The notes under the pieces are model-generated. The model was given only the letters and a program-made list of their open reading frames with translations, was not told the origin of the DNA and did no database searches. This document shows, piece after piece, positions 1 to 64,000 of a DNA stretch of 64,000 nt (positions are counted from its first letter, which is position 1; the number at the start of each line of letters is the position of its first letter). Source of the stretch: an uncultured bacterium (GTDB lineage: Bacteria > Patescibacteriota > Minisyncoccia > Moranbacterales > UBA2206). The DNA lies in contig CAIKZD010000014.1 of assembly GCA_903831805.1 (NCBI GenBank), positions 2,078 through 66,077 of the forward strand, given 5' to 3'. Position numbers and translations under genes: made by a program.

Positions 1-1341
1 TTTTTTCACCGCTTCTTCCCAAGTTAAAATTTCTTCACTCATCACATATTGCGAAAATATTTTCATCATTGTGCCAAATGACCTGGGATGCACCATCTCA
101 CCCGTATCATTATGCGCAAGGCTATAGCCTGCTCCATTGGTGGCAATCATAGATAGCGGGCTTCGGAGAGCTTGGCGGATATTATTTTCACTTAAAAGCT
201 CTGCACTGGTGATCACTCGTCCGTCGGAAGCAATCAGAATGTCCAAAACCGTATCCTCCGCTGTTTTATGCTGAGACACCGCCAATTCACTCACCCTTCT
301 CCGGTTCATAGTTTTATCCAATCCACTGGAAGCAATCTCTATTTTGTCATATTCAAAAACTGAAGCTTTCATTTCCGCAATCACTTTGGCTCGGATCCCT
401 GGGTCTTTCAAACGGTTAAGCATCATTGTCCTACCACCCTCCGCCACCCAGGGCGGCAAGAAAGTGTAAAGAACTGAGCCCGTATTCGTGTATGGATAAA
501 TGTCGAAAGAAATATCTAAGTCCTTATTATTCACTCGCTCTATCAAAGAAATTGCTTCCTCCATTTTCGGCCAATTCTTGGCGCCCACCGCTTTGAGATG
601 AGAGATGTGCAATTTTACTTTGGATTTTTCCGCGACAGTTATCGCTTCCTCAATAGACTCGGCTAATTCTTCCGCCTCCCCGCGAATATGGGTTGCATAA
701 ACGCCCCCGTATTTTTGCACGATTTCCGCGAGCTCAGTCAGCTCGGAAACAGTTGCCATGCGGGCATGGGTATAAATCAGTCCGGTCGACATCCCCAAAG
801 AGCCTTGCTCTAAGGATTGAGTCAATTTCTTTTTTATAAAATTCAACTCCTTAGGGTTAGGGCTGCGCATTTCATCTTCCAGCACTCCGCGCCGCATCGT
901 ACCATGACCGGCCAGGGTGGCAAAATTGAGAGTCAAACCTTTCTTTTCCAAAAAATCGAAAAATTCTTGCGTACTCAGCCAATCGACATTCACTTTTGAC
1001 AAATCCACCCATTTTTGGATAGATTCGATATTCTTGGCAGACACGAGTGGAGCCAATGATGATCCGCAATTCCCACCGACAATAGTTGTGATGCCCTGAT
1101 AGACCAGACTTTCTAAATTCGGCTCGAGGAACATCTGCCAATAAGTGTCGCTGTGATTGTTCACGTCCACAAAACCGGGGCAAACAATTTTCCCCTTGGC
1201 ATCAATTTCAATCTCGCCTCTTTCATTGTGCAGCTCTCCAATCTCCACGATCTTGTCGTCTTTTATCCCAATATCAAAATTCCGCATCGCACTCCCGGTG
1301 CCATCGATGACTGTGCCATTTTTGATTAGAATGTCAAACAT
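1..1341 (-). CDS. N-acyl-D-amino-acid deacylase (D-aminoacylase) family amidohydrolase; 3' end runs off window start
   Basis: Reverse-complement translation from ATG at 1341: MFDILIKNGTVIDGTGSAMRNFDIG...GFVDVNNHSDTYW (metal-dependent amidohydrolase motifs). No stop codon before position 1, which is why the ORF track omits it. Confidence 0.7.
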   Translation of the reverse strand, partial: MFDILIKNGTVIDGTGSAMRNFDIGIKDDKIVEIGELHNERGEIEIDAKGKIVCPGFVDVNNHSDTYWQMFLEPNLESLVYQGITTIVGGNCGSSLAPLVSAKNIESIQKWVDLSKVNVDWLSTQEFFDFLEKKGLTLNFATLAGHGTMRRGVLEDEMRSPNPKELNFIKKKLTQSLEQGSLGMSTGLIYTHARMATVSELTELAEIVQKYGGVYATHIRGEAEELAESIEEAITVAEKSKVKLHISHLKAVGAKNWPKMEEAISLIERVNNKDLDISFDIYPYTNTGSVLYTFLPPWVAEGGRTMMLNRLKDPGIRAKVIAEMKASVFEYDKIEIASSGLDKTMNRRRVSELAVSQHKTAEDTVLDILIASDGRVITSAELLSENNIRQALRSPLSMIATNGAGYSLAHNDTGEMVHPRSFGTMMKIFSQYVMSEEILTWEEAVKK

Positions 1342-1358
1342 TAAACGTGAATTTAAAA

Positions 1359-2354
1359 TTATTTTCTACTAATATATTCCGCCATTTCCACTAATCTATT
1401 CGAGTATCCCCATTCGTTATCATACCAAGCAACCACTTTCACCAGATTGCCATTAGCCATTGTGAGCGGCAAGTCCACAATCGAACTGCGCGGATCCATC
1501 TTATAATCCATTGAGACCAGTTCGGCGTCCGTGGCGCCTAAAATATTTTTGAGTTCATTCATAGCGGCTTCACGAAAAGCACTGTTTATCTCGGAAACTG
1601 TCGCTTCTTTTTCCAATGTACAAACAAAGTCGGTGATAGAAACGACCGGAGTTGGCACTCGCAAAGAAATGCCATCCAGTTGGCCTGCCAGATGAGTGAT
1701 CACTTTACCAACAGTCTTAGCGGCTCCTGTCGTCGTAGGGATGATATTCAAAGCGGCCGCACGCGCCCGACGCAAATCACTATGCGGCAGATCCTGCAGC
1801 CGCTGATCATTCGTGTAAGAATGCGTCGTAGTCATAAAACCCTTCTCTACTCCGAACTTTTCATCCAGTACCTTGATGACTGGCGCCAAACAGTTGGTAG
1901 TGCAAGAACCGTTAGAAATGATTGTTTCATTTTTATATTCATTTTCATTCACGCCCAAAAGATAGACTGGGGTGTCATCCTTGGCCGGCGCCGACATAAC
2001 AACTTTTTTCGCACCGGCATCAATATGTTTTTGCGCTTTTTCCTTATCATTGAAAACTCCGCTACATTCCAAAACGACATCCACTGCCAATTCGCCCCAT
2101 GGCAAATTCGCTGGATCTTTTTCCATAAAATATTTTATCCGTGTGCCATCCACAATCAGCTCTGAGTTTTCTTCATCAACAGAAATTTCTTTCTCATATT
2201 TCCCGTAAGAGGAATCATATTGCAAAAGATGGGCGGCGGTCTTGATGTCCGTCAAATCATTGATGGCCACCACTTCAATATCCTCTTTGCCAAATGCAAT
2301 TTTGAAACTCAGTCGGCCGATTCGGCCAAAACCATTGATTGCAATTTTCGTCAT
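1359..2354 (-). CDS. gap: glyceraldehyde-3-phosphate dehydrogenase
   Basis: MTKIAINGFGRIGR N-terminus, SCTTNC catalytic-Cys motif and WYDNEWGYS C-terminus. Start taken at the internal Met (2354) rather than the ORF-track upstream start. Confidence 0.92.
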   Translation of the reverse strand: MTKIAINGFGRIGRLSFKIAFGKEDIEVVAINDLTDIKTAAHLLQYDSSYGKYEKEISVDEENSELIVDGTRIKYFMEKDPANLPWGELAVDVVLECSGVFNDKEKAQKHIDAGAKKVVMSAPAKDDTPVYLLGVNENEYKNETIISNGSCTTNCLAPVIKVLDEKFGVEKGFMTTTHSYTNDQRLQDLPHSDLRRARAAALNIIPTTTGAAKTVGKVITHLAGQLDGISLRVPTPVVSITDFVCTLEKEATVSEINSAFREAAMNELKNILGATDAELVSMDYKMDPRSSIVDLPLTMANGNLVKVVAWYDNEWGYSNRLVEMAEYISRK

Positions 2355-2388
2355 AGTATTTTTTACATTAAGTATTTTACTGTCCTTA

Positions 2389-2661
2389 TTATACTTCAAC
2401 TCCGGTGATTTTCCAATGATTACCCGCCACTTTTTTAATCTCAAATATAGTCTTTTCAAAAGGCGTGTTTTTCGCCACCGTCTCTAGCCCGAACCGCAAA
2501 TTCTCCTCGTTCAGGTCTTCCGTATGTTCAGGGTGGCCGTCATGCGCCAAGGAAATCTGCCCGATTTCAACTTGGACTTTTTTAATATTATCAACTTTCT
2601 GCTCAGCAGAAATTGCCTTTAGTTGATCAATAATTTCTTTGGCTAAGATAAAGTCATGCAT
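2389..2661 (-). CDS. HypA-like hydrogenase nickel-insertion protein, N-terminal domain only (lacks C-terminal CxxC...CxxC zinc site)
   Basis: Starts MHDFILAKEIIDQL (MHE-type N-terminus typical of HypA/HybF). No cysteines occur after the start. It is immediately downstream of dfx and 35 nt upstream of gap. Confidence 0.5.
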   Translation of the reverse strand: MHDFILAKEIIDQLKAISAEQKVDNIKKVQVEIGQISLAHDGHPEHTEDLNEENLRFGLETVAKNTPFEKTIFEIKKVAGNHWKITGVEV

Positions 2662-2665
2662 ATTT

Positions 2666-3040
2666 TTAGTTTTTCCACAGCCCGTGCACGTTGCAATACG
2701 CCCGTGCTTCAGCATGCTCAGCTTCCAGACAAAATTCCGCCATCGGTTCATCTCCCGGTTCTAGCTGCTTTCTATACGTGCGGTGCTCAGTGATAAGCTC
2801 GATCCATTCGATATAATGCTCGGCGGTCATCGGATGCGCGACGCTCCCCACGCGCACAATCATGCCAATGTCGGTTTTTTCGATGGTTGGCTGATGCTTT
2901 TCCGTCCCTTCCTCTTCACTCTTTGCTTGCACGAGTTCCATCGGTTGTCCACAACACACCATTTCTCCCGTGCCACTGTGGACCAATTCAGTCATATTCC
3001 CGCACACGTTGCACTTGTACACTTGATTTAATTCTGCCAT
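2666..3040 (-). CDS. dfx: desulfoferrodoxin (superoxide reductase, 2-domain Dfx)
   Basis: Desulforedoxin-like N-terminus CNVCGN...CCGQPM plus neelaredoxin-type HPMTAEHYIEW...CNVHGLW centre II. Confidence 0.85.
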   Translation of the reverse strand: MAELNQVYKCNVCGNMTELVHSGTGEMVCCGQPMELVQAKSEEEGTEKHQPTIEKTDIGMIVRVGSVAHPMTAEHYIEWIELITEHRTYRKQLEPGDEPMAEFCLEAEHAEARAYCNVHGLWKN

Positions 3041-3068
3041 ATTTTTATATTCTTAAATTAATTTATTA

Positions 3069-4328
3069 TTAATGGACTGCGCAACTGATACACGGATCAT
3101 AAGCTCGGATGAAGGCACGTAATTTTTTCTCGCGCGCTTCGCCCTCGAGACCAAGGATGGTGGGGATATATTCCGCGATGTCGTCTTCTAAATTATTCAA
3201 AAACTGAGCGGTCGGAGTGATGATGTTCACATTCTTGATATAGCCTTTCGCGTCAACATCCACATGATAGTAGAGCGTTCCACGCGGCGCCTCGATCGCG
3301 GCCACTCCCGTGCCTTCCCTCACTTCATAGCTTTTTGTGACCACTTGTTCCAAATCAGCGTGCAACAGTTCCCGCAGTAATTGCGCTGAGCTTTCGACCG
3401 AATGGATAACTTCCACCATTTGAGCCAAAATATTACCAAACGGATTGTAATACGGAAATTTCCAGGCCAAACTTGTCAGATATTTTTGCGCCGCCGGCTT
3501 TAATTTGTCACGGTTGATATTCACCCGGGCAATCGCACCGATCATATAGCTTTCTCCTCCGTGTTCCACTCGCTTGATCACTTCTTGTTGGCGTTGCAGT
3601 TCGTGGAAACTGGCTTCAAAATTTTCCACCGGGATATGAAAACCACGGTTGGAAACAATGTCACCGTCATAAATCCCATACTCGCCTTTTTTTTGCAATG
3701 AAACATATTCCGTTTCACGATAAAATTCCGGGATTTTGATTTTTTTGAAAAATGCTCCCAACTCTTGGGCGACCTGCAAGATTTCCGCCGACTCCATGGC
3801 AATACGCCGCAAAGCATCAGCCTCCGGTGCTTTTTTAAAGCCGCCCACTTCATTAGTCAGCGGATGCACCACTCGTCCCCCGATCACTTTCACAATCGAC
3901 ATGCCATATTCACGGATGCGGATCGCCATTTTGGCTTCGGCCGGATATTCCTGAACCAATTTGATATCATTATCCATATCCAAAAAATCAGCCAGCGACA
4001 AAAAGAAAAGATGCAGAGCATGCGAATGAATGATCTGCCCATATTCCATGACCGCGCGCAATTTTTCCGTCTCCGGTGTGACAGTGACCCTCATGGCATT
4101 TTCCAAAGCCTTAATCGAAGTCAGACTGTGCACCACCGGACAGATGCCACAGATCCGTTGCGCCACCACCGGCATGTCTTTATAATGCCGCCCGATGAGC
4201 ACACCTTCAATAAGGCGAATGCCCTCTTGCACTTCCAACTTGGCCGATTTAACGTTCCCCTGCAAAACACTGGCCATAAAGCCGGCGTGTCCTTCCATTT
4301 TCGCAATGTGGTTTATTTTGAGTAACAT
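3069..4328 (-). CDS. [NiFe]-hydrogenase large subunit (group 3-like, cytoplasmic)
   Basis: N-terminal RICGICPVVH (RxCGxCxxxH) and C-terminal DPCISCAVH motif. The protein ends exactly at the His with no C-terminal extension. Length 419 aa. Confidence 0.9.
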   Translation of the reverse strand: MLLKINHIAKMEGHAGFMASVLQGNVKSAKLEVQEGIRLIEGVLIGRHYKDMPVVAQRICGICPVVHSLTSIKALENAMRVTVTPETEKLRAVMEYGQIIHSHALHLFFLSLADFLDMDNDIKLVQEYPAEAKMAIRIREYGMSIVKVIGGRVVHPLTNEVGGFKKAPEADALRRIAMESAEILQVAQELGAFFKKIKIPEFYRETEYVSLQKKGEYGIYDGDIVSNRGFHIPVENFEASFHELQRQQEVIKRVEHGGESYMIGAIARVNINRDKLKPAAQKYLTSLAWKFPYYNPFGNILAQMVEVIHSVESSAQLLRELLHADLEQVVTKSYEVREGTGVAAIEAPRGTLYYHVDVDAKGYIKNVNIITPTAQFLNNLEDDIAEYIPTILGLEGEAREKKLRAFIRAYDPCISCAVH

Positions 4329-4346
4329 ATTTCCATTATACTTTAG

Positions 4347-5300
4347 TTAATTTAATTTACAAATATTTTTAAGGGCAGCGGTATCTTCCGCTGTCAACGT
4401 GGGAGTGTTAATATCTTGATCACCGATCAGATAATACATGATTGATTTGGAATTTTCCACGTGCGGCAGACCGAGATAGTGGCCCAATTCATGGATCAAA
4501 GTCAGGCGCAAATCTGACGCCGCCTTGAATTGATAAACATTGATTTCTTTTCCGTCAAAAACGCCTTTTTCAAATTCCTGCATGTCGCCGTATTGGCTTT
4601 TATAAGTCGCCACGGTGCTATTATAGTTCGCGACCATTTGATTCTCTTTTTTGGCCAAACTGTTAGTTTGATTGACCAGTGCATTGATGGCAGCGCCTTC
4701 TTGCTGGATTTTATTAAATCGATCATTTAGATCGTTCTTGGTTTTTTTCAATTTACTATATTCATCTGCCGGCGCACCACCTTGGCCATTCCAATAGCTG
4801 ACTTCGGCGTTATATTTGTCCAGCTTATTTTTGTAATCCACCACGTCGTTATTATAATTATCAATCTTTTTCTTATAATCTACGCTCAGCGAATTATATT
4901 GTTGCGTCAACACCTTATCGGTCGCTTCCAGACTTTGCAAATTTTGCTCTAACTCCGCCGCCGCCACAGATTGTTCTTGCCGATTGTCAAAAACTAAATT
5001 TATCTTGAACGCCGCCGCTGGATCATATTGCAGTAGCACCTTCCCTTCACCCTTATTCCAAACCTCCGCCGCCTGGGTAGCTAGTTTTTCTAAATCATCC
5101 TGGGAAATGCCAAATTTTGGATCGATATTGCCAATGGCATATGTCAATGGCTTAGAACACGGTTGATCCAGGCCCAATTCCTTTTGCACCGCCATTTTCA
5201 CCTCTCGCACCACTTCCTGTGTTTGAGTTTTGTTGGTCAGCACTATCCCCCAAAAAGAAAAGAGGGCGATGAGCAAGAGATATTTAAAAAAATTCTTCAT
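4347..5300 (-). CDS. membrane-anchored zinc metalloprotease (metzincin/matrixin-like HExxHxxGxxH) with central coiled-coil
   Basis: N-terminal TM helix LLLIALFSFWGIVL, HELGHYLGLPH zinc motif followed by a Met-turn-like SIMYY, and a long Q/N/K-rich coiled-coil in the middle. It lies between the hydrogenase small and large subunit genes with 18-29 nt gaps. Confidence 0.7.
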   Translation of the reverse strand: MKNFFKYLLLIALFSFWGIVLTNKTQTQEVVREVKMAVQKELGLDQPCSKPLTYAIGNIDPKFGISQDDLEKLATQAAEVWNKGEGKVLLQYDPAAAFKINLVFDNRQEQSVAAAELEQNLQSLEATDKVLTQQYNSLSVDYKKKIDNYNNDVVDYKNKLDKYNAEVSYWNGQGGAPADEYSKLKKTKNDLNDRFNKIQQEGAAINALVNQTNSLAKKENQMVANYNSTVATYKSQYGDMQEFEKGVFDGKEINVYQFKAASDLRLTLIHELGHYLGLPHVENSKSIMYYLIGDQDINTPTLTAEDTAALKNICKLN

Positions 5301-5329
5301 AGTTACGCGCTCGTATTTAATTTGTAAAA

Positions 5330-6172
5330 CTATGCCATCTTCTCCTCAATGTCATCTCGCATACCATAGATTTCCGTGGTGTTTTCAAACTCTTCATCAC
5401 TCATCATATTTTTCAGCGTGGCGCGCATGGCTTTCACATTCCCCGTCGGCCGCAGGCCGCGACAACCTTGACACATCATGCGGCTGGTTGGACACACCGC
5501 ATTGCACCCACCCAAAATCATCGGTCCAAAACACGGTTTTTTGTCGAGCAAAAGACAGCGATTGCCCGCTTTCTTGCATTCCACACACACTGGCGTATCG
5601 GAAATGGTCGGAATGCGCCCCGCAATCAGTTCCGGAATGTACTTCAAAAACTCTTCGGCGTTGATGGGACAACCCGGAAAAGTGAAGTCCACTTTCACAA
5701 AATTATCAATCTCTTTGACTTCTTCGTTCTGGATGCCTTGGATATATTTATAGACATGTTTTATAGTGTTGGTCTTTTCGTGATAGTTCCTGATTTCCGG
5801 AATGCCACCCATAGCCGCGCAGTTTCCCAAAGCGCATAAAATTTTAGACCTTTTTCGAGCCTCCTGTAATGTTTTCACATTGGCTTCTGTCATTGGGTTG
5901 CCTTCTACAAAAACTATATCCAGCTCACCGCCGGCATCCTCTTCATCTTCAATCAAACGAAAATCCACAATTTCCACCAGCTCAGTCAATTGCAGGAATC
6001 TCTCGCCGAGATCAAGTAGTGCAAATTGACAACCCTCGCACGAAGTCAGGCTAACAATGGCAATTTTAGGTTTCTTCTTGTCCCGCGATTCTGCCGTAGG
6101 CAGAATTTTGCGGGAATTTTTATTTTTCATTTTAAAAAAGTTAAGGTTATTTTCACTTCTATATTTTAACAT
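5330..6172 (-). CDS. [NiFe]-hydrogenase small subunit (group 3-type, NuoB-like fold)
   Basis: IAIVSLTSCEGCQ proximal-cluster motif, further Cys clusters (GCPINAEEF, CVECKKAGNRC, GGCNAVCPTSRMMCQGC). The start could alternatively be the ATG at 6130. Confidence 0.85.
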   Translation of the reverse strand: MLKYRSENNLNFFKMKNKNSRKILPTAESRDKKKPKIAIVSLTSCEGCQFALLDLGERFLQLTELVEIVDFRLIEDEEDAGGELDIVFVEGNPMTEANVKTLQEARKRSKILCALGNCAAMGGIPEIRNYHEKTNTIKHVYKYIQGIQNEEVKEIDNFVKVDFTFPGCPINAEEFLKYIPELIAGRIPTISDTPVCVECKKAGNRCLLLDKKPCFGPMILGGCNAVCPTSRMMCQGCRGLRPTGNVKAMRATLKNMMSDEEFENTTEIYGMRDDIEEKMA

Positions 6173-6261
6173 ATTTCAGATGATTTATGAAATATTTTTC
6201 GCCTAAATAGTAAAGTAAGCATTTTTTTGCTAAGATTAAACTATTACAACCTACTAGGCAT

Positions 6262-7560
6262 ATGCGGACCCTTAACTTTCCTAACCATAATAAAAGAACT
6301 ATTTTAGCCCTCGGCGCCGAATCCGCCGGCAATTTTTCCATATATAAAAATGGAAAAATATATTTTTCCGCAGACTTCGGAGACTTATTAGAAGAGAATA
6401 ATTTTATTGCTTTCAAAAAAGCCGTTTTGGTTTTTTTAAAAAAAGAGAAAATTACCCCGGATATTATCCTCACTGATTTGCATCCCCTCATGAAAACAAC
6501 TTTGTGGGGTGAAGAATTGGCCCAAAAATACTCCGCCAAAGGCGGATCCGCCTCTGGCGGAAAGGCTGAACATATCCAGGTCCAACACCACCACGCCCAT
6601 ATTTTTTCTGCCATCGGAGATTATCTTTCCCCCTCCTCTGTACCCAGGGGAGGGCTGGGGAGGGGTTCTGGAAATTTACCCAACACTTTATTTACCATCG
6701 CCATGGACGGCACGGGCTACGGCGAAGATGAAAAAATTTGGGGCGGAGAAATTTTCAAAGTCACCTCAAAACCCTCTCCCCTTGTACTCAGGGGGAGATG
6801 TCCGGTACTCCGGACAGAGGGGGTTCGTGTTGAACGCATCGGCCACCTAGAAAACCAAACAATGATTGGCGGAGAACTGGCTATCCGCGAGCCAGCTCGC
6901 ATACTGATTGCCATTTTATCCAAATTCCTATCCAAAAAAGAAGTTTTTAATTTTGTCAAAAAATATTATTCAAAAAATGAATTTGAATTACTGCACAGTC
7001 AACTTGGGCAAAATTTCAACTGCCTGGAAACATCCAGCACCGGAAGGATTTTAGATGCTATATCTTTACTATTAGGTTTTTGTGGCAATGTTAGAAAGTA
7101 CAAGCACGAACCAATCGACCTTTTGGAAAAAAATTCCACCGAGCCATACATCTTTAAACCAATTATAGAAAATAACATCTTGCAAACTACGCCACTTTTT
7201 GCATATCTAATAAAAAATATCCACCAAAACAAAAAACGCCTCGCCGCCACGGCGCAATTATATATCGCAAAGGGTTTACATGAAATAATTCAATCATATT
7301 GTCATCCTGAGCGGAGTCTGTACTCGGACGCAGTCGAAGGATCTGCCAATGAACACTACCAGCAATGCCACAAAGCAGATTCTTCGACTTCGCTCCGCTC
7401 CGCTCAGAATGACAGCATCTTCTTTTCCGGCGGCCTCGCCAGCAATAAAATAATTTCAGTTTACTTAGAATCCCAAGGCGCCTACGCTTCAAAAATAGTC
7501 CCGCGCGGAGACAATGGGTTAAGCTTTGGACAAATAGTCTATTACTTATTGAAAAAATAA
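6262..7560 (+). CDS. hypF: HypF-like carbamoyltransferase, Kae1/YrdC-type C-terminal domain only (no acylphosphatase or Zn-finger domains); carries 3 in-frame palindromic insertions
   Basis: ILALGAESAGNFSI, IQVQHHHAHI, AMDGTGYGEDEKIWGGE, GGELAIREPARI and a C-terminal GGLASNK...PRGDNGLSFGQ all match the HypF C-terminal domain. Length 432 aa versus about 750 for full HypF. Confidence 0.75.
   Translation: MRTLNFPNHNKRTILALGAESAGNFSIYKNGKIYFSADFGDLLEENNFIAFKKAVLVFLKKEKITPDIILTDLHPLMKTTLWGEELAQKYSAKGGSASGGKAEHIQVQHHHAHIFSAIGDYLSPSSVPRGGLGRGSGNLPNTLFTIAMDGTGYGEDEKIWGGEIFKVTSKPSPLVLRGRCPVLRTEGVRVERIGHLENQTMIGGELAIREPARILIAILSKFLSKKEVFNFVKKYYSKNEFELLHSQLGQNFNCLETSSTGRILDAISLLLGFCGNVRKYKHEPIDLLEKNSTEPYIFKPIIENNILQTTPLFAYLIKNIHQNKKRLAATAQLYIAKGLHEIIQSYCHPERSLYSDAVEGSANEHYQQCHKADSSTSLRSAQNDSIFFSGGLASNKIISVYLESQGAYASKIVPRGDNGLSFGQIVYYLLKK
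6630..6690. repeat. GC-rich palindromic insertion inside hypF reading frame (encodes SPSSVPRGGLGRGSG)
   Basis: cccctcctctgtacccaggggagggctggggagggg forms cccctcc/ggagggg arms. It interrupts the conserved HypF block between AIGDY and TLFTIAMDGTGYG. Confidence 0.6.
6770..6835. repeat. Second palindromic insertion in hypF, related to the 6630 copy, with a nested tgtccggtactccggaca hairpin
   Basis: aaccctctccccttgtactcagggggag...gagggggtt. It shares a ccctcYcc..tgtacYcaggggRag core with the 6630 element and encodes KPSPLVLRGRCPVLRTEGVRV between conserved GGEIFKV and ERIGHL. Confidence 0.6.
7300..7415. repeat. About 116-bp palindromic element (TGTCATCCTGAGCG...CGCTCAGAATGACA termini) inserted in-frame in hypF
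   Basis: Left arm tgtcatcctgagcggagtctgtactcggacgcagtcgaaggatctg, right arm cagattcttcgacttcgctccgctccgctcagaatgacag. It is homologous to the intergenic element at 19270-19409 and encodes CHPERSLYSDAVEGSANEHYQQCHKADSSTSLRSAQNDS. Confidence 0.75.
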
Positions 7561-7561
7561 T

Positions 7562-7610
7562 TGTCATTCCTGCCCCCGCCTAAGCGAGGATAAACTCCGG
7601 CAGGAATCCA
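7562..7610. repeat. Small palindromic element (GTCATTCCTGCC...GGCAGGAAT) immediately after hypF stop
   Basis: cattcctgcc / ggcaggaatc 10-bp arms. Same terminus family as 38458-38512 and 40950-40978. Confidence 0.6.
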
Positions 7611-7649
7611 GTCTCCTATCTTAGAAATTTAATATTTTTCAAAATTAAA

Positions 7650-7679
7650 GGGCCTTGTGTGGAATACAACACAAGACCC
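7650..7679 (-). terminator. Rho-independent terminator for minus-strand gene 7728-8171
   Basis: gggccttgtgt ggaataca acacaagaccc hairpin; on the minus strand it is followed by tttaatttt. Confidence 0.5.
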
Positions 7680-7727
7680 TCTTATACACAGCTGCAATAA
7701 TCACCAAACATGATGATTATCTTCTTC

Positions 7728-8171
7728 CTACTCATCAGGCTTAACTTTCATCTCGCCGATCCGCAAAATAGCAATGCGTTCGCCTGGCGCCTGACGATCA
7801 TATTCTGGGCCTAATTTTGGCGGATTAAGATTAACCGAGGTTTCATATCCTGAAACCATGCCAATGACAATCTGGATTATCCATAAAATCTGGTCTATGC
7901 CCTCAGCTTCCGCCAAGCAATCAGATAGCATAAAAAGACAACCTCGCTCTTTCTCTGATTTACCTATTCCTACCCACAAACCACGTCCATCTCTAACAGG
8001 AATTATTGATGGCCCGGTTTTTTTCCCGTCAGTACGAGTACCCTGAAAAATCCAGAGTTCATCTCCTGGCTTGCCCTTTCCAAAGATGTAGCTAATTTTT
8101 GAATCTTTTTTATCAATTTTCGTCCCAATTACTATACCAGGACAAGTCAACTCATGCTTCTTATCTCCCAT
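7728..8171 (-). CDS. hypothetical protein in hyp cluster
   Basis: ORF MGDKKHELTCPGIVIGTKIDKK... with no recognisable motif. It has its own terminator and sits between hypE and divergent hypF. Confidence 0.45.
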   Translation of the reverse strand: MGDKKHELTCPGIVIGTKIDKKDSKISYIFGKGKPGDELWIFQGTRTDGKKTGPSIIPVRDGRGLWVGIGKSEKERGCLFMLSDCLAEAEGIDQILWIIQIVIGMVSGYETSVNLNPPKLGPEYDRQAPGERIAILRIGEMKVKPDE

Positions 8172-8286
8172 AACATCCCTCCTTATCACTTATATATTTT
8201 ATGGTTTTGGAAATAAGCTCCCGTAAGAACACGACGAATTGTAAAACAGCTGCAACTATATATACTATATTAAAATAACATTTTTG

Positions 8287-9306
8287 TCAACAAATCCTCG
8301 GCACCAACTTCCCCCGTGGCACTTCTATGCGGCGCAGTCCGCCGAGTTCAGTTTTAACAAAAACCCCATTGCCGCGAAAAGTCTGGCCGATAACCCTCGC
8401 TTCAGGATTAAATTTTTGCAAAATGCTTAAAACTTTTTTGACATTTTTCGGCGCCACCGAAGCGATAAACCGCCCTTCAGACGCCAAAGAAAAAATATCA
8501 AGTCCCAAAAGTTCTGTCACAGCCACTGTTTCTTTCTTATACGGCAAAGTTTTTTCGTCCAACACCACTTTAACGCACGACTTCTCCGCCATCTCATTCA
8601 AGTTAGCGGACAGTCCGCCGCGCGTCGGGTCTTTACAAGCGTTGAGATATTTTCCCACTTTTTCAATTTCGCGGTGAAGCGGCGTGCAATCGCTTTGAAT
8701 TTTAGTTTTGTAATTAAAGCGCTTAGCCAAAAGTGTCACTGTGTGTTCACCCAAATCGCCGGAAGAAATGACATAGTCACCCGTTTGCATACCGCCATTC
8801 GAAATGATATTTTGCGCGAGACCCACGCCACTGGTAGTGATTTCAATCTTATCTATTTTACCTTTCTCCGTCACTTTCGTGTCGCCTGTCACAATCGGCA
8901 CGCCAGTTTCGCGGGAAACTTGGCCAATGGACGCCATGATTTTTTTCAAATCATTCATCGGAAATCCCTCTTCCAAAACAATACTAAGGCCAATTCCAAT
9001 CGGCCGTGCGCCCATCATCGCCAGATCATTGATCGTCCCACACATCGCAATCTTCCCAATATTCCCGCCCGGAAAGAAAATCGGATCCACAATAAAGGCA
9101 TCGGTCGTGAAGACCAAATTGCCTGCATCCGTAGAGACGCGATTAATCGCGTCTCTACCCAAGCTAAACACCGCCCCATCATCCCCCGTATTTTTCCACT
9201 TCGATTTCACGGTGAAATTCTTCCTGATTTCTGCAATGATTTCGGCCGATTTCTTCCCTCCACCACCGTGCTCGAGAGTCACCTTGTCAGATTGTTTTGT
9301 TGCCAT
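8287..9306 (-). CDS. hypE: hydrogenase maturation carbamoyl dehydratase HypE
   Basis: PurM-like fold signatures and the characteristic C-terminal PRIC. Confidence 0.88.
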   Translation of the reverse strand: MATKQSDKVTLEHGGGGKKSAEIIAEIRKNFTVKSKWKNTGDDGAVFSLGRDAINRVSTDAGNLVFTTDAFIVDPIFFPGGNIGKIAMCGTINDLAMMGARPIGIGLSIVLEEGFPMNDLKKIMASIGQVSRETGVPIVTGDTKVTEKGKIDKIEITTSGVGLAQNIISNGGMQTGDYVISSGDLGEHTVTLLAKRFNYKTKIQSDCTPLHREIEKVGKYLNACKDPTRGGLSANLNEMAEKSCVKVVLDEKTLPYKKETVAVTELLGLDIFSLASEGRFIASVAPKNVKKVLSILQKFNPEARVIGQTFRGNGVFVKTELGGLRRIEVPRGKLVPRIC

Positions 9307-9386
9307 AATGTTTTAAACATTTTTACTTATAGATTTCGGATTTTATTTGAAATTTTTAATTTAATATTTGAAATTTAAAAAGTATA

Positions 9387-10427
9387 TCATTTTAAATATC
9401 TATACCCCACATTACACGCCCCTTCCACCGAAACCATGCACGGCCCGACGGGATTGTCTGGGGTGCAGATTTTGCCAAAGAGCGGACATCTTTTGGATTC
9501 CATCAGACCACGGATGACTTCCCCGCAGCGACAACCGTCTGGATCTTTGGAATGCGAGAAATCTACTTTATCTAAAATATCTTTGTATTTAATTTTAGCA
9601 TCAAACTGCTTATATTTATTTCTGATTTTTAAACCCGATTTCGGAATGATACCAAATCCCCGCCAATCTCCGTCACCAACTTCGAAAACTTCGGCAATTA
9701 TTTTTCGGATTTTTTCATTCCCCGCATCTTTTACCACGCGAGAATATTGGTTGAGCACCTGCGTATCTTTATTTTTTATTTGATTGAGTAGTAATAATAT
9801 TCCCGCCAAAACATCTTCCATTTCAAAGCCAGTGATGACTTGGGGAATTTTCAATTTCGCGTATGGCGCCGTGCCGAGTACCACACTGACGTGTCCCGGG
9901 TCGATAAAACCATCAATCTTAATTTCCCCCATCGCCAGCAGTGCTTCCATGGCCGGCAAAAATATTTTATGCGCTGAATAGACTGTTAGGCCCTGCTGAA
10001 TCCCCCAAGCTGTCATCGGTGTAGTGGTTTCAAAACCCAACCCGAAAAAAACTAACTCCGGAATTTTCTTAGCAAGCTCAACCGCGTCCGTCACTGAATA
10101 GACGTCATATACTTTGGCGCCCTGTTCACGTGCGCCGTCCAAACTGCCGAAATATCCCGGGACGCGAAGCGCATCACCATAAGTCACTACCGGCACGCTA
10201 GCCAACGCCAAATTCACAATCGCATCAATGTCACGCTGCGCCGTCACACACACAGGACAGCCCGGCCCGGTAATGAGTTTTATATTTTTGGGCAAAATCT
10301 CCCGAATCCCAAACCGACTAATCACCTGCGTATGCGTCCCACACACTTCCATCAAATTCACAGGCCGGCCGATTTCTGCCGCCAGTTTTTCTATTTTTCG
10401 AATAAAATTATCCGTCATATCGGCCAA
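9387..10427 (-). CDS. hypD: hydrogenase maturation factor HypD
   Basis: MEVCGTHT, GPGCPVCV and CPLFGKICTPDNPVGPCMVSVEGAC motifs. Confidence 0.88.
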   Translation of the reverse strand: MADMTDNFIRKIEKLAAEIGRPVNLMEVCGTHTQVISRFGIREILPKNIKLITGPGCPVCVTAQRDIDAIVNLALASVPVVTYGDALRVPGYFGSLDGAREQGAKVYDVYSVTDAVELAKKIPELVFFGLGFETTTPMTAWGIQQGLTVYSAHKIFLPAMEALLAMGEIKIDGFIDPGHVSVVLGTAPYAKLKIPQVITGFEMEDVLAGILLLLNQIKNKDTQVLNQYSRVVKDAGNEKIRKIIAEVFEVGDGDWRGFGIIPKSGLKIRNKYKQFDAKIKYKDILDKVDFSHSKDPDGCRCGEVIRGLMESKRCPLFGKICTPDNPVGPCMVSVEGACNVGYRYLK

Positions 10428-10435
10428 GCGGACAG

Positions 10436-10469
10436 TCTGCTGTAATCAGCGGACTGTCCGCGCTCTTTT
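10436..10469 (-). promoter_or_regulatory. Strong hairpin in hypC-hypD intergenic spacer
   Basis: gcggacagtc tgctg taat cagcg gactgtccgc has a 10-bp perfect outer stem and no U-tract. Possible processing or attenuation site. Confidence 0.35.
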
Positions 10470-10486
10470 AAATTTCTCTATTCGCA

Positions 10487-10687
10487 TTATTTCAAATACT
10501 CTTCAATATCCTTAACCACATCATCTTCAATCTTTTCAATCGCAAACCCGGCGTGCACAATCACGAACTCGCCTATTTTGGGCTCGCTCAGCAAAGTTAT
10601 ATTGATTTCTTTTTGCACACCCGAAAAATCAACTGTCGCCAGATGTTCATTAATTTTGATAATTTTTCCTGGAATAGCTAAACACAT
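10487..10687 (-). CDS. hypC: hydrogenase maturation factor HypC
   Basis: MCLAIPGKIIKI N-terminus (Cys2). The ORF-track upstream extension overlaps the 165-bp repeat, so start is taken at MCLAIP. Confidence 0.85.
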   Translation of the reverse strand: MCLAIPGKIIKINEHLATVDFSGVQKEINITLLSEPKIGEFVIVHAGFAIEKIEDDVVKDIEEYLK

Positions 10688-10850
10688 GCCGATTTTGTCT
10701 GCGAGCGTAGCGAGGAGGAACAAAATCGAGCACCCCGCATAAATTCGCTCTCAAAATTATATATTAAACTACAGTTAAGCCGCAGGCGCCTACGCACACA
10801 AATCCCTACATTTTCACCATCTTCATTGGAATTTTGTGCGGGGTTGCTAT
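10685..10850. repeat. About 165-bp structured repeat element, copy A (other copies at 17325-17495 and 33376-33540)
   Basis: catgccgattttgtctgcgagcgtagcgag...aagccgcaggcgcctacgcac...cattggaattttgtgcgggg aligns along its length with copy B. It starts at the hypC start codon and ends at the stop of the [FeFe]-like gene. Confidence 0.7.
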
Positions 10851-10852
10851 TT

Positions 10853-12298
10853 TTAAATTTCCGCTGATTGCCCTCCTCCGCGTTCGCATCCCCTCGGACA
10901 CACCATCACTTCCAGAAAGTCATAATGTTTTTCTCTTTTTAATTCAGCTGATAAGGCGTTCTTGATTTCGAGCACGCCGTTGGCCGCACCGATGGAAAAA
11001 TCACCCTTGATTTTTTTGGCCGTCATGGCGGAGAGGTTGCCATATCCATACGTCGTAGCATACTCGGCGTCCGTCTCATCCAAAAACTTATCCGCCGCGG
11101 AGCCTTTGAAACGGATGTTTTCTGTTTTCTTCTCCCGCGCGATGCGGCCCAGCTCCCGCACCGTGACGATATGATCAATCGCATTACTCTTGAGTTTTTT
11201 TCTGGCGGCGCAAGATGAGATAAGTATCACTCGGATGTTTTTCGGATCGATTTTTTCTCGCTTGGCATATTCCCATTTGACCGCTTCCGCCATCAATTCT
11301 TCCGGCCGTTTTACGTCGATAATATTTTTTATTAATTCCGGAAAATATTTTTGGATATACAGCGCCGCGCTCGGGCAAAAACTGGAGATAAATTTTCGCT
11401 GGCGCACCGGCGTTTTTTTTCTGGCGTGATGCGGATGGATCTCTTCCGCCACAGCTTCGACATATTTCTGGAATCCCCAACTCAGATCGAAAACTTTTTC
11501 GCATCCCAGTGCCCGCAGATTCCCGGCCAAATTTTCCATGTTCTTCACCTCAAGAAGTTCCTGCATCGCGCTTTTCAGGACCACCGGGTCCACGATGGCC
11601 ACTGAAAGAATGTTGGTGTCATCTAAGTCGGTGATGACTTTTTGGATATCGCCCTGGTCGGCCAGCGCGCCGGTCGGGCAATGCGTCACGCAGGCTCCGC
11701 AAAAAATACAATCCAGTGGCTGGTTGTATGGCGTCCCAACCACCACATCTCCTGAGCGATGATTGAAACCATACGAACTGACGGGACAAATGTTGATGCA
11801 ACGCCGACATTCTACGCAATATTGCGAATCACGCTCAATGACCGGATTTTCTCTGTCCACCACCACGCGAGACCAGTTATCCAGCAAAAGTTCATTTTCC
11901 TCGCCACTAGTCATCTCACCTTTTCTTGGCACAAAATGAAAATTCTCTATCTTATATTCTTCCGCCAAAGTTTGCAATTCACAGCGACGGTTTTTTTTGC
12001 ACTGAAAACACTTGCCGGCATGATCCGCCCAAAGCAGTTCCAAATTGATGGCCCGCGCTTTCTGGATGTTTTCATTTTCCGTTTCCACTTTCATCCCATC
12101 AACGGCTTTGGTCGCACAAGAAGTCACCAACCGGCCAGATTTATCAATTTCTACCAAACACAACCGACAAACTGCTTCGCGTTTAAGTTTTCCATGCGAA
12201 CAAAGAGTCGGAATGCGGATCCCCTCGCGCCGACAGACATCCAAGACAGTGTCTTTTTCTTTGGCGCTATATTTTTTTCCATTTATTTTTATTTGCAT
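10853..12298 (-). CDS. [FeFe]-hydrogenase-like catalytic subunit (HydA-like, M3 architecture) with atypical H-cluster motifs
   Basis: NuoG-like N-terminus (2Fe-2S CRLCLVEI; CVECRRCINICP; CIFCGACVTHCP). H-domain motifs are L1 SSFCPSA (canonical TSCCPGW), L2 SSCAARKK (MPCxxKKxE), L3 EVMVCPRGCERGGGQS (ExMACxxGCxxGGGQ). Start taken at MQIKINGKKY (12298), overlapping the nuoF-like stop. Confidence 0.75.
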   Translation of the reverse strand: MQIKINGKKYSAKEKDTVLDVCRREGIRIPTLCSHGKLKREAVCRLCLVEIDKSGRLVTSCATKAVDGMKVETENENIQKARAINLELLWADHAGKCFQCKKNRRCELQTLAEEYKIENFHFVPRKGEMTSGEENELLLDNWSRVVVDRENPVIERDSQYCVECRRCINICPVSSYGFNHRSGDVVVGTPYNQPLDCIFCGACVTHCPTGALADQGDIQKVITDLDDTNILSVAIVDPVVLKSAMQELLEVKNMENLAGNLRALGCEKVFDLSWGFQKYVEAVAEEIHPHHARKKTPVRQRKFISSFCPSAALYIQKYFPELIKNIIDVKRPEELMAEAVKWEYAKREKIDPKNIRVILISSCAARKKLKSNAIDHIVTVRELGRIAREKKTENIRFKGSAADKFLDETDAEYATTYGYGNLSAMTAKKIKGDFSIGAANGVLEIKNALSAELKREKHYDFLEVMVCPRGCERGGGQSAEI

Positions 12299-13536
12299 AA
12301 TATTTTTAATTTTTCCACGGCATCCCCCATCGCCGTCGCCGCAAATCTGCCCAGCGGACAAAAAGTTGTATTTTCCAAAGTCCATAAAATGTCTTTGAGT
12401 GCTTCCCGATCCCGCTCGGAAATTTCTCCGTCCTGCCATCTGCTCACAATTTCATGCAGCCGAAAAGTGCCTTCGCGGCACGGCACGCATTTGCCACACG
12501 ACTCGCGACGGAAAAATTCCGTCCAAGACAAGATTAAATCATAGATATTGGCACTTTTGTCGACAACCAAAATAGATCCTGAGCCGAGGGGAATCGGACA
12601 GTCACGAGAAAATGTGAGCGGCGTATCCAATTCCTTCTCGGTGACAAGATGTCCGGACGCTCCCCCAATTTGCGCAAACCAAAATTCTTTACCCAATGTC
12701 ACGCCGCCGCCGATTTCATCAATCAACTCACGGATGGTTAGGCCAGTCGGCGCTTCCACTACGCCCGGTTTTTTCACACTTCCACCCAAGATGTACAATT
12801 TCATCCCCGGCGAACAGGTGGCCCCGAGCTTGGCATATTTTTTCCCAGAGTTTAAGATTATCCACGGAATATTGGCGATTGTCTCGGCGTTGTTCACGCA
12901 TGTCGGTTTGCCGAAAAGCCCGGTTTCCGTCGGATAGGGCGGTCTAAGTCGCGGTTCGCCGCGACGCCCTTCGATAGAATTAAGGAGGGCCGTTTCTTCA
13001 CCGCAGATATACGCCCCGGCTCCAGAAAAAATTTCAATATCCAAATCATAACTCGAACCCATGATCCCCGGTCCCCAAAAATTTTTCTTCCGCGCTGCTT
13101 CCAATGCCGTTTCTAGAATTTCTTTTTGCTTATGATAATTCCCATTGAGATAGAGATAGGCTTTATGCGCCCCGACGGCTAGTGCGGCAATAATGACCCC
13201 TTCCAAAAGCAAATGCGGATCATTATCCACAATCATGCGGTCCTTATATGTGCCCGGCTCCGATTCTTCCAAATTGCAAATGAAATATTTCTCATGGCTT
13301 GCATTCTCAGCCACTATTTTTAATTTTTCCCCGGTCAAAAATCCCGCCCCACCCCGCCCGGACAACTTGGATTTCACAATTTCAGCAATGGCTGTTTGTG
13401 GCTTCATCTCTGAGACAAACTTTTTGAGCGCGCCGTAACCGCCTACATTTATATAATCAGCAATCTTGAGAGGATTAATATGCCCCCAGTTTTTGGTCAG
13501 TATTTTTTCTGTCTTAGCCATATTTATTAAATCCAA
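12289..13536 (-). CDS. NADH-binding NuoF/HoxF/HydB-like flavoprotein subunit
   Basis: GRGGAGFLTG FMN/NAD site, C-terminal ESCGKCVPCREG 4Fe-4S motif. Length 415 aa. Confidence 0.85.
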   Translation of the reverse strand: MDLINMAKTEKILTKNWGHINPLKIADYINVGGYGALKKFVSEMKPQTAIAEIVKSKLSGRGGAGFLTGEKLKIVAENASHEKYFICNLEESEPGTYKDRMIVDNDPHLLLEGVIIAALAVGAHKAYLYLNGNYHKQKEILETALEAARKKNFWGPGIMGSSYDLDIEIFSGAGAYICGEETALLNSIEGRRGEPRLRPPYPTETGLFGKPTCVNNAETIANIPWIILNSGKKYAKLGATCSPGMKLYILGGSVKKPGVVEAPTGLTIRELIDEIGGGVTLGKEFWFAQIGGASGHLVTEKELDTPLTFSRDCPIPLGSGSILVVDKSANIYDLILSWTEFFRRESCGKCVPCREGTFRLHEIVSRWQDGEISERDREALKDILWTLENTTFCPLGRFAATAMGDAVEKLKILCK

Positions 13537-13539
13537 ATT

Positions 13540-13986
13540 TTACAGATATTCTTCCAACATCTCGTACACACTGCTCACCGTCACTCGCTCATAAACCTTA
13601 CCATTCACCATCACCACCGGGCCCTCGCCACATCTGCCCACACAACTCATCATTTCTAATTTAAATTTCGGATGATTCACGTCCCCCAACTTTATGTGCA
13701 AAATATTTTCTATTTCAGCAATTATTTTTTTGGCATCGCTCAGCGCGCAATGCGTCGAGAAACAAACCCTCACTACGAACGGCGGTTGTTTTTCGGTGTT
13801 TATATTATCATAAAAGCTGGCTGTTTCATAAATCTGCGTTTTGGTGACAGAAAAATAGTCTGCGATTTTTCCAGTCTTTTCTTCATCAACGTAACCAAAA
13901 ACAAGACTAATTTGTCGGATGGCCGGCAGAATATTCTCCGCCCTGGGCGAGAATTCTAAAAGTATTTTTTCTACAGTCAAAGACAT
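13540..13986 (-). CDS. NuoE/HoxE/HydC-like 2Fe-2S thioredoxin-fold subunit
   Basis: VCFSTHCALSDAKK...CVGRCGEGPVVMVNG Cys motif pattern of the NuoE family. Confidence 0.8.
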   Translation of the reverse strand: MSLTVEKILLEFSPRAENILPAIRQISLVFGYVDEEKTGKIADYFSVTKTQIYETASFYDNINTEKQPPFVVRVCFSTHCALSDAKKIIAEIENILHIKLGDVNHPKFKLEMMSCVGRCGEGPVVMVNGKVYERVTVSSVYEMLEEYL

Positions 13987-14048
13987 ATTGGCCTATTAAC
14001 ATTTAAGCATTTTGTTCATATGTTAAAATGCTAAAATGATTGAATGAT

Positions 14049-14909
14049 TTACGCTTTATCCGCGCTGCCAAATAAACCTATCTTTTTCACCACGCTTTTT
14101 TTGACTGCTTCGCGCGCTTGGCCCAAAATCTTTCTCACATCAAAACCCGGGTCATCATCCGAACGAAAAATAGTGCTGAGCGTATTCACGAAGGCCAGCC
14201 GAGTATTGGTATCAATATTAAAACAGCTTACCCCGTGCTTAACCGCCTCAACAGCCTTATCTTCCCAATCCGAAGCACCATGCATCACAATCGGCACCGT
14301 TACCAGACTTCTGATTTTGTCCAATCTTTCCCAATCCGGTGTTTCCCGTTCTTTGAAAAAGTCATGCGCATTGCCAATGGCCACCGCCAAGGCATCGATG
14401 CCGGTCTCCTCTACGAAATATTTCGCCTGTTCCGGATCGGTCATATACTTATCCCAATCCACTTCGCCCATCTTATTTTCACTCAAATACGGCACATTGC
14501 CCAATTCGCCCTGCACGTCCACGCCCAAATCATGACAAAAATCCACCACCTTCTTGGTCACTTCCAAATTATCCTCAAATTTTTTGCGACTGCCGTCATA
14601 CATCACGGATGTAAAACCGTTGTTCACAGTTCGTTGTACAATCTCAAAACTGTGCCCATGGTCCAGATGAATGCCGATGGGAATTTCCGGCGCATAAAAC
14701 TCCGCATAGTTTTTTATCAAATGAAAAATCCCTCGCCCGCCGGCATATTCCAAAGTATTCTCAGACACTTGGATGATAATGGGCGAACGCGCCTCTTTCG
14801 CCGCGTCCACAATGGCCTGTGTGATTTCCATGTTAACCGTATTAAAGGCGCCCACCGCATAACCGCCTTCTTTGGCTTTTTCTAAAATTTCTTTGACTGA
14901 TGTGATCAT
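14049..14909 (-). CDS. fba: class II fructose-1,6-bisphosphate aldolase
   Basis: GAFNTVNME, IHLDHGHS and a 286-aa length match class II FBA. Confidence 0.85.
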   Translation of the reverse strand: MITSVKEILEKAKEGGYAVGAFNTVNMEITQAIVDAAKEARSPIIIQVSENTLEYAGGRGIFHLIKNYAEFYAPEIPIGIHLDHGHSFEIVQRTVNNGFTSVMYDGSRKKFEDNLEVTKKVVDFCHDLGVDVQGELGNVPYLSENKMGEVDWDKYMTDPEQAKYFVEETGIDALAVAIGNAHDFFKERETPDWERLDKIRSLVTVPIVMHGASDWEDKAVEAVKHGVSCFNIDTNTRLAFVNTLSTIFRSDDDPGFDVRKILGQAREAVKKSVVKKIGLFGSADKA

Positions 14910-14913
14910 ATTT

Positions 14914-15675
14914 TTATTGGTTAATTATTTCCGCAATTTTAATAAATTCATAGGGCGCAAGGCTTTCCCGCCCAACCAGTGCTCCATCCATCCCAGAATC
15001 CACACAAATATTTTTAGCGTTCTTAGAATCGACTGATCCCCCATAAATTATTTTTACTTTATCAGCCGTTTTGGCGGAATATTTTTCCACCAAAAATCTT
15101 TTTATCAAAATCCGCGCGCTCATCACACCATCGGTTGTCGGCAGATGATCGGGGTTATTAGCGCTGATGGCCCAAACCGGTTCATAGCAGATCACGACGT
15201 TTTCGATCCGCGCCGCCCCCACTTCCTTCAAACAATTTTTGAGCTGACTCATAATCGTCGCTGAGCCGTTTCCCTGTTTCTCTTTCTCGCCGACGCAAAG
15301 AAGCGGCCGCAGACCGGTCTTCAATGCCGCCATAACCTTGAGACCGATTTCCTCATCATTTTCACCGAAGTATCGTCTCCTTTCGCTGTGGCCCAAGATC
15401 ACCCACTCCGCCCCGAAATTCCGAACCATATCAGGCGAAATTTCCCCGGTGTATGATCCGTTCCGCTCCCAAAACATATTCTGCACCCCCAGGAAAACTT
15501 TTTTGCTTTTCAATTTTTTGAACGCTTCCAAATGTATGGCCGGCGGACAAAGTACAATGCTAGTTCTGCTCAACTTTTTTCCAGCCAGTTCTTTTTTGAA
15601 CAGCTTGAAATATTGTTCGCGTTCCAACGGACTTAAGATATTCATCTTCAAATTTCCCACCACTAATTTTTCCAT
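14914..15675 (-). CDS. tpiA: triosephosphate isomerase
   Basis: VVGNLKMN, VILGHSERR and ICYEPVWAI(S) motifs. Confidence 0.9.
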   Translation of the reverse strand: MEKLVVGNLKMNILSPLEREQYFKLFKKELAGKKLSRTSIVLCPPAIHLEAFKKLKSKKVFLGVQNMFWERNGSYTGEISPDMVRNFGAEWVILGHSERRRYFGENDEEIGLKVMAALKTGLRPLLCVGEKEKQGNGSATIMSQLKNCLKEVGAARIENVVICYEPVWAISANNPDHLPTTDGVMSARILIKRFLVEKYSAKTADKVKIIYGGSVDSKNAKNICVDSGMDGALVGRESLAPYEFIKIAEIINQ

Positions 15676-15682
15676 ATTTTTA

Positions 15683-16162
15683 TTAAAGATATAATGTTAC
15701 AGCAAGGACAATCGCCCCGGAAACCATCGTGCCCGCCAAAAGAAGCGGCAATGATTTTTTCAGCGGCACATTAAAAATAAAAGCGGCTAGGGCGCCAGTC
15801 ATTCCCCCGATAAACGGGATGGGCGAAGCCGCTAGAATGAAGATTGCCCACGTACCATATTTTTGCATATGTTGGTCAGTTTTTTTGCGCGTATGTTCAA
15901 ACAGCCACGTAAAAAATTTTTCCAATAATTTTATATGCTTCGACAATATTTTCGCAATCGGATCAAGAGCGAGAACAATCACTACCATAGTGAAAAAAGT
16001 GCCGAGCACTGAATAGAACCAAGACCAAAAAGCACTGAGGCCATACAGCCTATACGCCAAAGGCAATGCCACGCGCAACTCCGTCACCGGGACAGCCCCG
16101 ATCAAAAAAGTCGCCAGTCCTTTCGGGAAATGAGAAAAATAGGAAATGATTATTTGATGCAT
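15683..16162 (-). CDS. small polytopic membrane protein (COG2426-like putative small exporter)
   Basis: Four predicted TM helices, 159 aa, no catalytic motif. Confidence 0.45.
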   Translation of the reverse strand: MHQIIISYFSHFPKGLATFLIGAVPVTELRVALPLAYRLYGLSAFWSWFYSVLGTFFTMVVIVLALDPIAKILSKHIKLLEKFFTWLFEHTRKKTDQHMQKYGTWAIFILAASPIPFIGGMTGALAAFIFNVPLKKSLPLLLAGTMVSGAIVLAVTLYL

Positions 16163-16185
16163 AACTATGTAAGATTTCAGATTGA

Positions 16186-17271
16186 TTAAATGTTTCGCAG
16201 GAACTCCGCCGCTTCTTCCGGGCGCATCGTAATGATCTCGATCCCGGTGGAAATCTCAAAGCCCGCCCAGATGTTCAGTTTTGGCACAATTTCAATATGC
16301 CAATGAAAATGCGGGTAGTCCTTCCCGTCACAAGGAGATGTGTGGATATAGAAATTGAAATCAGGATTGTTCAGGCCTGCGCTAAGTCGGCGCACCGCCT
16401 CATGCAAGGCTTCCCCCGCGGAAATTTTTTCCGCCACACTGATACGTTCGAAATAGGGCTTATGCTTTTTCGGCATGACCCACATTTCAAAATTAGCGCG
16501 CGACGCAAATGGGCAAAAAACCATAAAATCATCATTCTCGAAAACCACTCGTTCGCCCTTCTCTTTCTCCCATTCGAGCATAGCGCAATAAACGCAATGC
16601 CTATTCTGCTGATGATATCTCTCCGCGCCGTCCAGCTCGGACGCAACATACGGAGACACGACCGGAATGGCCATCAGTTGCGAATGCGGATGAGGGATGG
16701 AAGCACCGGCACTTTTTCCATGATTGTGAAAGATGTCGATATAATTCACTGATTTTTTGTTCATCAGGTCGACATAGCGCGATTGATAAGCATCCAAAAT
16801 TTCCGCCACCGCCATTGGCTCCAACTGCCCGATATGTTTCGCATGGTCGCGCGTCACAATCACCTCATGATAGCCCACTGAGTCCATCCAAAAATATGGT
16901 CCCTCTTCTTTGTGTCTCATCACTCCGCCTTTCGGATTAGTGAAAGCTGGAAATTTATTGGGAAAAACTCGTAAACTCCACTCGCCGGAAGACGTTTCAT
17001 AAATCAAAACGTCTTTTTCCTGGCCGCTCGCCACCGGATCGCAGAACAGACATGACTGATCATGAACGATCTCAGTATCGTCTTCTTTTTTGATAAACTC
17101 ATCCGGTCGACGGCCACGGATCGCCGAAACCACCACCCAATCTCCCGTCACTAAATCTTGGCGCAGCTCGCTTATCCTGTTTATTTCTTTTATTTTTTCC
17201 GGCTCTTTGGTTTTTTCAGATTCACTCTCGCTCTTTATAACTTTGATTTTTATTTTTTCTTCTTCTTCCAT
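16186..17271 (-). CDS. galT: galactose-1-phosphate uridylyltransferase
   Basis: CLFCDP zinc site and the HPHSQ (HxHxQ) active-site motif, with a lysine/glutamate-rich N-terminal extension. Confidence 0.85.
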   Translation of the reverse strand: MEEEEKIKIKVIKSESESEKTKEPEKIKEINRISELRQDLVTGDWVVVSAIRGRRPDEFIKKEDDTEIVHDQSCLFCDPVASGQEKDVLIYETSSGEWSLRVFPNKFPAFTNPKGGVMRHKEEGPYFWMDSVGYHEVIVTRDHAKHIGQLEPMAVAEILDAYQSRYVDLMNKKSVNYIDIFHNHGKSAGASIPHPHSQLMAIPVVSPYVASELDGAERYHQQNRHCVYCAMLEWEKEKGERVVFENDDFMVFCPFASRANFEMWVMPKKHKPYFERISVAEKISAGEALHEAVRRLSAGLNNPDFNFYIHTSPCDGKDYPHFHWHIEIVPKLNIWAGFEISTGIEIITMRPEEAAEFLRNI

Positions 17272-17324
17272 TTTTGTCCGCGAGTTTGTTTTATACAGTT
17301 TTTTACTTTATAAAACAACTTTTT

Positions 17325-17495
17325 TTATTTTTTATCAAATTTTATTCATCATGAGCGAGTGGAAACAAAAATGAGAACCCCGCGCCAATTCGTCATGAAT
17401 ATTTTTTATTTTTAAGAAAATGAGTCGCAGGCGGCCGCGTCTACAAATCCCAATACTACATAAAATTATCCTTGGAATTGGCGCGGGGCATGACC
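17325..17495. repeat. About 165-bp structured repeat element, divergent copy C
   Basis: ...catgagcgagtggaaacaaaaatgagaaccccgcgccaattcg...gagtcgcaggcggccgcgtctacaaatccc...ccttggaattggcgcgggg aligns to copies A and B. It has a perfect 14-bp long-range inverted repeat ccccgcgccaattc/gaattggcgcgggg and lies between the GT2 stop and galT start. Confidence 0.6.
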
Positions 17496-17502
17496 ACAAT
17501 AT

Positions 17503-18252
17503 TTACTCTTTTATTTTATACGCGCCGCTCCACAAGCGCACCCGGGTTTTCCACAGATCCAAAAGCACTTGAGGATACCCATTCGGCCCAGTCAATTTCA
17601 CAGTCGAACCTTCTTCATTAAGCCAGCGGACCGGCATCTGCTTTATCTTAAATCCCAGTTTTTTAGCCAACACGATAATTTCGAAATCAAAACCGAACCG
17701 ATCCACCACCATCCGACTAGCCACCGCTTCGGCTGCGCGCGCGCTCAGCATCTTGAAGCCGCATTGTGTGTCAGGATAACTCCACAGTCCGAGCAAAATG
17801 CGGATGGCCCAGTTGCCCATGTCCCCCATCATTTCTTTATATTTCGCTTGATGCACTTGCACGAAAGAACCGGCAATGTCACGCGAACCCATCACCACGT
17901 CAAATCCATTTTGAAACTCCGGCAAAAATTTGTCCAGATGATTGATAGCCGTCGAGCCATCCGCGTCAAAAAACAAGCGATATTCTCCTTTGGCTGCCAG
18001 TAGTCCTTGGCGCACCACATAGCCCTTGCCGTGATTTTCCGGATTATCAATCACCCGCAAATTCTTGAGCTTGCCCGCGTAGCTTCGGGCGATTTCCGCC
18101 GTATTATCCGGCGAACCGTCCACTACAATTACAAACTCATATTCATAAGTCTTATCGGCAAAATACTTCATACATGCTTCTAAATTTTCCGCAATTCTTT
18201 TTCCTTCCTTGTAAGAAGGGATAATGACCGAGAGATATGGCTTTGTTTCCAT
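17503..18252 (-). CDS. family 2 glycosyltransferase (dolichyl/polyprenyl-phosphate hexosyltransferase-like)
   Basis: LSVIIPSYKEG...VIVVDGSPDNT and DADG motifs. Confidence 0.8.
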   Translation of the reverse strand: METKPYLSVIIPSYKEGKRIAENLEACMKYFADKTYEYEFVIVVDGSPDNTAEIARSYAGKLKNLRVIDNPENHGKGYVVRQGLLAAKGEYRLFFDADGSTAINHLDKFLPEFQNGFDVVMGSRDIAGSFVQVHQAKYKEMMGDMGNWAIRILLGLWSYPDTQCGFKMLSARAAEAVASRMVVDRFGFDFEIIVLAKKLGFKIKQMPVRWLNEEGSTVKLTGPNGYPQVLLDLWKTRVRLWSGAYKIKE

Positions 18253-18335
18253 GATACTAAAATTAATATTTATTCAACAATTATGCTTCTAACGCTATTT
18301 TGATTTTACCACAAAATCACAAATTATGGAACATA

Positions 18336-18764
18336 TTAACACGCCCTGTCCAGCCACTCCTGCAAGATTATCTTGGCCGCTTCGGCGTCGTCATGTTTGC
18401 CCACGTTTTTCATGCCCTTGGCAATCAAATTATCTTGGGCCGACTTAGTGGTAAACATTTCGTTCTGATATTCAATCTTCATGCGCGAAAAAGCTTTCTG
18501 GATCACTCCTCCCAATTTCTCACCCGCCGTTTCCTTTTTTTCGCGCCGCAAATAAGTCGGAATACCGATTACAATCGTCTCGATTCTTTCTTGCTCGATA
18601 ATTTTAGCTAGATCGGTAAGAAAATTTTCATCATTTTTCAGCGTAGCGTACGTAAAAGCGATTTTCATCTCCGTGTCCGCCATTGCCAAACCAATCTTGG
18701 CTGTCCCAAAATCCACCCCCAATATTTGGCTTATCTTAGCGTTGTTTTGCATCCCTATTGACAT
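18336..18764 (-). CDS. ruvX: Holliday-junction resolvase-like nuclease RuvX/YqgF
   Basis: ILGVDFGTAKIGLAMAD N-terminus and IVIGIP motif. Confidence 0.75.
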   Translation of the reverse strand: MSIGMQNNAKISQILGVDFGTAKIGLAMADTEMKIAFTYATLKNDENFLTDLAKIIEQERIETIVIGIPTYLRREKKETAGEKLGGVIQKAFSRMKIEYQNEMFTTKSAQDNLIAKGMKNVGKHDDAEAAKIILQEWLDRAC

Positions 18765-18877
18765 TATGGTATAATTATGATAGAATTAAAAATCAGTGAT
18801 GATGTTCTTAAACAAGTTATTTCCATCAAGGTGTTCTTTGAGGAAATAGAAATAGTCAACCTATCGGAGGATACACC

Positions 18878-19198
18878 ATGCTTAGAAAAGTTCTCTACAA
18901 AACTCTCTACTCTATCCTGTTCGCGTTGTTCGTGTTGTGTTTACTCGTCTCGATCTCTTTTTTTGTAATTATTATAGCAGACGCAACATATGAAGGGTTC
19001 AGACCTGATAATTTCTTCTTCATCAATTGCACAATAGCGCTATCATCTCTTTTGCTAGCTCTCTTATTCTATGTTCTTATTTTGAAAATGGGAACGGCAA
19101 TCGCTGTGAGAAAATTGCAGGATGACATCAGAATGGCATCCGAGAGCGCAACAATAGTACATTGCCGCTCTGGACACCTTGAAACCAGTCATGCTTAG
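18878..19198 (+). CDS. hypothetical membrane protein
   Basis: GGAGG 7 nt upstream of the ATG, two TM helices, and a terminator at 19204-19250. Confidence 0.55.
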   Translation: MLRKVLYKTLYSILFALFVLCLLVSISFFVIIIADATYEGFRPDNFFFINCTIALSSLLLALLFYVLILKMGTAIAVRKLQDDIRMASESATIVHCRSGHLETSHA

Positions 19199-19203
19199 CT
19201 CCA

Positions 19204-19250
19204 GGCCGCCTTGTGAACAGTATTATCGTTCACTGGGCGGCTTTTTTTAT
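19204..19250 (+). terminator. rho-independent terminator
   Basis: ggccgcc...gtgaac...gttcac...ggcggc compound hairpin followed by ttttttt. Confidence 0.6.
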
Positions 19251-19269
19251 TTCTCAAAAAACTACTTAT

Positions 19270-19409
19270 CTGTCATCCTGAGCGAAGTCCGCACTCGGAC
19301 GCAGTCGAAGGATCTGTTCTGTGTTACCACTAGATCTATAAACATAACAGCGCCAGTGGCAACCTAAGGCAGATTCTTCGACTTCGCTGCGCTACGCTCA
19401 GAATGACAA
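19270..19409. repeat. About 140-bp palindromic element, intergenic copy of the family inserted in hypF (7300-7415)
   Basis: tgtcatcctgagcgaagtccgcactcggacgcagtcgaaggatctg...cagattcttcgacttcgctgcgctacgctcagaatgacaa matches the hypF copy arm-for-arm with a different central loop. Confidence 0.75.
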
Positions 19410-19419
19410 CGTAAAAAAT

Positions 19420-20178
19420 TTATCTCGTCAGAATTTCACAGCCATCTTTTTTCACCAAAACTGTATCTTCAAAGTGCGCGCTGAGTTTGCCGTCTTTTGT
19501 GGCGTATGTCCAGCCGTCGGAAAGGATTTTTATATAATGCGTCCCTTCATTGATCATCGGCTCCAAAGCCAGGGTCATCCCGGCTTGCAGAACCACATCA
19601 TTCCCCTTACAGCTATAGTTGGGAATCTGCGGATCTTCGTGCAACTGCCTCCCGACGCCATGCCCCACTAGGTCCCGAATAACTGAAAAGCCCTGCGCCT
19701 TGGCATAATCCTCCACGGCGGCCGAGTATTCGGAAATATTGGCGCCGGCTTTGATTTTTTTGATGCCTGCATCCAGCGCCTCGCGCGTAGCTTCCGCCAG
19801 TTTATGCGCCACGGGTGCCACTGCCCCCACGGAAAAAGTGCGCGCCATGTCCGTAATCAGCCCGTCAATTTCAATGCCCATATCAATTTTCACAATGTCC
19901 CCGCTTTGGATGATTTTTTGCTCACTCGGAATGCCATGCACAATTTCGGAATTAATTGAGGCACAAATGGCCGCCGGATAGGGGTTGTTTTTTTCACCGT
20001 AGCCCAAGAAAGCCGCTCGTCCCCCACTACGAAAAACAAGCTCAGATGCAAGCTTGTCCAATGCGAGCGTACTTACGCCAGGCGCAATTTTTTGCCCCAC
20101 GGCGTCCATAATTTCCGCCAGGATCTTTCCCCCTCGGCGCATCGCCGCTATTTCTTTTTCATTCTTGATGACTATCAT
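19420..20178 (-). CDS. map: methionine aminopeptidase type I
   Basis: MIVIKNEKEIAAMRRGG..., pita-bread metal ligands (D, D, H, E, E pattern) and VGHGVG motif. Confidence 0.88.
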   Translation of the reverse strand: MIVIKNEKEIAAMRRGGKILAEIMDAVGQKIAPGVSTLALDKLASELVFRSGGRAAFLGYGEKNNPYPAAICASINSEIVHGIPSEQKIIQSGDIVKIDMGIEIDGLITDMARTFSVGAVAPVAHKLAEATREALDAGIKKIKAGANISEYSAAVEDYAKAQGFSVIRDLVGHGVGRQLHEDPQIPNYSCKGNDVVLQAGMTLALEPMINEGTHYIKILSDGWTYATKDGKLSAHFEDTVLVKKDGCEILTR

Positions 20179-20197
20179 ATCACTTAAATAATTTTTT

Positions 20198-20845
20198 CTA
20201 AATCCCCAGCTTATCCAAAATATCATCGAACACGGCTTCAATTGATTGATTGCCGCTGATTTCAATCAGCTTCTGTTGATCTTTATAATATTCCACGACC
20301 GGCAGTGTTTCTTCTTTGAAAACTTTCAGCCGCGTGATAATTCCTTCCTTCGTATCATCCGTCCGCTGGATAATTTTCCCCCCACACTCGGAACATTTTT
20401 CTTCCACACTTTGGATATCCTTCCCCATGATGAAAACTTTTTTGCATTTGCTGCACAGAAGTCTCTTGGAAATCCTCTTCAGTGATTCTTCTTCTGACAA
20501 ATTGATGAGAATCGCCGCATCGGTTTGGCGACCAAACTCACTCATGGCTTTTTCAAAATATTGAGTCTGGTCGGCGTTACGTGGGAACCCATCAAACACA
20601 ATCGACTTCTCCCGTGGGAGACTGTTCAATTTTATCGTAAAAACTTCTTCCAAAATTCTGGCCGGCACTAGTGTCTTGGTCACATTCTGAATTTGCCAGA
20701 CTTCTTGGCCGAGCGGGGTAGGCATTTTCGCCACCTCGCGCAAAAATTTCCCCATATCTATATGTTCGGCGTCCAGCCTCTCTGCCAATTTTTCCGCTTG
20801 CGTCCCCTTACCGCTCCCTTGTGGACCAAAGATTATTATGTTCAT
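20198..20845 (-). CDS. adk: adenylate kinase (zinc-lid type)
   Basis: IFGPQGSGKGTQA P-loop and lid CSKCKK...CSECGG. Confidence 0.88.
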   Translation of the reverse strand: MNIIIFGPQGSGKGTQAEKLAERLDAEHIDMGKFLREVAKMPTPLGQEVWQIQNVTKTLVPARILEEVFTIKLNSLPREKSIVFDGFPRNADQTQYFEKAMSEFGRQTDAAILINLSEEESLKRISKRLLCSKCKKVFIMGKDIQSVEEKCSECGGKIIQRTDDTKEGIITRLKVFKEETLPVVEYYKDQQKLIEISGNQSIEAVFDDILDKLGI

Positions 20846-21036
20846 GATAAAATAATTTTAAATAAAGTTTAGGACTTACGCATTTGCCGAAAAATTATTT
20901 ACGGTCATCTTGTTTAGCAATATAAGACCTATATAGACCGGCAATAAGCTAACCAACTCCAGACAAGCGAGCTATAAGAATTTGAGGCAAATGTGCAAGT
21001 CCTAATACTACTAGAAATTCGAGCGCAGCAAGTTTT

Positions 21037-22308
21037 TTAGAATCCTTCGTAGTCTCGCATAACCAATTGCCCTTCGATTTGTTGGATGATTTCAATCACA
21101 ACCGCCACTACAATTAGAAGGCCGGTGCCGCCCACCGACACCGAAGCAATATTAGTAAAGCCTTGCACGATGAAAGGCAGAACCGCGATCAAACCCAGAA
21201 ACGACGCCCCGGAAAGAGTGACCCGATTCATAATTCTATACAGATATTCTTCAGTGTTTCCACCTGGACGGATGCCCGGGATATACCCGCCTTGTTTTTG
21301 CAAATTCTCAGCAATATTTTTCGGATCAAAAACTACGGCCGTATAGAAATAAGTGAACGCCACCACCAGGATGAAATAAGCCACGCCATAGAACAGGTGA
21401 TTTTGGAAAATGCTACTGATCATTCTAGCGGCACTGGCCACGGTCGCGTTGGCGGAAGTGGCAAAAAAATTGGCCACCATCCCCGGAAAAAGCATGATAG
21501 ACATCGCAAAGATGATTGGGATAACTCCCGCCTGATTGATGCGCAGTGGCAAATGTGTCGAAGTGCCGCCAAACACCTTGTTGCCCCGGATCCTTTTCGC
21601 GTAGGAAACAGGGATGTTCCTTTGGCCTTCTGTAATGAAAACAATCGAGCCGATAGCGCCGATAACAATCACCAAAAATATCAAATAGGTGAAAAGTTGG
21701 GAAGAGTCCCAAGTAGAAATAAGCTTTGAAAGCGTGGATGGCAAACCAGAAACAATGCCAGCAAAGATAATAATTGACACGCCGTTACCGATTTTTTTCT
21801 CTGTGATAAGTTCGCCAAGCCAAGTGAGAAAAATGGTGCCAGCGGTCGCGATAACAATGACCGTCGCCATCTGGAAAGCACCGGTCGCAGTCATAATTTG
21901 CTGGGAACGGAACAGCGCCACCATTCCGATGGTCTGCAACGCGGCCAGAGGGACAGTCAGCCACCTGGTCCATTGATTGAATTTCTCTCGTCCGGCCTCT
22001 CCCTCTTCTTTGTAAACTTGATTCAATCGCGGGCTGATCATGGTCATCAGCTGCATGATGATCGAAGAAGTGATGTATGGACCGACGCCCAACATCACGA
22101 TTGAAATACTGGAAAGTCCGCGGCCGGAAAAAAGATTCAAAAGACCGAAAAATTGATTACCTTCGAAAAAAAGCTTCAGCCTTTCCTGATCCACGCCCGG
22201 AATCGGAATGTTAGCCGCTAAGCGGAAGATGACCAAAAGCAACAAAATAAAAAGTATCTTATTTCGAATTTCCTTGACCTTAAAGATTTTGATAATTTTA
22301 TCTAGCAT
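21037..22308 (-). CDS. secY: preprotein translocase SecY
   Basis: Ten TM segments, 423 aa, located between rplO and adk. Confidence 0.9.
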   Translation of the reverse strand: MLDKIIKIFKVKEIRNKILFILLLLVIFRLAANIPIPGVDQERLKLFFEGNQFFGLLNLFSGRGLSSISIVMLGVGPYITSSIIMQLMTMISPRLNQVYKEEGEAGREKFNQWTRWLTVPLAALQTIGMVALFRSQQIMTATGAFQMATVIVIATAGTIFLTWLGELITEKKIGNGVSIIIFAGIVSGLPSTLSKLISTWDSSQLFTYLIFLVIVIGAIGSIVFITEGQRNIPVSYAKRIRGNKVFGGTSTHLPLRINQAGVIPIIFAMSIMLFPGMVANFFATSANATVASAARMISSIFQNHLFYGVAYFILVVAFTYFYTAVVFDPKNIAENLQKQGGYIPGIRPGGNTEEYLYRIMNRVTLSGASFLGLIAVLPFIVQGFTNIASVSVGGTGLLIVVAVVIEIIQQIEGQLVMRDYEGF

Positions 22309-22338
22309 TGATCATTAAAACATTAATCAATGGACCGT

Positions 22339-22770
22339 CTATTTTTTGTCGGCTGTTTCTACTTCACCAGTAATAGATTTGGAAGCTAAGATACGCTCTC
22401 CGAAAGTAAATTCAAACTTAGGAGTTTTCGGACCGAGCACTTTCACGCCGTGACAAGTGTCTGAGCCTTTCAAGAAGTTCTTTTTAACTAGCGCTTCCAT
22501 CGTGATTTCCGCCCCACTCTCGAATTTTTTGGCCAAAGCGCTAAATTGAATCACCAAGGGCTTGATGCGGTGAACTATGAAACCTTTTTTCTTTTTCATG
22601 TGATCGATCAAAGTTGAACGGCCACCTTCAAACAAAGGGTCCACATGCGCGCCACTCCTGGCCTTTTGCCCCTTGCAACCTTTACCGCAATAAGTTCCTT
22701 TCTTTCCCCCACGGCCAACAGTCTTTCTAATTTTCCGCGGCGTGGTAATTTTTAAATCGTTGATCTGCAT
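22339..22770 (-). CDS. rplO: 50S ribosomal protein L15
   Basis: GRGGKKGTYCGKG...KGQKARSG. It directly follows rpsE with no L30 gene. Confidence 0.85.
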   Translation of the reverse strand: MQINDLKITTPRKIRKTVGRGGKKGTYCGKGCKGQKARSGAHVDPLFEGGRSTLIDHMKKKKGFIVHRIKPLVIQFSALAKKFESGAEITMEALVKKNFLKGSDTCHGVKVLGPKTPKFEFTFGERILASKSITGEVETADKK

Positions 22771-22796
22771 AGCTAATTTATATTAAATTCCTTACA

Positions 22797-23330
22797 CTAT
22801 TCGACTACGGCACTATCCATCCTTTCGCGTTTGGCTTTTTCACCTGTTCTATCTTCGCGATTTCTGGCCGCTTTCAGGCTTTCTAAAGCCTTGACTGTCG
22901 CGCGCGCCACATTAAGCTTATTGGCGGTGCCTAGAGATTTAGAAACAATATCCTTAATGCCGGCATAGTCGACCACCGCTCGCACAGCGCCGCCCGCTAC
23001 GATTCCACGTCCCTTAGCCGCCGGTTTCAACATCACTTTCGCACTGCCCATCTTGATGAAAACCTCATGCGCGATGGTATTTTTTTGCATCGGCACATCA
23101 ATCAAATTCTTCTTAGCATCATCAAAAGCCTTTTTGATAGAATCGGAAACATCCGCACCTTTGCCCACGCCCACGCCCACTTTGCCTTTGCGATTTCCGA
23201 TCACCAAAGAAGCCCGGAAGCGGAATCTGCGTCCACCTTTGACCACGCGGGTCACTCTCGCCAAATCCAAAAGCTTCTGATCATATTCAGGTTTTTCCTT
23301 CTTAGTTCTTGGTCGGTTATCTCTAGACAT
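22797..23330 (-). CDS. rpsE: 30S ribosomal protein S5
   Basis: VTRVVKGGRRFRFRA motif. Confidence 0.9.
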   Translation of the reverse strand: MSRDNRPRTKKEKPEYDQKLLDLARVTRVVKGGRRFRFRASLVIGNRKGKVGVGVGKGADVSDSIKKAFDDAKKNLIDVPMQKNTIAHEVFIKMGSAKVMLKPAAKGRGIVAGGAVRAVVDYAGIKDIVSKSLGTANKLNVARATVKALESLKAARNREDRTGEKAKRERMDSAVVE

Positions 23331-23347
23331 ATTCGCTTTTATTTAAA

Positions 23348-23692
23348 TTAAAATTTAAGTCCACCTTCTCGCGCCCCTTCGGCAAAGGCCTTCACTTTTC
23401 CATGATATTTATAGCCCGATCTGTCAAATGCCACTGCGGTTATTTTTTTCGCCAGACATTTCTCCGCGATATCTTTCCCGACTTTCCCCGCCCCTTCGAT
23501 GTCATTTCTGGCTTTAGCTGCCTTACTATTGGAAGCGGCTAGAGTTTTTCCGGTAGCATCATCAATGGCTTGCGCATAAAAACCCGTCAGACTTCTAAAA
23601 ACTGTCAGTCTGATTTTTTCCGCTCCGGCAGTAATCTTCGCGCGGATACGTTTTTTTCGATGGAGTCTTAATTTGTTTCTGCTGATTGTCAT
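23348..23692 (-). CDS. rplR: 50S ribosomal protein L18
   Basis: Length and position in the operon, plus RLTVFRS..YAQ motif. Confidence 0.85.
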   Translation of the reverse strand: MTISRNKLRLHRKKRIRAKITAGAEKIRLTVFRSLTGFYAQAIDDATGKTLAASNSKAAKARNDIEGAGKVGKDIAEKCLAKKITAVAFDRSGYKYHGKVKAFAEGAREGGLKF

Positions 23693-23709
23693 AATTTTTC
23701 TAAGATTTC

Positions 23710-24255
23710 TTATTTAGCTGTTCCGGCCTTTTTCCCGACCTTTCTTCTTACGATTTCACCTTGATATCTAAAGCCCTTACCCTTATATGGTTCCACTTTT
23801 TTGAGACCGCGGATAACGGCAGCCAGTTGTCCGACTCTTTGTTTGCTGATGCCGGCGACAGACAGGACATTATTGTCTTCCACTTTGACGGTCAAGTCTT
23901 CCGGAGTATCCACTTCGACTGGATGAGAAAATCCCAAGGCCATCACCAGCTTCTTGCCTTGCATCGACATCCGATAACCCACGCCTTGCAGTTCCAATTT
24001 CTTTTCAAATCCCTCAGTTACGCCAATCACCATATTATTGATGAGTGACCGCACTAGGCCCCAAACAGCATTGGCTTCTTTCGAGCTGCCTCCTTTTTCC
24101 ACCACAATTTCCTTCTCTGAAATGATGACATTCGCCTTAGTATTAATTTCCAGCGTCAGTGTGCCCTTGGGACCTTTGACTTCTAAAAGACTGTCAGTTT
24201 TTTTGACTTCTACTCCAGCTGGAATCACTATTAGTTTTTTCCCGATCTTACTCAT
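23710..24255 (-). CDS. rplF: 50S ribosomal protein L6
   Basis: MSKIGKKLIVIPAGVEV... has the two-domain L6 pattern. Confidence 0.88.
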   Translation of the reverse strand: MSKIGKKLIVIPAGVEVKKTDSLLEVKGPKGTLTLEINTKANVIISEKEIVVEKGGSSKEANAVWGLVRSLINNMVIGVTEGFEKKLELQGVGYRMSMQGKKLVMALGFSHPVEVDTPEDLTVKVEDNNVLSVAGISKQRVGQLAAVIRGLKKVEPYKGKGFRYQGEIVRRKVGKKAGTAK

Positions 24256-24282
24256 ATAATTTCTTTAAATTAAGCTTTAAGG

Positions 24283-24681
24283 CTACCAGATTTCACAAAT
24301 GCATTCTCCGCCCAATCCCAATTTTCTGGATTCCGCCCCGGTCATCACTCCCTTAGAAGTGGAGACAATAGAAATTCCAAAATCATTTTTGACTGTTTTT
24401 ATCTCTTTGCTTTTAATATAGATCCGTTGGCCGCACTTGCTCACTTTTTTCAGTCCGCGGATAGCTGGGGTTTTTTGGGTTTTGGAAACTTGAAAATATT
24501 TTAGCACGATTTTTATCGCACCAGCTTCATCTGTATTGCGAGAAACCGCTTCGATGAAACCTTCTTTTTTCAAAATTTCAGCCAAGGCAAATTTAAACTT
24601 GGAAAATTTTATTTCCACTTCCTTATGCCCGGCCATTTGGGCATTTCTTATTTTAGTTAACATTTCAGCTATCTTATCCAT
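24283..24681 (-). CDS. rpsH: 30S ribosomal protein S8
   Basis: MDKIAEMLTKIRNA N-terminus. Confidence 0.88.
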   Translation of the reverse strand: MDKIAEMLTKIRNAQMAGHKEVEIKFSKFKFALAEILKKEGFIEAVSRNTDEAGAIKIVLKYFQVSKTQKTPAIRGLKKVSKCGQRIYIKSKEIKTVKNDFGISIVSTSKGVMTGAESRKLGLGGECICEIW

Positions 24682-24713
24682 AATTTGTGAATTTAATTTA
24701 GATTCTTTCAAGT

Positions 24714-24899
24714 CTACCAGCTGGATCTCTTCACTCCCGGGATTTGTCCCGTCGAAGCCAATTCCCTAAAACATATTCGGCAAATGTCAAACTGCCGCAT
24801 ATAGCCATGTTTTCGACCGCACTTCCAACAACGACGGACGCTGCGCGTAGAAAATTTTGGTGTTTTTCGAGCTCTTGCTTCTACTGATTTCTTTGCCAT
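24714..24899 (-). CDS. rpsN: 30S ribosomal protein S14, zinc-binding type Z
   Basis: 61 aa with [10 protein letters not shown]...CRIC. Confidence 0.88.
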
Positions 24900-24931
24900 A
24901 TATATTTATCGGTTGCTTAATTTATATTTAA

Positions 24932-25477
24932 CTATTGACTCATTTCCAATGGGAATCCCAATGCGCGAAACAGTGCCAAACCTTCAGCCTGACTCTTAGC
25001 CGTCGTCGCAATCGTAATCTGAAAAGGGAAAATGTGTTTGACTTGTTCCGGCAAAATCTCTGGGAAAATCAGATGCTCCTTGATGCCGATGTTCAAATTC
25101 CCATCCGCATCCACTGAGGATAATTTCAGGCCGTGGAAATCTTTTACCCGCGGCAACGCCGCTCCCACTGTCCGCTCGAGAAAATCCCACATTCGTCTGC
25201 CACGCAGCGTCACTTTCATCCCGATTTCCAAACCTTCTCTCGTCTTGAACCCGGCAATGGATTTGCGGGCCTTGGTCTTAATCGGTTTTTGCGCCGTAAT
25301 CACTTCCAATGATTTGAAAATATCAGCCACCTTAGCAGAGTCATTCAAAAATTTTCCAATTCCGATGTTCACTACCACCTTTTTGATTCTAGGCACTTCA
25401 AACACATTCTTCAGATTGAACTGCTTTTTCATTTCGGCCACCGCTATTTTATTGTACTTTTCATGAATGCTTTGCAT
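24932..25477 (-). CDS. rplE: 50S ribosomal protein L5
   Basis: Operon position, 181 aa, and NIGIGK motif. Confidence 0.88.
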   Translation of the reverse strand: MQSIHEKYNKIAVAEMKKQFNLKNVFEVPRIKKVVVNIGIGKFLNDSAKVADIFKSLEVITAQKPIKTKARKSIAGFKTREGLEIGMKVTLRGRRMWDFLERTVGAALPRVKDFHGLKLSSVDADGNLNIGIKEHLIFPEILPEQVKHIFPFQITIATTAKSQAEGLALFRALGFPLEMSQ

Positions 25478-25503
25478 AAATTTTTTGGCAGATATTGCGT
25501 GGT

Positions 25504-25830
25504 TTATATTTCGCTTTTACACTTTTTACAAATTCTGGCTTTCTTAACGTCCTTATCCTTAGAAACCTTATAGCCCACCCGGGTCGCCTTGGAACATTTC
25601 GGACAGACCAACATCACATCTGAAACAGTGACTTTTCTCGGCAATTCTACTCGCTGTCCCTGTTCGCCTTCGCGACGCGCTCGCATATGCTTTTTCATCA
25701 GATTGAGGCCTTCCACAACCACTTTCTCCTCGCTAGGATGCACCTTAACAACCTTCCCGGTTTTGCCGTGGTCTTTGCCAGCTAACATTTTGACTATATC
25801 GTTTTTCTTGATTTTCATAATTTTTTGCAA
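25504..25830 (-). CDS. rplX: 50S ribosomal protein L24 (C-terminal Cys4 variant)
   Basis: KOW motif KKNDIVKMLAGKDHGKTGKV. The C-terminus VMLVCPKCSKATRVGY...ICKKCKSEI carries CxxC...CxxC. Confidence 0.85.
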   Translation of the reverse strand: MQKIMKIKKNDIVKMLAGKDHGKTGKVVKVHPSEEKVVVEGLNLMKKHMRARREGEQGQRVELPRKVTVSDVMLVCPKCSKATRVGYKVSKDKDVKKARICKKCKSEI

Positions 25831-25851
25831 AATGGTCTTGCGACCTCGTAC

Positions 25852-26217
25852 TTATAAAACTTCCGGGGCCAAGGAAACTATCTTGGCAAATCCCTTATCC
25901 CGGATCTCGCGTGCGATCGGCCCAAAAATTCTCGTGCCTTTCGGTTCTTTGCCATCCACAATCACGGCCGCATTTTCATCAAAACGGATATAGGATCCAT
26001 CCTTGCGGCGGAATTCTTTCCGCTGTCTGACAATCACCGCTCTGACCTTATCGCCCTTTTTCACCAGTCCGCGCGGTTCAGCCACTTTTACCGCTGCCAC
26101 CACAATATCGCCGAGTTGAGCGAAGCGTCTTCTGGTCCCACCAAGGACCTTAAAGCACTCCACCACTTTGGCGCCGCTGTTATCCGCTACTTTTAATCTT
26201 GTTCTATCTTGAATCAT
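25852..26217 (-). CDS. rplN: 50S ribosomal protein L14
   Basis: [18 protein letters not shown]-terminus. Confidence 0.92.
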
Positions 26218-26226
26218 ATATTTGGT

Positions 26227-26475
26227 CTATTTTACGATATATCTTTTGCCTAAGCTACGTGGTCGACAAGGCACGATTTCCACAGTGTCGCCAGTCTTAT
26301 ATTTATTTTCCTCGTCATGCGCTTTATATTTCTTGGTCACACGGTATTTCTTCTTATATTTGGCATGCGTTTTATAGGAACCGACAGCCACTACTACGGT
26401 TTTGTCGCCCTTATCACTCACCACCACTCCCTTTTTCTTGGATATTATTTTATTTTTTTCTGCGTTATTTTCCAT
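26227..26475 (-). CDS. rpsQ: 30S ribosomal protein S17
   Basis: GVVVSDKGDKTVVV...YKAHDE motif. Confidence 0.88.
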   Translation of the reverse strand: MENNAEKNKIISKKKGVVVSDKGDKTVVVAVGSYKTHAKYKKKYRVTKKYKAHDEENKYKTGDTVEIVPCRPRSLGKRYIVK

Positions 26476-26486
26476 ATGGGAGTCGA

Positions 26487-26681
26487 TTATTTTTCTTTAA
26501 TTAGAGTGAGGAGCCTGGCCACATCTTTCTTCTCTCTTCTGATTTCTCGAATATTCTTAACTTGCTTTGAGACAATATCAAATCTAAGCTTCCGGATTTT
26601 TTCCATTTTTTCAGCCAGAAGATTCTTAGCCTCTTCCAAACTGATTTCTCGAATTTTTTGACGTATTTCTTTGACCTTCAT
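26487..26681 (-). CDS. rpmC: 50S ribosomal protein L29
   Basis: 64 aa, lies between L16 and S17, and has the MKVKEIRQKIRE..L.EAKNLLAE helix pattern. Confidence 0.8.
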   Translation of the reverse strand: MKVKEIRQKIREISLEEAKNLLAEKMEKIRKLRFDIVSKQVKNIREIRREKKDVARLLTLIKEK

Positions 26682-26703
26682 AATATTTTTCCAAAAATTT
26701 GGA

Positions 26704-27114
26704 TTACTCCTTAACGATAAACTTAGTCTTTACATTTAATTTATAAGCCGCCAGTCGCATCGCTTCTTTCGCCACTTCCACCTTCACTCCGTCCATTTCA
26801 AATAGCATCGTTCCGGGTTTGACTACAGCCACAAAATGATCCACGGCGCCCTTTCCCTTTCCCATTGGAGTCTCATCTCCCTTTTTGGTCATCGGCTTAT
26901 CCGGGAAAATTCTGATCCAAATTTTTCCGCCGCGTTGGATATATCTGGTCATCGCGCGCCGGGCTGATTCGATCTGTCTGGCTGATACCAAATTGTTGCT
27001 CAATGACTTTAATCCGAAACTGCCGAAACTTATTTCATTGTTCCTTTGAGCGATTCCTCGAAGCGGTCCACCTCGTTGGATCTTCCTGTGTTTTACTTTG
27101 CGTGGCATTAACAT
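26704..27114 (-). CDS. rplP: 50S ribosomal protein L16
   Basis: [16 protein letters not shown]-terminus. Confidence 0.9.
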
Positions 27115-27139
27115 AACAATTGCAGCTTAAAAATCATTC

Positions 27140-27799
27140 TTAATTAGTATCGTTCTTAAACACTTCACCTTTATACAACCAAACCTTGACGCCGAGCGTT
27201 CCATAAGTAGTGAACGCAGTGGCTCGGGAAAAATCAATATCCGCTCTCATCGTGTGCAGCGGGACACTACCTTTAGACGCTTTTTCCGTACGGGACATTT
27301 CTGCGCCTCCTAATCGGCCGGACATTTCAATCTTCATCCCCCGCATGCCTTTATTCTTCATGACTTGTTCCAACGCCGTTTTCATCGCTCTCCTGAAGGG
27401 CATTCTTTTTTCCAACTGTTCTACGATGTTTTGCGCGATGATTGAAGCACTTTCTTCAAAACGTTTTACCTCTTGCACTTCTACTTTTAAATTGGTAGTG
27501 CGGCTTTTATTGAAAAATTTCGTGTGGATGTAGCTTTTCACTTCTTCGATTCCGCTCCCGCCGCGACCGATGAGCACGCCCGGACGAGCAGTCTTGATAA
27601 TAACCTTGATCATCTTAGCCGAACGGACAATTTCAACTTCAGAAATCAAAGCCGCCTTCCATTTCTTGGAAACTTCTTGACGGATTTCAATATCCTGTCT
27701 GAGATTGACCCTGTATTCCTTTTTTTTGCTAAACCATTTGGATTTCCAGTCTTGCGTGATACCGAGTCTGAATCCAATTGGGTTAATCTTATTTCCCAT
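27140..27799 (-). CDS. rpsC: 30S ribosomal protein S3
   Basis: MGNKINPIGFRLGIT N-terminus and KH domain. Confidence 0.92.
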   Translation of the reverse strand: MGNKINPIGFRLGITQDWKSKWFSKKKEYRVNLRQDIEIRQEVSKKWKAALISEVEIVRSAKMIKVIIKTARPGVLIGRGGSGIEEVKSYIHTKFFNKSRTTNLKVEVQEVKRFEESASIIAQNIVEQLEKRMPFRRAMKTALEQVMKNKGMRGMKIEMSGRLGGAEMSRTEKASKGSVPLHTMRADIDFSRATAFTTYGTLGVKVWLYKGEVFKNDTN

Positions 27800-27843
27800 A
27801 AAACTTAATCTTGTTATTCTTTATTTAACCTTTTGCCTAAAAA

Positions 27844-28401
27844 CTACATCGATTTTCTTCTGAATATTTTCTCTCCCCACTTATTCTTAGTTTCTTTCTG
27901 GCTTTTTTCCACATCTTTCTTGCCTTCAATTTTTTCTGTTTTGCCTGGTTTGTTGTCAGTCGTAGCTTCCTTCTCCTTAGCCATTTCCTTTAATTCTTTT
28001 TTCTTATCTTCTAAGCGCTTCTTTTTTTCTTTGTCCATTTCTTCTTTGGTTTTGCGTCCCTTGCCTTCTATTCTTTCCTCCAAGGTCAATTTTATTTTAG
28101 AAGTTCTTTTCAGAATGCGACCGGCGCGGCCGAAAGCTTTCGGCATCCAGCGTTTCAACACCGGTCCTTCGCCGACCAAGACATCATATACATAAAGATT
28201 GTTCTTGTCCAATCCAAAATTGTTCTCGCCATTGGCCACCGCGCTGTTTAGAAGCTTCGCCATGAAAGAACTGGTTTTTTTCACATTCACATCCAGTTGC
28301 CCCAAAGCTTCGGAAACATTCATCCCCTTCACCAATCTGGCGACCAGTCTGGATTTTCGCGGAGCGATTCTTATATTGTTCAGTTGTGCCGTTACCTTCA
28401 T
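27844..28401 (-). CDS. rplV: 50S ribosomal protein L22 with a ~75-aa lysine/glutamate-rich C-terminal extension
   Basis: RIAPRKSRLVARLVKGMNVSEAL core followed by a K/E-rich tail. Length 185 aa versus a typical 110. Confidence 0.85.
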   Translation of the reverse strand: MKVTAQLNNIRIAPRKSRLVARLVKGMNVSEALGQLDVNVKKTSSFMAKLLNSAVANGENNFGLDKNNLYVYDVLVGEGPVLKRWMPKAFGRAGRILKRTSKIKLTLEERIEGKGRKTKEEMDKEKKKRLEDKKKELKEMAKEKEATTDNKPGKTEKIEGKKDVEKSQKETKNKWGEKIFRRKSM

Positions 28402-28418
28402 ATCGATATTCGATTAAT

Positions 28419-28763
28419 TTATTTTTTCTTAGCCGGCTCGGAAGTTTTGGCCGCTTTAGCCGCATCCAATTCCCGTTGCTTAGCCGCCGTTTCCATTTCC
28501 TTCTGCATCTTACCACCATGTTTGGTGAATTTTCTGGTTGGAGAAAATTCGCCCAACTTGTGTCCCACCATTTCTTCCGCCACCATCACTGAGATAAAAT
28601 CCTTGCCATTATGCACACCGAAGGTAAACCCGACCATTTCAGGAGAGATAACAGAAGCCCGCGACCATGTTTTGATCGGTGTTCTGTCACCCGGCGCCTT
28701 GTTTTGAATTTTTTTGATCAGTCTCTCATCAACATAGAGACCTTTCTTTAAACTTCGTGTCAT
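28419..28763 (-). CDS. rpsS: 30S ribosomal protein S19 (C-terminal extension)
   Basis: [28 protein letters not shown] motif. Confidence 0.88.
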
Positions 28764-28776
28764 AATGATTGGTGTT

Positions 28777-29610
28777 TTACTTTCTCTTAGCTCTGCGCTT
28801 AATTATATATTTATTGGTCTCCTTATTCTTCTTGCGAGTTTTCTTGCCGAGAGCCGGCTTGCCCCAAGGAGTTTTCGGATGTTTGAGTCCAATACCTTGG
28901 CGACCTTCTCCTCCACCATGTGGATGATCTACCGGATTCATGGCTGAACCACGCACGCCTGGTCTGACTCCCATATGTCTCTTCCTTCCAGCTTTCCCGA
29001 CATTAATGGAATTATGTTCAAAATTGCTCACTTGTCCAATTGTCGCGAAACAATCACTTTTCACGGCGCGAATTTCTCCCGAAGACATTTTTATCTGAGC
29101 ATTTTTTTCATCTACTGCAGTTAAAATCACTTTCGCTCCGGCGGTTCTGGCAATTTGCGCTCCCTTGCCGGGGAAAAATTCTACATTGGAAATGATTGTG
29201 CCGGCGGGAATATTTTTGATCATGGTGCGATTGCCCAATTCTATCGGCGCATTGTCAGCGGTCAGCACCTTACTGCCTTCTTGGAGGCCATCCGTAGCCA
29301 AAACATAGCGCTTTTCTCCATCAGCATAATTGATAAGCGCGATGAAGCCGCTGCGACAAGGATCTCTTTCGATCGAAGCCACCACGCCTGGAATGTTTTT
29401 CTTATCTTGCTTGAAATCCACCATACGATAGCGTTGTTTATGTCCACCGCCTTGATGACGCACGGATATTTTTCCATTTGATCGTCCGGCCAAACTTTTT
29501 TTCTTCGCCAAAAGGGACTTCTCCGGTTTTTTCTTCGTCAAAAGAGAAGATTTCACGATAGACATGTTTCTTCTCCCTGCATGATTTCTTTTGTAAACTT
29601 TAATAGCCAT
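28777..29610 (-). CDS. rplB: 50S ribosomal protein L2
   Basis: [13 protein letters not shown] motifs; 277 aa. Confidence 0.92.
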
Positions 29611-29633
29611 ATATTCAGACTTAACAACTTTTC

Positions 29634-29948
29634 TTATTTATTGCCGAACAGATCAATGCTCTCGCCTGCCTTCACAGTCACAATCGCTTTTTTGTAACTA
29701 GCGGTTTTGCCTTCAATCCGGCCGCGCATCCTTTTTTTGCCACCGACATTGATGGTGCGGACTGAGATAACCTTCACTTGATACAACGCTTCAATAGCTT
29801 TTTCCACTTGTTTTTTGGTCGCGTCACGAGTCACTCGAAAAATATACTTATTCAGTTCGGCGGCCGCGGTCGAAGCTTCCGTTATCCACGGGGCAACTAG
29901 TACTTTAGCGGCGATATTCAAATTGGTAGTTTTTTTATCTGCAGTCAT
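29634..29948 (-). CDS. rplW: 50S ribosomal protein L23
   Basis: Operon position and ~100 aa length; YIFRVTRDATKKQVEKAIE motif. Confidence 0.82.
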   Translation of the reverse strand: MTADKKTTNLNIAAKVLVAPWITEASTAAAELNKYIFRVTRDATKKQVEKAIEALYQVKVISVRTINVGGKKRMRGRIEGKTASYKKAIVTVKAGESIDLFGNK

Positions 29949-29959
29949 TGCGTTGGTTA

Positions 29960-30598
29960 TTATTTTTTATCTTCGGTGTATTTTTCTTCTAAATATTTCA
30001 GCGAATCTTTTGACATGAGCAAATATTTATTATTCAACATATCCACAATATTCAACTGAGCTGTCATGATATTTTCCGCTTTGGCAATGTTGCGGCTGGC
30101 TATTCTGGCATCTTTTTCAGCGGCGGCGAAAGCCATCAAAATTCTGGAAGTAATCCCTAAATTTTTCAAAACTGCAGCCACTTCTTTCGTCTTGCCATCC
30201 TTAAAATCTATCTTATCAATAATTCGGAGTTCATTATCCTTGAATTTTCCGCTCAAGACCAGCTTAATTGCTTGTGTATTCATCTTTTTGTTGATCTTCT
30301 TTTTGAAATTGCGGTCATTTCTCGGCCCGAAAGCCACGCCACCCTTCCTCCAGGTCGGAGTTCGTACCGAACCGACGCGCGCGCGCCCCGTGCCCTTTTG
30401 TTTCCAGGGCTTGATGCCGGAACCGGCTCGCTCTCCACGATTTTTGGTGTGAGCCAGAACTTGTCTTTGGTTGGACTGAATGGAAACAAAAACCTGTTGC
30501 ACCAACTCGTCATTCGGTTTAGCACCAAAAACAGCATCGGAAACTTCGATCTCTTCCACTTCTTTGCCAGCTATATTGTAAACTTTAAGTTTTGCCAT
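29960..30598 (-). CDS. rplD: 50S ribosomal protein L4
   Basis: Operon position; 212 aa; KPWKQKGTGRAR motif. Confidence 0.88.
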   Translation of the reverse strand: MAKLKVYNIAGKEVEEIEVSDAVFGAKPNDELVQQVFVSIQSNQRQVLAHTKNRGERAGSGIKPWKQKGTGRARVGSVRTPTWRKGGVAFGPRNDRNFKKKINKKMNTQAIKLVLSGKFKDNELRIIDKIDFKDGKTKEVAAVLKNLGITSRILMAFAAAEKDARIASRNIAKAENIMTAQLNIVDMLNNKYLLMSKDSLKYLEEKYTEDKK

Positions 30599-30615
30599 TT
30601 TTTTATTCGTAGAAA

Positions 30616-31170
30616 CTACGTGCTTTTAATTTCAATAATATTGCCTAAGATTCCCGGCACCGCCCCTTTCACTCCGATAATTTTTTTCACTGGATCCACC
30701 AAGACAACCTTAATATTCTTGCCGGTAGCTTGCACTCCGCCCATGCGACCAGCCATGCGCTTGCCTTTCACCACATGCTCCGGAAAACCTGAACCAATGG
30801 CGCCTGGTGCGCGCAAGTCATGCTTGTGCCCATGTGTTTTAGGAGAACCGGCAAAGCCATGTCTCTTCACCACTCCTTGGAAGCCTTTCGCTTTGGTGAT
30901 GCCGCTAACATCCACAATATCTCCGGCTTGGAAAATTGAAACATCGATGATGTCACCTTCTTTCAAATCGGTTTTCTCCACTCTAAATTCTTTTTTGAAA
31001 ATTCTTTTAGCAGTTTTTTGAATTTCAATCTGCACAGCGCTATATTTATCCTTTTCAACGCTACGAATCAAGCTGACGCGCGAAGCACACTCAACCAAAG
31101 TGACATTCTCGGCCCCATTTTCGCTATATATAGTCGTCATTCCTAATTTTTTACCGAGTATGAATTTCAT
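30616..31170 (-). CDS. rplC: 50S ribosomal protein L3
   Basis: ILGKKLGMTTIY N-terminus and FQGVVKRHGFAG motif. Confidence 0.9.
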   Translation of the reverse strand: MKFILGKKLGMTTIYSENGAENVTLVECASRVSLIRSVEKDKYSAVQIEIQKTAKRIFKKEFRVEKTDLKEGDIIDVSIFQAGDIVDVSGITKAKGFQGVVKRHGFAGSPKTHGHKHDLRAPGAIGSGFPEHVVKGKRMAGRMGGVQATGKNIKVVLVDPVKKIIGVKGAVPGILGNIIEIKST

Positions 31171-31303
31171 TTGATTAAATTAAACAATTTTTTCTGATAA
31201 ATAAAAAATGGCTTTGACCAGCCAATGCCCTTCTGCAGGGTCTTTGAGGCTAGTTTAGTATCCCCGCGCGTGGCAGCCAGGACTTTAACTAGATTATATT
31301 TTC

Positions 31304-31630
31304 TTACATTTTTATTTCAATATCCACTCCAGCCGGCAAATCCAGATTAATCAAACTATCGATGGTTTTTGGAGTTGGGTTAGTGATGTCTATGAGCCGC
31401 TTATGCGTTCTCATTTCATATTGATCACGTGCATCCTTATGTTTGAAAGTTGACCGGTTGACTGTGTACTTCCTTATTTCAGTCGGCAAAGGAATCGGAC
31501 CGGAAACCCCGGCACCGGATCTCTCCGCGGTATCAACAATAAGCTTAGCTGACTGATCAATAATTTTATGATCATAAGCCTTAATCTTAATCCTGATTCT
31601 TGGTTTTACTTCTTCCACCTGGTTCGACAT
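31304..31630 (-). CDS. rpsJ: 30S ribosomal protein S10
   Basis: [29 protein letters not shown] motif. Confidence 0.9.
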
Positions 31631-31690
31631 TACTTTGTATTTATTGAACAAACAACTATTTACTGAGTAAAAATAACTTCACTCTATAAA

Positions 31691-31714
31691 CCAGTCCCGC
31701 CCTAGCGGGACTGG
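31691..31714 (-). terminator. hairpin in tuf-rpsJ spacer (terminator/attenuator)
   Basis: ccagtcccgc ccta gcgggactgg, a perfect 10-bp stem. Confidence 0.45.
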
Positions 31715-31727
31715 TCAAAGAATAACC

Positions 31728-32921
31728 TTATTTCAATATTTTTGTCGCTACGCCAGCACCCACGGTGCGTCCACCTTCTCGAATGGCAAAGCGCATACCT
31801 TCTTCCAAAGCGACCGGAGCTCCCAAAACAACTTTAAAGCTGATTGTGTCTCCCGGCATCACCATTTCAGTTCCTTCCGGTAGTATCACTTCACCAGTCA
31901 CATCAGTAGTACGGATATAGAATTGCGGTTTGTAACCTTTGAAAAATGGAGTATGTCGTCCGCCTTCTTCTTTGTTCAAGATATAGACTTCACATTCAAA
32001 TTCAGTGTGAGGAGTGATGGAACCGATTTTGGCCAACACCTGACCTCTTTCCACGTCTTCTTTCTTAGTGCCGCGGAGCAGGATGCCTGCATTGTCTCCA
32101 GCTGTACCTTTGTCCAAAGTCTTGTTGAACATTTCAATACCAGTCACAGTAGTCTTAGCCGTTGGGCGCAGTCCCACAATTTCCACTTCACCATTAACAT
32201 TGATTTCCCCTCTTTCAATTCGGCCAGTGACCACAGTGCCACGACCTTCAATGGAGAAGATATCTTCAATCGGCATAAGGAAAGGTTTCTCAGTTTCTCG
32301 CACCGGGTCAGGAATTTTTTCGTCCAAAGCCGCCATCAATTCAAGAATCGGTTTAGCTGCTTCATCCTCAGCTGAGGCAGATTCCAGCGCCTTAAGAGCG
32401 GAACCTCGAATCACCTTAGCGTTTTCTCCATCAAATTCATATTTGGTCAAAAGTTCCCGCACTTCCGCTTCCACCAATTCTACGAGCTCAGGATCATCCA
32501 CCATATCCACCTTATTGAGGAAAACTACGATTTCCGGCACACCCACTTGATGAGCGAGCAAAATGTGTTCACGCGTCTGAGGCATTGGGCCATCAGTCGC
32601 GGCCACCACAATGATGGCACCATCCATCTGAGCTGCACCAGTAATCATATTCTTGATATAGTCAGCATGTCCTGGGCAGTCCACATGAGCATAATGTCTC
32701 TTATCAGTTTCATATTCACAGTGAGCAGTCGCAATGGTGATGCCACGTTCCTTTTCTTCCGGGGCCTTGTCAATTTCGTCAATGCCCTTTTCTACAGCCT
32801 GTCCTTTAAAAGCCAAGACGTGCAAAATAGCCGCTGTCAGAGTGGTTTTGCCATGATCAACGTGTCCGATGGTACCGACGTTAACATGAGGTTTAGTTCT
32901 TTCAAATTTTGCTGTTGCCAT
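31728..32921 (-). CDS. tuf: elongation factor Tu
   Basis: [28 protein letters not shown]-terminus, DCPGHADY and NKVD motifs. Confidence 0.95.
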
Positions 32922-33101
32922 AGGTTTGTCTTTTTTTTCGCTTCCTTCGCGCGACCTGCCGATGAGGCAGGAAATTCCGGAATAAAACACCGGATTCGCG
33001 AAACTTGGCGAATTTTTATTGTTATTAAATTATCACAATTATTACAAAATTCAGTCTACTCTACTTTTTGATATTTAGCAAGATTATCCCCTGTGGATAT
33101 C

Positions 33102-33380
33102 TCAAGCAGTCTTTTCGTATCTGATTTCTTCGGTCTTTTCTTGACCCAACTCGGTCAAATCCATGTCGGCCACTTTTTCCTCTTCCTGGAGCACTTTCCA
33201 ACTGGCAATATCATTGTTAATCTTATCAATCAACTCCTGCTTTGTCAAGCCCTCCACCCCTTCTTTTTTGATTTTCCTAAATTCCTTCAAACTGAGCAAG
33301 ACAAAATATTGATTTCCGTCTTTCAACACGGCTTTTCCTCCGAGGAGTTCCAGCGCTTCTTTGAGTTTTTCGTCTAGCAT
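33102..33380 (-). CDS. hypothetical small protein at head of tuf-S10 operon
   Basis: 92-aa ORF with a charged helical C-terminus. Its start codon abuts copy B of the 165-bp repeat. Confidence 0.4.
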   Translation of the reverse strand: MLDEKLKEALELLGGKAVLKDGNQYFVLLSLKEFRKIKKEGVEGLTKQELIDKINNDIASWKVLQEEEKVADMDLTELGQEKTEEIRYEKTA

Positions 33381-33540
33381 GCCAATTTTGTCTGCGAGCG
33401 AAGCGAGTAGCTACAAAATTGAGCATCCCGCGCGTATTCGCTCTCAAAACGTTATCTTATTTTCAAACTAAGCCGCAGGCGACCACGCACGAAAAACCAA
33501 ATACATTATGAAATCATTATTGGAATTTTGTGCAGGATAA
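33376..33540. repeat. About 165-bp structured repeat element, copy B
   Basis: catgccaattttgtctgcgagcgaagcgag...aagccgcaggcgaccacgcac...cattattggaattttgtgcagg aligns with copy A. Confidence 0.7.
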
Positions 33541-33625
33541 AAAAGAAGTTTACTTTTATAATCCGTAAATAGATATTAACTGATTGAGAAAGTTATGTCA
33601 AATATTTTTGGTTATTCCTTCCCCG

Positions 33626-33665
33626 CAGACGTAGAGACGCAGCACTGCTGCGTCTCTACGCTGCG
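33626..33665 (-). terminator. hairpin terminator downstream of giant surface protein gene
   Basis: cgtagagacgcagca ctgctgcgtctctacg is a perfect 15-bp inverted repeat. It shares the GTAGAGACG core with the palindrome at 39706-39734. Confidence 0.5.
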
Positions 33666-33670
33666 CGAAT

Positions 33671-36600
33671 CTACCACCCAAATAAATTTCTAGTCAACGT
33701 CCCGAAATTCCCGGTCGGTAAGATATTTCTCAGTTGTTGCAGTTTAGTGACCGCTTGTTGGGTGAGACTTTTGTAAACTCCATAGGTGGTGTCTTTGATT
33801 TTTAAGAGGCCCAGTTTTTGGAGGGCTGTTTGCAAAGCACCTACGTCTTGACCTTGCGAGCCAAGACTGAGATTACGGTTAATAGTGACACTTTGTTTGT
33901 GGAACCATTTTTTAGTAGCCGTGATCTTTTGGGTGAATTTCTGTTGGAAAGTTTTGGGCTTAGGTTTCTTATGGTGGGTCTGGTGGTGATGGCTACTACT
34001 GGAAGACGTGGTAACAATGGCCGCTTGAGTAATAGTGAAACTGACGGTCGTAGCATTATTGGCGGCGTCAGTCACAATAAGAGTGTAGATGCCAATAGCT
34101 GAGATGGCTGTGCCGGAAGTGTAGGGGTCGCCATTCAGGGTAGCGGTGCCTTCGGTGAAGGTGGGGGCTTGGGGAGTGGTGTAGGTTTGGCCGTCAATCA
34201 CCCTCATTACAACTGGCGGAATGATGTCGATGATGACACTCGCACTAAGGCTGCTTGAAACATTGCCCGCCGCATCTTTGGCCCAAGCGTGGAGGGTTTT
34301 GGAACCGGCAGAGGAGAAGTTATAAGAAGAAGGCGCGCTTCCCGTCCATCCAGCGTCCCCAGAAGCAGGGGCAGAAGATGACTCGGTAACCATACAGCCA
34401 GCCACCGCAATATCATCAGTAGCGGTAAAGGTGGTTATTGGAACTGTGGGTGAATTGGAAATGGCAGGAATACTGAAAGCAGTGACAGTCGGGGCAGATG
34501 AGTCTAGAGATGTCATTGATAAATTTATACTTTTTGTGCTGTCCATAGTTGCTTGGGTTGATGCGTCATTAAAACCCGTTTTCGAAACAGTAATAGTGTG
34601 GGGTGTATATTGATTATAATTAGAAGTCGCCGGATATGTGACTCCATATCGCTTGAATTGAGTAAGTGTTAAACGCGCGTTCCCTGAACCGTCGGTCGTT
34701 CCGGAAACAGTTTCGGCCGCTCCGCCAGTCGCGTTGACCGTAACAGTTGCGCCAGAAATTGGTAAGCTAGTCGATGAATTTTGGACATTAACGTTCAAAT
34801 ACCATTTGGTGTACAGACTGTAATTTCCCCCGCCAGAACCAGCCAGCGCTAGATCGTCCCCGCTGGCACCATTTTGCCAATTGTTATCAATGAAGTTGTT
34901 TTCGGTTGCACTATTCGTCCAATATCCAGCACGAATTGAATTAAATCCATGGGGATTTGTGCCTTTAATGAATGTATTGGAAACTACGTTGAAATTGCTT
35001 CCGGCTCCGTCAGGACCGTTAGCGTCTACAATTAGAGAATTGCTTGTGACCGTGTTATTGTGAAAAGTTGAACTGCTGTCAGCGGTACCATCAAGGTATA
35101 AACCAGCTGCCGTGAGTGTAGCATCGGTTGTTTCTACTGTCACTGTATTGTTATAGATCTGATTATTAACAGCATATTGTCCGCCGACAACTTTAATGCC
35201 CTCAGCAATACAATCATTACCTGTTTGAGTCGGAAATTGCGACGGACAGGCATTTAATCCAGCATGGGCAGTAATCGTATTGCTATAAATCTGCACGTCA
35301 TGAGCGCCAAACCTTAATTGAATGCCAACGTCTGTTCCCGGCGTTCTCAAATATTCTCCTGAGTCTTCTGCTTCTCGCACATCTATATTATTGTCATGGA
35401 CTGTCCCCAATCCAGGCCCAGGACTATCTGCATTATAATTGCCTGCAACAAGTATCCCGCGGCCGGAACTTTGGACTATAGTATTATTGGCAATCTCAAA
35501 ATCTATATTGTCGTTACTTCCACTTCCTATTGAAATGGCATAGCCATCTCTTACCGTAGCCGCCATTTTTATGGTGTTATTGTTAATATGCAAAGTGTCG
35601 GTGAGAGCTCCCACGTAACCAAAACCTATGCCTGAACATCCTGTTCCATCAATATCGTTATTGTAAATATCAACATTTCCAGTTGAACTAACTGTGATTG
35701 TATTAAAACCACCATAATGAGTTGCGCCATAAGTTACGTTAAGCAGTAGTCCTCCTGCTTCGGCCACACTACAGTTACTAGTTGGCGGAAGGACAGTATA
35801 ACCACCATTATCATATGGGCTTACACTAGTCACTACTCCGCCGGAACTAACCCCACTAACAGTAAAGACACCAGCCGATGTTCCCGTGCCTCCAACCAAA
35901 GTAACGTGCTGTCCTACGCTATAGACACTTCCTCCGTTTGCAATAGTCGCATAAACTGCTCCTGTGGCTCTTTTGGTTCCATTCGGATGAATAACATTGT
36001 CATGAATTTGGACGCTTTGGCCTCCCGCGCCGTTGGTATCAATAATCGCCTCGTTATTATCACCCGTATAGCTAATAGACAGATGATCAGCTTCAATATT
36101 CACCCCTTGCCTAAAATAAATCGCGATGCTTTGATAACCATTTCCTGCTCCCTGGACAAAACTGCCATTGGTTACTCTGGCTCCGTTCGGATTCCAGGCT
36201 GACAAATAGCCATAGACGCTATCACCTGCGGCGGTGTTATATGTAACAGTGTGCCCGTTCAGGTCGAGTATTGTGCCGTTGGCGGACGTAGTGAAACAGG
36301 TTCCGGCTGAAGAAACATCATTGTCTAAAATGTAGGTTGTATTGGCCGAACTCAATGTCCCGCAAGCGCTGATATGCGTAATGATCGCTGTAGTAGATAG
36401 TGATGAAGATAAAGCGCTGGCAATATCGGTGGGAGCTAAGACACCATCCCCGTTCTTAGCTTGCGTGCTGAAAGTATAGGAAGTACTGGCGCTAAGTCCC
36501 GTCACATTAATTGCAATTCCGCTCGGATTCCAGGTTGCCGCAGTTTGCCAGACCGGACTGGTTCCCAAAGAACCATCAGCCTGCGTATATTTAGAGTCAG

Positions 36601-38272
36601 TTGCATCGTAAATCGCATAAGTCGTATTGGCAGGATTATTATTAGCACTAATGACGACTCCGATTGATGACCAGGAATTCGTGCCGGCAGAAAGCGTCGG
36701 GGTGCTTGGAGCGTTCGCCAACGTGGTAAAAGCCTGACAGGAACTGGTTCCAGTACCCTCAGGATTGGTGGCGTAGGCAGTGTAATGGTAGACAGTATTC
36801 ACAGACATGGCACTACTGTTAGAAAGGGAATAGACACCCGCCCCATAATTTCCATTTTCGTGGGGACTCTGGATTGGAGATCCACTGCAATCGCTGGAAG
36901 TATAAATATTGAATCCCCGTTCGGTAGCCTCTTGGCCCTGAACATCGGTGATGTTGCCGTTAAAAGTGGCCGAGCTAGCTGTCACATCGGTAGAATCTGA
37001 GCCCGTCAAAATTGGCACAGCTGACAAAGTAGTGAAGCTTTGGCAGGAGCTAGAACCAGAACCTCCACTGTTTATGGCGTAAGAAGTATATGAATATTGG
37101 GTTTGAGCGGTTAAACTAGTAATATCCTTACTAAATACACCGGTATTATATGAGCCCCCAGTATCTTTGGGATTTTGGATGGAACCACCCGAACAAGTTC
37201 CCCCACTATATAGATTGAATCCCCGTTCAGTAGCGTTTTGGCCGCCGGTATCGCTGATATCCCCGTGGAGCGTGGCAGTTGTTGTAATAATCGGATTAGC
37301 TGCCGAAACGGTAACGGTCGGCGCTGACGCCTGCCCGGCAAATGTCTTAAAAACAATGTACTGATAGACCTTAGTGTTCCAGTTCACATTAGAGCTGGCT
37401 CCGATTTGAAATCCATCTGCTTCTAATGCTTGGACTAAATCAGCAGCAGGAGGACCACCTAATTGATCTAGCTCAGGCGTCAGATCATCCACCCAACTGC
37501 TCGTACGCCAATTAGTATACCCACCCGCGCTCGACGCTCGAACCAATGCAGCATTGGGTTGAAAACCTACACCGATGATTGATCGATTATCGGCGCCGTT
37601 ACCCGTATACGTTCCCACTTTAATGTAACCAGCGTGGTTTTTAAAAGCTAGATAATAGTAAACAGTAGTGCTTTGATTTACTCCAGCAGCAGTACCTACC
37701 GTAAAACCGTCAGTATCAAACGACTGAATTTGATCGGCGGCTTCAGAAGAGCCGTAAGCGAGATTTACGGAAGCATCCCCAACTTCCGTTGACCACCTCG
37801 CCACACCACTTGTCCAAGTATTCCCGCCTGCCTTCGTTAATACAAAATCCGGTTGAAAACCAACGCTGGTAATCTGACGATTATCAGAGCCATCTCCAGT
37901 ATACGTGCCAATGTGAAAATCTCCGCCGCTATTATCTTTCCAGGCGGTCCATTGATAAGTGGCTGTGCTTTTGTTGACTGAAGCATTTGTACCCAAGGTG
38001 AAACCATCCGAGTCAAGTGTCTGAATAATATTTGACGCAGAAGGTTGGCCTACAGCAATTGGAATAGAGTAATCGCCCACCATCGCTGAAGACCGAAATT
38101 CCGGCATCTGCCCTTCTGAGGTACAAACAATCAAAACCGCACTGGGCTGGAAACCAATCCCGATTATTGGTCGATTATCATTACCATCTCCGGTATAAGT
38201 TCCGACAGCCATTTGCATCTGGCCGCTAGCATGAGCGGTTTTCGGATAATTAAAGACAAAAAAACTTCCCAA
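33671..38272 (-). CDS. giant (1533 aa) secreted cell-surface protein: N-terminal tandem ~85-aa repeats, Ig/Fn-like repeats, right-handed beta-helix region, C-terminal peptidoglycan-binding domain
   Basis: Four GTYTGDGxDNRxIxxVGFQP...DxDGFTxGT..VNxSTxxYxYxAWK repeats and three ~95-aa repeats with ATERGFNxY...C. There are many N-x-(N/T/D)-rich beta-helix rungs. The C-terminal LGSQGQDVGALQTALQKLGLL...GNFGTLTRNLFGW matches the PG_binding_1 fold. The annotated TTG start at 38272 gives a poor signal peptide. Confidence 0.8.
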   Translation of the reverse strand: MGSFFVFNYPKTAHASGQMQMAVGTYTGDGNDNRPIIGIGFQPSAVLIVCTSEGQMPEFRSSAMVGDYSIPIAVGQPSASNIIQTLDSDGFTLGTNASVNKSTATYQWTAWKDNSGGDFHIGTYTGDGSDNRQITSVGFQPDFVLTKAGGNTWTSGVARWSTEVGDASVNLAYGSSEAADQIQSFDTDGFTVGTAAGVNQSTTVYYYLAFKNHAGYIKVGTYTGNGADNRSIIGVGFQPNAALVRASSAGGYTNWRTSSWVDDLTPELDQLGGPPAADLVQALEADGFQIGASSNVNWNTKVYQYIVFKTFAGQASAPTVTVSAANPIITTTATLHGDISDTGGQNATERGFNLYSGGTCSGGSIQNPKDTGGSYNTGVFSKDITSLTAQTQYSYTSYAINSGGSGSSSCQSFTTLSAVPILTGSDSTDVTASSATFNGNITDVQGQEATERGFNIYTSSDCSGSPIQSPHENGNYGAGVYSLSNSSAMSVNTVYHYTAYATNPEGTGTSSCQAFTTLANAPSTPTLSAGTNSWSSIGVVISANNNPANTTYAIYDATDSKYTQADGSLGTSPVWQTAATWNPSGIAINVTGLSASTSYTFSTQAKNGDGVLAPTDIASALSSSLSTTAIITHISACGTLSSANTTYILDNDVSSAGTCFTTSANGTILDLNGHTVTYNTAAGDSVYGYLSAWNPNGARVTNGSFVQGAGNGYQSIAIYFRQGVNIEADHLSISYTGDNNEAIIDTNGAGGQSVQIHDNVIHPNGTKRATGAVYATIANGGSVYSVGQHVTLVGGTGTSAGVFTVSGVSSGGVVTSVSPYDNGGYTVLPPTSNCSVAEAGGLLLNVTYGATHYGGFNTITVSSTGNVDIYNNDIDGTGCSGIGFGYVGALTDTLHINNNTIKMAATVRDGYAISIGSGSNDNIDFEIANNTIVQSSGRGILVAGNYNADSPGPGLGTVHDNNIDVREAEDSGEYLRTPGTDVGIQLRFGAHDVQIYSNTITAHAGLNACPSQFPTQTGNDCIAEGIKVVGGQYAVNNQIYNNTVTVETTDATLTAAGLYLDGTADSSSTFHNNTVTSNSLIVDANGPDGAGSNFNVVSNTFIKGTNPHGFNSIRAGYWTNSATENNFIDNNWQNGASGDDLALAGSGGGNYSLYTKWYLNVNVQNSSTSLPISGATVTVNATGGAAETVSGTTDGSGNARLTLTQFKRYGVTYPATSNYNQYTPHTITVSKTGFNDASTQATMDSTKSINLSMTSLDSSAPTVTAFSIPAISNSPTVPITTFTATDDIAVAGCMVTESSSAPASGDAGWTGSAPSSYNFSSAGSKTLHAWAKDAAGNVSSSLSASVIIDIIPPVVMRVIDGQTYTTPQAPTFTEGTATLNGDPYTSGTAISAIGIYTLIVTDAANNATTVSFTITQAAIVTTSSSSSHHHQTHHKKPKPKTFQQKFTQKITATKKWFHKQSVTINRNLSLGSQGQDVGALQTALQKLGLLKIKDTTYGVYKSLTQQAVTKLQQLRNILPTGNFGTLTRNLFGW

Positions 38273-38325
38273 TAAAATTGCGAAGAGAAAAACAAAATTA
38301 ACAAAAGTTTTTAGCGTCCTATTTC

Positions 38326-38342
38326 GAGAGAGAGAGAGAGAG
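38326..38342 (-). repeat. (GA)8G / (CT)8C dinucleotide simple-sequence tract between an ATG and the signal-peptide coding region of the giant gene
   Basis: + strand gagagagagagagagag at 38326-38342; the ATG (minus strand) is at 38358-38356. Removing one CT unit fuses that ATG in-frame to MHEKFTLSLSRNRTLKTFVNFVFLFAILLGSFFVFNYPKTAHA|SGQ... Confidence 0.8.
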
Positions 38343-38457
38343 TAAATTTTTCATGCATTTTTGTTTTTATTATAAAAAGTTTTATGTGTATTTGTCATAC
38401 TCGCGTATGCGGGTATCCAGTCGCTAAGTAATAAGTTTCTACACTAGATTCCTGCCC

Positions 38458-38512
38458 GCTTCGCCATAGCTCCAGCGAGGCGAGCCTGCGCAGGAATGAC
38501 ATATTGACTGTT
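38458..38512. repeat. palindromic element (TTCCTGC...GCAGGAATGACA family) between ORF6N gene and giant gene
   Basis: gattcctgcccgcttcgccatagctccagcgaggcgagcctgcgcaggaatgacat. Confidence 0.55.
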
Positions 38513-38570
38513 TTTAGTATATCAAATTTTGGAGTTTTCACAAAATAGCATTGCGTAAAAAATACTTCTT

Positions 38571-39101
38571 TCATCCTTTGAAACCTATCGGCGACTGCGG
38601 CTTGATGTCTTTCTCTTTTGTTTCTATAATAGACTTTATCGCGTCAAAAACTATCTTGAACTTGTTGTCATATTTCTTTTCCATCAACTCGATCTTAGCT
38701 TGTAAATCCTTATGGCTAGAGAGTACTTCGCGCAATTTTATGAAAACCCGAACGATTTGAATACTCACTCCAATGGCAATCTCACTCTTTAATACTGCCG
38801 ATAACATCATCACGCCTTGCTCTGTAAAAACATAAGTCCTATATTTAGAATATTTCCCCATTTCTAAGGTACCAAATTGGTACCTTAGAAATTCTGTTTC
38901 TTTTTTATCCAATTGAAACATGAAGTCTTCAGGAAAACGTGATATATTCCTTTTAACAGCTCTATTGAGCGCTTTGGTTTCCACGCCATAAAGCTCCGCT
39001 AAATCACGATCAAACATCACCTTTTTGCTACGAATATAATATATTTTCCCCATTATCCTTTCAAATGGAATAGCCGATACTGCTTTTTGTTTTTGTTTCA
39101 T
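38571..39101 (-). CDS. ORF6N (KilA-N-like) domain protein
   Basis: KVMFDRDLAELYGVETKALNRAVKRNISRFPEDFMFQL matches the ORF6N DNA-binding domain found in phage antirepressor-like proteins. Confidence 0.7.
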   Translation of the reverse strand: MKQKQKAVSAIPFERIMGKIYYIRSKKVMFDRDLAELYGVETKALNRAVKRNISRFPEDFMFQLDKKETEFLRYQFGTLEMGKYSKYRTYVFTEQGVMMLSAVLKSEIAIGVSIQIVRVFIKLREVLSSHKDLQAKIELMEKKYDNKFKIVFDAIKSIIETKEKDIKPQSPIGFKG

Positions 39102-39136
39102 TGCGCTAAGTTTTATTTTATTACAATGTTATTCTA

Positions 39137-40432
39137 TCACTCTTTTATTTTTCCGCAAGCTGTCCCGGCTGCATGTCCCGTGCTCCAGGCTATCTGCAAA
39201 TTGTAGCCGCCAGTTGGGCCGTCGAGATCCAAGACTTCGCCAACTAGATACAGGTTGGGCACAATTTTAGAACGCAGCGTTTTCGGCTCGACTTCTTTCA
39301 GGTCCACTCCGCCGCGCGTCATCATTGCTTGCTCAAAGCCGGTGTGGCCGATGACCGTCAGGCGCAGATCTTTGAGCAAACTTACAATGCACGCCCGCTC
39401 AAGCTTAGTAACGATATTGATTTTTTTCGCTGGCAAAATATCCGCCAGGCGCAAGATAATTTTCGCCAGCTTGGGCGGACATAGTTCAGGCAAGTAATTA
39501 AGGATATCTTTATTGGCAAATTTTATGAAATCTTTTTGCAAAAATATATCCAGTGCCTTTCTATCTATTTCCGGTTTTAAATCTATAGAGATGGAAAGTG
39601 GCATGTTTTCCGGTGTAAATTCCGTTATCTTCCGACTGAGGTTCAAAACCGCCGGACCACTGAGACCGAAATGGGTGAAGATCGCATCGCCCATTGTAGA
39701 GACGAGGCAGTGCCTCGTCTCTACGGGTAATTTACCGCGCACTAAACTAATCTTAACATTTTCCAAACTCACGCCCTGCGCTTCTTTGACCCATTTTTCC
39801 TGAATCTTTAGAGGCACCAACGTCGGCATGGGCGTGATAATTTTATGTCCGCAATCGCGCGCCCATGAATATCCGTCCCCCGTCGCACCGGTCGCCGGAT
39901 AAGACTTTCCACCGCTGGCCAGGATAAACTTTTTGGCATGAATAATTTTATTTTTCAAACGTACCCCTGTGATTCTTTTTTGATTGCCGTCCTCCGAAAA
40001 CTCAAAGCCTAAAACTGTCGCACCGAACAAAATTTCCACTCCATTTTTTTGCAAATAATTTTTGAGTGCCCGCAAAACATCCGCGGCTTTATCTGACACT
40101 GGAAAAACTTTTCCTCCCTTTTCAATCTTAGTCGGCACTTTTCGCTCGGCCAAAAAATCCATCATTTCTTGCGGCCCGAACAGACTAAGCGAGGAAAAAA
40201 GAAATTTTCCCTTCTTACCAATTTCTGCCACTAATTTTTTATCGTCAAACTCAGCCTGCGTCACATTGCACCGCCCGCCGCCCGTCATCAAAAGTTTATT
40301 CCCCAAGCTTTCATTTTTTTCCACCAAAAGCACCCGCGCGCCCAATTCCGCGGCCCTCCCCGCCGCCATCATCCCAGCTGGCCCGCCGCCGATGACGATG
40401 ACATCATATTGTTGATTCTTCAATTTTCTCAT
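39137..40432 (-). CDS. HI0933-like FAD-dependent oxidoreductase (aminoacetone oxidase family) with in-frame palindrome insertion
   Basis: YDVIVIGGGPAGMMAAGRAAELGARVLLVEKN...GGGRCNVTQ N-terminus and a C-terminal GxVLDLDGPTGGYNLQ(I)AW motif. Confidence 0.8.
   Translation of the reverse strand: MRKLKNQQYDVIVIGGGPAGMMAAGRAAELGARVLLVEKNESLGNKLLMTGGGRCNVTQAEFDDKKLVAEIGKKGKFLFSSLSLFGPQEMMDFLAERKVPTKIEKGGKVFPVSDKAADVLRALKNYLQKNGVEILFGATVLGFEFSEDGNQKRITGVRLKNKIIHAKKFILASGGKSYPATGATGDGYSWARDCGHKIITPMPTLVPLKIQEKWVKEAQGVSLENVKISLVRGKLPVETRHCLVSTMGDAIFTHFGLSGPAVLNLSRKITEFTPENMPLSISIDLKPEIDRKALDIFLQKDFIKFANKDILNYLPELCPPKLAKIILRLADILPAKKINIVTKLERACIVSLLKDLRLTVIGHTGFEQAMMTRGGVDLKEVEPKTLRSKIVPNLYLVGEVLDLDGPTGGYNLQIAWSTGHAAGTACGKIKE
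39706..39734. repeat. 29-bp perfect palindrome inside the HI0933-like CDS (encodes VETRHCLVST)
   Basis: gtagagacgaggca g tgcctcgtctctac. Confidence 0.65.
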
Positions 40433-40436
40433 AAGA

Positions 40437-40853
40437 TTAAATATCCATCTCTAAATACTCGCGTGCACTGAACAATAGATCTAATTTCAAAACATCTTCT
40501 TTTTTCATCCAGCGCAATTCTTTTATCTTTGGATCTTGGGTTTTGAGCTCTCCTGATATGGCTTTACACGTATAACAAAAAATCAAAGTATGTTGAAAAT
40601 ATCCAGGCAGCTCCCAATTCTTACAAATACTTTTCGGCAAAAATTCTTTAATTTCTATCTCAAGTCCCGATTCCTCTCTTGTTTCGCGGCGAAGTGTCTC
40701 TTCCAGCGACTCGCCCATCTCATTTTTTCCACCGACAAAATCCCACTTAAGATGGGCTTCGGGAAACCTTGGGTCATTGCGAAGTGACACCAGAACCTCG
40801 CCTTTTTTATTTTCAATAAGTCCTAAGACTACGACAATTGATTTCTTTTCCAT
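40437..40853 (-). CDS. Nudix hydrolase
   Basis: Nudix box GGKNEMGESLEETLRRETREESGLEI. Confidence 0.85.
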   Translation of the reverse strand: MEKKSIVVVLGLIENKKGEVLVSLRNDPRFPEAHLKWDFVGGKNEMGESLEETLRRETREESGLEIEIKEFLPKSICKNWELPGYFQHTLIFCYTCKAISGELKTQDPKIKELRWMKKEDVLKLDLLFSAREYLEMDI

Positions 40854-40949
40854 ATTTAGATTGTTTCACGAAAGCGCTAGATTGTAAAATTTTATTTCCA
40901 ATTCAAACAAAAACAGCCCTACATCTCTGCCAGGCTGTTTTTATATATT

Positions 40950-40978
40950 TGTCATTCCTGCCTACGCAGGAATGACAG
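40950..40978. repeat. perfect hairpin element tgtcattcctgc ctac gcaggaatgacag downstream of fusA (likely terminator)
   Basis: 12-bp perfect stem, same terminus family as 7562 and 38458. Confidence 0.6.
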
Positions 40979-40984
40979 TAGAAT

Positions 40985-43075
40985 TTATTTCTTCTCCCCA
41001 CTCATAATGGCTTCGGCCACGGATTTAGGCACTTCGTTGTAATGAGAAAATTCCATGGCATAACTGGCGCGACCCTGGGTCATAGAACGGAGTTGTGTAG
41101 CATAACCGAACATCGCAGCCAAGGGCACTTCAGATTCGATTTCTTTCACAGCCGTATTGCCTTCTCCACGACTGTTCATTTCCTTGATGAGGCCACGTTT
41201 AGAATTCAAATCTCCCACCACGTCTCCCATAAATTGCTCTGGGGTGGTGACCACCACTTTCATGATCGGCTCCATAATGATCGGCGTGGAACGTCGACAG
41301 GCTTCTTTGAAAGCCATGGAACCGGCGATACGGAAAGCCGCTTCGTTGGAATCCACTTCATGGAAAGATCCGTCATAGACGGTAGCTTTGATATCCACCA
41401 TCGGGTAACCGGCCAACACTCCATTATCCATGGCGTCTTTGATCCCTTTCCCGATCGGTACGATATATTCTTGCGGAATGACTCCTCCCTTAATTTCATT
41501 GACAAACTCAAACCCAGCCCCAGCCTCTTGCGGCTCCACTTTGACCCAACAATGACCATATTGTCCCCGTCCACCGGATTGTTTGATATATTTTCCTTCA
41601 GCTTGCGCGCTTCCCTTGATGGTTTCACGATAGGCCACTTGCGGCGCTCCCACATTGGCTTCCACATGAAACTCTCGCTTCATCCGGTCCACAATGATGT
41701 CGAGGTGCAATTCACCCATACCGGAAATGATTGTTTGTCCGGTTTCTTCATCGCTATGCACTTTAAAAGTTGGATCTTCTTCGGCCAATTTGCGAAGAGC
41801 CATCCCCATCTTTTCTTGGTCAGCCTTGGTTTTCGGCTCCACCGCAATCGAAATGACCGGTTCCGGAAAAGTAATCGATTCGAGAAGGACCGGATGTTCG
41901 ATATCGCACAAGGTGTCACCGGTCGTAGTGGCTTTCATGCCTACAAGTGCGCCGATGCCACCGGTGTAGATTTCATCGATTTCTTCTCTGTGATTGGAAT
42001 GCATCTGCAAAATTCGACTCACGCGTTCTTTCTCACCTTTGGAAGAATTCAATATATATGAACCGGCTTTAAGTTTTCCGGAATAGACGCGAAAGAAAGT
42101 CACTTGTCCCACGAATGGATCAGTGGCCACTTTGAAAGCCAAAGCGGCAAATGGCGCGTCATCATCAAATTTCACCTCTACCACTTTTTCCGGATCTTTG
42201 ATGTCCATGCCTTTGATATTGGGCACGTCGATCGGAGAAGGCAGATAGTCCACAACAGCGTCCAACACCAATTGCACGCCCTTATTGCGAAGAGCGGTGC
42301 CAGTGAAGACCGGCACCAATTTTGTAGCAATCACACCACGACGGAGGGCCGCTTTCAGCTCAGGAACGCTAATTTCTTCTCCATTCAAATATTTTTCGGT
42401 GAGAGCCTCGTCCGTTTCAGAAATTTTTTCCACCATCTTTTCTCTCCATTCTTTAGCTTTATCCAGCAGTTCGGCCGGAATTTCTTTTTCATCCACCACT
42501 TCACCCATCGGACCGGAAAAAGTGTAAGCTTTCATCTTCATAAGATCTACTACGCCTTCGAAATCACCGCGTTCGCCAATCGGAATTTGCGCAGCAAAAG
42601 CGTTCGGAGTCAGACGATCCCAAATAGTTCGGAGGGCATAATAAAAATCCGCACCTTCTTTGTCGATCTTGTTGATGAAACACATTCTGGGCACGCTATA
42701 TTTTTCCGCTTGACGCCAGACAGTTTCCGATTGTGGTTCCACGCCTTCCTTCCCGTCAAAAACCACCACACCGCCGTCCAAAACGCGCAGTGACCGTTCC
42801 ACCTCCACGGTGAAATCCACATGGCCCGGGGTGTCGATGATATTGATCTGATGATCTTTCCAATAACAGGTCGTGGCGGCTGAAGTAATGGTGATGCCAC
42901 GCTCTCGTTCTTGTTCCATCCAGTCCATCGTCGCTTCACCTTCGTGTACTTCGCCGATCTTATGCGTGATGCCGGTGTAGAACAAAACTCGCTCAGTCGT
43001 TGTGGTTTTCCCAGCATCGATGTGAGCGATGATGCCAATATTACGATATCTTTCAATAGGAGTCTGTCTGGCCAT
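40985..43075 (-). CDS. fusA: elongation factor G
   Basis: [18 protein letters not shown] and DTPGHVDF motifs; 696 aa. Confidence 0.95.
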
Positions 43076-43223
43076 ATTTTTTTATTTCAATAAAATTATA
43101 GACTAATTTTGAATTTTTAATTTCAAATTTCGAAATAATTTTGAATGTGTCAATGTTTAAAACATTTAAAATTAAAACATTATTTCAAAATTCATCATTC
43201 GAAATTCAAAATTCCATTTTGCC

Positions 43224-43691
43224 TTAGGCAAAATGTGCGAAGGCTTTGTTGGCGTCGGCCATGCGATGCACATCGTCTCGTTTTTTGATAGCGGCGCCGG
43301 TCTTGTTCGAGGCGTCAATCAGTTCTTCCGCCAATTTAAGGGCCATTTTCTTGCCTTTCTTAGCGGCGCAAGCATTCTTTATCCAACGAATAGCTAGCGT
43401 GGTTCGGCGATCGCCGGACACCGGCACAGGCACTTGATAGTTCGCTCCACCCACGCGGCGGCTCTTGAGCTCTACCAAAGGAGACACATTTTTTAAAGCT
43501 TGTTCAAAAATATTCAAACCGCCCTTTTTGGTCTGTTCGTGAATAATATCAAAAGCATCATACATGATGACTTCTGCCATGGTCCGCTTACCATCTTTCA
43601 TGATGTTGGCCATAAACTTGCCCACCAAAACATTGCCGTATTTTGAATCCGGTCTAGAAATTTTCTTATAAATTCTTTTTCTTCTTGGCAT
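43224..43691 (-). CDS. rpsG: 30S ribosomal protein S7
   Basis: 155 aa; lies between rpsL and fusA; KRRTMAEVIMY-like motif and C-terminal AFAHF. Confidence 0.9.
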   Translation of the reverse strand: MPRRKRIYKKISRPDSKYGNVLVGKFMANIMKDGKRTMAEVIMYDAFDIIHEQTKKGGLNIFEQALKNVSPLVELKSRRVGGANYQVPVPVSGDRRTTLAIRWIKNACAAKKGKKMALKLAEELIDASNKTGAAIKKRDDVHRMADANKAFAHFA

Positions 43692-43723
43692 AACTTTAAA
43701 ACTTTATGAACTTTAAAACTTAT

Positions 43724-44143
43724 TTATTCTTTCGCTTTCTCTCTCTTGGCTCCATATTTTGAGCGTCCTTGTTTGCGGTTGGCTGTACCAGCCGTATCCA
43801 AAACTCCGCGCACGATATGATATCTCACTCCAGGCAAGTCCTTTACTCGGCCACCGCGAATAGCCACAATGGAATGCTCTTGCAGATTATGTCCGACGCC
43901 TGGGATATAGGCGGTCACTTCCATGCCATTGGTCAAGCGCACGCGCGCAATTTTCCGCAAAGCGGAGTTCGGTTTTTTCGGCGTGGTGGTGGAAACTTTC
44001 AGACACACTCCGCGCTTAAAAGGGCTGGCCGTGTCGATCGGTTTGTTCTGAAGCGTATTAAAAACATACTTGAAAGCCGGAGTCTTTGATTTGTTAGCTC
44101 CGCTGGTTCGAGGTTTTCTTTTGAGTTGATTTATTGTTGGCAT
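43724..44143 (-). CDS. rpsL: 30S ribosomal protein S12
   Basis: MPTINQL N-terminus and [10 protein letters not shown] motif. Confidence 0.93.
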
Positions 44144-44243
44144 GTTCTATCCTTAAAGGGTTAAATAAAAATAAGCCAGTTGCCTAGCAAAATAATCATA
44201 TAGGATATATCCTAAGCTGTCAATACTATGGCGCCCTCCGCCG

Positions 44244-44933
44244 CTAAAGCGCAATTCCTAAGAATAGATTCAGCATCGTGTTCAAAAATGTGCCCAAGGG
44301 GGCGGAGAAGAAAACGACAAAAAACAAGAGCAAAAAGAAACCAAACTGCTCAAGCATCAGGGCGGTTTCCGCTTTCATATCGAAAATGAAGAAAAGAATC
44401 TTAGAACCATCCAATGGAGGGATCGGGATGAGGTTGAAAAAGGCTAAAATCACATTAATGATAACCACGACCACTAGCAATTCGAACAAAATCGAACTAC
44501 CGCTGCCGGCAATAAGGAGCGCGGCGCCGGAAGGACTAAGAGCACTGGCGATTATTTCTTGCTTGACGGCCAAGGGAATGAAAATCAGCCCGGCTAAAAT
44601 TGCCGCCACTAAAGCAATGATAATATTAGACAGTGGGCCGGCCAAAGCCACCAAGGCTGGTCCCCATTTTTGATTGCGCAGGTTGTATGGATTATACGGC
44701 ACCGGCTTGGCCCAGCCGAAAGCGAACCCTACTGACAAAAACATCAAAATGGGCACGACAAACGATCCCCAAAAATCCAGATGCTTCAAGGGGTTCAGGT
44801 TCAATCTTTCGGCATACTTAGCCGTGGTGTCCCCAAGCCAAAGAGCCATGACACCATGCGACACTTCATGGATGATAACACTGTAAAGCAGGATAACTAT
44901 ATAGAAGGCGATAAGCACAATTTCATTTAACAT
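44244..44933 (-). CDS. site-2 protease family (peptidase M50) membrane metalloprotease
   Basis: HEVSHG (HExxH) in the first TM region, polytopic, and a second LDG motif. Confidence 0.7.
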   Translation of the reverse strand: MLNEIVLIAFYIVILLYSVIIHEVSHGVMALWLGDTTAKYAERLNLNPLKHLDFWGSFVVPILMFLSVGFAFGWAKPVPYNPYNLRNQKWGPALVALAGPLSNIIIALVAAILAGLIFIPLAVKQEIIASALSPSGAALLIAGSGSSILFELLVVVVIINVILAFFNLIPIPPLDGSKILFFIFDMKAETALMLEQFGFFLLLFFVVFFSAPLGTFLNTMLNLFLGIAL

Positions 44934-45002
44934 AATTGATACTCTTGCTATTATTACTTTCTTATGCTAACTTATATTCTGTAATAAATCAACAGCAAAA
45001 CT

Positions 45003-54934: not shown

Positions 54935-55546
54935 ATGCGAAAAATAATAACTACAACTTTCCTGTCGCTGGACGGCGTGATGCAGGCGCCGGGCGGACCA
55001 GAAGAAGACACTGTAGGAGGTTTTAAGTACGGGGGTTGGACATTCAGTTATTGGGACGAAATGATGGGCGGCGTCATGGGCGGCTTCATCGATCTCCCCT
55101 TCGAGCTGCTACTAGGAAGAAAGACCTATGATATTTTCGCGGGCTATTGGCCGGACGCGAAGGACGATTTTCAAATTAAGGAAAAATTTAACGCCAACAA
55201 GAAATATGTTGTCTCTCACAATAAACTTGAGCTTGCTTGGAACAACTCGGAACTGATTACAGGCGACGTGGTGAAAAAAATTCAAGATTTAAAAAGTCAG
55301 GATGGTCCTGATTTGTGGGTGCATGGCAGTGGCAACCTCATTCAGACTCTTCTAGCCGAGCAGCTCATTGACCGCATGCACGTATGGCTTTTCCCAGTGA
55401 CCATTGGCCAAGGCAAAAGACTTTTTGCAGAAGGCACACTGGCGCAAGGGCTAAAGTTAGTGGAAACCAAAACTGCTTCCACCGGGGTAATCATTGCGAC
55501 CTACGAGCCAGCCGGCGAACTCAAAACCGGCACGATAGGGAGTTAG
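54935..55546 (+). CDS. dihydrofolate reductase-like (RibD C-terminal domain family) protein
   Basis: MRKIITTTFLSLDGVMQAPGGPEE...LWVHGSGNLIQTLL. Confidence 0.7.
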   Translation: MRKIITTTFLSLDGVMQAPGGPEEDTVGGFKYGGWTFSYWDEMMGGVMGGFIDLPFELLLGRKTYDIFAGYWPDAKDDFQIKEKFNANKKYVVSHNKLELAWNNSELITGDVVKKIQDLKSQDGPDLWVHGSGNLIQTLLAEQLIDRMHVWLFPVTIGQGKRLFAEGTLAQGLKLVETKTASTGVIIATYEPAGELKTGTIGS

Positions 55547-55610
55547 GGGTGAAGTCGAAGACGATCATCGACTTGCTATTTAGGACCATTGCGTGAGTCA
55601 AAAAAATTAC

Positions 55611-55672
55611 GTAATTAATTACGTAATTTTTTCGTTTGGCGCGTGTATGCAAGAATGCGTAACTTATTTTTC
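55611..55672 (+). promoter_or_regulatory. promoter-like repeat with doubled TTACGTAA (copy 2), no downstream + strand ORF
   Basis: attacgtaattaattacgtaattttttcgtttggcgcgtgtatgcaagaatgcgtaacttattttt. Confidence 0.4.
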
Positions 55673-55682
55673 TTAGAATGGT

Positions 55683-56129
55683 TTAGAATCCGGCAGGTAC
55701 TTGGGTAACATTGCCTTGGCTATCGACAACGACAGCTGTATCGTCACCGATGTTCGACTCTGTGTTGCCTTGATCATCTCCCAAAAATTTGTCGATGAAA
55801 TAAAGCTGCTCTCCAGACTTGAGTGTGTAGGACTGGTCGTGGTACTTCGCTTCCTCCGCCTTCAAGTTAATTTGCACCGTGCCGTCCGGCAAGACCTTTT
55901 TTTCCATCTTGAATCCAGCCAGCGCAGCAGTGGCATCAGCGCTTAAGGTGTCTCCGGATATTAGATAGGCATTTTTGAAATAGGACTGGTCAGAAAACTT
56001 CACCATTGTAGATGATGCCGATAATTGAGATGACGTTTTTGTGGGGGTGGGATTATTGCTGGCTGTTTGACCACAACCTGACAGCACTAGCGCCACAACC
56101 GGCACAATGATCCAAAGTAATTTTTTCAT
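55683..56129 (-). CDS. hypothetical lipoprotein
   Basis: MKKLLWIIVPVVALVLSGC has a signal peptide plus lipobox. Confidence 0.6.
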   Translation of the reverse strand: MKKLLWIIVPVVALVLSGCGQTASNNPTPTKTSSQLSASSTMVKFSDQSYFKNAYLISGDTLSADATAALAGFKMEKKVLPDGTVQINLKAEEAKYHDQSYTLKSGEQLYFIDKFLGDDQGNTESNIGDDTAVVVDSQGNVTQVPAGF

Positions 56130-56221
56130 AGTGATTATACGTTTAAATATTAGACAGCGTCTTATTGCTGTATATTACATTACTAGCTAAGGATTATTCT
56201 GTTATATTCGCCAATATTTTT

Positions 56222-56584
56222 CTAGTCTTGATACTCCTCTTTTTTTGGCTCGAAGTGATTAATGGCCGCGCCGACCAGTGAGAGCACCAAGCTGAAAATC
56301 AGGGCCCACCCGAAACTTTTCACATAGAAACCGTGCACCAAGCTACTGGCGAGCATAACGAGCGCGGCATTGATGACCAAGGTGAAAAGGCCAAGGGTCA
56401 AAAGTTGTATCGGTAAAGTTAGGATAATCAGGATCGGTCTGATGATGCTATTTAGAAATCCTAGAACGACCGCTACTACCAGCGCCGTAAAAAAGCTTTG
56501 TACGAAAATCGCTTCAGTAGGCAATAGATAGGCCGTAATAATGATGGCCAAGGCATAGAGCAGCCAACGCATGATAATTCTCAT
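56222..56584 (-). CDS. DUF360/holin-4-like four-TM membrane protein
   Basis: FLNSIIRPILIILTLPIQLLTLGLFTLVINAALV pattern. Confidence 0.55.
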   Translation of the reverse strand: MRIIMRWLLYALAIIITAYLLPTEAIFVQSFFTALVVAVVLGFLNSIIRPILIILTLPIQLLTLGLFTLVINAALVMLASSLVHGFYVKSFGWALIFSLVLSLVGAAINHFEPKKEEYQD

Positions 56585-56694
56585 AGTTTTTTTATTATAT
56601 TTATATCCCGAGTATAATACATAATCGCCTCAAACACAAAAAATCGGTCAGAGAATCCTCGCTGGGAAGCCCTGACCATTTACAACGTCTTGGA

Positions 56695-57048
56695 TTAGAA
56701 CCTTCGCCTTGGAGAGTTGAAGCGTGAAGAGGAAAATCTTGACGGCCCATCAAAATCTGACCGATGACCAAAGTCCCCTTCTCTACCCATGCGATCGAAA
56801 TCCATTCTCCCGTGACCAAAGTCCATTCTCCTGCCGTCAAATCTCCCTCGATCAAAGCCCCCTTGTCTATGACCAAAGTTCATTGGCCTATCATGGCTAA
56901 AGTTTCTGCCTCCTTGTTGAAAGGTTTGACTGCGCATATTATTCATGCCACCACTATGCATACCGCCACCATGGCCGCCGCCATAGGCTAGCGCCGACCC
57001 CGCTCCAGCTATGAACATAACTAAAAAGAACATGATAATTTTTTTCAT
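56695..57048 (-). CDS. small secreted Gly/His/Arg-rich repeat protein
   Basis: Signal peptide MKKIIMFFLVMFIAGAGSALA, then GGGHGGGMHSGG and repeated (M/R)DFGH(G/R) / FD(R/G)(G/M) units. Confidence 0.5.
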   Translation of the reverse strand: MKKIIMFFLVMFIAGAGSALAYGGGHGGGMHSGGMNNMRSQTFQQGGRNFSHDRPMNFGHRQGGFDRGRFDGRRMDFGHGRMDFDRMGREGDFGHRSDFDGPSRFSSSRFNSPRRRF

Positions 57049-57307
57049 ACTCTCCCTCCCGCGTTATTTTTCGTTTGACCATTCCTCTATTACGCCGTGC
57101 CTCCTTAGGCACTCAAATTGATTTGTGCTAAATTGGTCAACCAAATAGCACTCCTCGTCACATAATACAACAGCCGCACTTGAATATTCTAAAAAACCGC
57201 TTATCATGGCGTCCGTTTGACAAGAGCTCGGATGCGCGTTAAGATTGGCTACTTACTTGAGCTCTGCAAAATAAAAATAATTTCGACCTAACACAGTAGT
57301 AATAAAC

Positions 57308-59446
57308 ATGAAAACAGTCACCCGAAAAATCAGTTCCATCCTTAAATTAATCCTAAGAGAAGTCCTATTGATTTCTGCCTACGTTTTTGTGATGCTCATT
57401 CTCATAGCCGGCGGCGTGTTCACCTATCTCATGATCAGGACCCCGCTCGGTGGCAACCTCTACACTAGAAATATCGCCCAAACCAGCTTTATCTATGACC
57501 GCACCGGTACGCATATTTTGTACGAGATGCACGGCGAGGAGAATCGGACTATCGTGACGCACAGTGAAATTCCGGACACTATGCGGATTGCCACCGTAGC
57601 CACCGAGGACGAAAATTTTTACCAACATCCGGGCGTCGATCCGACCGCCATTCTCCGCGCGTTGAAAGTCGACTTTGAGAGCGGCACTTCGTCCCAAGGC
57701 GCTTCCACCATCACCCAGCAATTGGCCCGGAACGCATTCCTCAGCCGCGACAAAACCATCCAACGAAAAATTATGGAAGCCGTCTATGCGGTTAAGATTG
57801 AACGCAAATATAGTAAAGATGAAATTCTGGACGCCTATCTTAATCAAGTGCCATATGGTTCTAATGCTTATGGCATCGAGGCGGCGGCGGAAACTTATTT
57901 TGGAAAACCGGCTAAAAATTTAACCTTGGACGAAGCAGCCCTCATCGCCGCCCTAACGAAAGCACCCACTTTTTATTCGCCATACGGCGAGCATAAAGCG
58001 GCACTTCTCGCGCGGCAAAAACAGATTCTCATAAAGATTGCCACTTTGAAATTAGCTAGTCAAGCTTCAGTGACAGTAGCAGCCTCACAAAATACTTTGC
58101 AAAAAATTATCCCCTTTACCCAACAAATCACGGCGCCGCATTTCGTTTTCTATGTCAAAGACCAATTGGAAAAGCAGTACGGCCAAAAAATCATGCAACA
58201 AGGCGGCCTTAAGATCTACACCACACTGGATTATGACAAACAAAAACTGGCTGAACAAATCTTACAAGGCAGTGATGCGACACTGAAGCAATATGGCGCC
58301 GGGAATGCCGCGCTGGTAGCGATTGATCCGAAAAACGGCCAGATTTTGGCGATGGTTGGCAGCAAAAATTATTTTGATTCGGGAATAGATGGCCAGGTGA
58401 ATGTCGCCACCAGTCCACGCCAACCAGGCTCCTCTTTTAAGCCCTTCGTTTATGCTAAAGCCTTTGAAGATGGCTACCAACCGGAAACTTTAGTGCTGGA
58501 TGCTCCCACTGATTTCGGACCGGATGGTTCAGGCAAAGATTATGTCCCCCACAATTATGACAGTAAGTTCCATGGCGTGGTTTCAATGCGCCAAGCGCTG
58601 GCGATGTCCCTCAATGTCCCAGCGATAAAAACCCTCCGCCAAGTCGGGGTGGACGCAGCTTTGGAAATGGCGCATCGCCTCGGCATCACCACTCTCAATG
58701 ATCGCAACCGCTATGGATTGTCACTGGTCATTGGTGGCGGCGAAGTGACCCTCCTAGACGAGACTTCCGGCTTTTCCGTCTTTGCCAATGACGGAAAAAG
58801 AAATCCGGTCGATCCCATCTTGAAAATTGTCGATAACTTTGGCCGTGTTATCCGAACTAACCAAGCCCCTAACCTGCCGGTACTCGACCCGCAAATCGCC
58901 CGGAAGATTGATTCCATTTTGTCTGACAACGCTGCGCGAGTGCCAATTTTCGGACCGAATAATAAACTGTTCATTCCCGGCCGAACGGTGGCCGCCAAAA
59001 CTGGTACCACGCAAGAATTTCATGACGCTTGGACAGTCGGCTTCACCCCTGACATCGCCGTGGGCGTGTGGGCCGGCAATAATGATAATTCTCCCATGCG
59101 AGCCGGCGCCGATGGATCTTTTGTCGCGGCGCCGATTTGGAACAAATTCATGTCACAAGTCCTAGGAAATTATCCCAATGAAGATTTTATCGCCTATACT
59201 AAATCCGCCACCGATCTATCATCCACCTCGCAGCAGCTAGCTGATGCTTCGCAGCAGCAAGTCAAAATTACTTATTTTAAAATTGCCAGCGGCAAAAAAA
59301 TTTCTGCCGAAAAAGCTAGCAAGCTCGATGCCGATAAGGTGAGAAAACAAATAGAGTTCGTCACTGCTGATGGCAGCACTACTCCTGTTGATCTTTCCAA
59401 TACCGATTCTGGCGCAGTTTATAGCTCGGGCGTCCCTGTTTTCTAA
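57308..59446 (+). CDS. class A penicillin-binding protein (PBP1A: glycosyltransferase + transpeptidase)
   Basis: N-terminal TM, GT51 motifs EDENFYQHPGVD and RKIMEA, and transpeptidase SSFKP (SxxK), SLN, KTGT motifs. Confidence 0.88.
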   Translation: MKTVTRKISSILKLILREVLLISAYVFVMLILIAGGVFTYLMIRTPLGGNLYTRNIAQTSFIYDRTGTHILYEMHGEENRTIVTHSEIPDTMRIATVATEDENFYQHPGVDPTAILRALKVDFESGTSSQGASTITQQLARNAFLSRDKTIQRKIMEAVYAVKIERKYSKDEILDAYLNQVPYGSNAYGIEAAAETYFGKPAKNLTLDEAALIAALTKAPTFYSPYGEHKAALLARQKQILIKIATLKLASQASVTVAASQNTLQKIIPFTQQITAPHFVFYVKDQLEKQYGQKIMQQGGLKIYTTLDYDKQKLAEQILQGSDATLKQYGAGNAALVAIDPKNGQILAMVGSKNYFDSGIDGQVNVATSPRQPGSSFKPFVYAKAFEDGYQPETLVLDAPTDFGPDGSGKDYVPHNYDSKFHGVVSMRQALAMSLNVPAIKTLRQVGVDAALEMAHRLGITTLNDRNRYGLSLVIGGGEVTLLDETSGFSVFANDGKRNPVDPILKIVDNFGRVIRTNQAPNLPVLDPQIARKIDSILSDNAARVPIFGPNNKLFIPGRTVAAKTGTTQEFHDAWTVGFTPDIAVGVWAGNNDNSPMRAGADGSFVAAPIWNKFMSQVLGNYPNEDFIAYTKSATDLSSTSQQLADASQQQVKITYFKIASGKKISAEKASKLDADKVRKQIEFVTADGSTTPVDLSNTDSGAVYSSGVPVF

Positions 59447-59539
59447 ATTCTAGCTCCAGACATATCTTTGCTTATATAGCCACTTGAAAAATAGGCTCTC
59501 TCTGGTATACTATATCAAAAGCAACATAGCCTGATCCAT

Positions 59540-61150
59540 ATGGGCAAAAGCACAAAAAAAACTCTCCCTTCTGTCAGCAAACAATTAGCTTCTTTCTCCA
59601 GGCTCAAACCAAACCCAGCCATCAAGCTTGACCGATCTGGCCAGATTATCTTTGACAATGCAACCTTTGAGAAATCCAGACAATATTTATCAGCGACCAA
59701 CAGACTGCTCCGCCTATCCCAGCAGTCAGATTCAAAAAAAGAATACCTTAATAATGTAACGATCTATATCAAAAAAATCAGCCGGTGTAACCATATCGGC
59801 ATCCGCGTCCGCAGCGAAGATGGCGCTATCCCCTACAACTCAACTATCGGATTCAGCTATGATTTTCATCGATCAGAGAATGAGCTTGTCTTGGCCAAAG
59901 ACAACTGCATCTGCATCCGAGTCATTGCCGGCAAACATGAACCACAAGACAAAGCCGCCATGACTCGCTTCGGCTCATTTTACACCGGCGACAGCTTGAA
60001 CTATATTTCCAATCTTAAAGACCACGAACAAAAAAGGTTCCGCGGGAAATGCATTCGTTGCGGCTTAACCTCTCTCGCTGTCATCCCCATCCGCATGAAG
60101 AAGAAAATCATCGGCGCTATCCATCTAGCCGACGAAAAACCTGATCTTCTCACGTTGGAAAAAATTGAATTTATCGAATCCCTGACATCTGTGATTGGCG
60201 AAGGCATTGAGAAGTTCACGGCGTCTGATGGTCTCAGGGAAAGTGAAATGAAATATCGAGAATTGGTCGAAAATGCCAATAGTATTATCTTGCGCCTGGA
60301 TACTGCCGGAAACATCGTTTTCTTCAATGAATTTGCGGAAAGATTTTTCGGATACAAAAAAGAAGAAATCATCGGCCGCAACTCCATAGGCACGATTATC
60401 CCCAAAAAGGAATCCTCGGGCCGTGACCTCGGAAACATGATTAAAAGCCTCCTAAAAAATCCACTGAAGTATGCCCGCAATGAAAATGAAAATATCAAAA
60501 AGAACGGCGAACGAGCCTGGATAATCTGGCGCAATAAGGCCCTCTACGACAAGGAAGGTCGCATAGAAGGCATTCTCTCGGTCGGCAATGATAATACAGA
60601 AAGAAAAGTTCGCGAGGAACAGCTACTCGAATCGTACAAGCACCTAGGGACCATCAATCGCAAAATATCTTTCCTGGCAGAACTGAACCAGTTGACCATA
60701 AAACATAAACACAACAAGAAAGTCGTTTCAGAAAGGATGCTGCGTCCCCTGCTCAATTTCACCGGTGCGAGCTTTGGAGCGCTTTTCAAGTATGATGAAG
60801 AAAAAACTAAAACTTTTAGAGTGTTAGCCAGCGTCAATGCGGAACATTATACCGCACCCTCCAATATTGAAATAACCGCCAAAGACACGCGCAAGATTAT
60901 GAAAATGTTTACCTGCCATAAATATTGTCTGCGGGAACATTGCCGCAATCTGCCACTCGGGAAACTCAGTCTTCAAAAAAAATTGAACTACTGCATGATG
61001 ATACCCTTTAATTGGGAGAATAAACTTAAGGCTTTTATCTTTTTGGGCTTTGAAAGCAAAAAGGATTTTTCCAGCCAAGACATCGAATTTTTGAATATTT
61101 TTTCCACTTATTCCGCGGCCCTGCTTATCAACACCAAGGTCTTCAAATAA
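59540..61150 (+). CDS. PAS/GAF-domain sensor protein without recognisable output domain
   Basis: Central PAS (ILRLDTAGNIVFFNEFAERFFGYKKEEIIGRNSIGTIIP...ERAWIIWRNKALYDKEGRIEGILSVGNDNTERK) flanked by GAF-like regions. No HisKA/HATPase or GGDEF motifs. Confidence 0.6.
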   Translation: MGKSTKKTLPSVSKQLASFSRLKPNPAIKLDRSGQIIFDNATFEKSRQYLSATNRLLRLSQQSDSKKEYLNNVTIYIKKISRCNHIGIRVRSEDGAIPYNSTIGFSYDFHRSENELVLAKDNCICIRVIAGKHEPQDKAAMTRFGSFYTGDSLNYISNLKDHEQKRFRGKCIRCGLTSLAVIPIRMKKKIIGAIHLADEKPDLLTLEKIEFIESLTSVIGEGIEKFTASDGLRESEMKYRELVENANSIILRLDTAGNIVFFNEFAERFFGYKKEEIIGRNSIGTIIPKKESSGRDLGNMIKSLLKNPLKYARNENENIKKNGERAWIIWRNKALYDKEGRIEGILSVGNDNTERKVREEQLLESYKHLGTINRKISFLAELNQLTIKHKHNKKVVSERMLRPLLNFTGASFGALFKYDEEKTKTFRVLASVNAEHYTAPSNIEITAKDTRKIMKMFTCHKYCLREHCRNLPLGKLSLQKKLNYCMMIPFNWENKLKAFIFLGFESKKDFSSQDIEFLNIFSTYSAALLINTKVFK

Positions 61151-61180
61151 AAACTCACACAACGGACGTTGCATAATTCT

Positions 61181-61726
61181 TTACCGGCGGCGGAAATAAA
61201 GTTTCCCGCGATGGAGCAAAAGAAGCACGAAAATGGCCCCTGTAACGCCATAAAGCCAAAGCATAAAAACGCTTCTTGAGTCCGTACCGATAAAAAAGCC
61301 ATGCGCTATGGCTAAGACGAATAACGGATATACCAAAAAATGCAGCGTGCGCCACCAAGCTGAACGCTGCCAGCGGCCAACAAGAGAGCTCACCATTACA
61401 ATCAGGACCAGATACATTCCTACCGTGCCGAAGGCGGCGAAGAATGGTTGGTAACTGGTATGGAATGGGATCAACACATCCGCCAGACTGAATGGTAAAA
61501 GATTATCAAATAGCAGTGACCCGATGTGCGTAAGTAGCGCCACAGCGAAAGAAATCCCCAAATATTTATGCACCAACCACGCGCGTGGCGGGGTAATAAA
61601 TTTATAAGCCACACCGCTGGCCATGCTTTCGCCCATAACAATCTGCAGAAACAGCAGGATATAGGCCGTAATCGCCGCGGCGCGGGTGATGTACCAAGGC
61701 AAATTGTTGATAATAGTATCTGACAT
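61181..61726 (-). CDS. ferric-reductase-like transmembrane (di-heme, FRD) domain protein
   Basis: Six TM helices with paired His (HKYLG...LTHIGS; HFLVYPL...IAHGF) typical of the NOX/FRE/MsrQ TM domain. Confidence 0.6.
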   Translation of the reverse strand: MSDTIINNLPWYITRAAAITAYILLFLQIVMGESMASGVAYKFITPPRAWLVHKYLGISFAVALLTHIGSLLFDNLLPFSLADVLIPFHTSYQPFFAAFGTVGMYLVLIVMVSSLVGRWQRSAWWRTLHFLVYPLFVLAIAHGFFIGTDSRSVFMLWLYGVTGAIFVLLLLHRGKLYFRRR

Positions 61727-61794
61727 AAATTATTTCAAAAATATTTATAACCATCTTCCGACATTTTTCCTCCCCTTAAATTCTAGCACAGAAA

Positions 61795-62781
61795 TCAGGA
61801 TGTTCTGGTTTTTCTCACCGGCAAGGCAACTGTGGCCGGAACTTGTGCGGCGCTGGGCGCAGAAACAGTCACGGGTGAAATCTCTCCTACGGGCGCAGCA
61901 GCCGAAGAATTTAAATCGGCCGTTGGAACATTGCTATCGACCACTGTTGCACTCTTTGCCGCTTGCTGGATAAAATAGAACGGCACCAGAAAAACTAGCG
62001 CCGCAAACCCGACCGCATAAATAGTATTGCGTAATTTCGCGTACCAACCATCATCCGGTATCATAGAGAATGCTTCCATTTCAATCTGGGAAGCCTGCAC
62101 ACCAATACTCTGCAAATTTTCCGTCATCGCGCGGATAAAGTTCGGCGGGCCACAGATGAAAAAAGTTTTTCCATAAACGTGGCCGATAAAATTTTGGATA
62201 ACCTCAGGGTCCAAGCGCCGGTTCAACACTCCGGCCGTTTCATAGGGCAACTTTTCATCCGTTATATTGAAAAGGGTGCGAATATTTTTGTTTTCTTTCT
62301 CCAATTCCAGAAGTTCTTCTAAAAATAACGCCGAGCGAAGCGTACGATTACTGTATAGTAGCGTAAGATGATTGGACAGGCGCTGCGCCGTGGCGTAACG
62401 CAAAGCGCTGATAAAAGGCGTGATGCCTACGCCGCCAGCCAAAAAAACCAAGTCTGTATGCTTCTCTTTTTTAAAAGTGAACTTACCATAAGGCCCCTCC
62501 ACAAAAATTTCTGTTCCAACTGACAACTGCGCCAGCCCGGTTGTGAAAGCGCCGCCCAATCTGATGCCTAGGCGGATAGAGCCGTTTTCCGTAGGCGAAC
62601 TGGCGATGGAAAAAGTGTGTCTTTGCGTAAGGTTACCATTTGCGTCTTTGTAGCAAATCATTGCGTATTGTCCCGGAACGAAATCAAAAACTGGGATTCC
62701 GCGCACATCCCCCAGTTCTAAAATTATCGTATCTTCCTCATTTTTCGTGATTTTTTTGATATAATACCTGTATTCGTGCAT
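61795..62781 (-). CDS. FNR-like FAD/NAD(P)H-binding oxidoreductase domain protein with C-terminal TM helix
   Basis: RHTFSIAS (RxYS FAD), GGVGITP (NAD), CGPP; a C-terminal TM helix; and a P/A/S/V-rich tail. Confidence 0.65.
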   Translation of the reverse strand: MHEYRYYIKKITKNEEDTIILELGDVRGIPVFDFVPGQYAMICYKDANGNLTQRHTFSIASSPTENGSIRLGIRLGGAFTTGLAQLSVGTEIFVEGPYGKFTFKKEKHTDLVFLAGGVGITPFISALRYATAQRLSNHLTLLYSNRTLRSALFLEELLELEKENKNIRTLFNITDEKLPYETAGVLNRRLDPEVIQNFIGHVYGKTFFICGPPNFIRAMTENLQSIGVQASQIEMEAFSMIPDDGWYAKLRNTIYAVGFAALVFLVPFYFIQQAAKSATVVDSNVPTADLNSSAAAPVGEISPVTVSAPSAAQVPATVALPVRKTRTS

Positions 62782-62904
62782 AATGTTTACTCTCAGAATA
62801 GCTTAATTATTCTCCTAGTACAAGAGACCCGGCGGAATTATTCAGTCCGTCTTTCGACCTATCTGACACCGAAATATTTTTATGTTTATGCTATACTAAG
62901 GCAT

Positions 62905-63762
62905 ATGAAAAAAAGCTTGCTTATTATTTTGACGGTAGTTTTACTTTTGACCTTTTTCTGGTGGTCGAAAAATAAACCGGCCAAAAATGTTTCGCCGGCA
63001 GCACCTATTCCCGCCCAGACCACCCAGGAAGCTCTTCCGACGGAAAAAATAGCGCCGGAAAATTTACGCGCTAAACTCCAGACTGAATTTCAGCATGCGA
63101 CGCCCAAAGTCTGGAGTGAACAAGCACCAGGCGTCGAAACTAAATTACCAACCCAAAACAAAGTACTAGCTCTCACTTTTGACGCTTGTGGTGGCACAGG
63201 CAGCGACGGCTATGACGCCAAATTGATTGATTTCCTGACTGAAGAAAAAATTCCCGCCACCCTTTTCATTAACGGCCAGTGGCTGGCGACTAATGCCGAT
63301 AATTTTCAAAAAATAGCCGCCGATCCCCTCTTTGAAATTGAGAATCACGGCACCAACCATATCCCCTGTTCAGCCAACGGACATTCAGCCTACAACATTA
63401 CCGGCACAAAAAATATTAGCGCGATGATTGATGAAATGGATTTGAACGCCCAAAAAATCGAAAGTCTGACGGGTAAGAAGCCACTTTTCTACCGCAGTGC
63501 CACCGCATTCACCGATGAAATTTGTCCGCAAGTCGCGCATCAGTTGGGCTATACTGTCGTGAGCTTCAATGTTCTAGGCGATGCAGGCGCCACCTATTCC
63601 GCTGCCCAAATTGAAAAAGTCCTCCTGGCCGCCCCGCCCGGCGCCATCATCATCTTGCACATGAACCACCCGGAAAAAGACACGGCCGAAGGCGTGATGC
63701 AAGTTGTGCCAAAATTGCAAAAAGCTGGTTTTAAATTTGTGAAACTGGAAGATTATCGATAA
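62905..63762 (+). CDS. polysaccharide deacetylase (NodB/CE4) family protein, signal-anchored
   Basis: MKKSLLIILTVVLLL anchor, LTFDACGG (TFDD-like motif 1) and HGTNH (motif 2). Confidence 0.7.
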   Translation: MKKSLLIILTVVLLLTFFWWSKNKPAKNVSPAAPIPAQTTQEALPTEKIAPENLRAKLQTEFQHATPKVWSEQAPGVETKLPTQNKVLALTFDACGGTGSDGYDAKLIDFLTEEKIPATLFINGQWLATNADNFQKIAADPLFEIENHGTNHIPCSANGHSAYNITGTKNISAMIDEMDLNAQKIESLTGKKPLFYRSATAFTDEICPQVAHQLGYTVVSFNVLGDAGATYSAAQIEKVLLAAPPGAIIILHMNHPEKDTAEGVMQVVPKLQKAGFKFVKLEDYR

Positions 63763-63770
63763 CTTCAACC

Positions 63771-63816
63771 TAAAGCTCGGCTTTAGGAATTTCCTAAAGC
63801 CGAGCTTTAGGTTTAG
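63771..63816. terminator. 21-bp perfect inverted repeat (bidirectional terminator-like) after deacetylase gene
   Basis: cctaaagctcggctttaggaa tt tcctaaagccgagctttagg. Confidence 0.5.
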
Positions 63817-63898
63817 CGGAGCCCCCTTCCCTTTTTCTGTCAAATGCGCTAGAATAAAAACTCAGTGCATTTTTTCATAAAAATTTATCTCTAAAATA

Positions 63899-64000
63899 AT
63901 GGCCACTAATGACGTTGCAGTAAGATTTAATACCGTTTCTTTCGAATATCGGAAAGACAAACCCATCCTGGATGAAGTGTCTTTTGCGCTCCGCCAAGGC
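63899..64000 (+). CDS. ABC transporter ATP-binding protein, N-terminus only (runs off window)
   Basis: MATNDVAVRFNTVSFEYRKDKPILDEVSFALRQG. Confidence 0.6.
   Translation, partial: MATNDVAVRFNTVSFEYRKDKPILDEVSFALRQG

Follow-up and report, generated by a model that had tools for sequence, protein, structure and literature searches.

What is the role of a HydA homologue that lies beside [NiFe] hydrogenase maturation genes and carries phenylalanine in place of the proton-relay cysteine of catalytic [FeFe] hydrogenases? The question is raised by a gene, here called hydA*, on the minus strand of a 64,000-nucleotide stretch of DNA from an uncultured patescibacterium, the whole of which was analysed and is referred to as the window. 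We propose that HydA* is probably a HoxU/NuoG-like Fe-S conduit of a soluble, non-bifurcating, NADH-linked [NiFe] hydrogenase, that it is no longer catalytic itself and that it is derived from an NADH-dependent [FeFe] hydrogenase. The gene and its two parts are as follows.

10853..12298, minus strand: hydA*, HydA-derived Fe-S subunit of 481 aa, made up of an F-domain and an H-domain relic
11657..12298, minus strand: F-domain (aa 1-214) with a [2Fe-2S], a His-ligated [4Fe-4S] and two [4Fe-4S] clusters
10856..11656, minus strand: H-domain relic (aa 215-481), truncated after L3, with a rebuilt [2Fe]H pocket and the [4Fe-4S]H cysteines kept

The hydA* open reading frame is real; its translation begins with MQIKINGKKY. 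The sequence-only reading had described the product as a 481-aa M3-type HydA homologue, leaving the strand unstated, and this description is supported by the reading frame, the Pfam domains and the matches to solved structures. Pfam assigns Fer2_4, NADH-G_4Fe-4S_3, two Fer4 and Fe_hyd_lg_C domains, the last over residues 248-475 (E = 1.4e-34). The closest solved structures are HydA1 of T. kivui HydABC (8a6t_A, E = 6.6e-63) and CpI. The AF2 model of HydA* (pLDDT 87.8, pTM 0.86) reaches a pLDDT >90 over most of the relic and gives Foldseek TM-scores of 0.83-0.84 to HydA1 (8a6t_A) and CpI. HydA* thus has the H-domain fold of group A HydA proteins by both Pfam and Foldseek, and the same matches rule out a plain HoxU/NuoG-type subunit without an H-domain, which the earlier reading had named as an alternative. 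The top family match is NCBIfam NF040763, the NADH-dependent [FeFe] hydrogenases of group A6 (E = 3e-83), but with 280 bits against a cutoff of 765, and with residues 2-408 matched only, HydA* falls outside this family. All 16 F-cluster ligands (C33, C44, C47, C61, H93, C97, C100, C106, C161, C164, C167, C171, C197, C200, C203 and C207) are conserved in 89-90 of 90 CPR homologues.

The motif residues of the H-domain were read from three independent alignments, which agree, with CpI numbering for the reference sites; the changes were followed through the same 90 CPR homologues. The three cluster-binding motifs lie at the following positions.

11366..11386, minus strand: L1 motif SSFCPSA (aa 305-311), F307 corresponding to the proton-relay cysteine C299 of CpI and C308 to the ligand C300
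11195..11221, minus strand: L2 motif ISSCAARKK, with S361 at M353, C363 at C355 and R366 at K358
10868..10912, minus strand: L3 motif EVMVCPRGCERGGGQ, with C467 at C499 and C471 at C503, followed by the stop codon 4 residues on

The sequence-only reading had noted the phenylalanine at the relay position, the four retained [4Fe-4S]H cysteines and an L2 motif CAARKK without the conserved glutamate, and all three points hold. F307 is aligned with C299 in each of the three alignments, which also agree that L1 has a single Cys nearby, so that no Cys-Cys pair is hidden by a shifted gap. The four ligands (C308, C363, C467 and C471 for CpI C300, C355, C499 and C503) are likewise found in all three and are kept in 87-89 of the 90 homologues, and E361 is deleted at L2 together with 8 further residues. 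That reading had missed the C-terminal truncation, the internal deletions and the further substitutions of the pocket. In the window protein, A230 is replaced by Asp, S232 by Val, E279 by Val, Q325 by Glu and M353 by Ser; the H-domain has internal deletions of ~31 aa and 9 aa, and the C-terminal tail of HydA (Fe_hyd_SSU, ~65 aa past L3) is missing. Only 4 residues follow L3 in the window protein and 3-14 across the family, as against 63-66 in catalytic CPR HydAs.

The degenerate pocket of the window protein is not a chance event, since the 90 homologues share the same state. A230D and the deletion of E361 are found in 90/90 and M353S in 87/90; E279 is changed to M, L or I, Q325 to D/E, S232 to A/V and F417 to I/M/L. 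Position 299 is H in 44, F in 21, Y in 16 and N in 7 of the 90 homologues, S, A and C being the other residues listed for the family. The group A combination of a TSCCPxW motif with the relay residues E279, S319 and E282 is absent from HydA*, the E279 site being hydrophobic, and of the group A second-sphere residues (A230, S232, Q325, M353, K358, F417, M497) only K358 and M497 are partly retained. Judged from these alignments, the loss extends beyond the relay cysteine to most of the [2Fe]H pocket and includes deletions and the C-terminal truncation. Several residues of the H-cluster environment persist, namely K358 as K or R (89/90), M497 (66/90), P231 (81/90), P324 (87/90) and the bridging Cys503, which leaves a small chance of a modified di-iron site.

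Could HydA* therefore still bind an H-cluster and act as a sensory or a very slow, bias-shifted [FeFe] hydrogenase without the relay cysteine, so that the locus would be a hybrid with two catalysts? Both roles had been offered by the sequence-only reading. The four cysteines including the bridging one, the retained K358 and M497, and the H-domain fold of the AF2 model and its Foldseek matches speak for it. The characterized sensory hydrogenases of groups C and D (TmHydS, TamHydS) have also lost the relay cysteine and several second-sphere or pocket residues, like HydA*. They retain the CN-binding residues together with the C-terminal part, however, and have in addition a further cluster at the C-terminus and/or a PAS domain, all of which HydA* lacks: neither a PAS nor any other sensory domain is found by Pfam, the protein ends 4 aa past L3, and its neighbours are nuoEF, hyp and glycolysis genes and not a regulatory context. 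Furthermore, the Asp at position 230 and the bulky side chain at 299 (H, F or Y) project into the volume of the di-iron site, substitutions have occurred at S232, Q325, M353, E279 and F417, E361, 31 aa, 9 aa and the C-terminal tail are lost, and the lack of conservation at position 299 argues against a specific new role of this residue. Short relatives in the same genomic context have no H-cluster cysteines at all, and hydEFG genes were found neither in the window nor in the flanks of related loci. Archaeal hybrid complexes with an active H-cluster are known (PMC11216029), which favours the idea, but for HydA* we consider it very unlikely. A sensory or a slow, bias-shifted enzyme conflicts with the family-wide extent of pocket loss, the deletions, the truncation, the missing sensory domain, a near-perfect tie to [NiFe] and hyp genes described below and a nested subclade without H-cluster cysteines. 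The third role that had been suggested, a hydrogenase-derived redox module, is the one favoured by the evidence.

At the other extreme, the H-domain relic could be a decaying remnant without function, its cysteines being historical residues and the gene perhaps on the way to a pseudogene. The relic does evolve faster than the F-domain (44% vs 68% pairwise identity within the family), and one sub-lineage has deleted most of it. Nevertheless, the reading frame is intact in 21/21 species-level HydA* loci with 46-78% identity to the window protein, the four cysteines are kept in 87-89/90, little or no variation is seen at many positions of the relic (G265, D237, S361, K367, R381, E463, G470), and the relic is modelled confidently by AF2 (pLDDT >90). 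We regard a functionless remnant as hardly credible; on sequence and model evidence, the fold is retained and under selection. A precedent for a “[4Fe-4S]-only” relic exists in Nar1/NARFL, in which the H-domain fold carries a [4Fe-4S] cluster on the four H-cluster cysteines without a di-iron subcluster. In contrast to HydA*, these proteins act in cytosolic Fe-S assembly, lack an M3 F-domain and are not partnered by NuoEF or [NiFe] subunits.

If HydA* is a conduit, it needs an electron source and a sink, and candidates for both are encoded nearby. On the NADH side, the following genes lie upstream.

12289..13536, minus strand: nuoF-like gene for a minimal NADH/FMN subunit of the non-bifurcating type (415 aa; nuoF_fam E = 3.9e-130)
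13540..13986, minus strand: nuoE-like gene for a thioredoxin-like [2Fe-2S] subunit (domain and family profile matches)
14049..15675, minus strand: genes for class II fructose-bisphosphate aldolase and triosephosphate isomerase, adjoining nuoE on its upstream side in conserved synteny

The end of the nuoF-like gene overlaps the start of hydA* by 10 nt. The sequence-only reading had correctly placed NuoE- and NuoF-like genes next to hydA*, with hyp genes present and hydEFG absent from the window, and took the arrangement for a bifurcating HydABC-type layout. Bifurcating BfuB/HydB subunits are defined by the additional Fe-S clusters B2-B5 in an N-terminal [2Fe-2S] and C-terminal ferredoxin domains (PMC9304861). 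The NuoF-like subunit contains only Complex1_51K, SLBB and one NADH_4Fe-4S domain by Pfam, and because these extra clusters are missing, the NuoE/NuoF/HydA* layout is non-bifurcating by the criterion used in the literature (PMC9304861, PMC7311640).

On the [NiFe] side, the window encodes the maturation proteins and, passed over by the earlier reading, the structural subunits themselves.

10487..10687, minus strand: hypC (MCLAIPGK...), [NiFe] maturation chaperone, directly downstream of hydA*
9387..10427, minus strand: hypD (Pfam E = 5.2e-125)
8287..9306, minus strand: hypE, with AIRS and AIRS_C domains
6262..7560, plus strand: hypF, C-terminal Kae1-like part only, on the strand opposite to its neighbours
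5330..6172, minus strand: hyhS, group-3b-type [NiFe] small subunit with three [4Fe-4S] sites (12 Cys; ShyD E = 1.3e-46)
3069..4328, minus strand: hyhL, group-3b-type [NiFe] large subunit (RICGICPVVH ... DPCISCAVH, stop; sulfhydrogenase I alpha E = 1.2e-63)
2389..2661, minus strand: hypA-like gene without the zinc-finger cysteines
1359-2459: GAPDH, which closes the gene cluster

The best PDB matches of HyhL and HyhS are the alpha and delta subunits of P. furiosus sulfhydrogenase I, which assigns both to the 3b type; HyhS matches delta with E = 2.4e-38 and all cysteines aligned. HyhL is closer to the 3b enzyme (1.2e-63) than to other [NiFe] structures (7t2r_D, 2.2e-49; 5xf9_D, 1.5e-39). The ShyA match of HyhL (E = 1.1e-70) and the ShyD match of HyhS are both below the equivalog cutoffs. 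The ligand motifs of HyhL are intact among its relatives, with RICGICPVVH in 21/21 and DPCISCAVH followed by the stop in 20/20. Genes for the 3b beta (HyhB, Fe-S) and gamma (HyhG, FAD/NAD(P)) subunits were found neither in the window nor in the related loci L002, L004 and L005, and the window and the Pfam-annotated related loci contain no other diaphorase candidate for HyhSL. A FAD/NAD-binding protein at 61795-62781 was considered as a gamma subunit and rejected; it lies 50 kb away beside a ferric-reductase membrane protein, and a [2Fe-2S] domain is missing from it. 

The association of HydA* with [NiFe] genes was counted at 64 species-level loci, taken from GTDB species representatives and followed by 3 kb or more of downstream sequence. 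Genes of the hyp or hyh type lie downstream of catalytic-type HydA in 0/25, of HydA* in 16/16 and of a short form of the protein in 20/23 loci, that is, at 36/39 degenerate versus 0/25 catalytic loci (Fisher's exact p = 8e-15). Catalytic and degenerate types share the synteny RuvX-GT2-GalT-TIM-FBA-NuoE-NuoF-HydA. In a neighbour-joining tree of the F-domain, which is a distance tree rooted with one outgroup and includes a CpI sequence with its numbering checked, HydA* and the short forms form one clade of 46 sequences that is sister to the catalytic CPR HydAs. The short forms (about 340-345 aa) nest inside the HydA* clade and have lost the H-cluster cysteines. By this sequence comparison the degenerate forms have a single origin, and the decay of the H-cluster coincides phylogenetically with the gain of the [NiFe] genes.

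This tie also bears on whether there are two separate enzymes, with NuoE/NuoF/HydA* as an oxidoreductase of its own that passes electrons to a different acceptor (for instance ferredoxin, desulfoferrodoxin or some other partner), and HyhSL as an independent neighbour. In the window, hyhS-hyhL lies ~4.7 kb from hydA*, beyond hypCDE and the opposite-strand hypF, and here forms a separate transcription unit, which fits two enzymes. The same applies to a locus (L063) with the order NuoE-NuoF-short HydA-Dfx-GAPDH that keeps the NADH module without [NiFe] genes, to two orphan short forms (L029, L049), and to a truncated HydA relic outside the CPR (P0159, motif SSVCPS), which is found in an operon of flavoprotein, Fer4, NuoE, NuoF and relic and serves a flavoprotein instead of a hydrogenase. 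The last case indicates that HydA relics serve as conduits elsewhere too. Against two enzymes stand the counts of 36/39 versus 0/25, the coincidence of H-cluster decay and [NiFe] gain in the tree, and the lack of another diaphorase candidate for HyhSL. In addition, hypC abuts hydA*, starting 5-15 nt past it in three related loci (L002, L004, L011), in two of which (L002, L004) hydA* and hyhS-hyhL are contiguous. Independent enzymes are thus unlikely in our judgement, and we favour HydA* as the conduit to the [NiFe] dimer. A scan for promoters and terminators gave no clear operon boundaries.

HydE, HydF and HydG are not encoded in the 64-kb window, and no gene resembling them came up when every ORF within 10 kb on either side of 82 related loci (L001-L086 minus four duplicates) was screened for their motifs. 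A radical-SAM gene beside one catalytic-type locus (L006) was tried as HydE or HydG and turned out to be RlmN. Since the catalytic-type loci are also without linked HydE/F/G, maturase linkage is uninformative; HydEFG are presumably absent from the HydA* genomes.

We hypothesize that the NuoE-like, NuoF-like, HydA*, HyhS and HyhL subunits would form one complex with a docking site between its two halves. By homology, NADH would be oxidized at the FMN of the NuoF-like subunit, whose domain content is observed, and electrons would pass from the [4Fe-4S] cluster of NuoF into the F-domain chain of HydA*, for which all 16 ligands are conserved, and then to the distal cluster of the three-cluster HyhS. 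Two routes are conceivable at this junction. The retained [4Fe-4S]H relic might deliver the electrons, perhaps exposed by the C-terminal truncation and the internal deletions, or the His-ligated cluster might do so, as in Hox and NiFe-HydABCSL, in which case the relic would be a structural cluster off the path. As short forms without the relic cluster keep the same context, this cluster is not essential for delivery to HyhS, which weakens the first route. At the [NiFe] site of HyhL, whose ligand motifs are intact, protons would be reduced to H2, or the reverse. The gene cluster lies between TIM/FBA and GAPDH, and the enzyme would probably re-oxidize NADH from glycolysis as H2. Without bifurcation, NADH-to-H2 conversion would require a very low H2 pressure, in keeping with the partner-dependent lifestyle of CPR bacteria.

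Known systems share parts of this arrangement. The bifurcating NiFe-HydABCSL of Acetomicrobium mobile (PDB 7T2R) also consists of NuoE-, NuoF- and HydA-like subunits and [NiFe] S and L subunits, and its HydA carries a plain [4Fe-4S] cluster where the H-cluster would sit (PMC8880783). Like the Bfu/NiFe-HydABCSL group, the HydA* loci have a HydA without H-cluster next to [NiFe] S and L genes, with contiguity in L002 and L004. The A. mobile HydB bifurcates and has the B2-B5 clusters, which are absent from the minimal NuoF-like subunit. The A. mobile HydA (7t2r_A) is homologous over the F-domain only (residues 3-213, E = 6.8e-25) and the similarity ends at 213, whereas HydA* keeps a true H-domain (Fe_hyd_lg_C; TM 0.84 to HydA); the A. 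mobile HydS has 179 aa and one cluster, HyhS three. Group 3d HoxEFUYH enzymes (e.g. PDB 5XF9) are likewise non-bifurcating NADH-to-H2 enzymes with a NuoE/NuoF-type diaphorase, HoxU and a [NiFe] dimer. The HoxU model matches the F-domain of HydA* (E = 1.2e-36), but with 126 bits against a cutoff of 333. HoxU has ~240 aa and no H-domain and HoxY a single cluster, in contrast to HydA* with its H-domain and HyhS with 12 Cys; in place of a HoxU-type conduit, a single-cluster HoxY and a 3d-type HoxH, the locus has HydA* and the 3b-type HyhS and HyhL. Their closest solved full-length relative, the P. furiosus group 3b sulfhydrogenase I (PDB 9E1J, 9E15, 9NEZ), aligns with all [NiFe] and 12 Fe-S cysteines but has its own beta/gamma diaphorase. 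No counterpart of this diaphorase is seen in the window or at the related loci, and its function is presumably supplied by the adjacent NuoE/NuoF/HydA*.

The chassis itself resembles the group A6 enzymes S. wolfei Hyd1ABC and S. aciditrophicus HydAB, with which the locus shares the minimal NuoF-type beta subunit (PMC7311640). In sister CPR genomes, true group A6 members are encoded at the syntenic position of hydA*. Compared with these, HydA* has lost the relay cysteine, most pocket residues and the C-terminal tail, and catalysis has presumably been handed from HydA to the [NiFe] dimer. Archaeal hybrids of group F/G [FeFe] and group 3f/3g [NiFe] hydrogenases also combine both hydrogenase types and NuoE/F/G-like proteins in one cluster; their HydA is fused to HyhS, retains the entire H-cluster site and shows activity once it has been matured artificially (PMC11216029). 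In contrast, the present host is bacterial (CPR), HydA* is unfused and its pocket is degenerate. In the literature searched, we found no description of the CPR arrangement of HydA* with [NiFe] genes.

The origin may be reconstructed as follows. The starting point would have been an NADH-dependent trimeric [FeFe] hydrogenase encoded at this very site of the chromosome; hyp genes and a catalytic [NiFe] dimer of the group 3b type would then have been added downstream, and the pocket would have decayed stepwise from a catalytic HydA (~585 aa) via HydA* (~470 aa, [4Fe-4S] only) to the short form without H-cluster cysteines. This suggests that one class of H2 catalyst was exchanged for another on the same NADH-linked chassis in a CPR lineage. 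We speculate, while giving it only a rather low chance, that in the lineage of Moranbacteria and Parcubacteria an NADH-dependent hydrogenase had its catalytic centre swapped in situ with the transition series preserved and, in the strongest form, that the [4Fe-4S]H relic is the direct junction to the distal cluster of HyhS, a previously unseen interface of both superfamilies, or that a modified metal site makes the complex one with two H2-reactive centres.

Many “group 3b” [NiFe] hydrogenases of CPR bacteria come without beta and gamma diaphorase subunits, and what they do has been called uncertain (PMC7304191). For the HydA* lineage, the adjacent NADH module inherited from an [FeFe] hydrogenase offers an answer to the missing diaphorase. 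Homologues of HydA* are annotated as “[FeFe] hydrogenase” or “Fe-only hydrogenase large subunit”, which probably overcounts [FeFe] hydrogenases in Patescibacteria and may lead to the wrong electron donor being assumed for the [NiFe] enzyme. The locus can be seen as a natural stepwise record of hydrogenase class exchange on a conserved NADH-dehydrogenase chassis, complementing the hybrid enzymes of archaea and the NiFe-HydABCSL of A. mobile, and a non-bifurcating NADH-to-H2 enzyme amid glycolysis genes would imply dependence on an H2-consuming partner.

Some minor features of the gene cluster should be mentioned. An ORF of 153 aa (7728-8189) has no Pfam or NCBIfam match and a counterpart only in the window's own duplicate locus (L001). 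An ORF of 151 aa at 6159-6614 overlaps hypF, has no matches and is probably spurious. In L002 and L004, an extra protein of 233-239 aa, which has no homologue in the window, is encoded between hypC and hyhS; its gene is confined to loci whose cluster does not include hypDEF.

HydA*, the degenerate HydA homologue that the sequence-only reading had recognized at 10853-12298, is confirmed. It is encoded on the minus strand by a single ORF of 481 aa with the N-terminus MQIKINGKKY. An in-frame start farther upstream, at 12439, would make the ORF run into the upstream gene and is unused by gene callers. The Pfam domains of HydA* are Fer2_4, NADH-G_4Fe-4S_3, two Fer4 and Fe_hyd_lg_C (residues 248-475, E = 1.4e-34), and the nearest solved proteins are HydA1 of T. 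kivui HydABC (8a6t_A, E = 6.6e-63), the HydA proteins of T. maritima and A. woodii, and CpI. For numbering we used a CpI sequence of 574 aa, in which 19 of 19 literature-numbered residues were placed correctly. In the H-cluster motif L1 (SSFCPSA), F307 stands at C299 and C308 at C300; in L2 (ISSCAARKK), C363 and R366 occupy the positions of C355 and K358, and E361 is deleted together with eight neighbours; L3 reads EVMVCPRGCERGGGQ with the cysteines C467 and C471. The residues first assigned in the three motifs were therefore correct on CpI numbering. A gap-shifted Cys-Cys pair, named beforehand as a finding that would speak against the reading, was looked for and is excluded because no second Cys lies near L1. 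The loss in HydA* extends far beyond the relay Cys: A230 is replaced by Asp, S232 by Val, E279 by Val, Q325 by Glu, M353 by Ser and F417 by Thr, ~31 residues are absent after the GGxxE region, and the stop codon follows four residues past L3, so that the ~65-residue C-terminal tail (Pfam Fe_hyd_SSU) is absent.

HydA* represents a family and no accident. Among 5.8 billion proteins searched, 717 matched at E <= 1e-10, and all named close matches were Patescibacteria/CPR (Parcubacteria, Moranbacteria or Pacebacteria). The homologues of 440-510 aa number 90; each of the 16 F-cluster ligands is conserved in 89-90 of them and each of the four cysteines of [4Fe-4S]H in 87-89. Cys never occurs at position 299, where 44 have H, 21 F, 16 Y and 7 N. 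The same 90 proteins share A230D (90/90), M353S (87/90) and the deletion of E361 (90/90), carry M, L or I at E279 and D or E at Q325, and all end 3-14 residues past L3. In a second group, the short form of 330-360 aa, L1 and L3 are gone and C355 is replaced by K, E or R. CPR also encode genuine HydAs of full length (583-586 aa in this search, TSCCPSW, pocket complete), and outside CPR there are more distantly related truncated HydAs that have no relay Cys (P0159, P0220, P0226, P0240). The retention of K358, M497 and the bridging Cys would suit a sensory or slow [FeFe] hydrogenase, the role favored at first; however, the breadth of the pocket loss, the variability of position 299, the existence of short relatives and the lack of a signalling domain in HydA* make this very unlikely. 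Of the roles offered earlier only the third, a hydrogenase-derived redox module, is upheld.

Pairwise identity within the family is 44% in the relic (the H-domain, aa 215-481) versus 68% in the F-domain (the Fe-S chain, aa 1-214). Despite this lower identity, many positions of the relic are invariant or nearly invariant, and with such conservation it is extremely improbable that the relic is a product of pure decay. Searched alone and without a profile against 1.84 billion cluster representatives, the relic matched just four at E <= 1e-30; thus, it is a well-separated lineage. An AlphaFold2 model of HydA* built on a 96-sequence alignment (mean pLDDT 87.8, pTM 0.86, relic mostly >90) superposes on HydA1 and CpI with TM 0.83-0.84, and the predicted H-domain fold is kept despite the loss of the pocket.

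Gene cluster around hydA* in the window
14914-15675, minus strand, TIM, first of the cluster in transcription order
14049-14909, minus strand, class II FBA
13540-13986, minus strand, nuoE-like
12289-13536, minus strand, nuoF-like, 10-nt overlap with hydA*
10853-12298, minus strand, hydA*
10487-10687, minus strand, hypC
9387-10427, minus strand, hypD
8287-9306, minus strand, hypE
7728-8189, minus strand, 153-aa ORF after hypE, no family matches, recurs only in near-identical contigs
6262-7560, plus strand, hypF, C-terminal Kae1-like part only
6159-6614, minus strand, 151-aa ORF, no family matches, overlaps hypF on the opposite strand, probably not a gene
5330-6172, minus strand, hyhS
4347-5300, minus strand, Peptidase_M10-like gene
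3069-4328, minus strand, hyhL
2666-3040, minus strand, desulfoferrodoxin
2389-2661, minus strand, hypA-like
1359-2459, minus strand, GAPDH

Housekeeping genes fill the remainder of the window (ribosomal proteins, EF-Tu, EF-G, SecY, RecA, FtsK); neither HydE/F/G nor a 3b beta or gamma subunit was found within the 64 kb. A GC-rich hairpin with a 15-bp stem lies in the hypC-hypD intergenic spacer (10428-10461), and a second hairpin, with a 14-bp stem, within the hypF ORF, upstream of hyhS (6531-6562).

HyhL, the [NiFe] large subunit, is nearest to the alpha subunit of P. furiosus sulfhydrogenase I (group 3b, E = 1.2e-63) and the small subunit HyhS to the delta subunit (group 3b, 2.4e-38); all [NiFe] ligands and 12 Fe-S cysteines align with these proteins. 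The HyhL motif RICGICPVVH is found in 21/21 loci, and HyhS usually has 12 Cys across loci. HyhL of the window ends exactly at DPCISCAVH, as in 20/20 related loci where the stop follows this motif, and since there is no C-terminal extension a maturation endopeptidase should be unnecessary. The HypA-like protein (2389-2661) is without zinc-finger cysteines and scores under the family cutoff, no HypB was seen in the window, and the maturation set looks reduced. The Peptidase_M10 (matrixin-like) protein encoded between hyhS and hyhL has an N-terminal signal or membrane anchor and is apparently exported, though its gene lies within a cytoplasmic hydrogenase cluster. At least 20 related CPR loci have this gene at the same place (53% identity to the copy in locus L004); the gene at that place in L002 is PDDEXK_3. 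Between hypC and hyhS (L002 11618-12337, L004 11633-12334) lies the gene of a fast-evolving protein of 233-239 aa without a Pfam match, which is limited to loci without hypDEF in the cluster (L002, L004, L035, L061) and absent from the window. Many loci conserve the gene of desulfoferrodoxin (Dfx, a superoxide reductase) between hyhL and hypA.

A scan of GTDB species representatives gave 80 loci, all with CPR-type labels; the label 'uncultured Bdellovibrionales' on part of them looks like mislabelling. HydA types were assigned by pocket signature, and a locus entered the count of downstream genes only if the HydA gene was complete and was followed by 3 kb of sequence or more.

HydA types and hyp/hyh genes downstream
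Catalytic HydA, 584-602 aa, signature ASECCMCKMCC, hyp/hyh downstream in 0/25
HydA*, 455-497 aa, Asp at A230, no Cys at 299, four Cys kept, hyp/hyh downstream in 16/16
Short form, 338-354 aa, no H-cluster Cys, hyp/hyh downstream in 20/23

Degenerate and catalytic types thus differ by 36/39 versus 0/25 (Fisher's exact p = 8e-15). In L002 (Moranbacteria GCA_013334765.1) and L004 the genes are contiguous in the order NuoE-NuoF-HydA*-HypC-x-HyhS-x-HyhL-HypA-GAPDH, with hypC starting 5-15 nt past hydA*. Catalytic-type loci of the nearer subgroup have the same upstream synteny, RuvX-GT2-GalT-exporter-TIM-FBA-NuoE-NuoF-HydA, and unrelated genes downstream. With CpI as the root, a neighbour-joining tree built from the F-domain unites all HydA* and all short forms in a single clade of 46 sequences; this clade is sister to the CPR catalytic HydAs and has the short forms nested within HydA*. 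NuoE/NuoF/HydA* and HyhSL could also be two independent enzymes, as the transcription units are split in the window, locus L063 has NuoE-NuoF-short HydA-Dfx-GAPDH without [NiFe] genes (Dfx at 11260-11631) and the non-CPR relic P0159 (L089/L090) serves a flavoprotein; the close association with hyp/hyh genes (36/39 versus 0/25) and the lack of another candidate diaphorase for HyhSL in the window and in the loci whose genes carry Pfam calls nevertheless render this unlikely. Given the arrangement in L063, the NADH module possibly also feeds Dfx.

The simplest account of a joint enzyme has three parts. In the ancestor, an NADH-dependent, non-bifurcating trimeric [FeFe] hydrogenase would have been encoded beside glycolysis genes. 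At this site, one lineage would have gained hyp genes together with a [NiFe] catalytic dimer of 3b type; afterwards the H-cluster pocket of HydA would have decayed, initially to a domain with [4Fe-4S] only and subsequently to a stub of HoxU size, with NuoE, NuoF and the F-domain retained as diaphorase and wire. The comparative evidence for this variant is strong and consists of the conserved sequence states, the kept fold, the gene association with its shared synteny and the single clade. Physical association of NuoE, NuoF, HydA*, HyhS and HyhL, the passage of electrons through the five-subunit enzyme and the absence of the di-iron site from HydA* are inferred. Bifurcating HydB/BfuB is marked by the clusters B2-B5 (PMC9304861, PMC7311640); the NuoF-like subunit has none of these and is made up of the core domains only, from which a non-bifurcating enzyme is expected. 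NADH-dependent non-bifurcating enzymes form H2 from NADH only below ~60 Pa (PMC7311640). Therefore, the cell would need an H2-consuming partner, which would fit a CPR lifestyle.

Electrons might cross to HyhS in two ways. In model (a), the [4Fe-4S]H cluster of the relic, exposed by truncation and deletions, would touch the distal cluster of HyhS. In model (b), HyhS would dock at the His-ligated cluster of the F-domain, where HoxY and A. mobile HydS dock (PMC8880783), and the relic would hold an off-path structural cluster similar to A5 of A. mobile NiFe-HydA. The short forms are presumably functional without the relic cluster, which argues against (a) as obligatory. Because all F-domain ligands are conserved in every HydA type, conservation does not discriminate between the two models.

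No known family fits the HydA* system as a whole. The nearest functional analogues are A. mobile NiFe-HydABCSL (PMC8880783) and group 3d Hox, and the nearest homologues of its parts are the 'A6' NADH-dependent [FeFe] hydrogenases and group 3b [NiFe] hydrogenases. Archaeal group F/G complexes (PMC11216029) differ in that their H-cluster domain is fused and active. Jaffe et al. (PMC7304191) observed that in CPR the beta and gamma subunits of 3b-related hydrogenases frequently go undetected and gave no explanation for it, and CPR 3b enzymes with HyhB and HyhG were described by Valentin-Alvarado et al. (PMC10811913). In the literature searched, we found no description of NuoE/NuoF/HydA* as partner of a CPR [NiFe] hydrogenase. 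The truncated HydA-like P0159 (495 aa, SSVCPS, four Cys kept) comes from a non-CPR organism with SLH-domain proteins (L089 3885-9488, L090 838-4459). Its operon encodes an FAD_binding_2 flavoprotein (660 aa), Fer4, NuoE, NuoF (409 aa) and, last, the HydA-like protein, with no hydrogenase genes nearby. H-cluster-less HydA relics may thus be a wider class of NADH-module conduits. Another protein from the representative search, P0121 (4122 aa, not encoded in the window), has some seven complete and almost identical HydA H-domains (TSCCASW) in tandem ahead of flavodoxin-like and FNR-like domains; it appears to be eukaryotic and could be an artefact of gene modelling or assembly.

Follow-up and report, generated by a model that had tools for sequence, protein, structure and literature searches.

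Slipped-strand phase variation is, to our knowledge, described almost wholly from cultivated host-adapted pathogens (Helicobacter, Haemophilus, Neisseria, Campylobacter and Mycoplasma), and surface-exposed products are the usual targets of such switches. In the Patescibacteria (CPR), surface proteins are reportedly acted on by diversity-generating retroelements (DGRs), which rewrite variable-region codons through reverse transcriptase. Two described phase switches come closest to the locus analyzed here. In Helicobacter pylori oipA, CT repeats occupy the signal-peptide region and number 5-11 CT between strains (PMC10564699); an earlier sequence-only reading of this locus had named oipA as its precedent, and its account of CT repeats in the signal-sequence region is accurate. 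In Haemophilus influenzae licA (lic1), CAAT repeats are combined with starts in two of the three frames, and switching occurs at 10^-2 to 10^-3 per generation, a figure measured in H. influenzae and belonging to licA only (PMC2212159).

The locus that we describe in Candidatus Moranbacteria resembles oipA (hopH) and the sabA/hopZ-type genes in its CT unit, in the position of the repeat in the 5′ signal-peptide part of the ORF, and in its surface or adhesion product. As in oipA, production of the protein, including the remainder of its signal peptide, is predicted to depend on the frame. There are also clear differences. oipA belongs to a host-adapted pathogen and encodes a beta-barrel outer-membrane protein, whereas the Moranbacteria host is uncultivated and environmental, and its product is a multi-domain protein of ~1500 aa, anchored by PG_binding_1 and without homology to the former. 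Unlike oipA, the Moranbacteria locus has starts in two frames. Switching of oipA is defined by unit numbers that differ between strains, whereas the Moranbacteria locus has n = 8 in all three assemblies of a single clone.

Like licA, the locus is predicted to be ON in two of three repeat classes and OFF in one, with expression restored from OFF by the gain or loss of a single unit; unlike the Moranbacteria case, licA has a tetranucleotide repeat and encodes a cytoplasmic choline kinase, whereas the product here is predicted to be exported. With the DGRs of CPR the locus would share targeted hypervariation of surface-exposed proteins within one and the same group of bacteria, but neither a reverse transcriptase nor a template repeat is involved at the CT locus, which would turn expression ON or OFF and not diversify the sequence. 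The literature that we searched contained no link between SSR phase variation and Patescibacteria/CPR, in agreement with the earlier statement that the mechanism is undocumented in this group, and SSR phase switching in CPR is apparently unreported.

The CT tract, its promoter and its start codons

The window, by which we mean the whole 64-kb stretch of DNA analyzed, derives from a Candidatus Moranbacteria (CPR), as judged from a SecY that matches Moranbacteria at 76-80% identity and from the absence of the L30 gene, which upholds the CPR assignment made earlier. SecY of the relatives P0125-P0133 shows 85-92% identity. Neither mutS nor mutL was found in the 64 kb window, which is a fraction of the genome.

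The slippage-prone element is a (CT)8C tract at 38326..38342 on the minus strand, equivalent to (GA)8G on the plus strand. It is 17 nt long, has a purity of 100%, and starts 13 nt downstream of the start codon ATG1 (ATG-38358) at the 5′ end of the ORF of a giant gene. Its position on the plus strand, between ATG-38358 and the code for a signal peptide, was reconfirmed on the sequence, and every other sequence statement of the sequence-only reading was likewise correct on rechecking. The tract is the single dinucleotide array of the window. The runner-up dinucleotide runs have 5 units, the longest homopolymer has a length of 8, and no second long SSR was found in the 64 kb. For a 12-nt GA core, the chance expectation is 0.15, and the observed count was matched in 0 of 100 shuffles. 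Classical phase-variable genomes hold many SSR tracts, and the window has one. With a perfect SSR at the 5′ end and a unit length that is not a multiple of three, the locus has the anatomy of a phase-variable gene, and the tract translates as (Leu-Ser)n whatever the frame.

The giant gene has a putative promoter of its own, composed of a −35-like hexamer ATGACA (38393..38398, minus strand) and, after an 18-nt spacer, a −10 hexamer TATAAT (38369..38374, minus strand), which together agree with the sigma-70 consensus at 11 of 12 positions. Since the TATAAT ends 10 nt upstream of ATG-38358, the mRNA is predicted to be leaderless or to carry a very short leader. A perfect TATAAT also lies 4-9 nt before the ATG at three other genes of the window, an SD is present at only 5 of the 51 ATG genes, and upstream regions are A-rich. 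The context of ATG-38358, A-rich and without an SD, is the norm for this genome. The promoter is set apart from the ORF6N gene by a GC-rich hairpin (GTCATTCCTGCGCAGGC...GCAGGAAT; 38448..38497, minus strand), which folds at −27.3 kcal/mol, marginally better than shuffles (z = −1.7). As a terminator or insulator, it probably shields the giant gene from transcription that comes from upstream. Copies of the hairpin arm are found at 40951-40976 and 7563-7579. We rejected a riboswitch or other known RNA element in the leader, as the sole Rfam match in the window is a tRNA.

Two ATG codons, overlapping as ATGCATG in two reading frames, precede the tract: ATG1 (38356..38358, minus strand) and, 4 nt past it and in the third frame, ATG2 (38352..38354, minus strand). 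Starts in more than one frame upstream of the repeat are the hallmark of licA-type loci. In the assembled allele, ATG1 reads MHEKFTLSLSLEIGR*, the 15-aa peptide described earlier, and ends at TAA 38313-38311, while ATG2 gives MKNLLSLSLSK* and ends at TAG 38321-38319 (both on the minus strand). The long ORF has its stop at 33671 and is open from a TGA (38351..38353, minus strand) just downstream of ATG1; because this TGA closes the long-ORF frame, starts farther upstream are impossible. Counted from TTG-38272, the ORF comprises 1533 aa. The sequence-only reading had named TTG-38272 as the first possible start of the long ORF, and no ATG, GTG or TTG does precede it there, but the reading overlooked an ATT (38345..38347, minus strand), the sole table-11 initiator that the assembled frame has 5′ of the tract and a possible weak start, which would give MYSLSLSRNRTLK.... 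Genetic codes 4 and 25, in which TGA is a sense codon, were considered and rejected, given that TGA ends 11 of the 47 long ORFs and readthrough would fuse genes.

Alleles with n = 4-15 units were enumerated in silico. An ATG-led full-length ORF arises when n = 1 or 0 mod 3, with ATG1 joining the long ORF at n = 4, 7, 10 or 13 and ATG2 at n = 6, 9 or 12. When n = 2 mod 3 (5, 8, 11), the ATGs yield just 11- and 15-aa peptides. Two of the three length classes are in this sense ATG-ON, and the class of the assembled n = 8 allele alone has no ATG, but does have the ATT. Loss of one unit or gain of two gives MHEKFTLSLS(LS)RNRTLKTFVNFVFLFAILLGSFFVFNYPKTAHA|SGQ..., which is the preprotein that had been predicted for the ON state. 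It is not the sole route, since ATG2 lies in the third frame and a gain of one unit therefore also yields an ATG-initiated full-length preprotein, MKNLLSLSLSRNRTLK.... The assembled allele had been taken to be OFF, and indeed no ATG joins the ORF, although the ATT could make this OFF state leaky.

The signal peptide, the giant protein and its homologues

Downstream of the tract, the long-ORF frame encodes the rest of a signal peptide (38228..38326, minus strand), with RNRTLKT as n-region, FVNFVFLFAILLGSFFVF as h-region and NYPKTAHA as c-region. The n-region has a net charge of +3 or +4, the h-core FVFLFAILLGSFFVF averages 2.78 on the Kyte-Doolittle scale, and the c-region carries A at −3 and −1, giving the cleavage motif A-H-A|S. 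By heuristic scoring of charge, h-region and cleavage site, the ON state would have the Sec (SPase I) signal peptide with an AxA site that the sequence-only reading had proposed. A start at TTG-38272 leaves no h-region. The segment coding for the signal peptide is intact, yet it has no ATG, GTG or TTG start.

The mature giant surface protein is predicted to comprise ~1518 aa (33671..38227, minus strand). Its recognizable parts are DUF7483 repeats at the N-terminus, fn3-like repeats, a region resembling a beta-helix and, at the C-terminus, a PG_binding_1 cell-wall anchor domain (~33686-33856, minus strand). The combination of a signal peptide and PG_binding_1 suggests that the protein is exposed on the cell surface.

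Nearly all of ~120 homologues have a signal peptide directly ahead of the same domain, which argues that the startless signal peptide of the window gene is its real N-terminus. At the position of the tract, a repeat is absent from most DUF7483 homologues. Four homologues that look truncated were considered as hidden switches. Three of them have simply a missed start (GTG in L007, ATG in L009 and TTG in L010), the fourth, L008, has a point nonsense codon, and none of the four contains an SSR. The closest N-terminal relatives, P0068 and P0032, were considered as frameshifted genes and rejected as such; they are not frameshifted, and they lack a signal peptide because they are sited in phage-like gene clusters. 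For the domain common to the window protein and P0053, an alignment scan of GTDB genome contigs returned no relatives, and the same scan of JGI metagenome contigs returned only two weak, unrelated matches.

Repeat number and a second CT locus

If the tract switches, its repeat number should be heterogeneous, as the sequence-only reading had expected. This was not seen. The tract has 8 units in each of L001, L002 and L003, which come from three samples and at least two studies and were built separately (MEGAHIT-style k141_ contigs and a ‘scaffold’ assembly). The contigs have 0 SNPs and are 100% identical to the window across 7.5-10.5 kb; they represent one clone, and therefore the test for repeat variation is a weak one. 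No ON-length product (~1561 aa) was found in the 90% identity cluster of the protein, which covers about 12 contigs, and a scan of JGI metagenome and GTDB genome contigs for both flanks of the tract, with a variable gap between them, gave 0 matches in each.

A second case is found in L006 and L013, in a BNR_4/PKD giant surface-protein gene that is non-orthologous to the window gene. The organism is distant from the Moranbacteria source, with an M50 peptidase that is ~37% identical. In L006, an SD is followed by an ATG, by (CT)11C, and then by RRP and an h-region. The ATG of L006 and L013 is out of frame and its reading stops right past the tract; a change of +1 or −2 units would give MKPKGGVLLSLSLSLSRRPIIF...AEA|NGSS. 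L006 also has a GTG (GTG-4001) upstream of the tract, in another frame than the ATG and in frame with the ORF. Of these two codons, the ATG is 8 nt away from the SD and the GTG 21 nt. L006 and L013 are near-identical strains and both have exactly 11 units. Comparison of their codons, which reveals one codon difference and a domain-copy indel, is uninformative on purifying selection. In L014, which carries an orthologue of this gene at 63% identity, the tract is (CT)5 and is in frame from an ATG preceded by an SD. An in-frame ATG before the LS stretch in L014 implies that upstream initiation is ancestral and that tract length varies between orthologues. Part of the LSLS of L014 is encoded by non-repeat codons (CTG AGC TTG TCG).

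Possible explanations for the out-of-frame tract

There are several possible explanations for a giant gene that is separated from its ATG codons by a CT tract. The one that we favor, and to which we would give about an even chance, is that the tract makes the gene phase-variable at the level of translation, by slipped-strand mispairing, as in H. pylori oipA and H. influenzae licA. This was also the interpretation of the sequence-only reading. The anatomy of a translational SSR, the CPR host and the second, (CT)11 locus speak for it; the uniform repeat number and the many homologues without a repeat do not. The analysis establishes the anatomy and the frames, a start context native to this genome, the recurrence in a second gene and the taxon.

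In such a switch, the giant gene would be transcribed from its own promoter as a leaderless or nearly leaderless mRNA, and slipped-strand mispairing during replication would shift n by whole units. Alleles with n = 7, 10 and so on would connect ATG1 to the ORF, and those with n = 6, 9 and so on would connect ATG2. At n = 5, 8 or 11, ribosomes would make a peptide of 11 or 15 residues, with the giant protein absent or present in trace amounts from the ATT. The sampled clone would sit in the one non-ATG class, from which a single-unit slip either way would turn the gene ON. Because the tract reads as (Leu-Ser)n in any frame and the n-region is tolerant, we propose that the signal peptide would work in each of the ON alleles. 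We infer that slippage occurs at a useful rate, is reversible, and that the switch has adaptive value.

An alternative is that an ordinary (LS)n repeat of the signal peptide suffered a single accidental and effectively fixed frameshift, in a gene that in this clone is now a young pseudogene or dispensable, with no adaptive or regularly reversible switching. The same non-ATG allele is present in every sampled assembly, the 64 kb hold one long SSR only, and in L008 another DUF7483 giant gene is inactivated by a plain nonsense codon, all of which fit such an accident. However, nothing disrupts the 1533-codon ORF or the signal peptide, and a perfect 17-nt tract is inherently reversible. Neither ATGs in both other frames nor a second gene with a longer tract would be expected from an accident, and a tract that is purely harmful should have been purged or interrupted (compare L014). 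We therefore consider this explanation unlikely.

Expression could instead be constitutive, perhaps weak, from the in-frame ATT-38347, and from GTG-4001 in L006, with the tract as a low-complexity n-region and the ATGs as short uORFs. At both loci, a table-11 initiator does stand in frame before the tract, and both of the resulting N-termini are acceptable signal peptides. Tract length is invariant across assemblies, the non-repeat LSLS codons of L014 hint at conservation at the peptide level, and GTG and TTG are used by other homologues. Nevertheless, ATT is a very poor initiator (E. coli infC), this ATT has no SD, and the genome relies on ATG in A-rich or leaderless contexts; leaderless initiation, moreover, requires AUG. 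The two well-placed ATGs upstream would also trap ribosomes in dead ends of 11 and 15 codons, and the SD of L006 is placed close to the ATG rather than to the GTG. Constitutive expression from such starts is, in our estimate, improbable.

Recoding at the RNA level would leave the DNA fixed and produce low constitutive expression through a 2-nt realignment of polymerase or ribosome (tRNA-Leu/tRNA-Ser re-pairing on CUCUCU), by which some of the transcripts or translations would regain the frame. A dinucleotide repeat permits perfect re-pairing after a shift of ±2, the DNA allele appears fixed, and the ORF is out of frame with the ATG at both loci. As in prfB (+1), dnaX (−1) and poly-A slippage, a frame change soon after the start is needed for the full-length product. 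Unlike these systems, the CT locus lacks a slippery X_XXY_YYZ heptamer, a homopolymer run and a hairpin or pseudoknot that could act as a stimulator, and the direction of the shift is not conserved, with opposite shifts being needed at the two loci. The 5′ 103 nt (38262-38364) fold no better than shuffles (z = +0.94), and the region has no Rfam family match. Direct reading shows no slippery motif of a programmed frameshift or transcriptional-slippage site, and this z value led us to reject a frameshift-stimulating structure. We know of no bacterial precedent for recoding at a dinucleotide tract, and regard it as very improbable here. Lastly, an assembly or sequencing artefact, by which the real tract would have 7 or 9 units and the gene would be simply intact, is hardly credible: dinucleotide repeats are prone to polymerase stutter, but the tract is identical in three independent assemblies from at least two studies, at 17 nt it is easily spanned by a read or by a k-mer of 141, and the L006/L013 tract was reproduced in two samples.

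We put it at somewhat under an even chance that genuine contingency loci, in which CT tracts are combined with starts in several frames, exist in Moranbacteria and in at least one distant relative, and that they stochastically switch giant wall-anchored surface proteins on and off. If true, this would be the first SSR ‘phasome’ beyond cultivated, mostly host-associated pathogens. It would amount to bet-hedging that helps tiny, probably host-attached cells to attach or to evade recognition by phage or host, and stochastic surface switching would belong to the lifestyle of ultra-small, probably episymbiotic CPR. The DUF7483/PG_binding_1 and BNR_4/PKD giants would then probably take part in interactions or serve as phage receptors, and be subject to fluctuating selection.

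CT-tract genes of this kind are systematically mis-annotated by gene callers. Gene calls in the 90% cluster are 1513, 1515 and 1533 aa long, representing three truncated starts, and the signal peptide is lost each time. As truncated calls lose the signal peptide, the number of exported giant proteins in CPR may be underestimated.

Repeat tract and reading frames of the giant gene

The coding (minus) strand of the giant surface-protein gene carries a (CT)8C tract, the (GA)8G run of the plus strand at 38326-38342, in the context ...TATAATaaaaacaaaaATGcATGaaaaatttaCTCTCTCTCTCTCTCTCgaaataggacgctaaaaacttttgtt... Tandem Repeats Finder describes this run as a 100% pure (GA)8.5 and the sole dinucleotide array in the 64-kb window, where a regex scan found runner-up dinucleotide runs of 5 units and homopolymers of at most 8. 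A 12-nt GA core is expected by chance 0.15 times, and the observed count was reached in 0 of 100 shuffles. In the assembled allele, translation from the ATG at 38358-38356 (ATG1) yields MHEKFTLSLSLEIGR and then stops. The 1533-codon ORF, which ends at 33671, is open back to a TGA at 38353-38351, and no ATG, GTG or TTG lies in its frame between this TGA and the TTG at 38272. As 11 of the 47 long ORFs in the window end with TGA, this codon is a real stop in this genome. On re-reading, everything that the sequence-only reading stated about the tract, ATG1, the startless long ORF and TTG-38272 was correct.

The startless stretch of the long-ORF frame reads KIYSLSLSRNRTLKTFVNFVFLFAILLGSFFVFNYPKTAHA↓SGQMQMAVGTYTGDG. 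From its N- to its C-terminus, the giant protein comprises DUF7483 repeats, fn3-like and beta-helix-like regions, and a PG_binding_1 domain. In almost all of the ~120 homologues, a signal peptide directly precedes the conserved motif ‘x-TG-x-Y-x-G-x-G’ with which the first DUF7483 domain begins; judged by sequence, the startless signal peptide is the true N-terminus of the giant protein. It is missing from all three public gene calls (1513, 1515 and 1533 aa, from three downstream starts), and a start at TTG-38272 would keep only GSFFVF of the h-region.

Start codons and allele classes

The start region, ATGCATGA, holds a second ATG (ATG2, 38354-38352) that was absent from the sequence-only reading; it sits in the third frame and is overlapped by the TGA closing the long-ORF frame. 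Alleles enumerated in silico for n = 4-15 CT units fall into three classes. With n = 4, 7, 10 or 13, ATG1 is in frame and the product is MHEKFT(LS)nRNRTLK...; with n = 6, 9, 12 or 15, ATG2 is in frame and the product is MKNL(LS)nRNRTLK...; and with n = 5, 8, 11 or 14, no ATG is in frame and the sole table-11 initiator is ATT-38347. The assembled n = 8 thus falls in the only class without an ATG, and either gain or loss of one unit would yield an ATG-initiated preprotein. The frame reconstructed earlier for an ON state, reached by losing one unit or gaining two, was right but incomplete, since gaining one unit is also ON via ATG2. Each N-terminus produced in this way combines a positively charged n-region with one and the same 15-residue hydrophobic core (mean Kyte-Doolittle 2.78) and A-H-A↓S. 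As CT repeats read Leu-Ser in all three frames, changes in tract length do no harm to the signal peptide. The layout is that described for H. influenzae licA, with two ON classes, one OFF class and start codons in different frames (PMC2212159), and the window gene shares with H. pylori oipA a CT repeat in the signal-peptide-coding region (PMC10564699).

Shine-Dalgarno (SD) sites are rare in this genome (5 of 51 ATG-start genes), in which starts are ATGs after an A/T-rich stretch, a pattern that the context of ATG1 matches. The promoter before ATG1, ATGACA-18-TATAAT, has 11/12 consensus matches, and its -10 hexamer ends 10 nt upstream of the ATG. Leaderless or very short-leader mRNAs are apparently normal here, as three other window genes (3069-4328, 55683-56129 and 56222-56584) show a perfect TATAAT 4-9 nt upstream of the ATG; this sequence pattern suggests that leaderless mRNAs are frequent in this genome. 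Next to the -35 of the giant gene, and partly overlapping it, is an imperfect 20-bp palindrome, ATACCCGCATACGCGAGTAT (38397-38416, minus strand; 16/20 self-complementary by eye). It could be an operator, in which case transcription would be regulated in addition to the repeat switch. The giant-gene promoter is separated from the upstream ORF6N gene by a GC-rich hairpin element. The GC-rich palindromic element GTCATTCCTGCG(Y)AGGCAGGAATGAC is repeated in intergenic spots after genes, at 38484-38500 (minus), 40951-40976 (both strands) and 7563-7579 (plus), giving 4 matches versus 0.08 expected, and appears to form a family of REP-like or terminator hairpins in this genome.

A second locus and the competing explanations

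Among the homologues, protein P0053, encoded on contig L006, begins MGFCSLSLSLSRRP..., and its DNA reads GGAG-8 nt-ATG AAA CCA AAA GGT GGG GTT TTG-(CT)11C-G TAG... The frame of the SD-linked ATG stops right after the tract. A TGA overlapping this ATG marks where the long ORF opens, within which a GTG is in frame. Gaining one unit or losing two would give MKPKGGVLLSLSLSLSRRPIIFVISALLIFGAFLNFLHKDNKAEA↓NGSS; losing one would give no start at all. P0053 is a different protein (BNR_4/DUF2341/PKD) that has only the central fn3-like module in common with the window protein (53% identity), and its host is distantly related to the window organism (M50 peptidase ~37% identical). Contig L013, from a second sample, has the same 11-unit tract, and its gene differs from that of L006 only in a single codon and in an indel of 102 aa (a domain copy), so it is no independent test. 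The indel (L006 4001-8647 versus L013 9950-14902) is one extra fn3-like ‘NATERGFN...GGSIQNPKDTGGSY’ module, and domain copy number in that giant surface protein therefore varies between strains. The closest P0053 orthologue, P0244 on contig L014 (63% identity over 99% of the query), is in frame from an SD-preceded ATG, with a tract of only (CT)5 followed by LSLS in non-repeat codons; initiation upstream of the LS stretch is therefore ancestral, and tract length differs between orthologues. That stretch (L014 142-180) reads TLSLNTLSLS, its second LSLS being CTG AGC TTG TCG, which hints either that the tract has decayed and is ‘locked-ON’ or that selection acts on the Leu-Ser peptide as such.

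The mixed repeat-number alleles predicted by the sequence-only reading were not seen. Three assembled contigs of this locus (L001, L002 and L003), from three samples and at least two studies, have 8 units each, scans of JGI metagenome and GTDB genome contigs by flank pattern found no other alleles, and the 90% identity cluster of the giant protein (~12 contigs) included no ON-length product. However, over 7.5-10.5 kb these contigs match the window at 100% identity and so represent one clone, and assemblies show the majority allele only. Phase-variable genes can be mostly OFF in natural collections, as exemplified by lav in NTHi (PMC9022572). As to mismatch repair, no mutS or mutL gene lies within the 64 kb, which is only a part of the genome.

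The best explanation, to which we assign an even chance, is a slipped-strand translational switch: it is favoured by the anatomy of the locus, a start context native to this genome, ATGs in two frames and the recurrence of the design at another gene. Variable repeat number, which would define such a switch, was not seen among the clonal assemblies. A young, accidental frameshift is possible, but would leave unexplained both why ATGs occupy each of the other two frames and why a second gene repeats the design with a perfect tract that is longer still. Initiation could also be constitutive, at the ATT in the window or the GTG in L006, but is unlikely to be efficient there: in the SD-less, partly leaderless window genome two strong ATGs stand directly ahead of the ATT, and the SD in L006 is spaced for the ATG, not the GTG. 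RNA-level slippage could restore the frame, but there is no stimulatory structure (fold z = +0.94), no Rfam element matched, and opposite shift directions would be required at the two loci. An assembly artefact is unlikely, as independent assemblies give the identical result. If validated, the translational switch would add a new member to a well-known kind, in a lineage from which none has been described; the library we searched contained no paper linking SSR phase variation with Patescibacteria or CPR.

Other DUF7483 homologues and the gene neighbourhood

The design is not a general feature of DUF7483 genes: in four other homologues with seemingly truncated N-termini, an SSR switch was rejected because a GTG, ATG or TTG start had been missed or a point mutation had created a nonsense codon. 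In the giant-protein gene of P0031 (L008 ~2290-2500), an in-frame TAA between the signal peptide and the first domain replaces a conserved Lys (LYNSI*NPSDVID versus LYLSLKDPNVID in relatives); this could be a point-inactivated allele or a read-through case. The proteins closest to the N-terminal DUF7483 region of the window protein, P0068 (47%; L004 1626-5579) and P0032 (45%; L005 2340-6134), are without a signal peptide, and their genes lie in tightly packed small-gene clusters, one with Amidase_2, resembling structural modules of phages or prophages. Tail or fibre proteins of phages may have the DUF7483 domain in common with CPR surface proteins.

Named Candidatus Moranbacteria proteins share 76-80% identity with the window SecY. 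The ribosomal-protein block runs L6-L18-S5-L15-SecY, and as only 26 nt separate S5 (rpsE) from L15 (rplO) at 22339-23330, the operon has no L30 (rpmD) gene, a CPR-wide loss typical of the group. The giant gene is part of a four-gene insertion between fusA and tuf (NUDIX, HI0933-like flavoprotein, ORF6N and giant protein), an unusual site for an accessory surface-protein gene that breaks the normally conserved junction of the str operon at 33671-40853. The inserted ORF6N is KilA-N/antirepressor-like, and a 92-aa ORF (33102-33380), also at this junction, has no Pfam match. The left end of the window (1-12500) holds hydrogenase-related genes, a notable metabolic content for a Moranbacteria genome, encoding proteins like the NiFe-hydrogenase large subunit (3069-4328), the HypF C-terminus (6262-7560) and Fe-only hydrogenase/NuoG (10853-12439).
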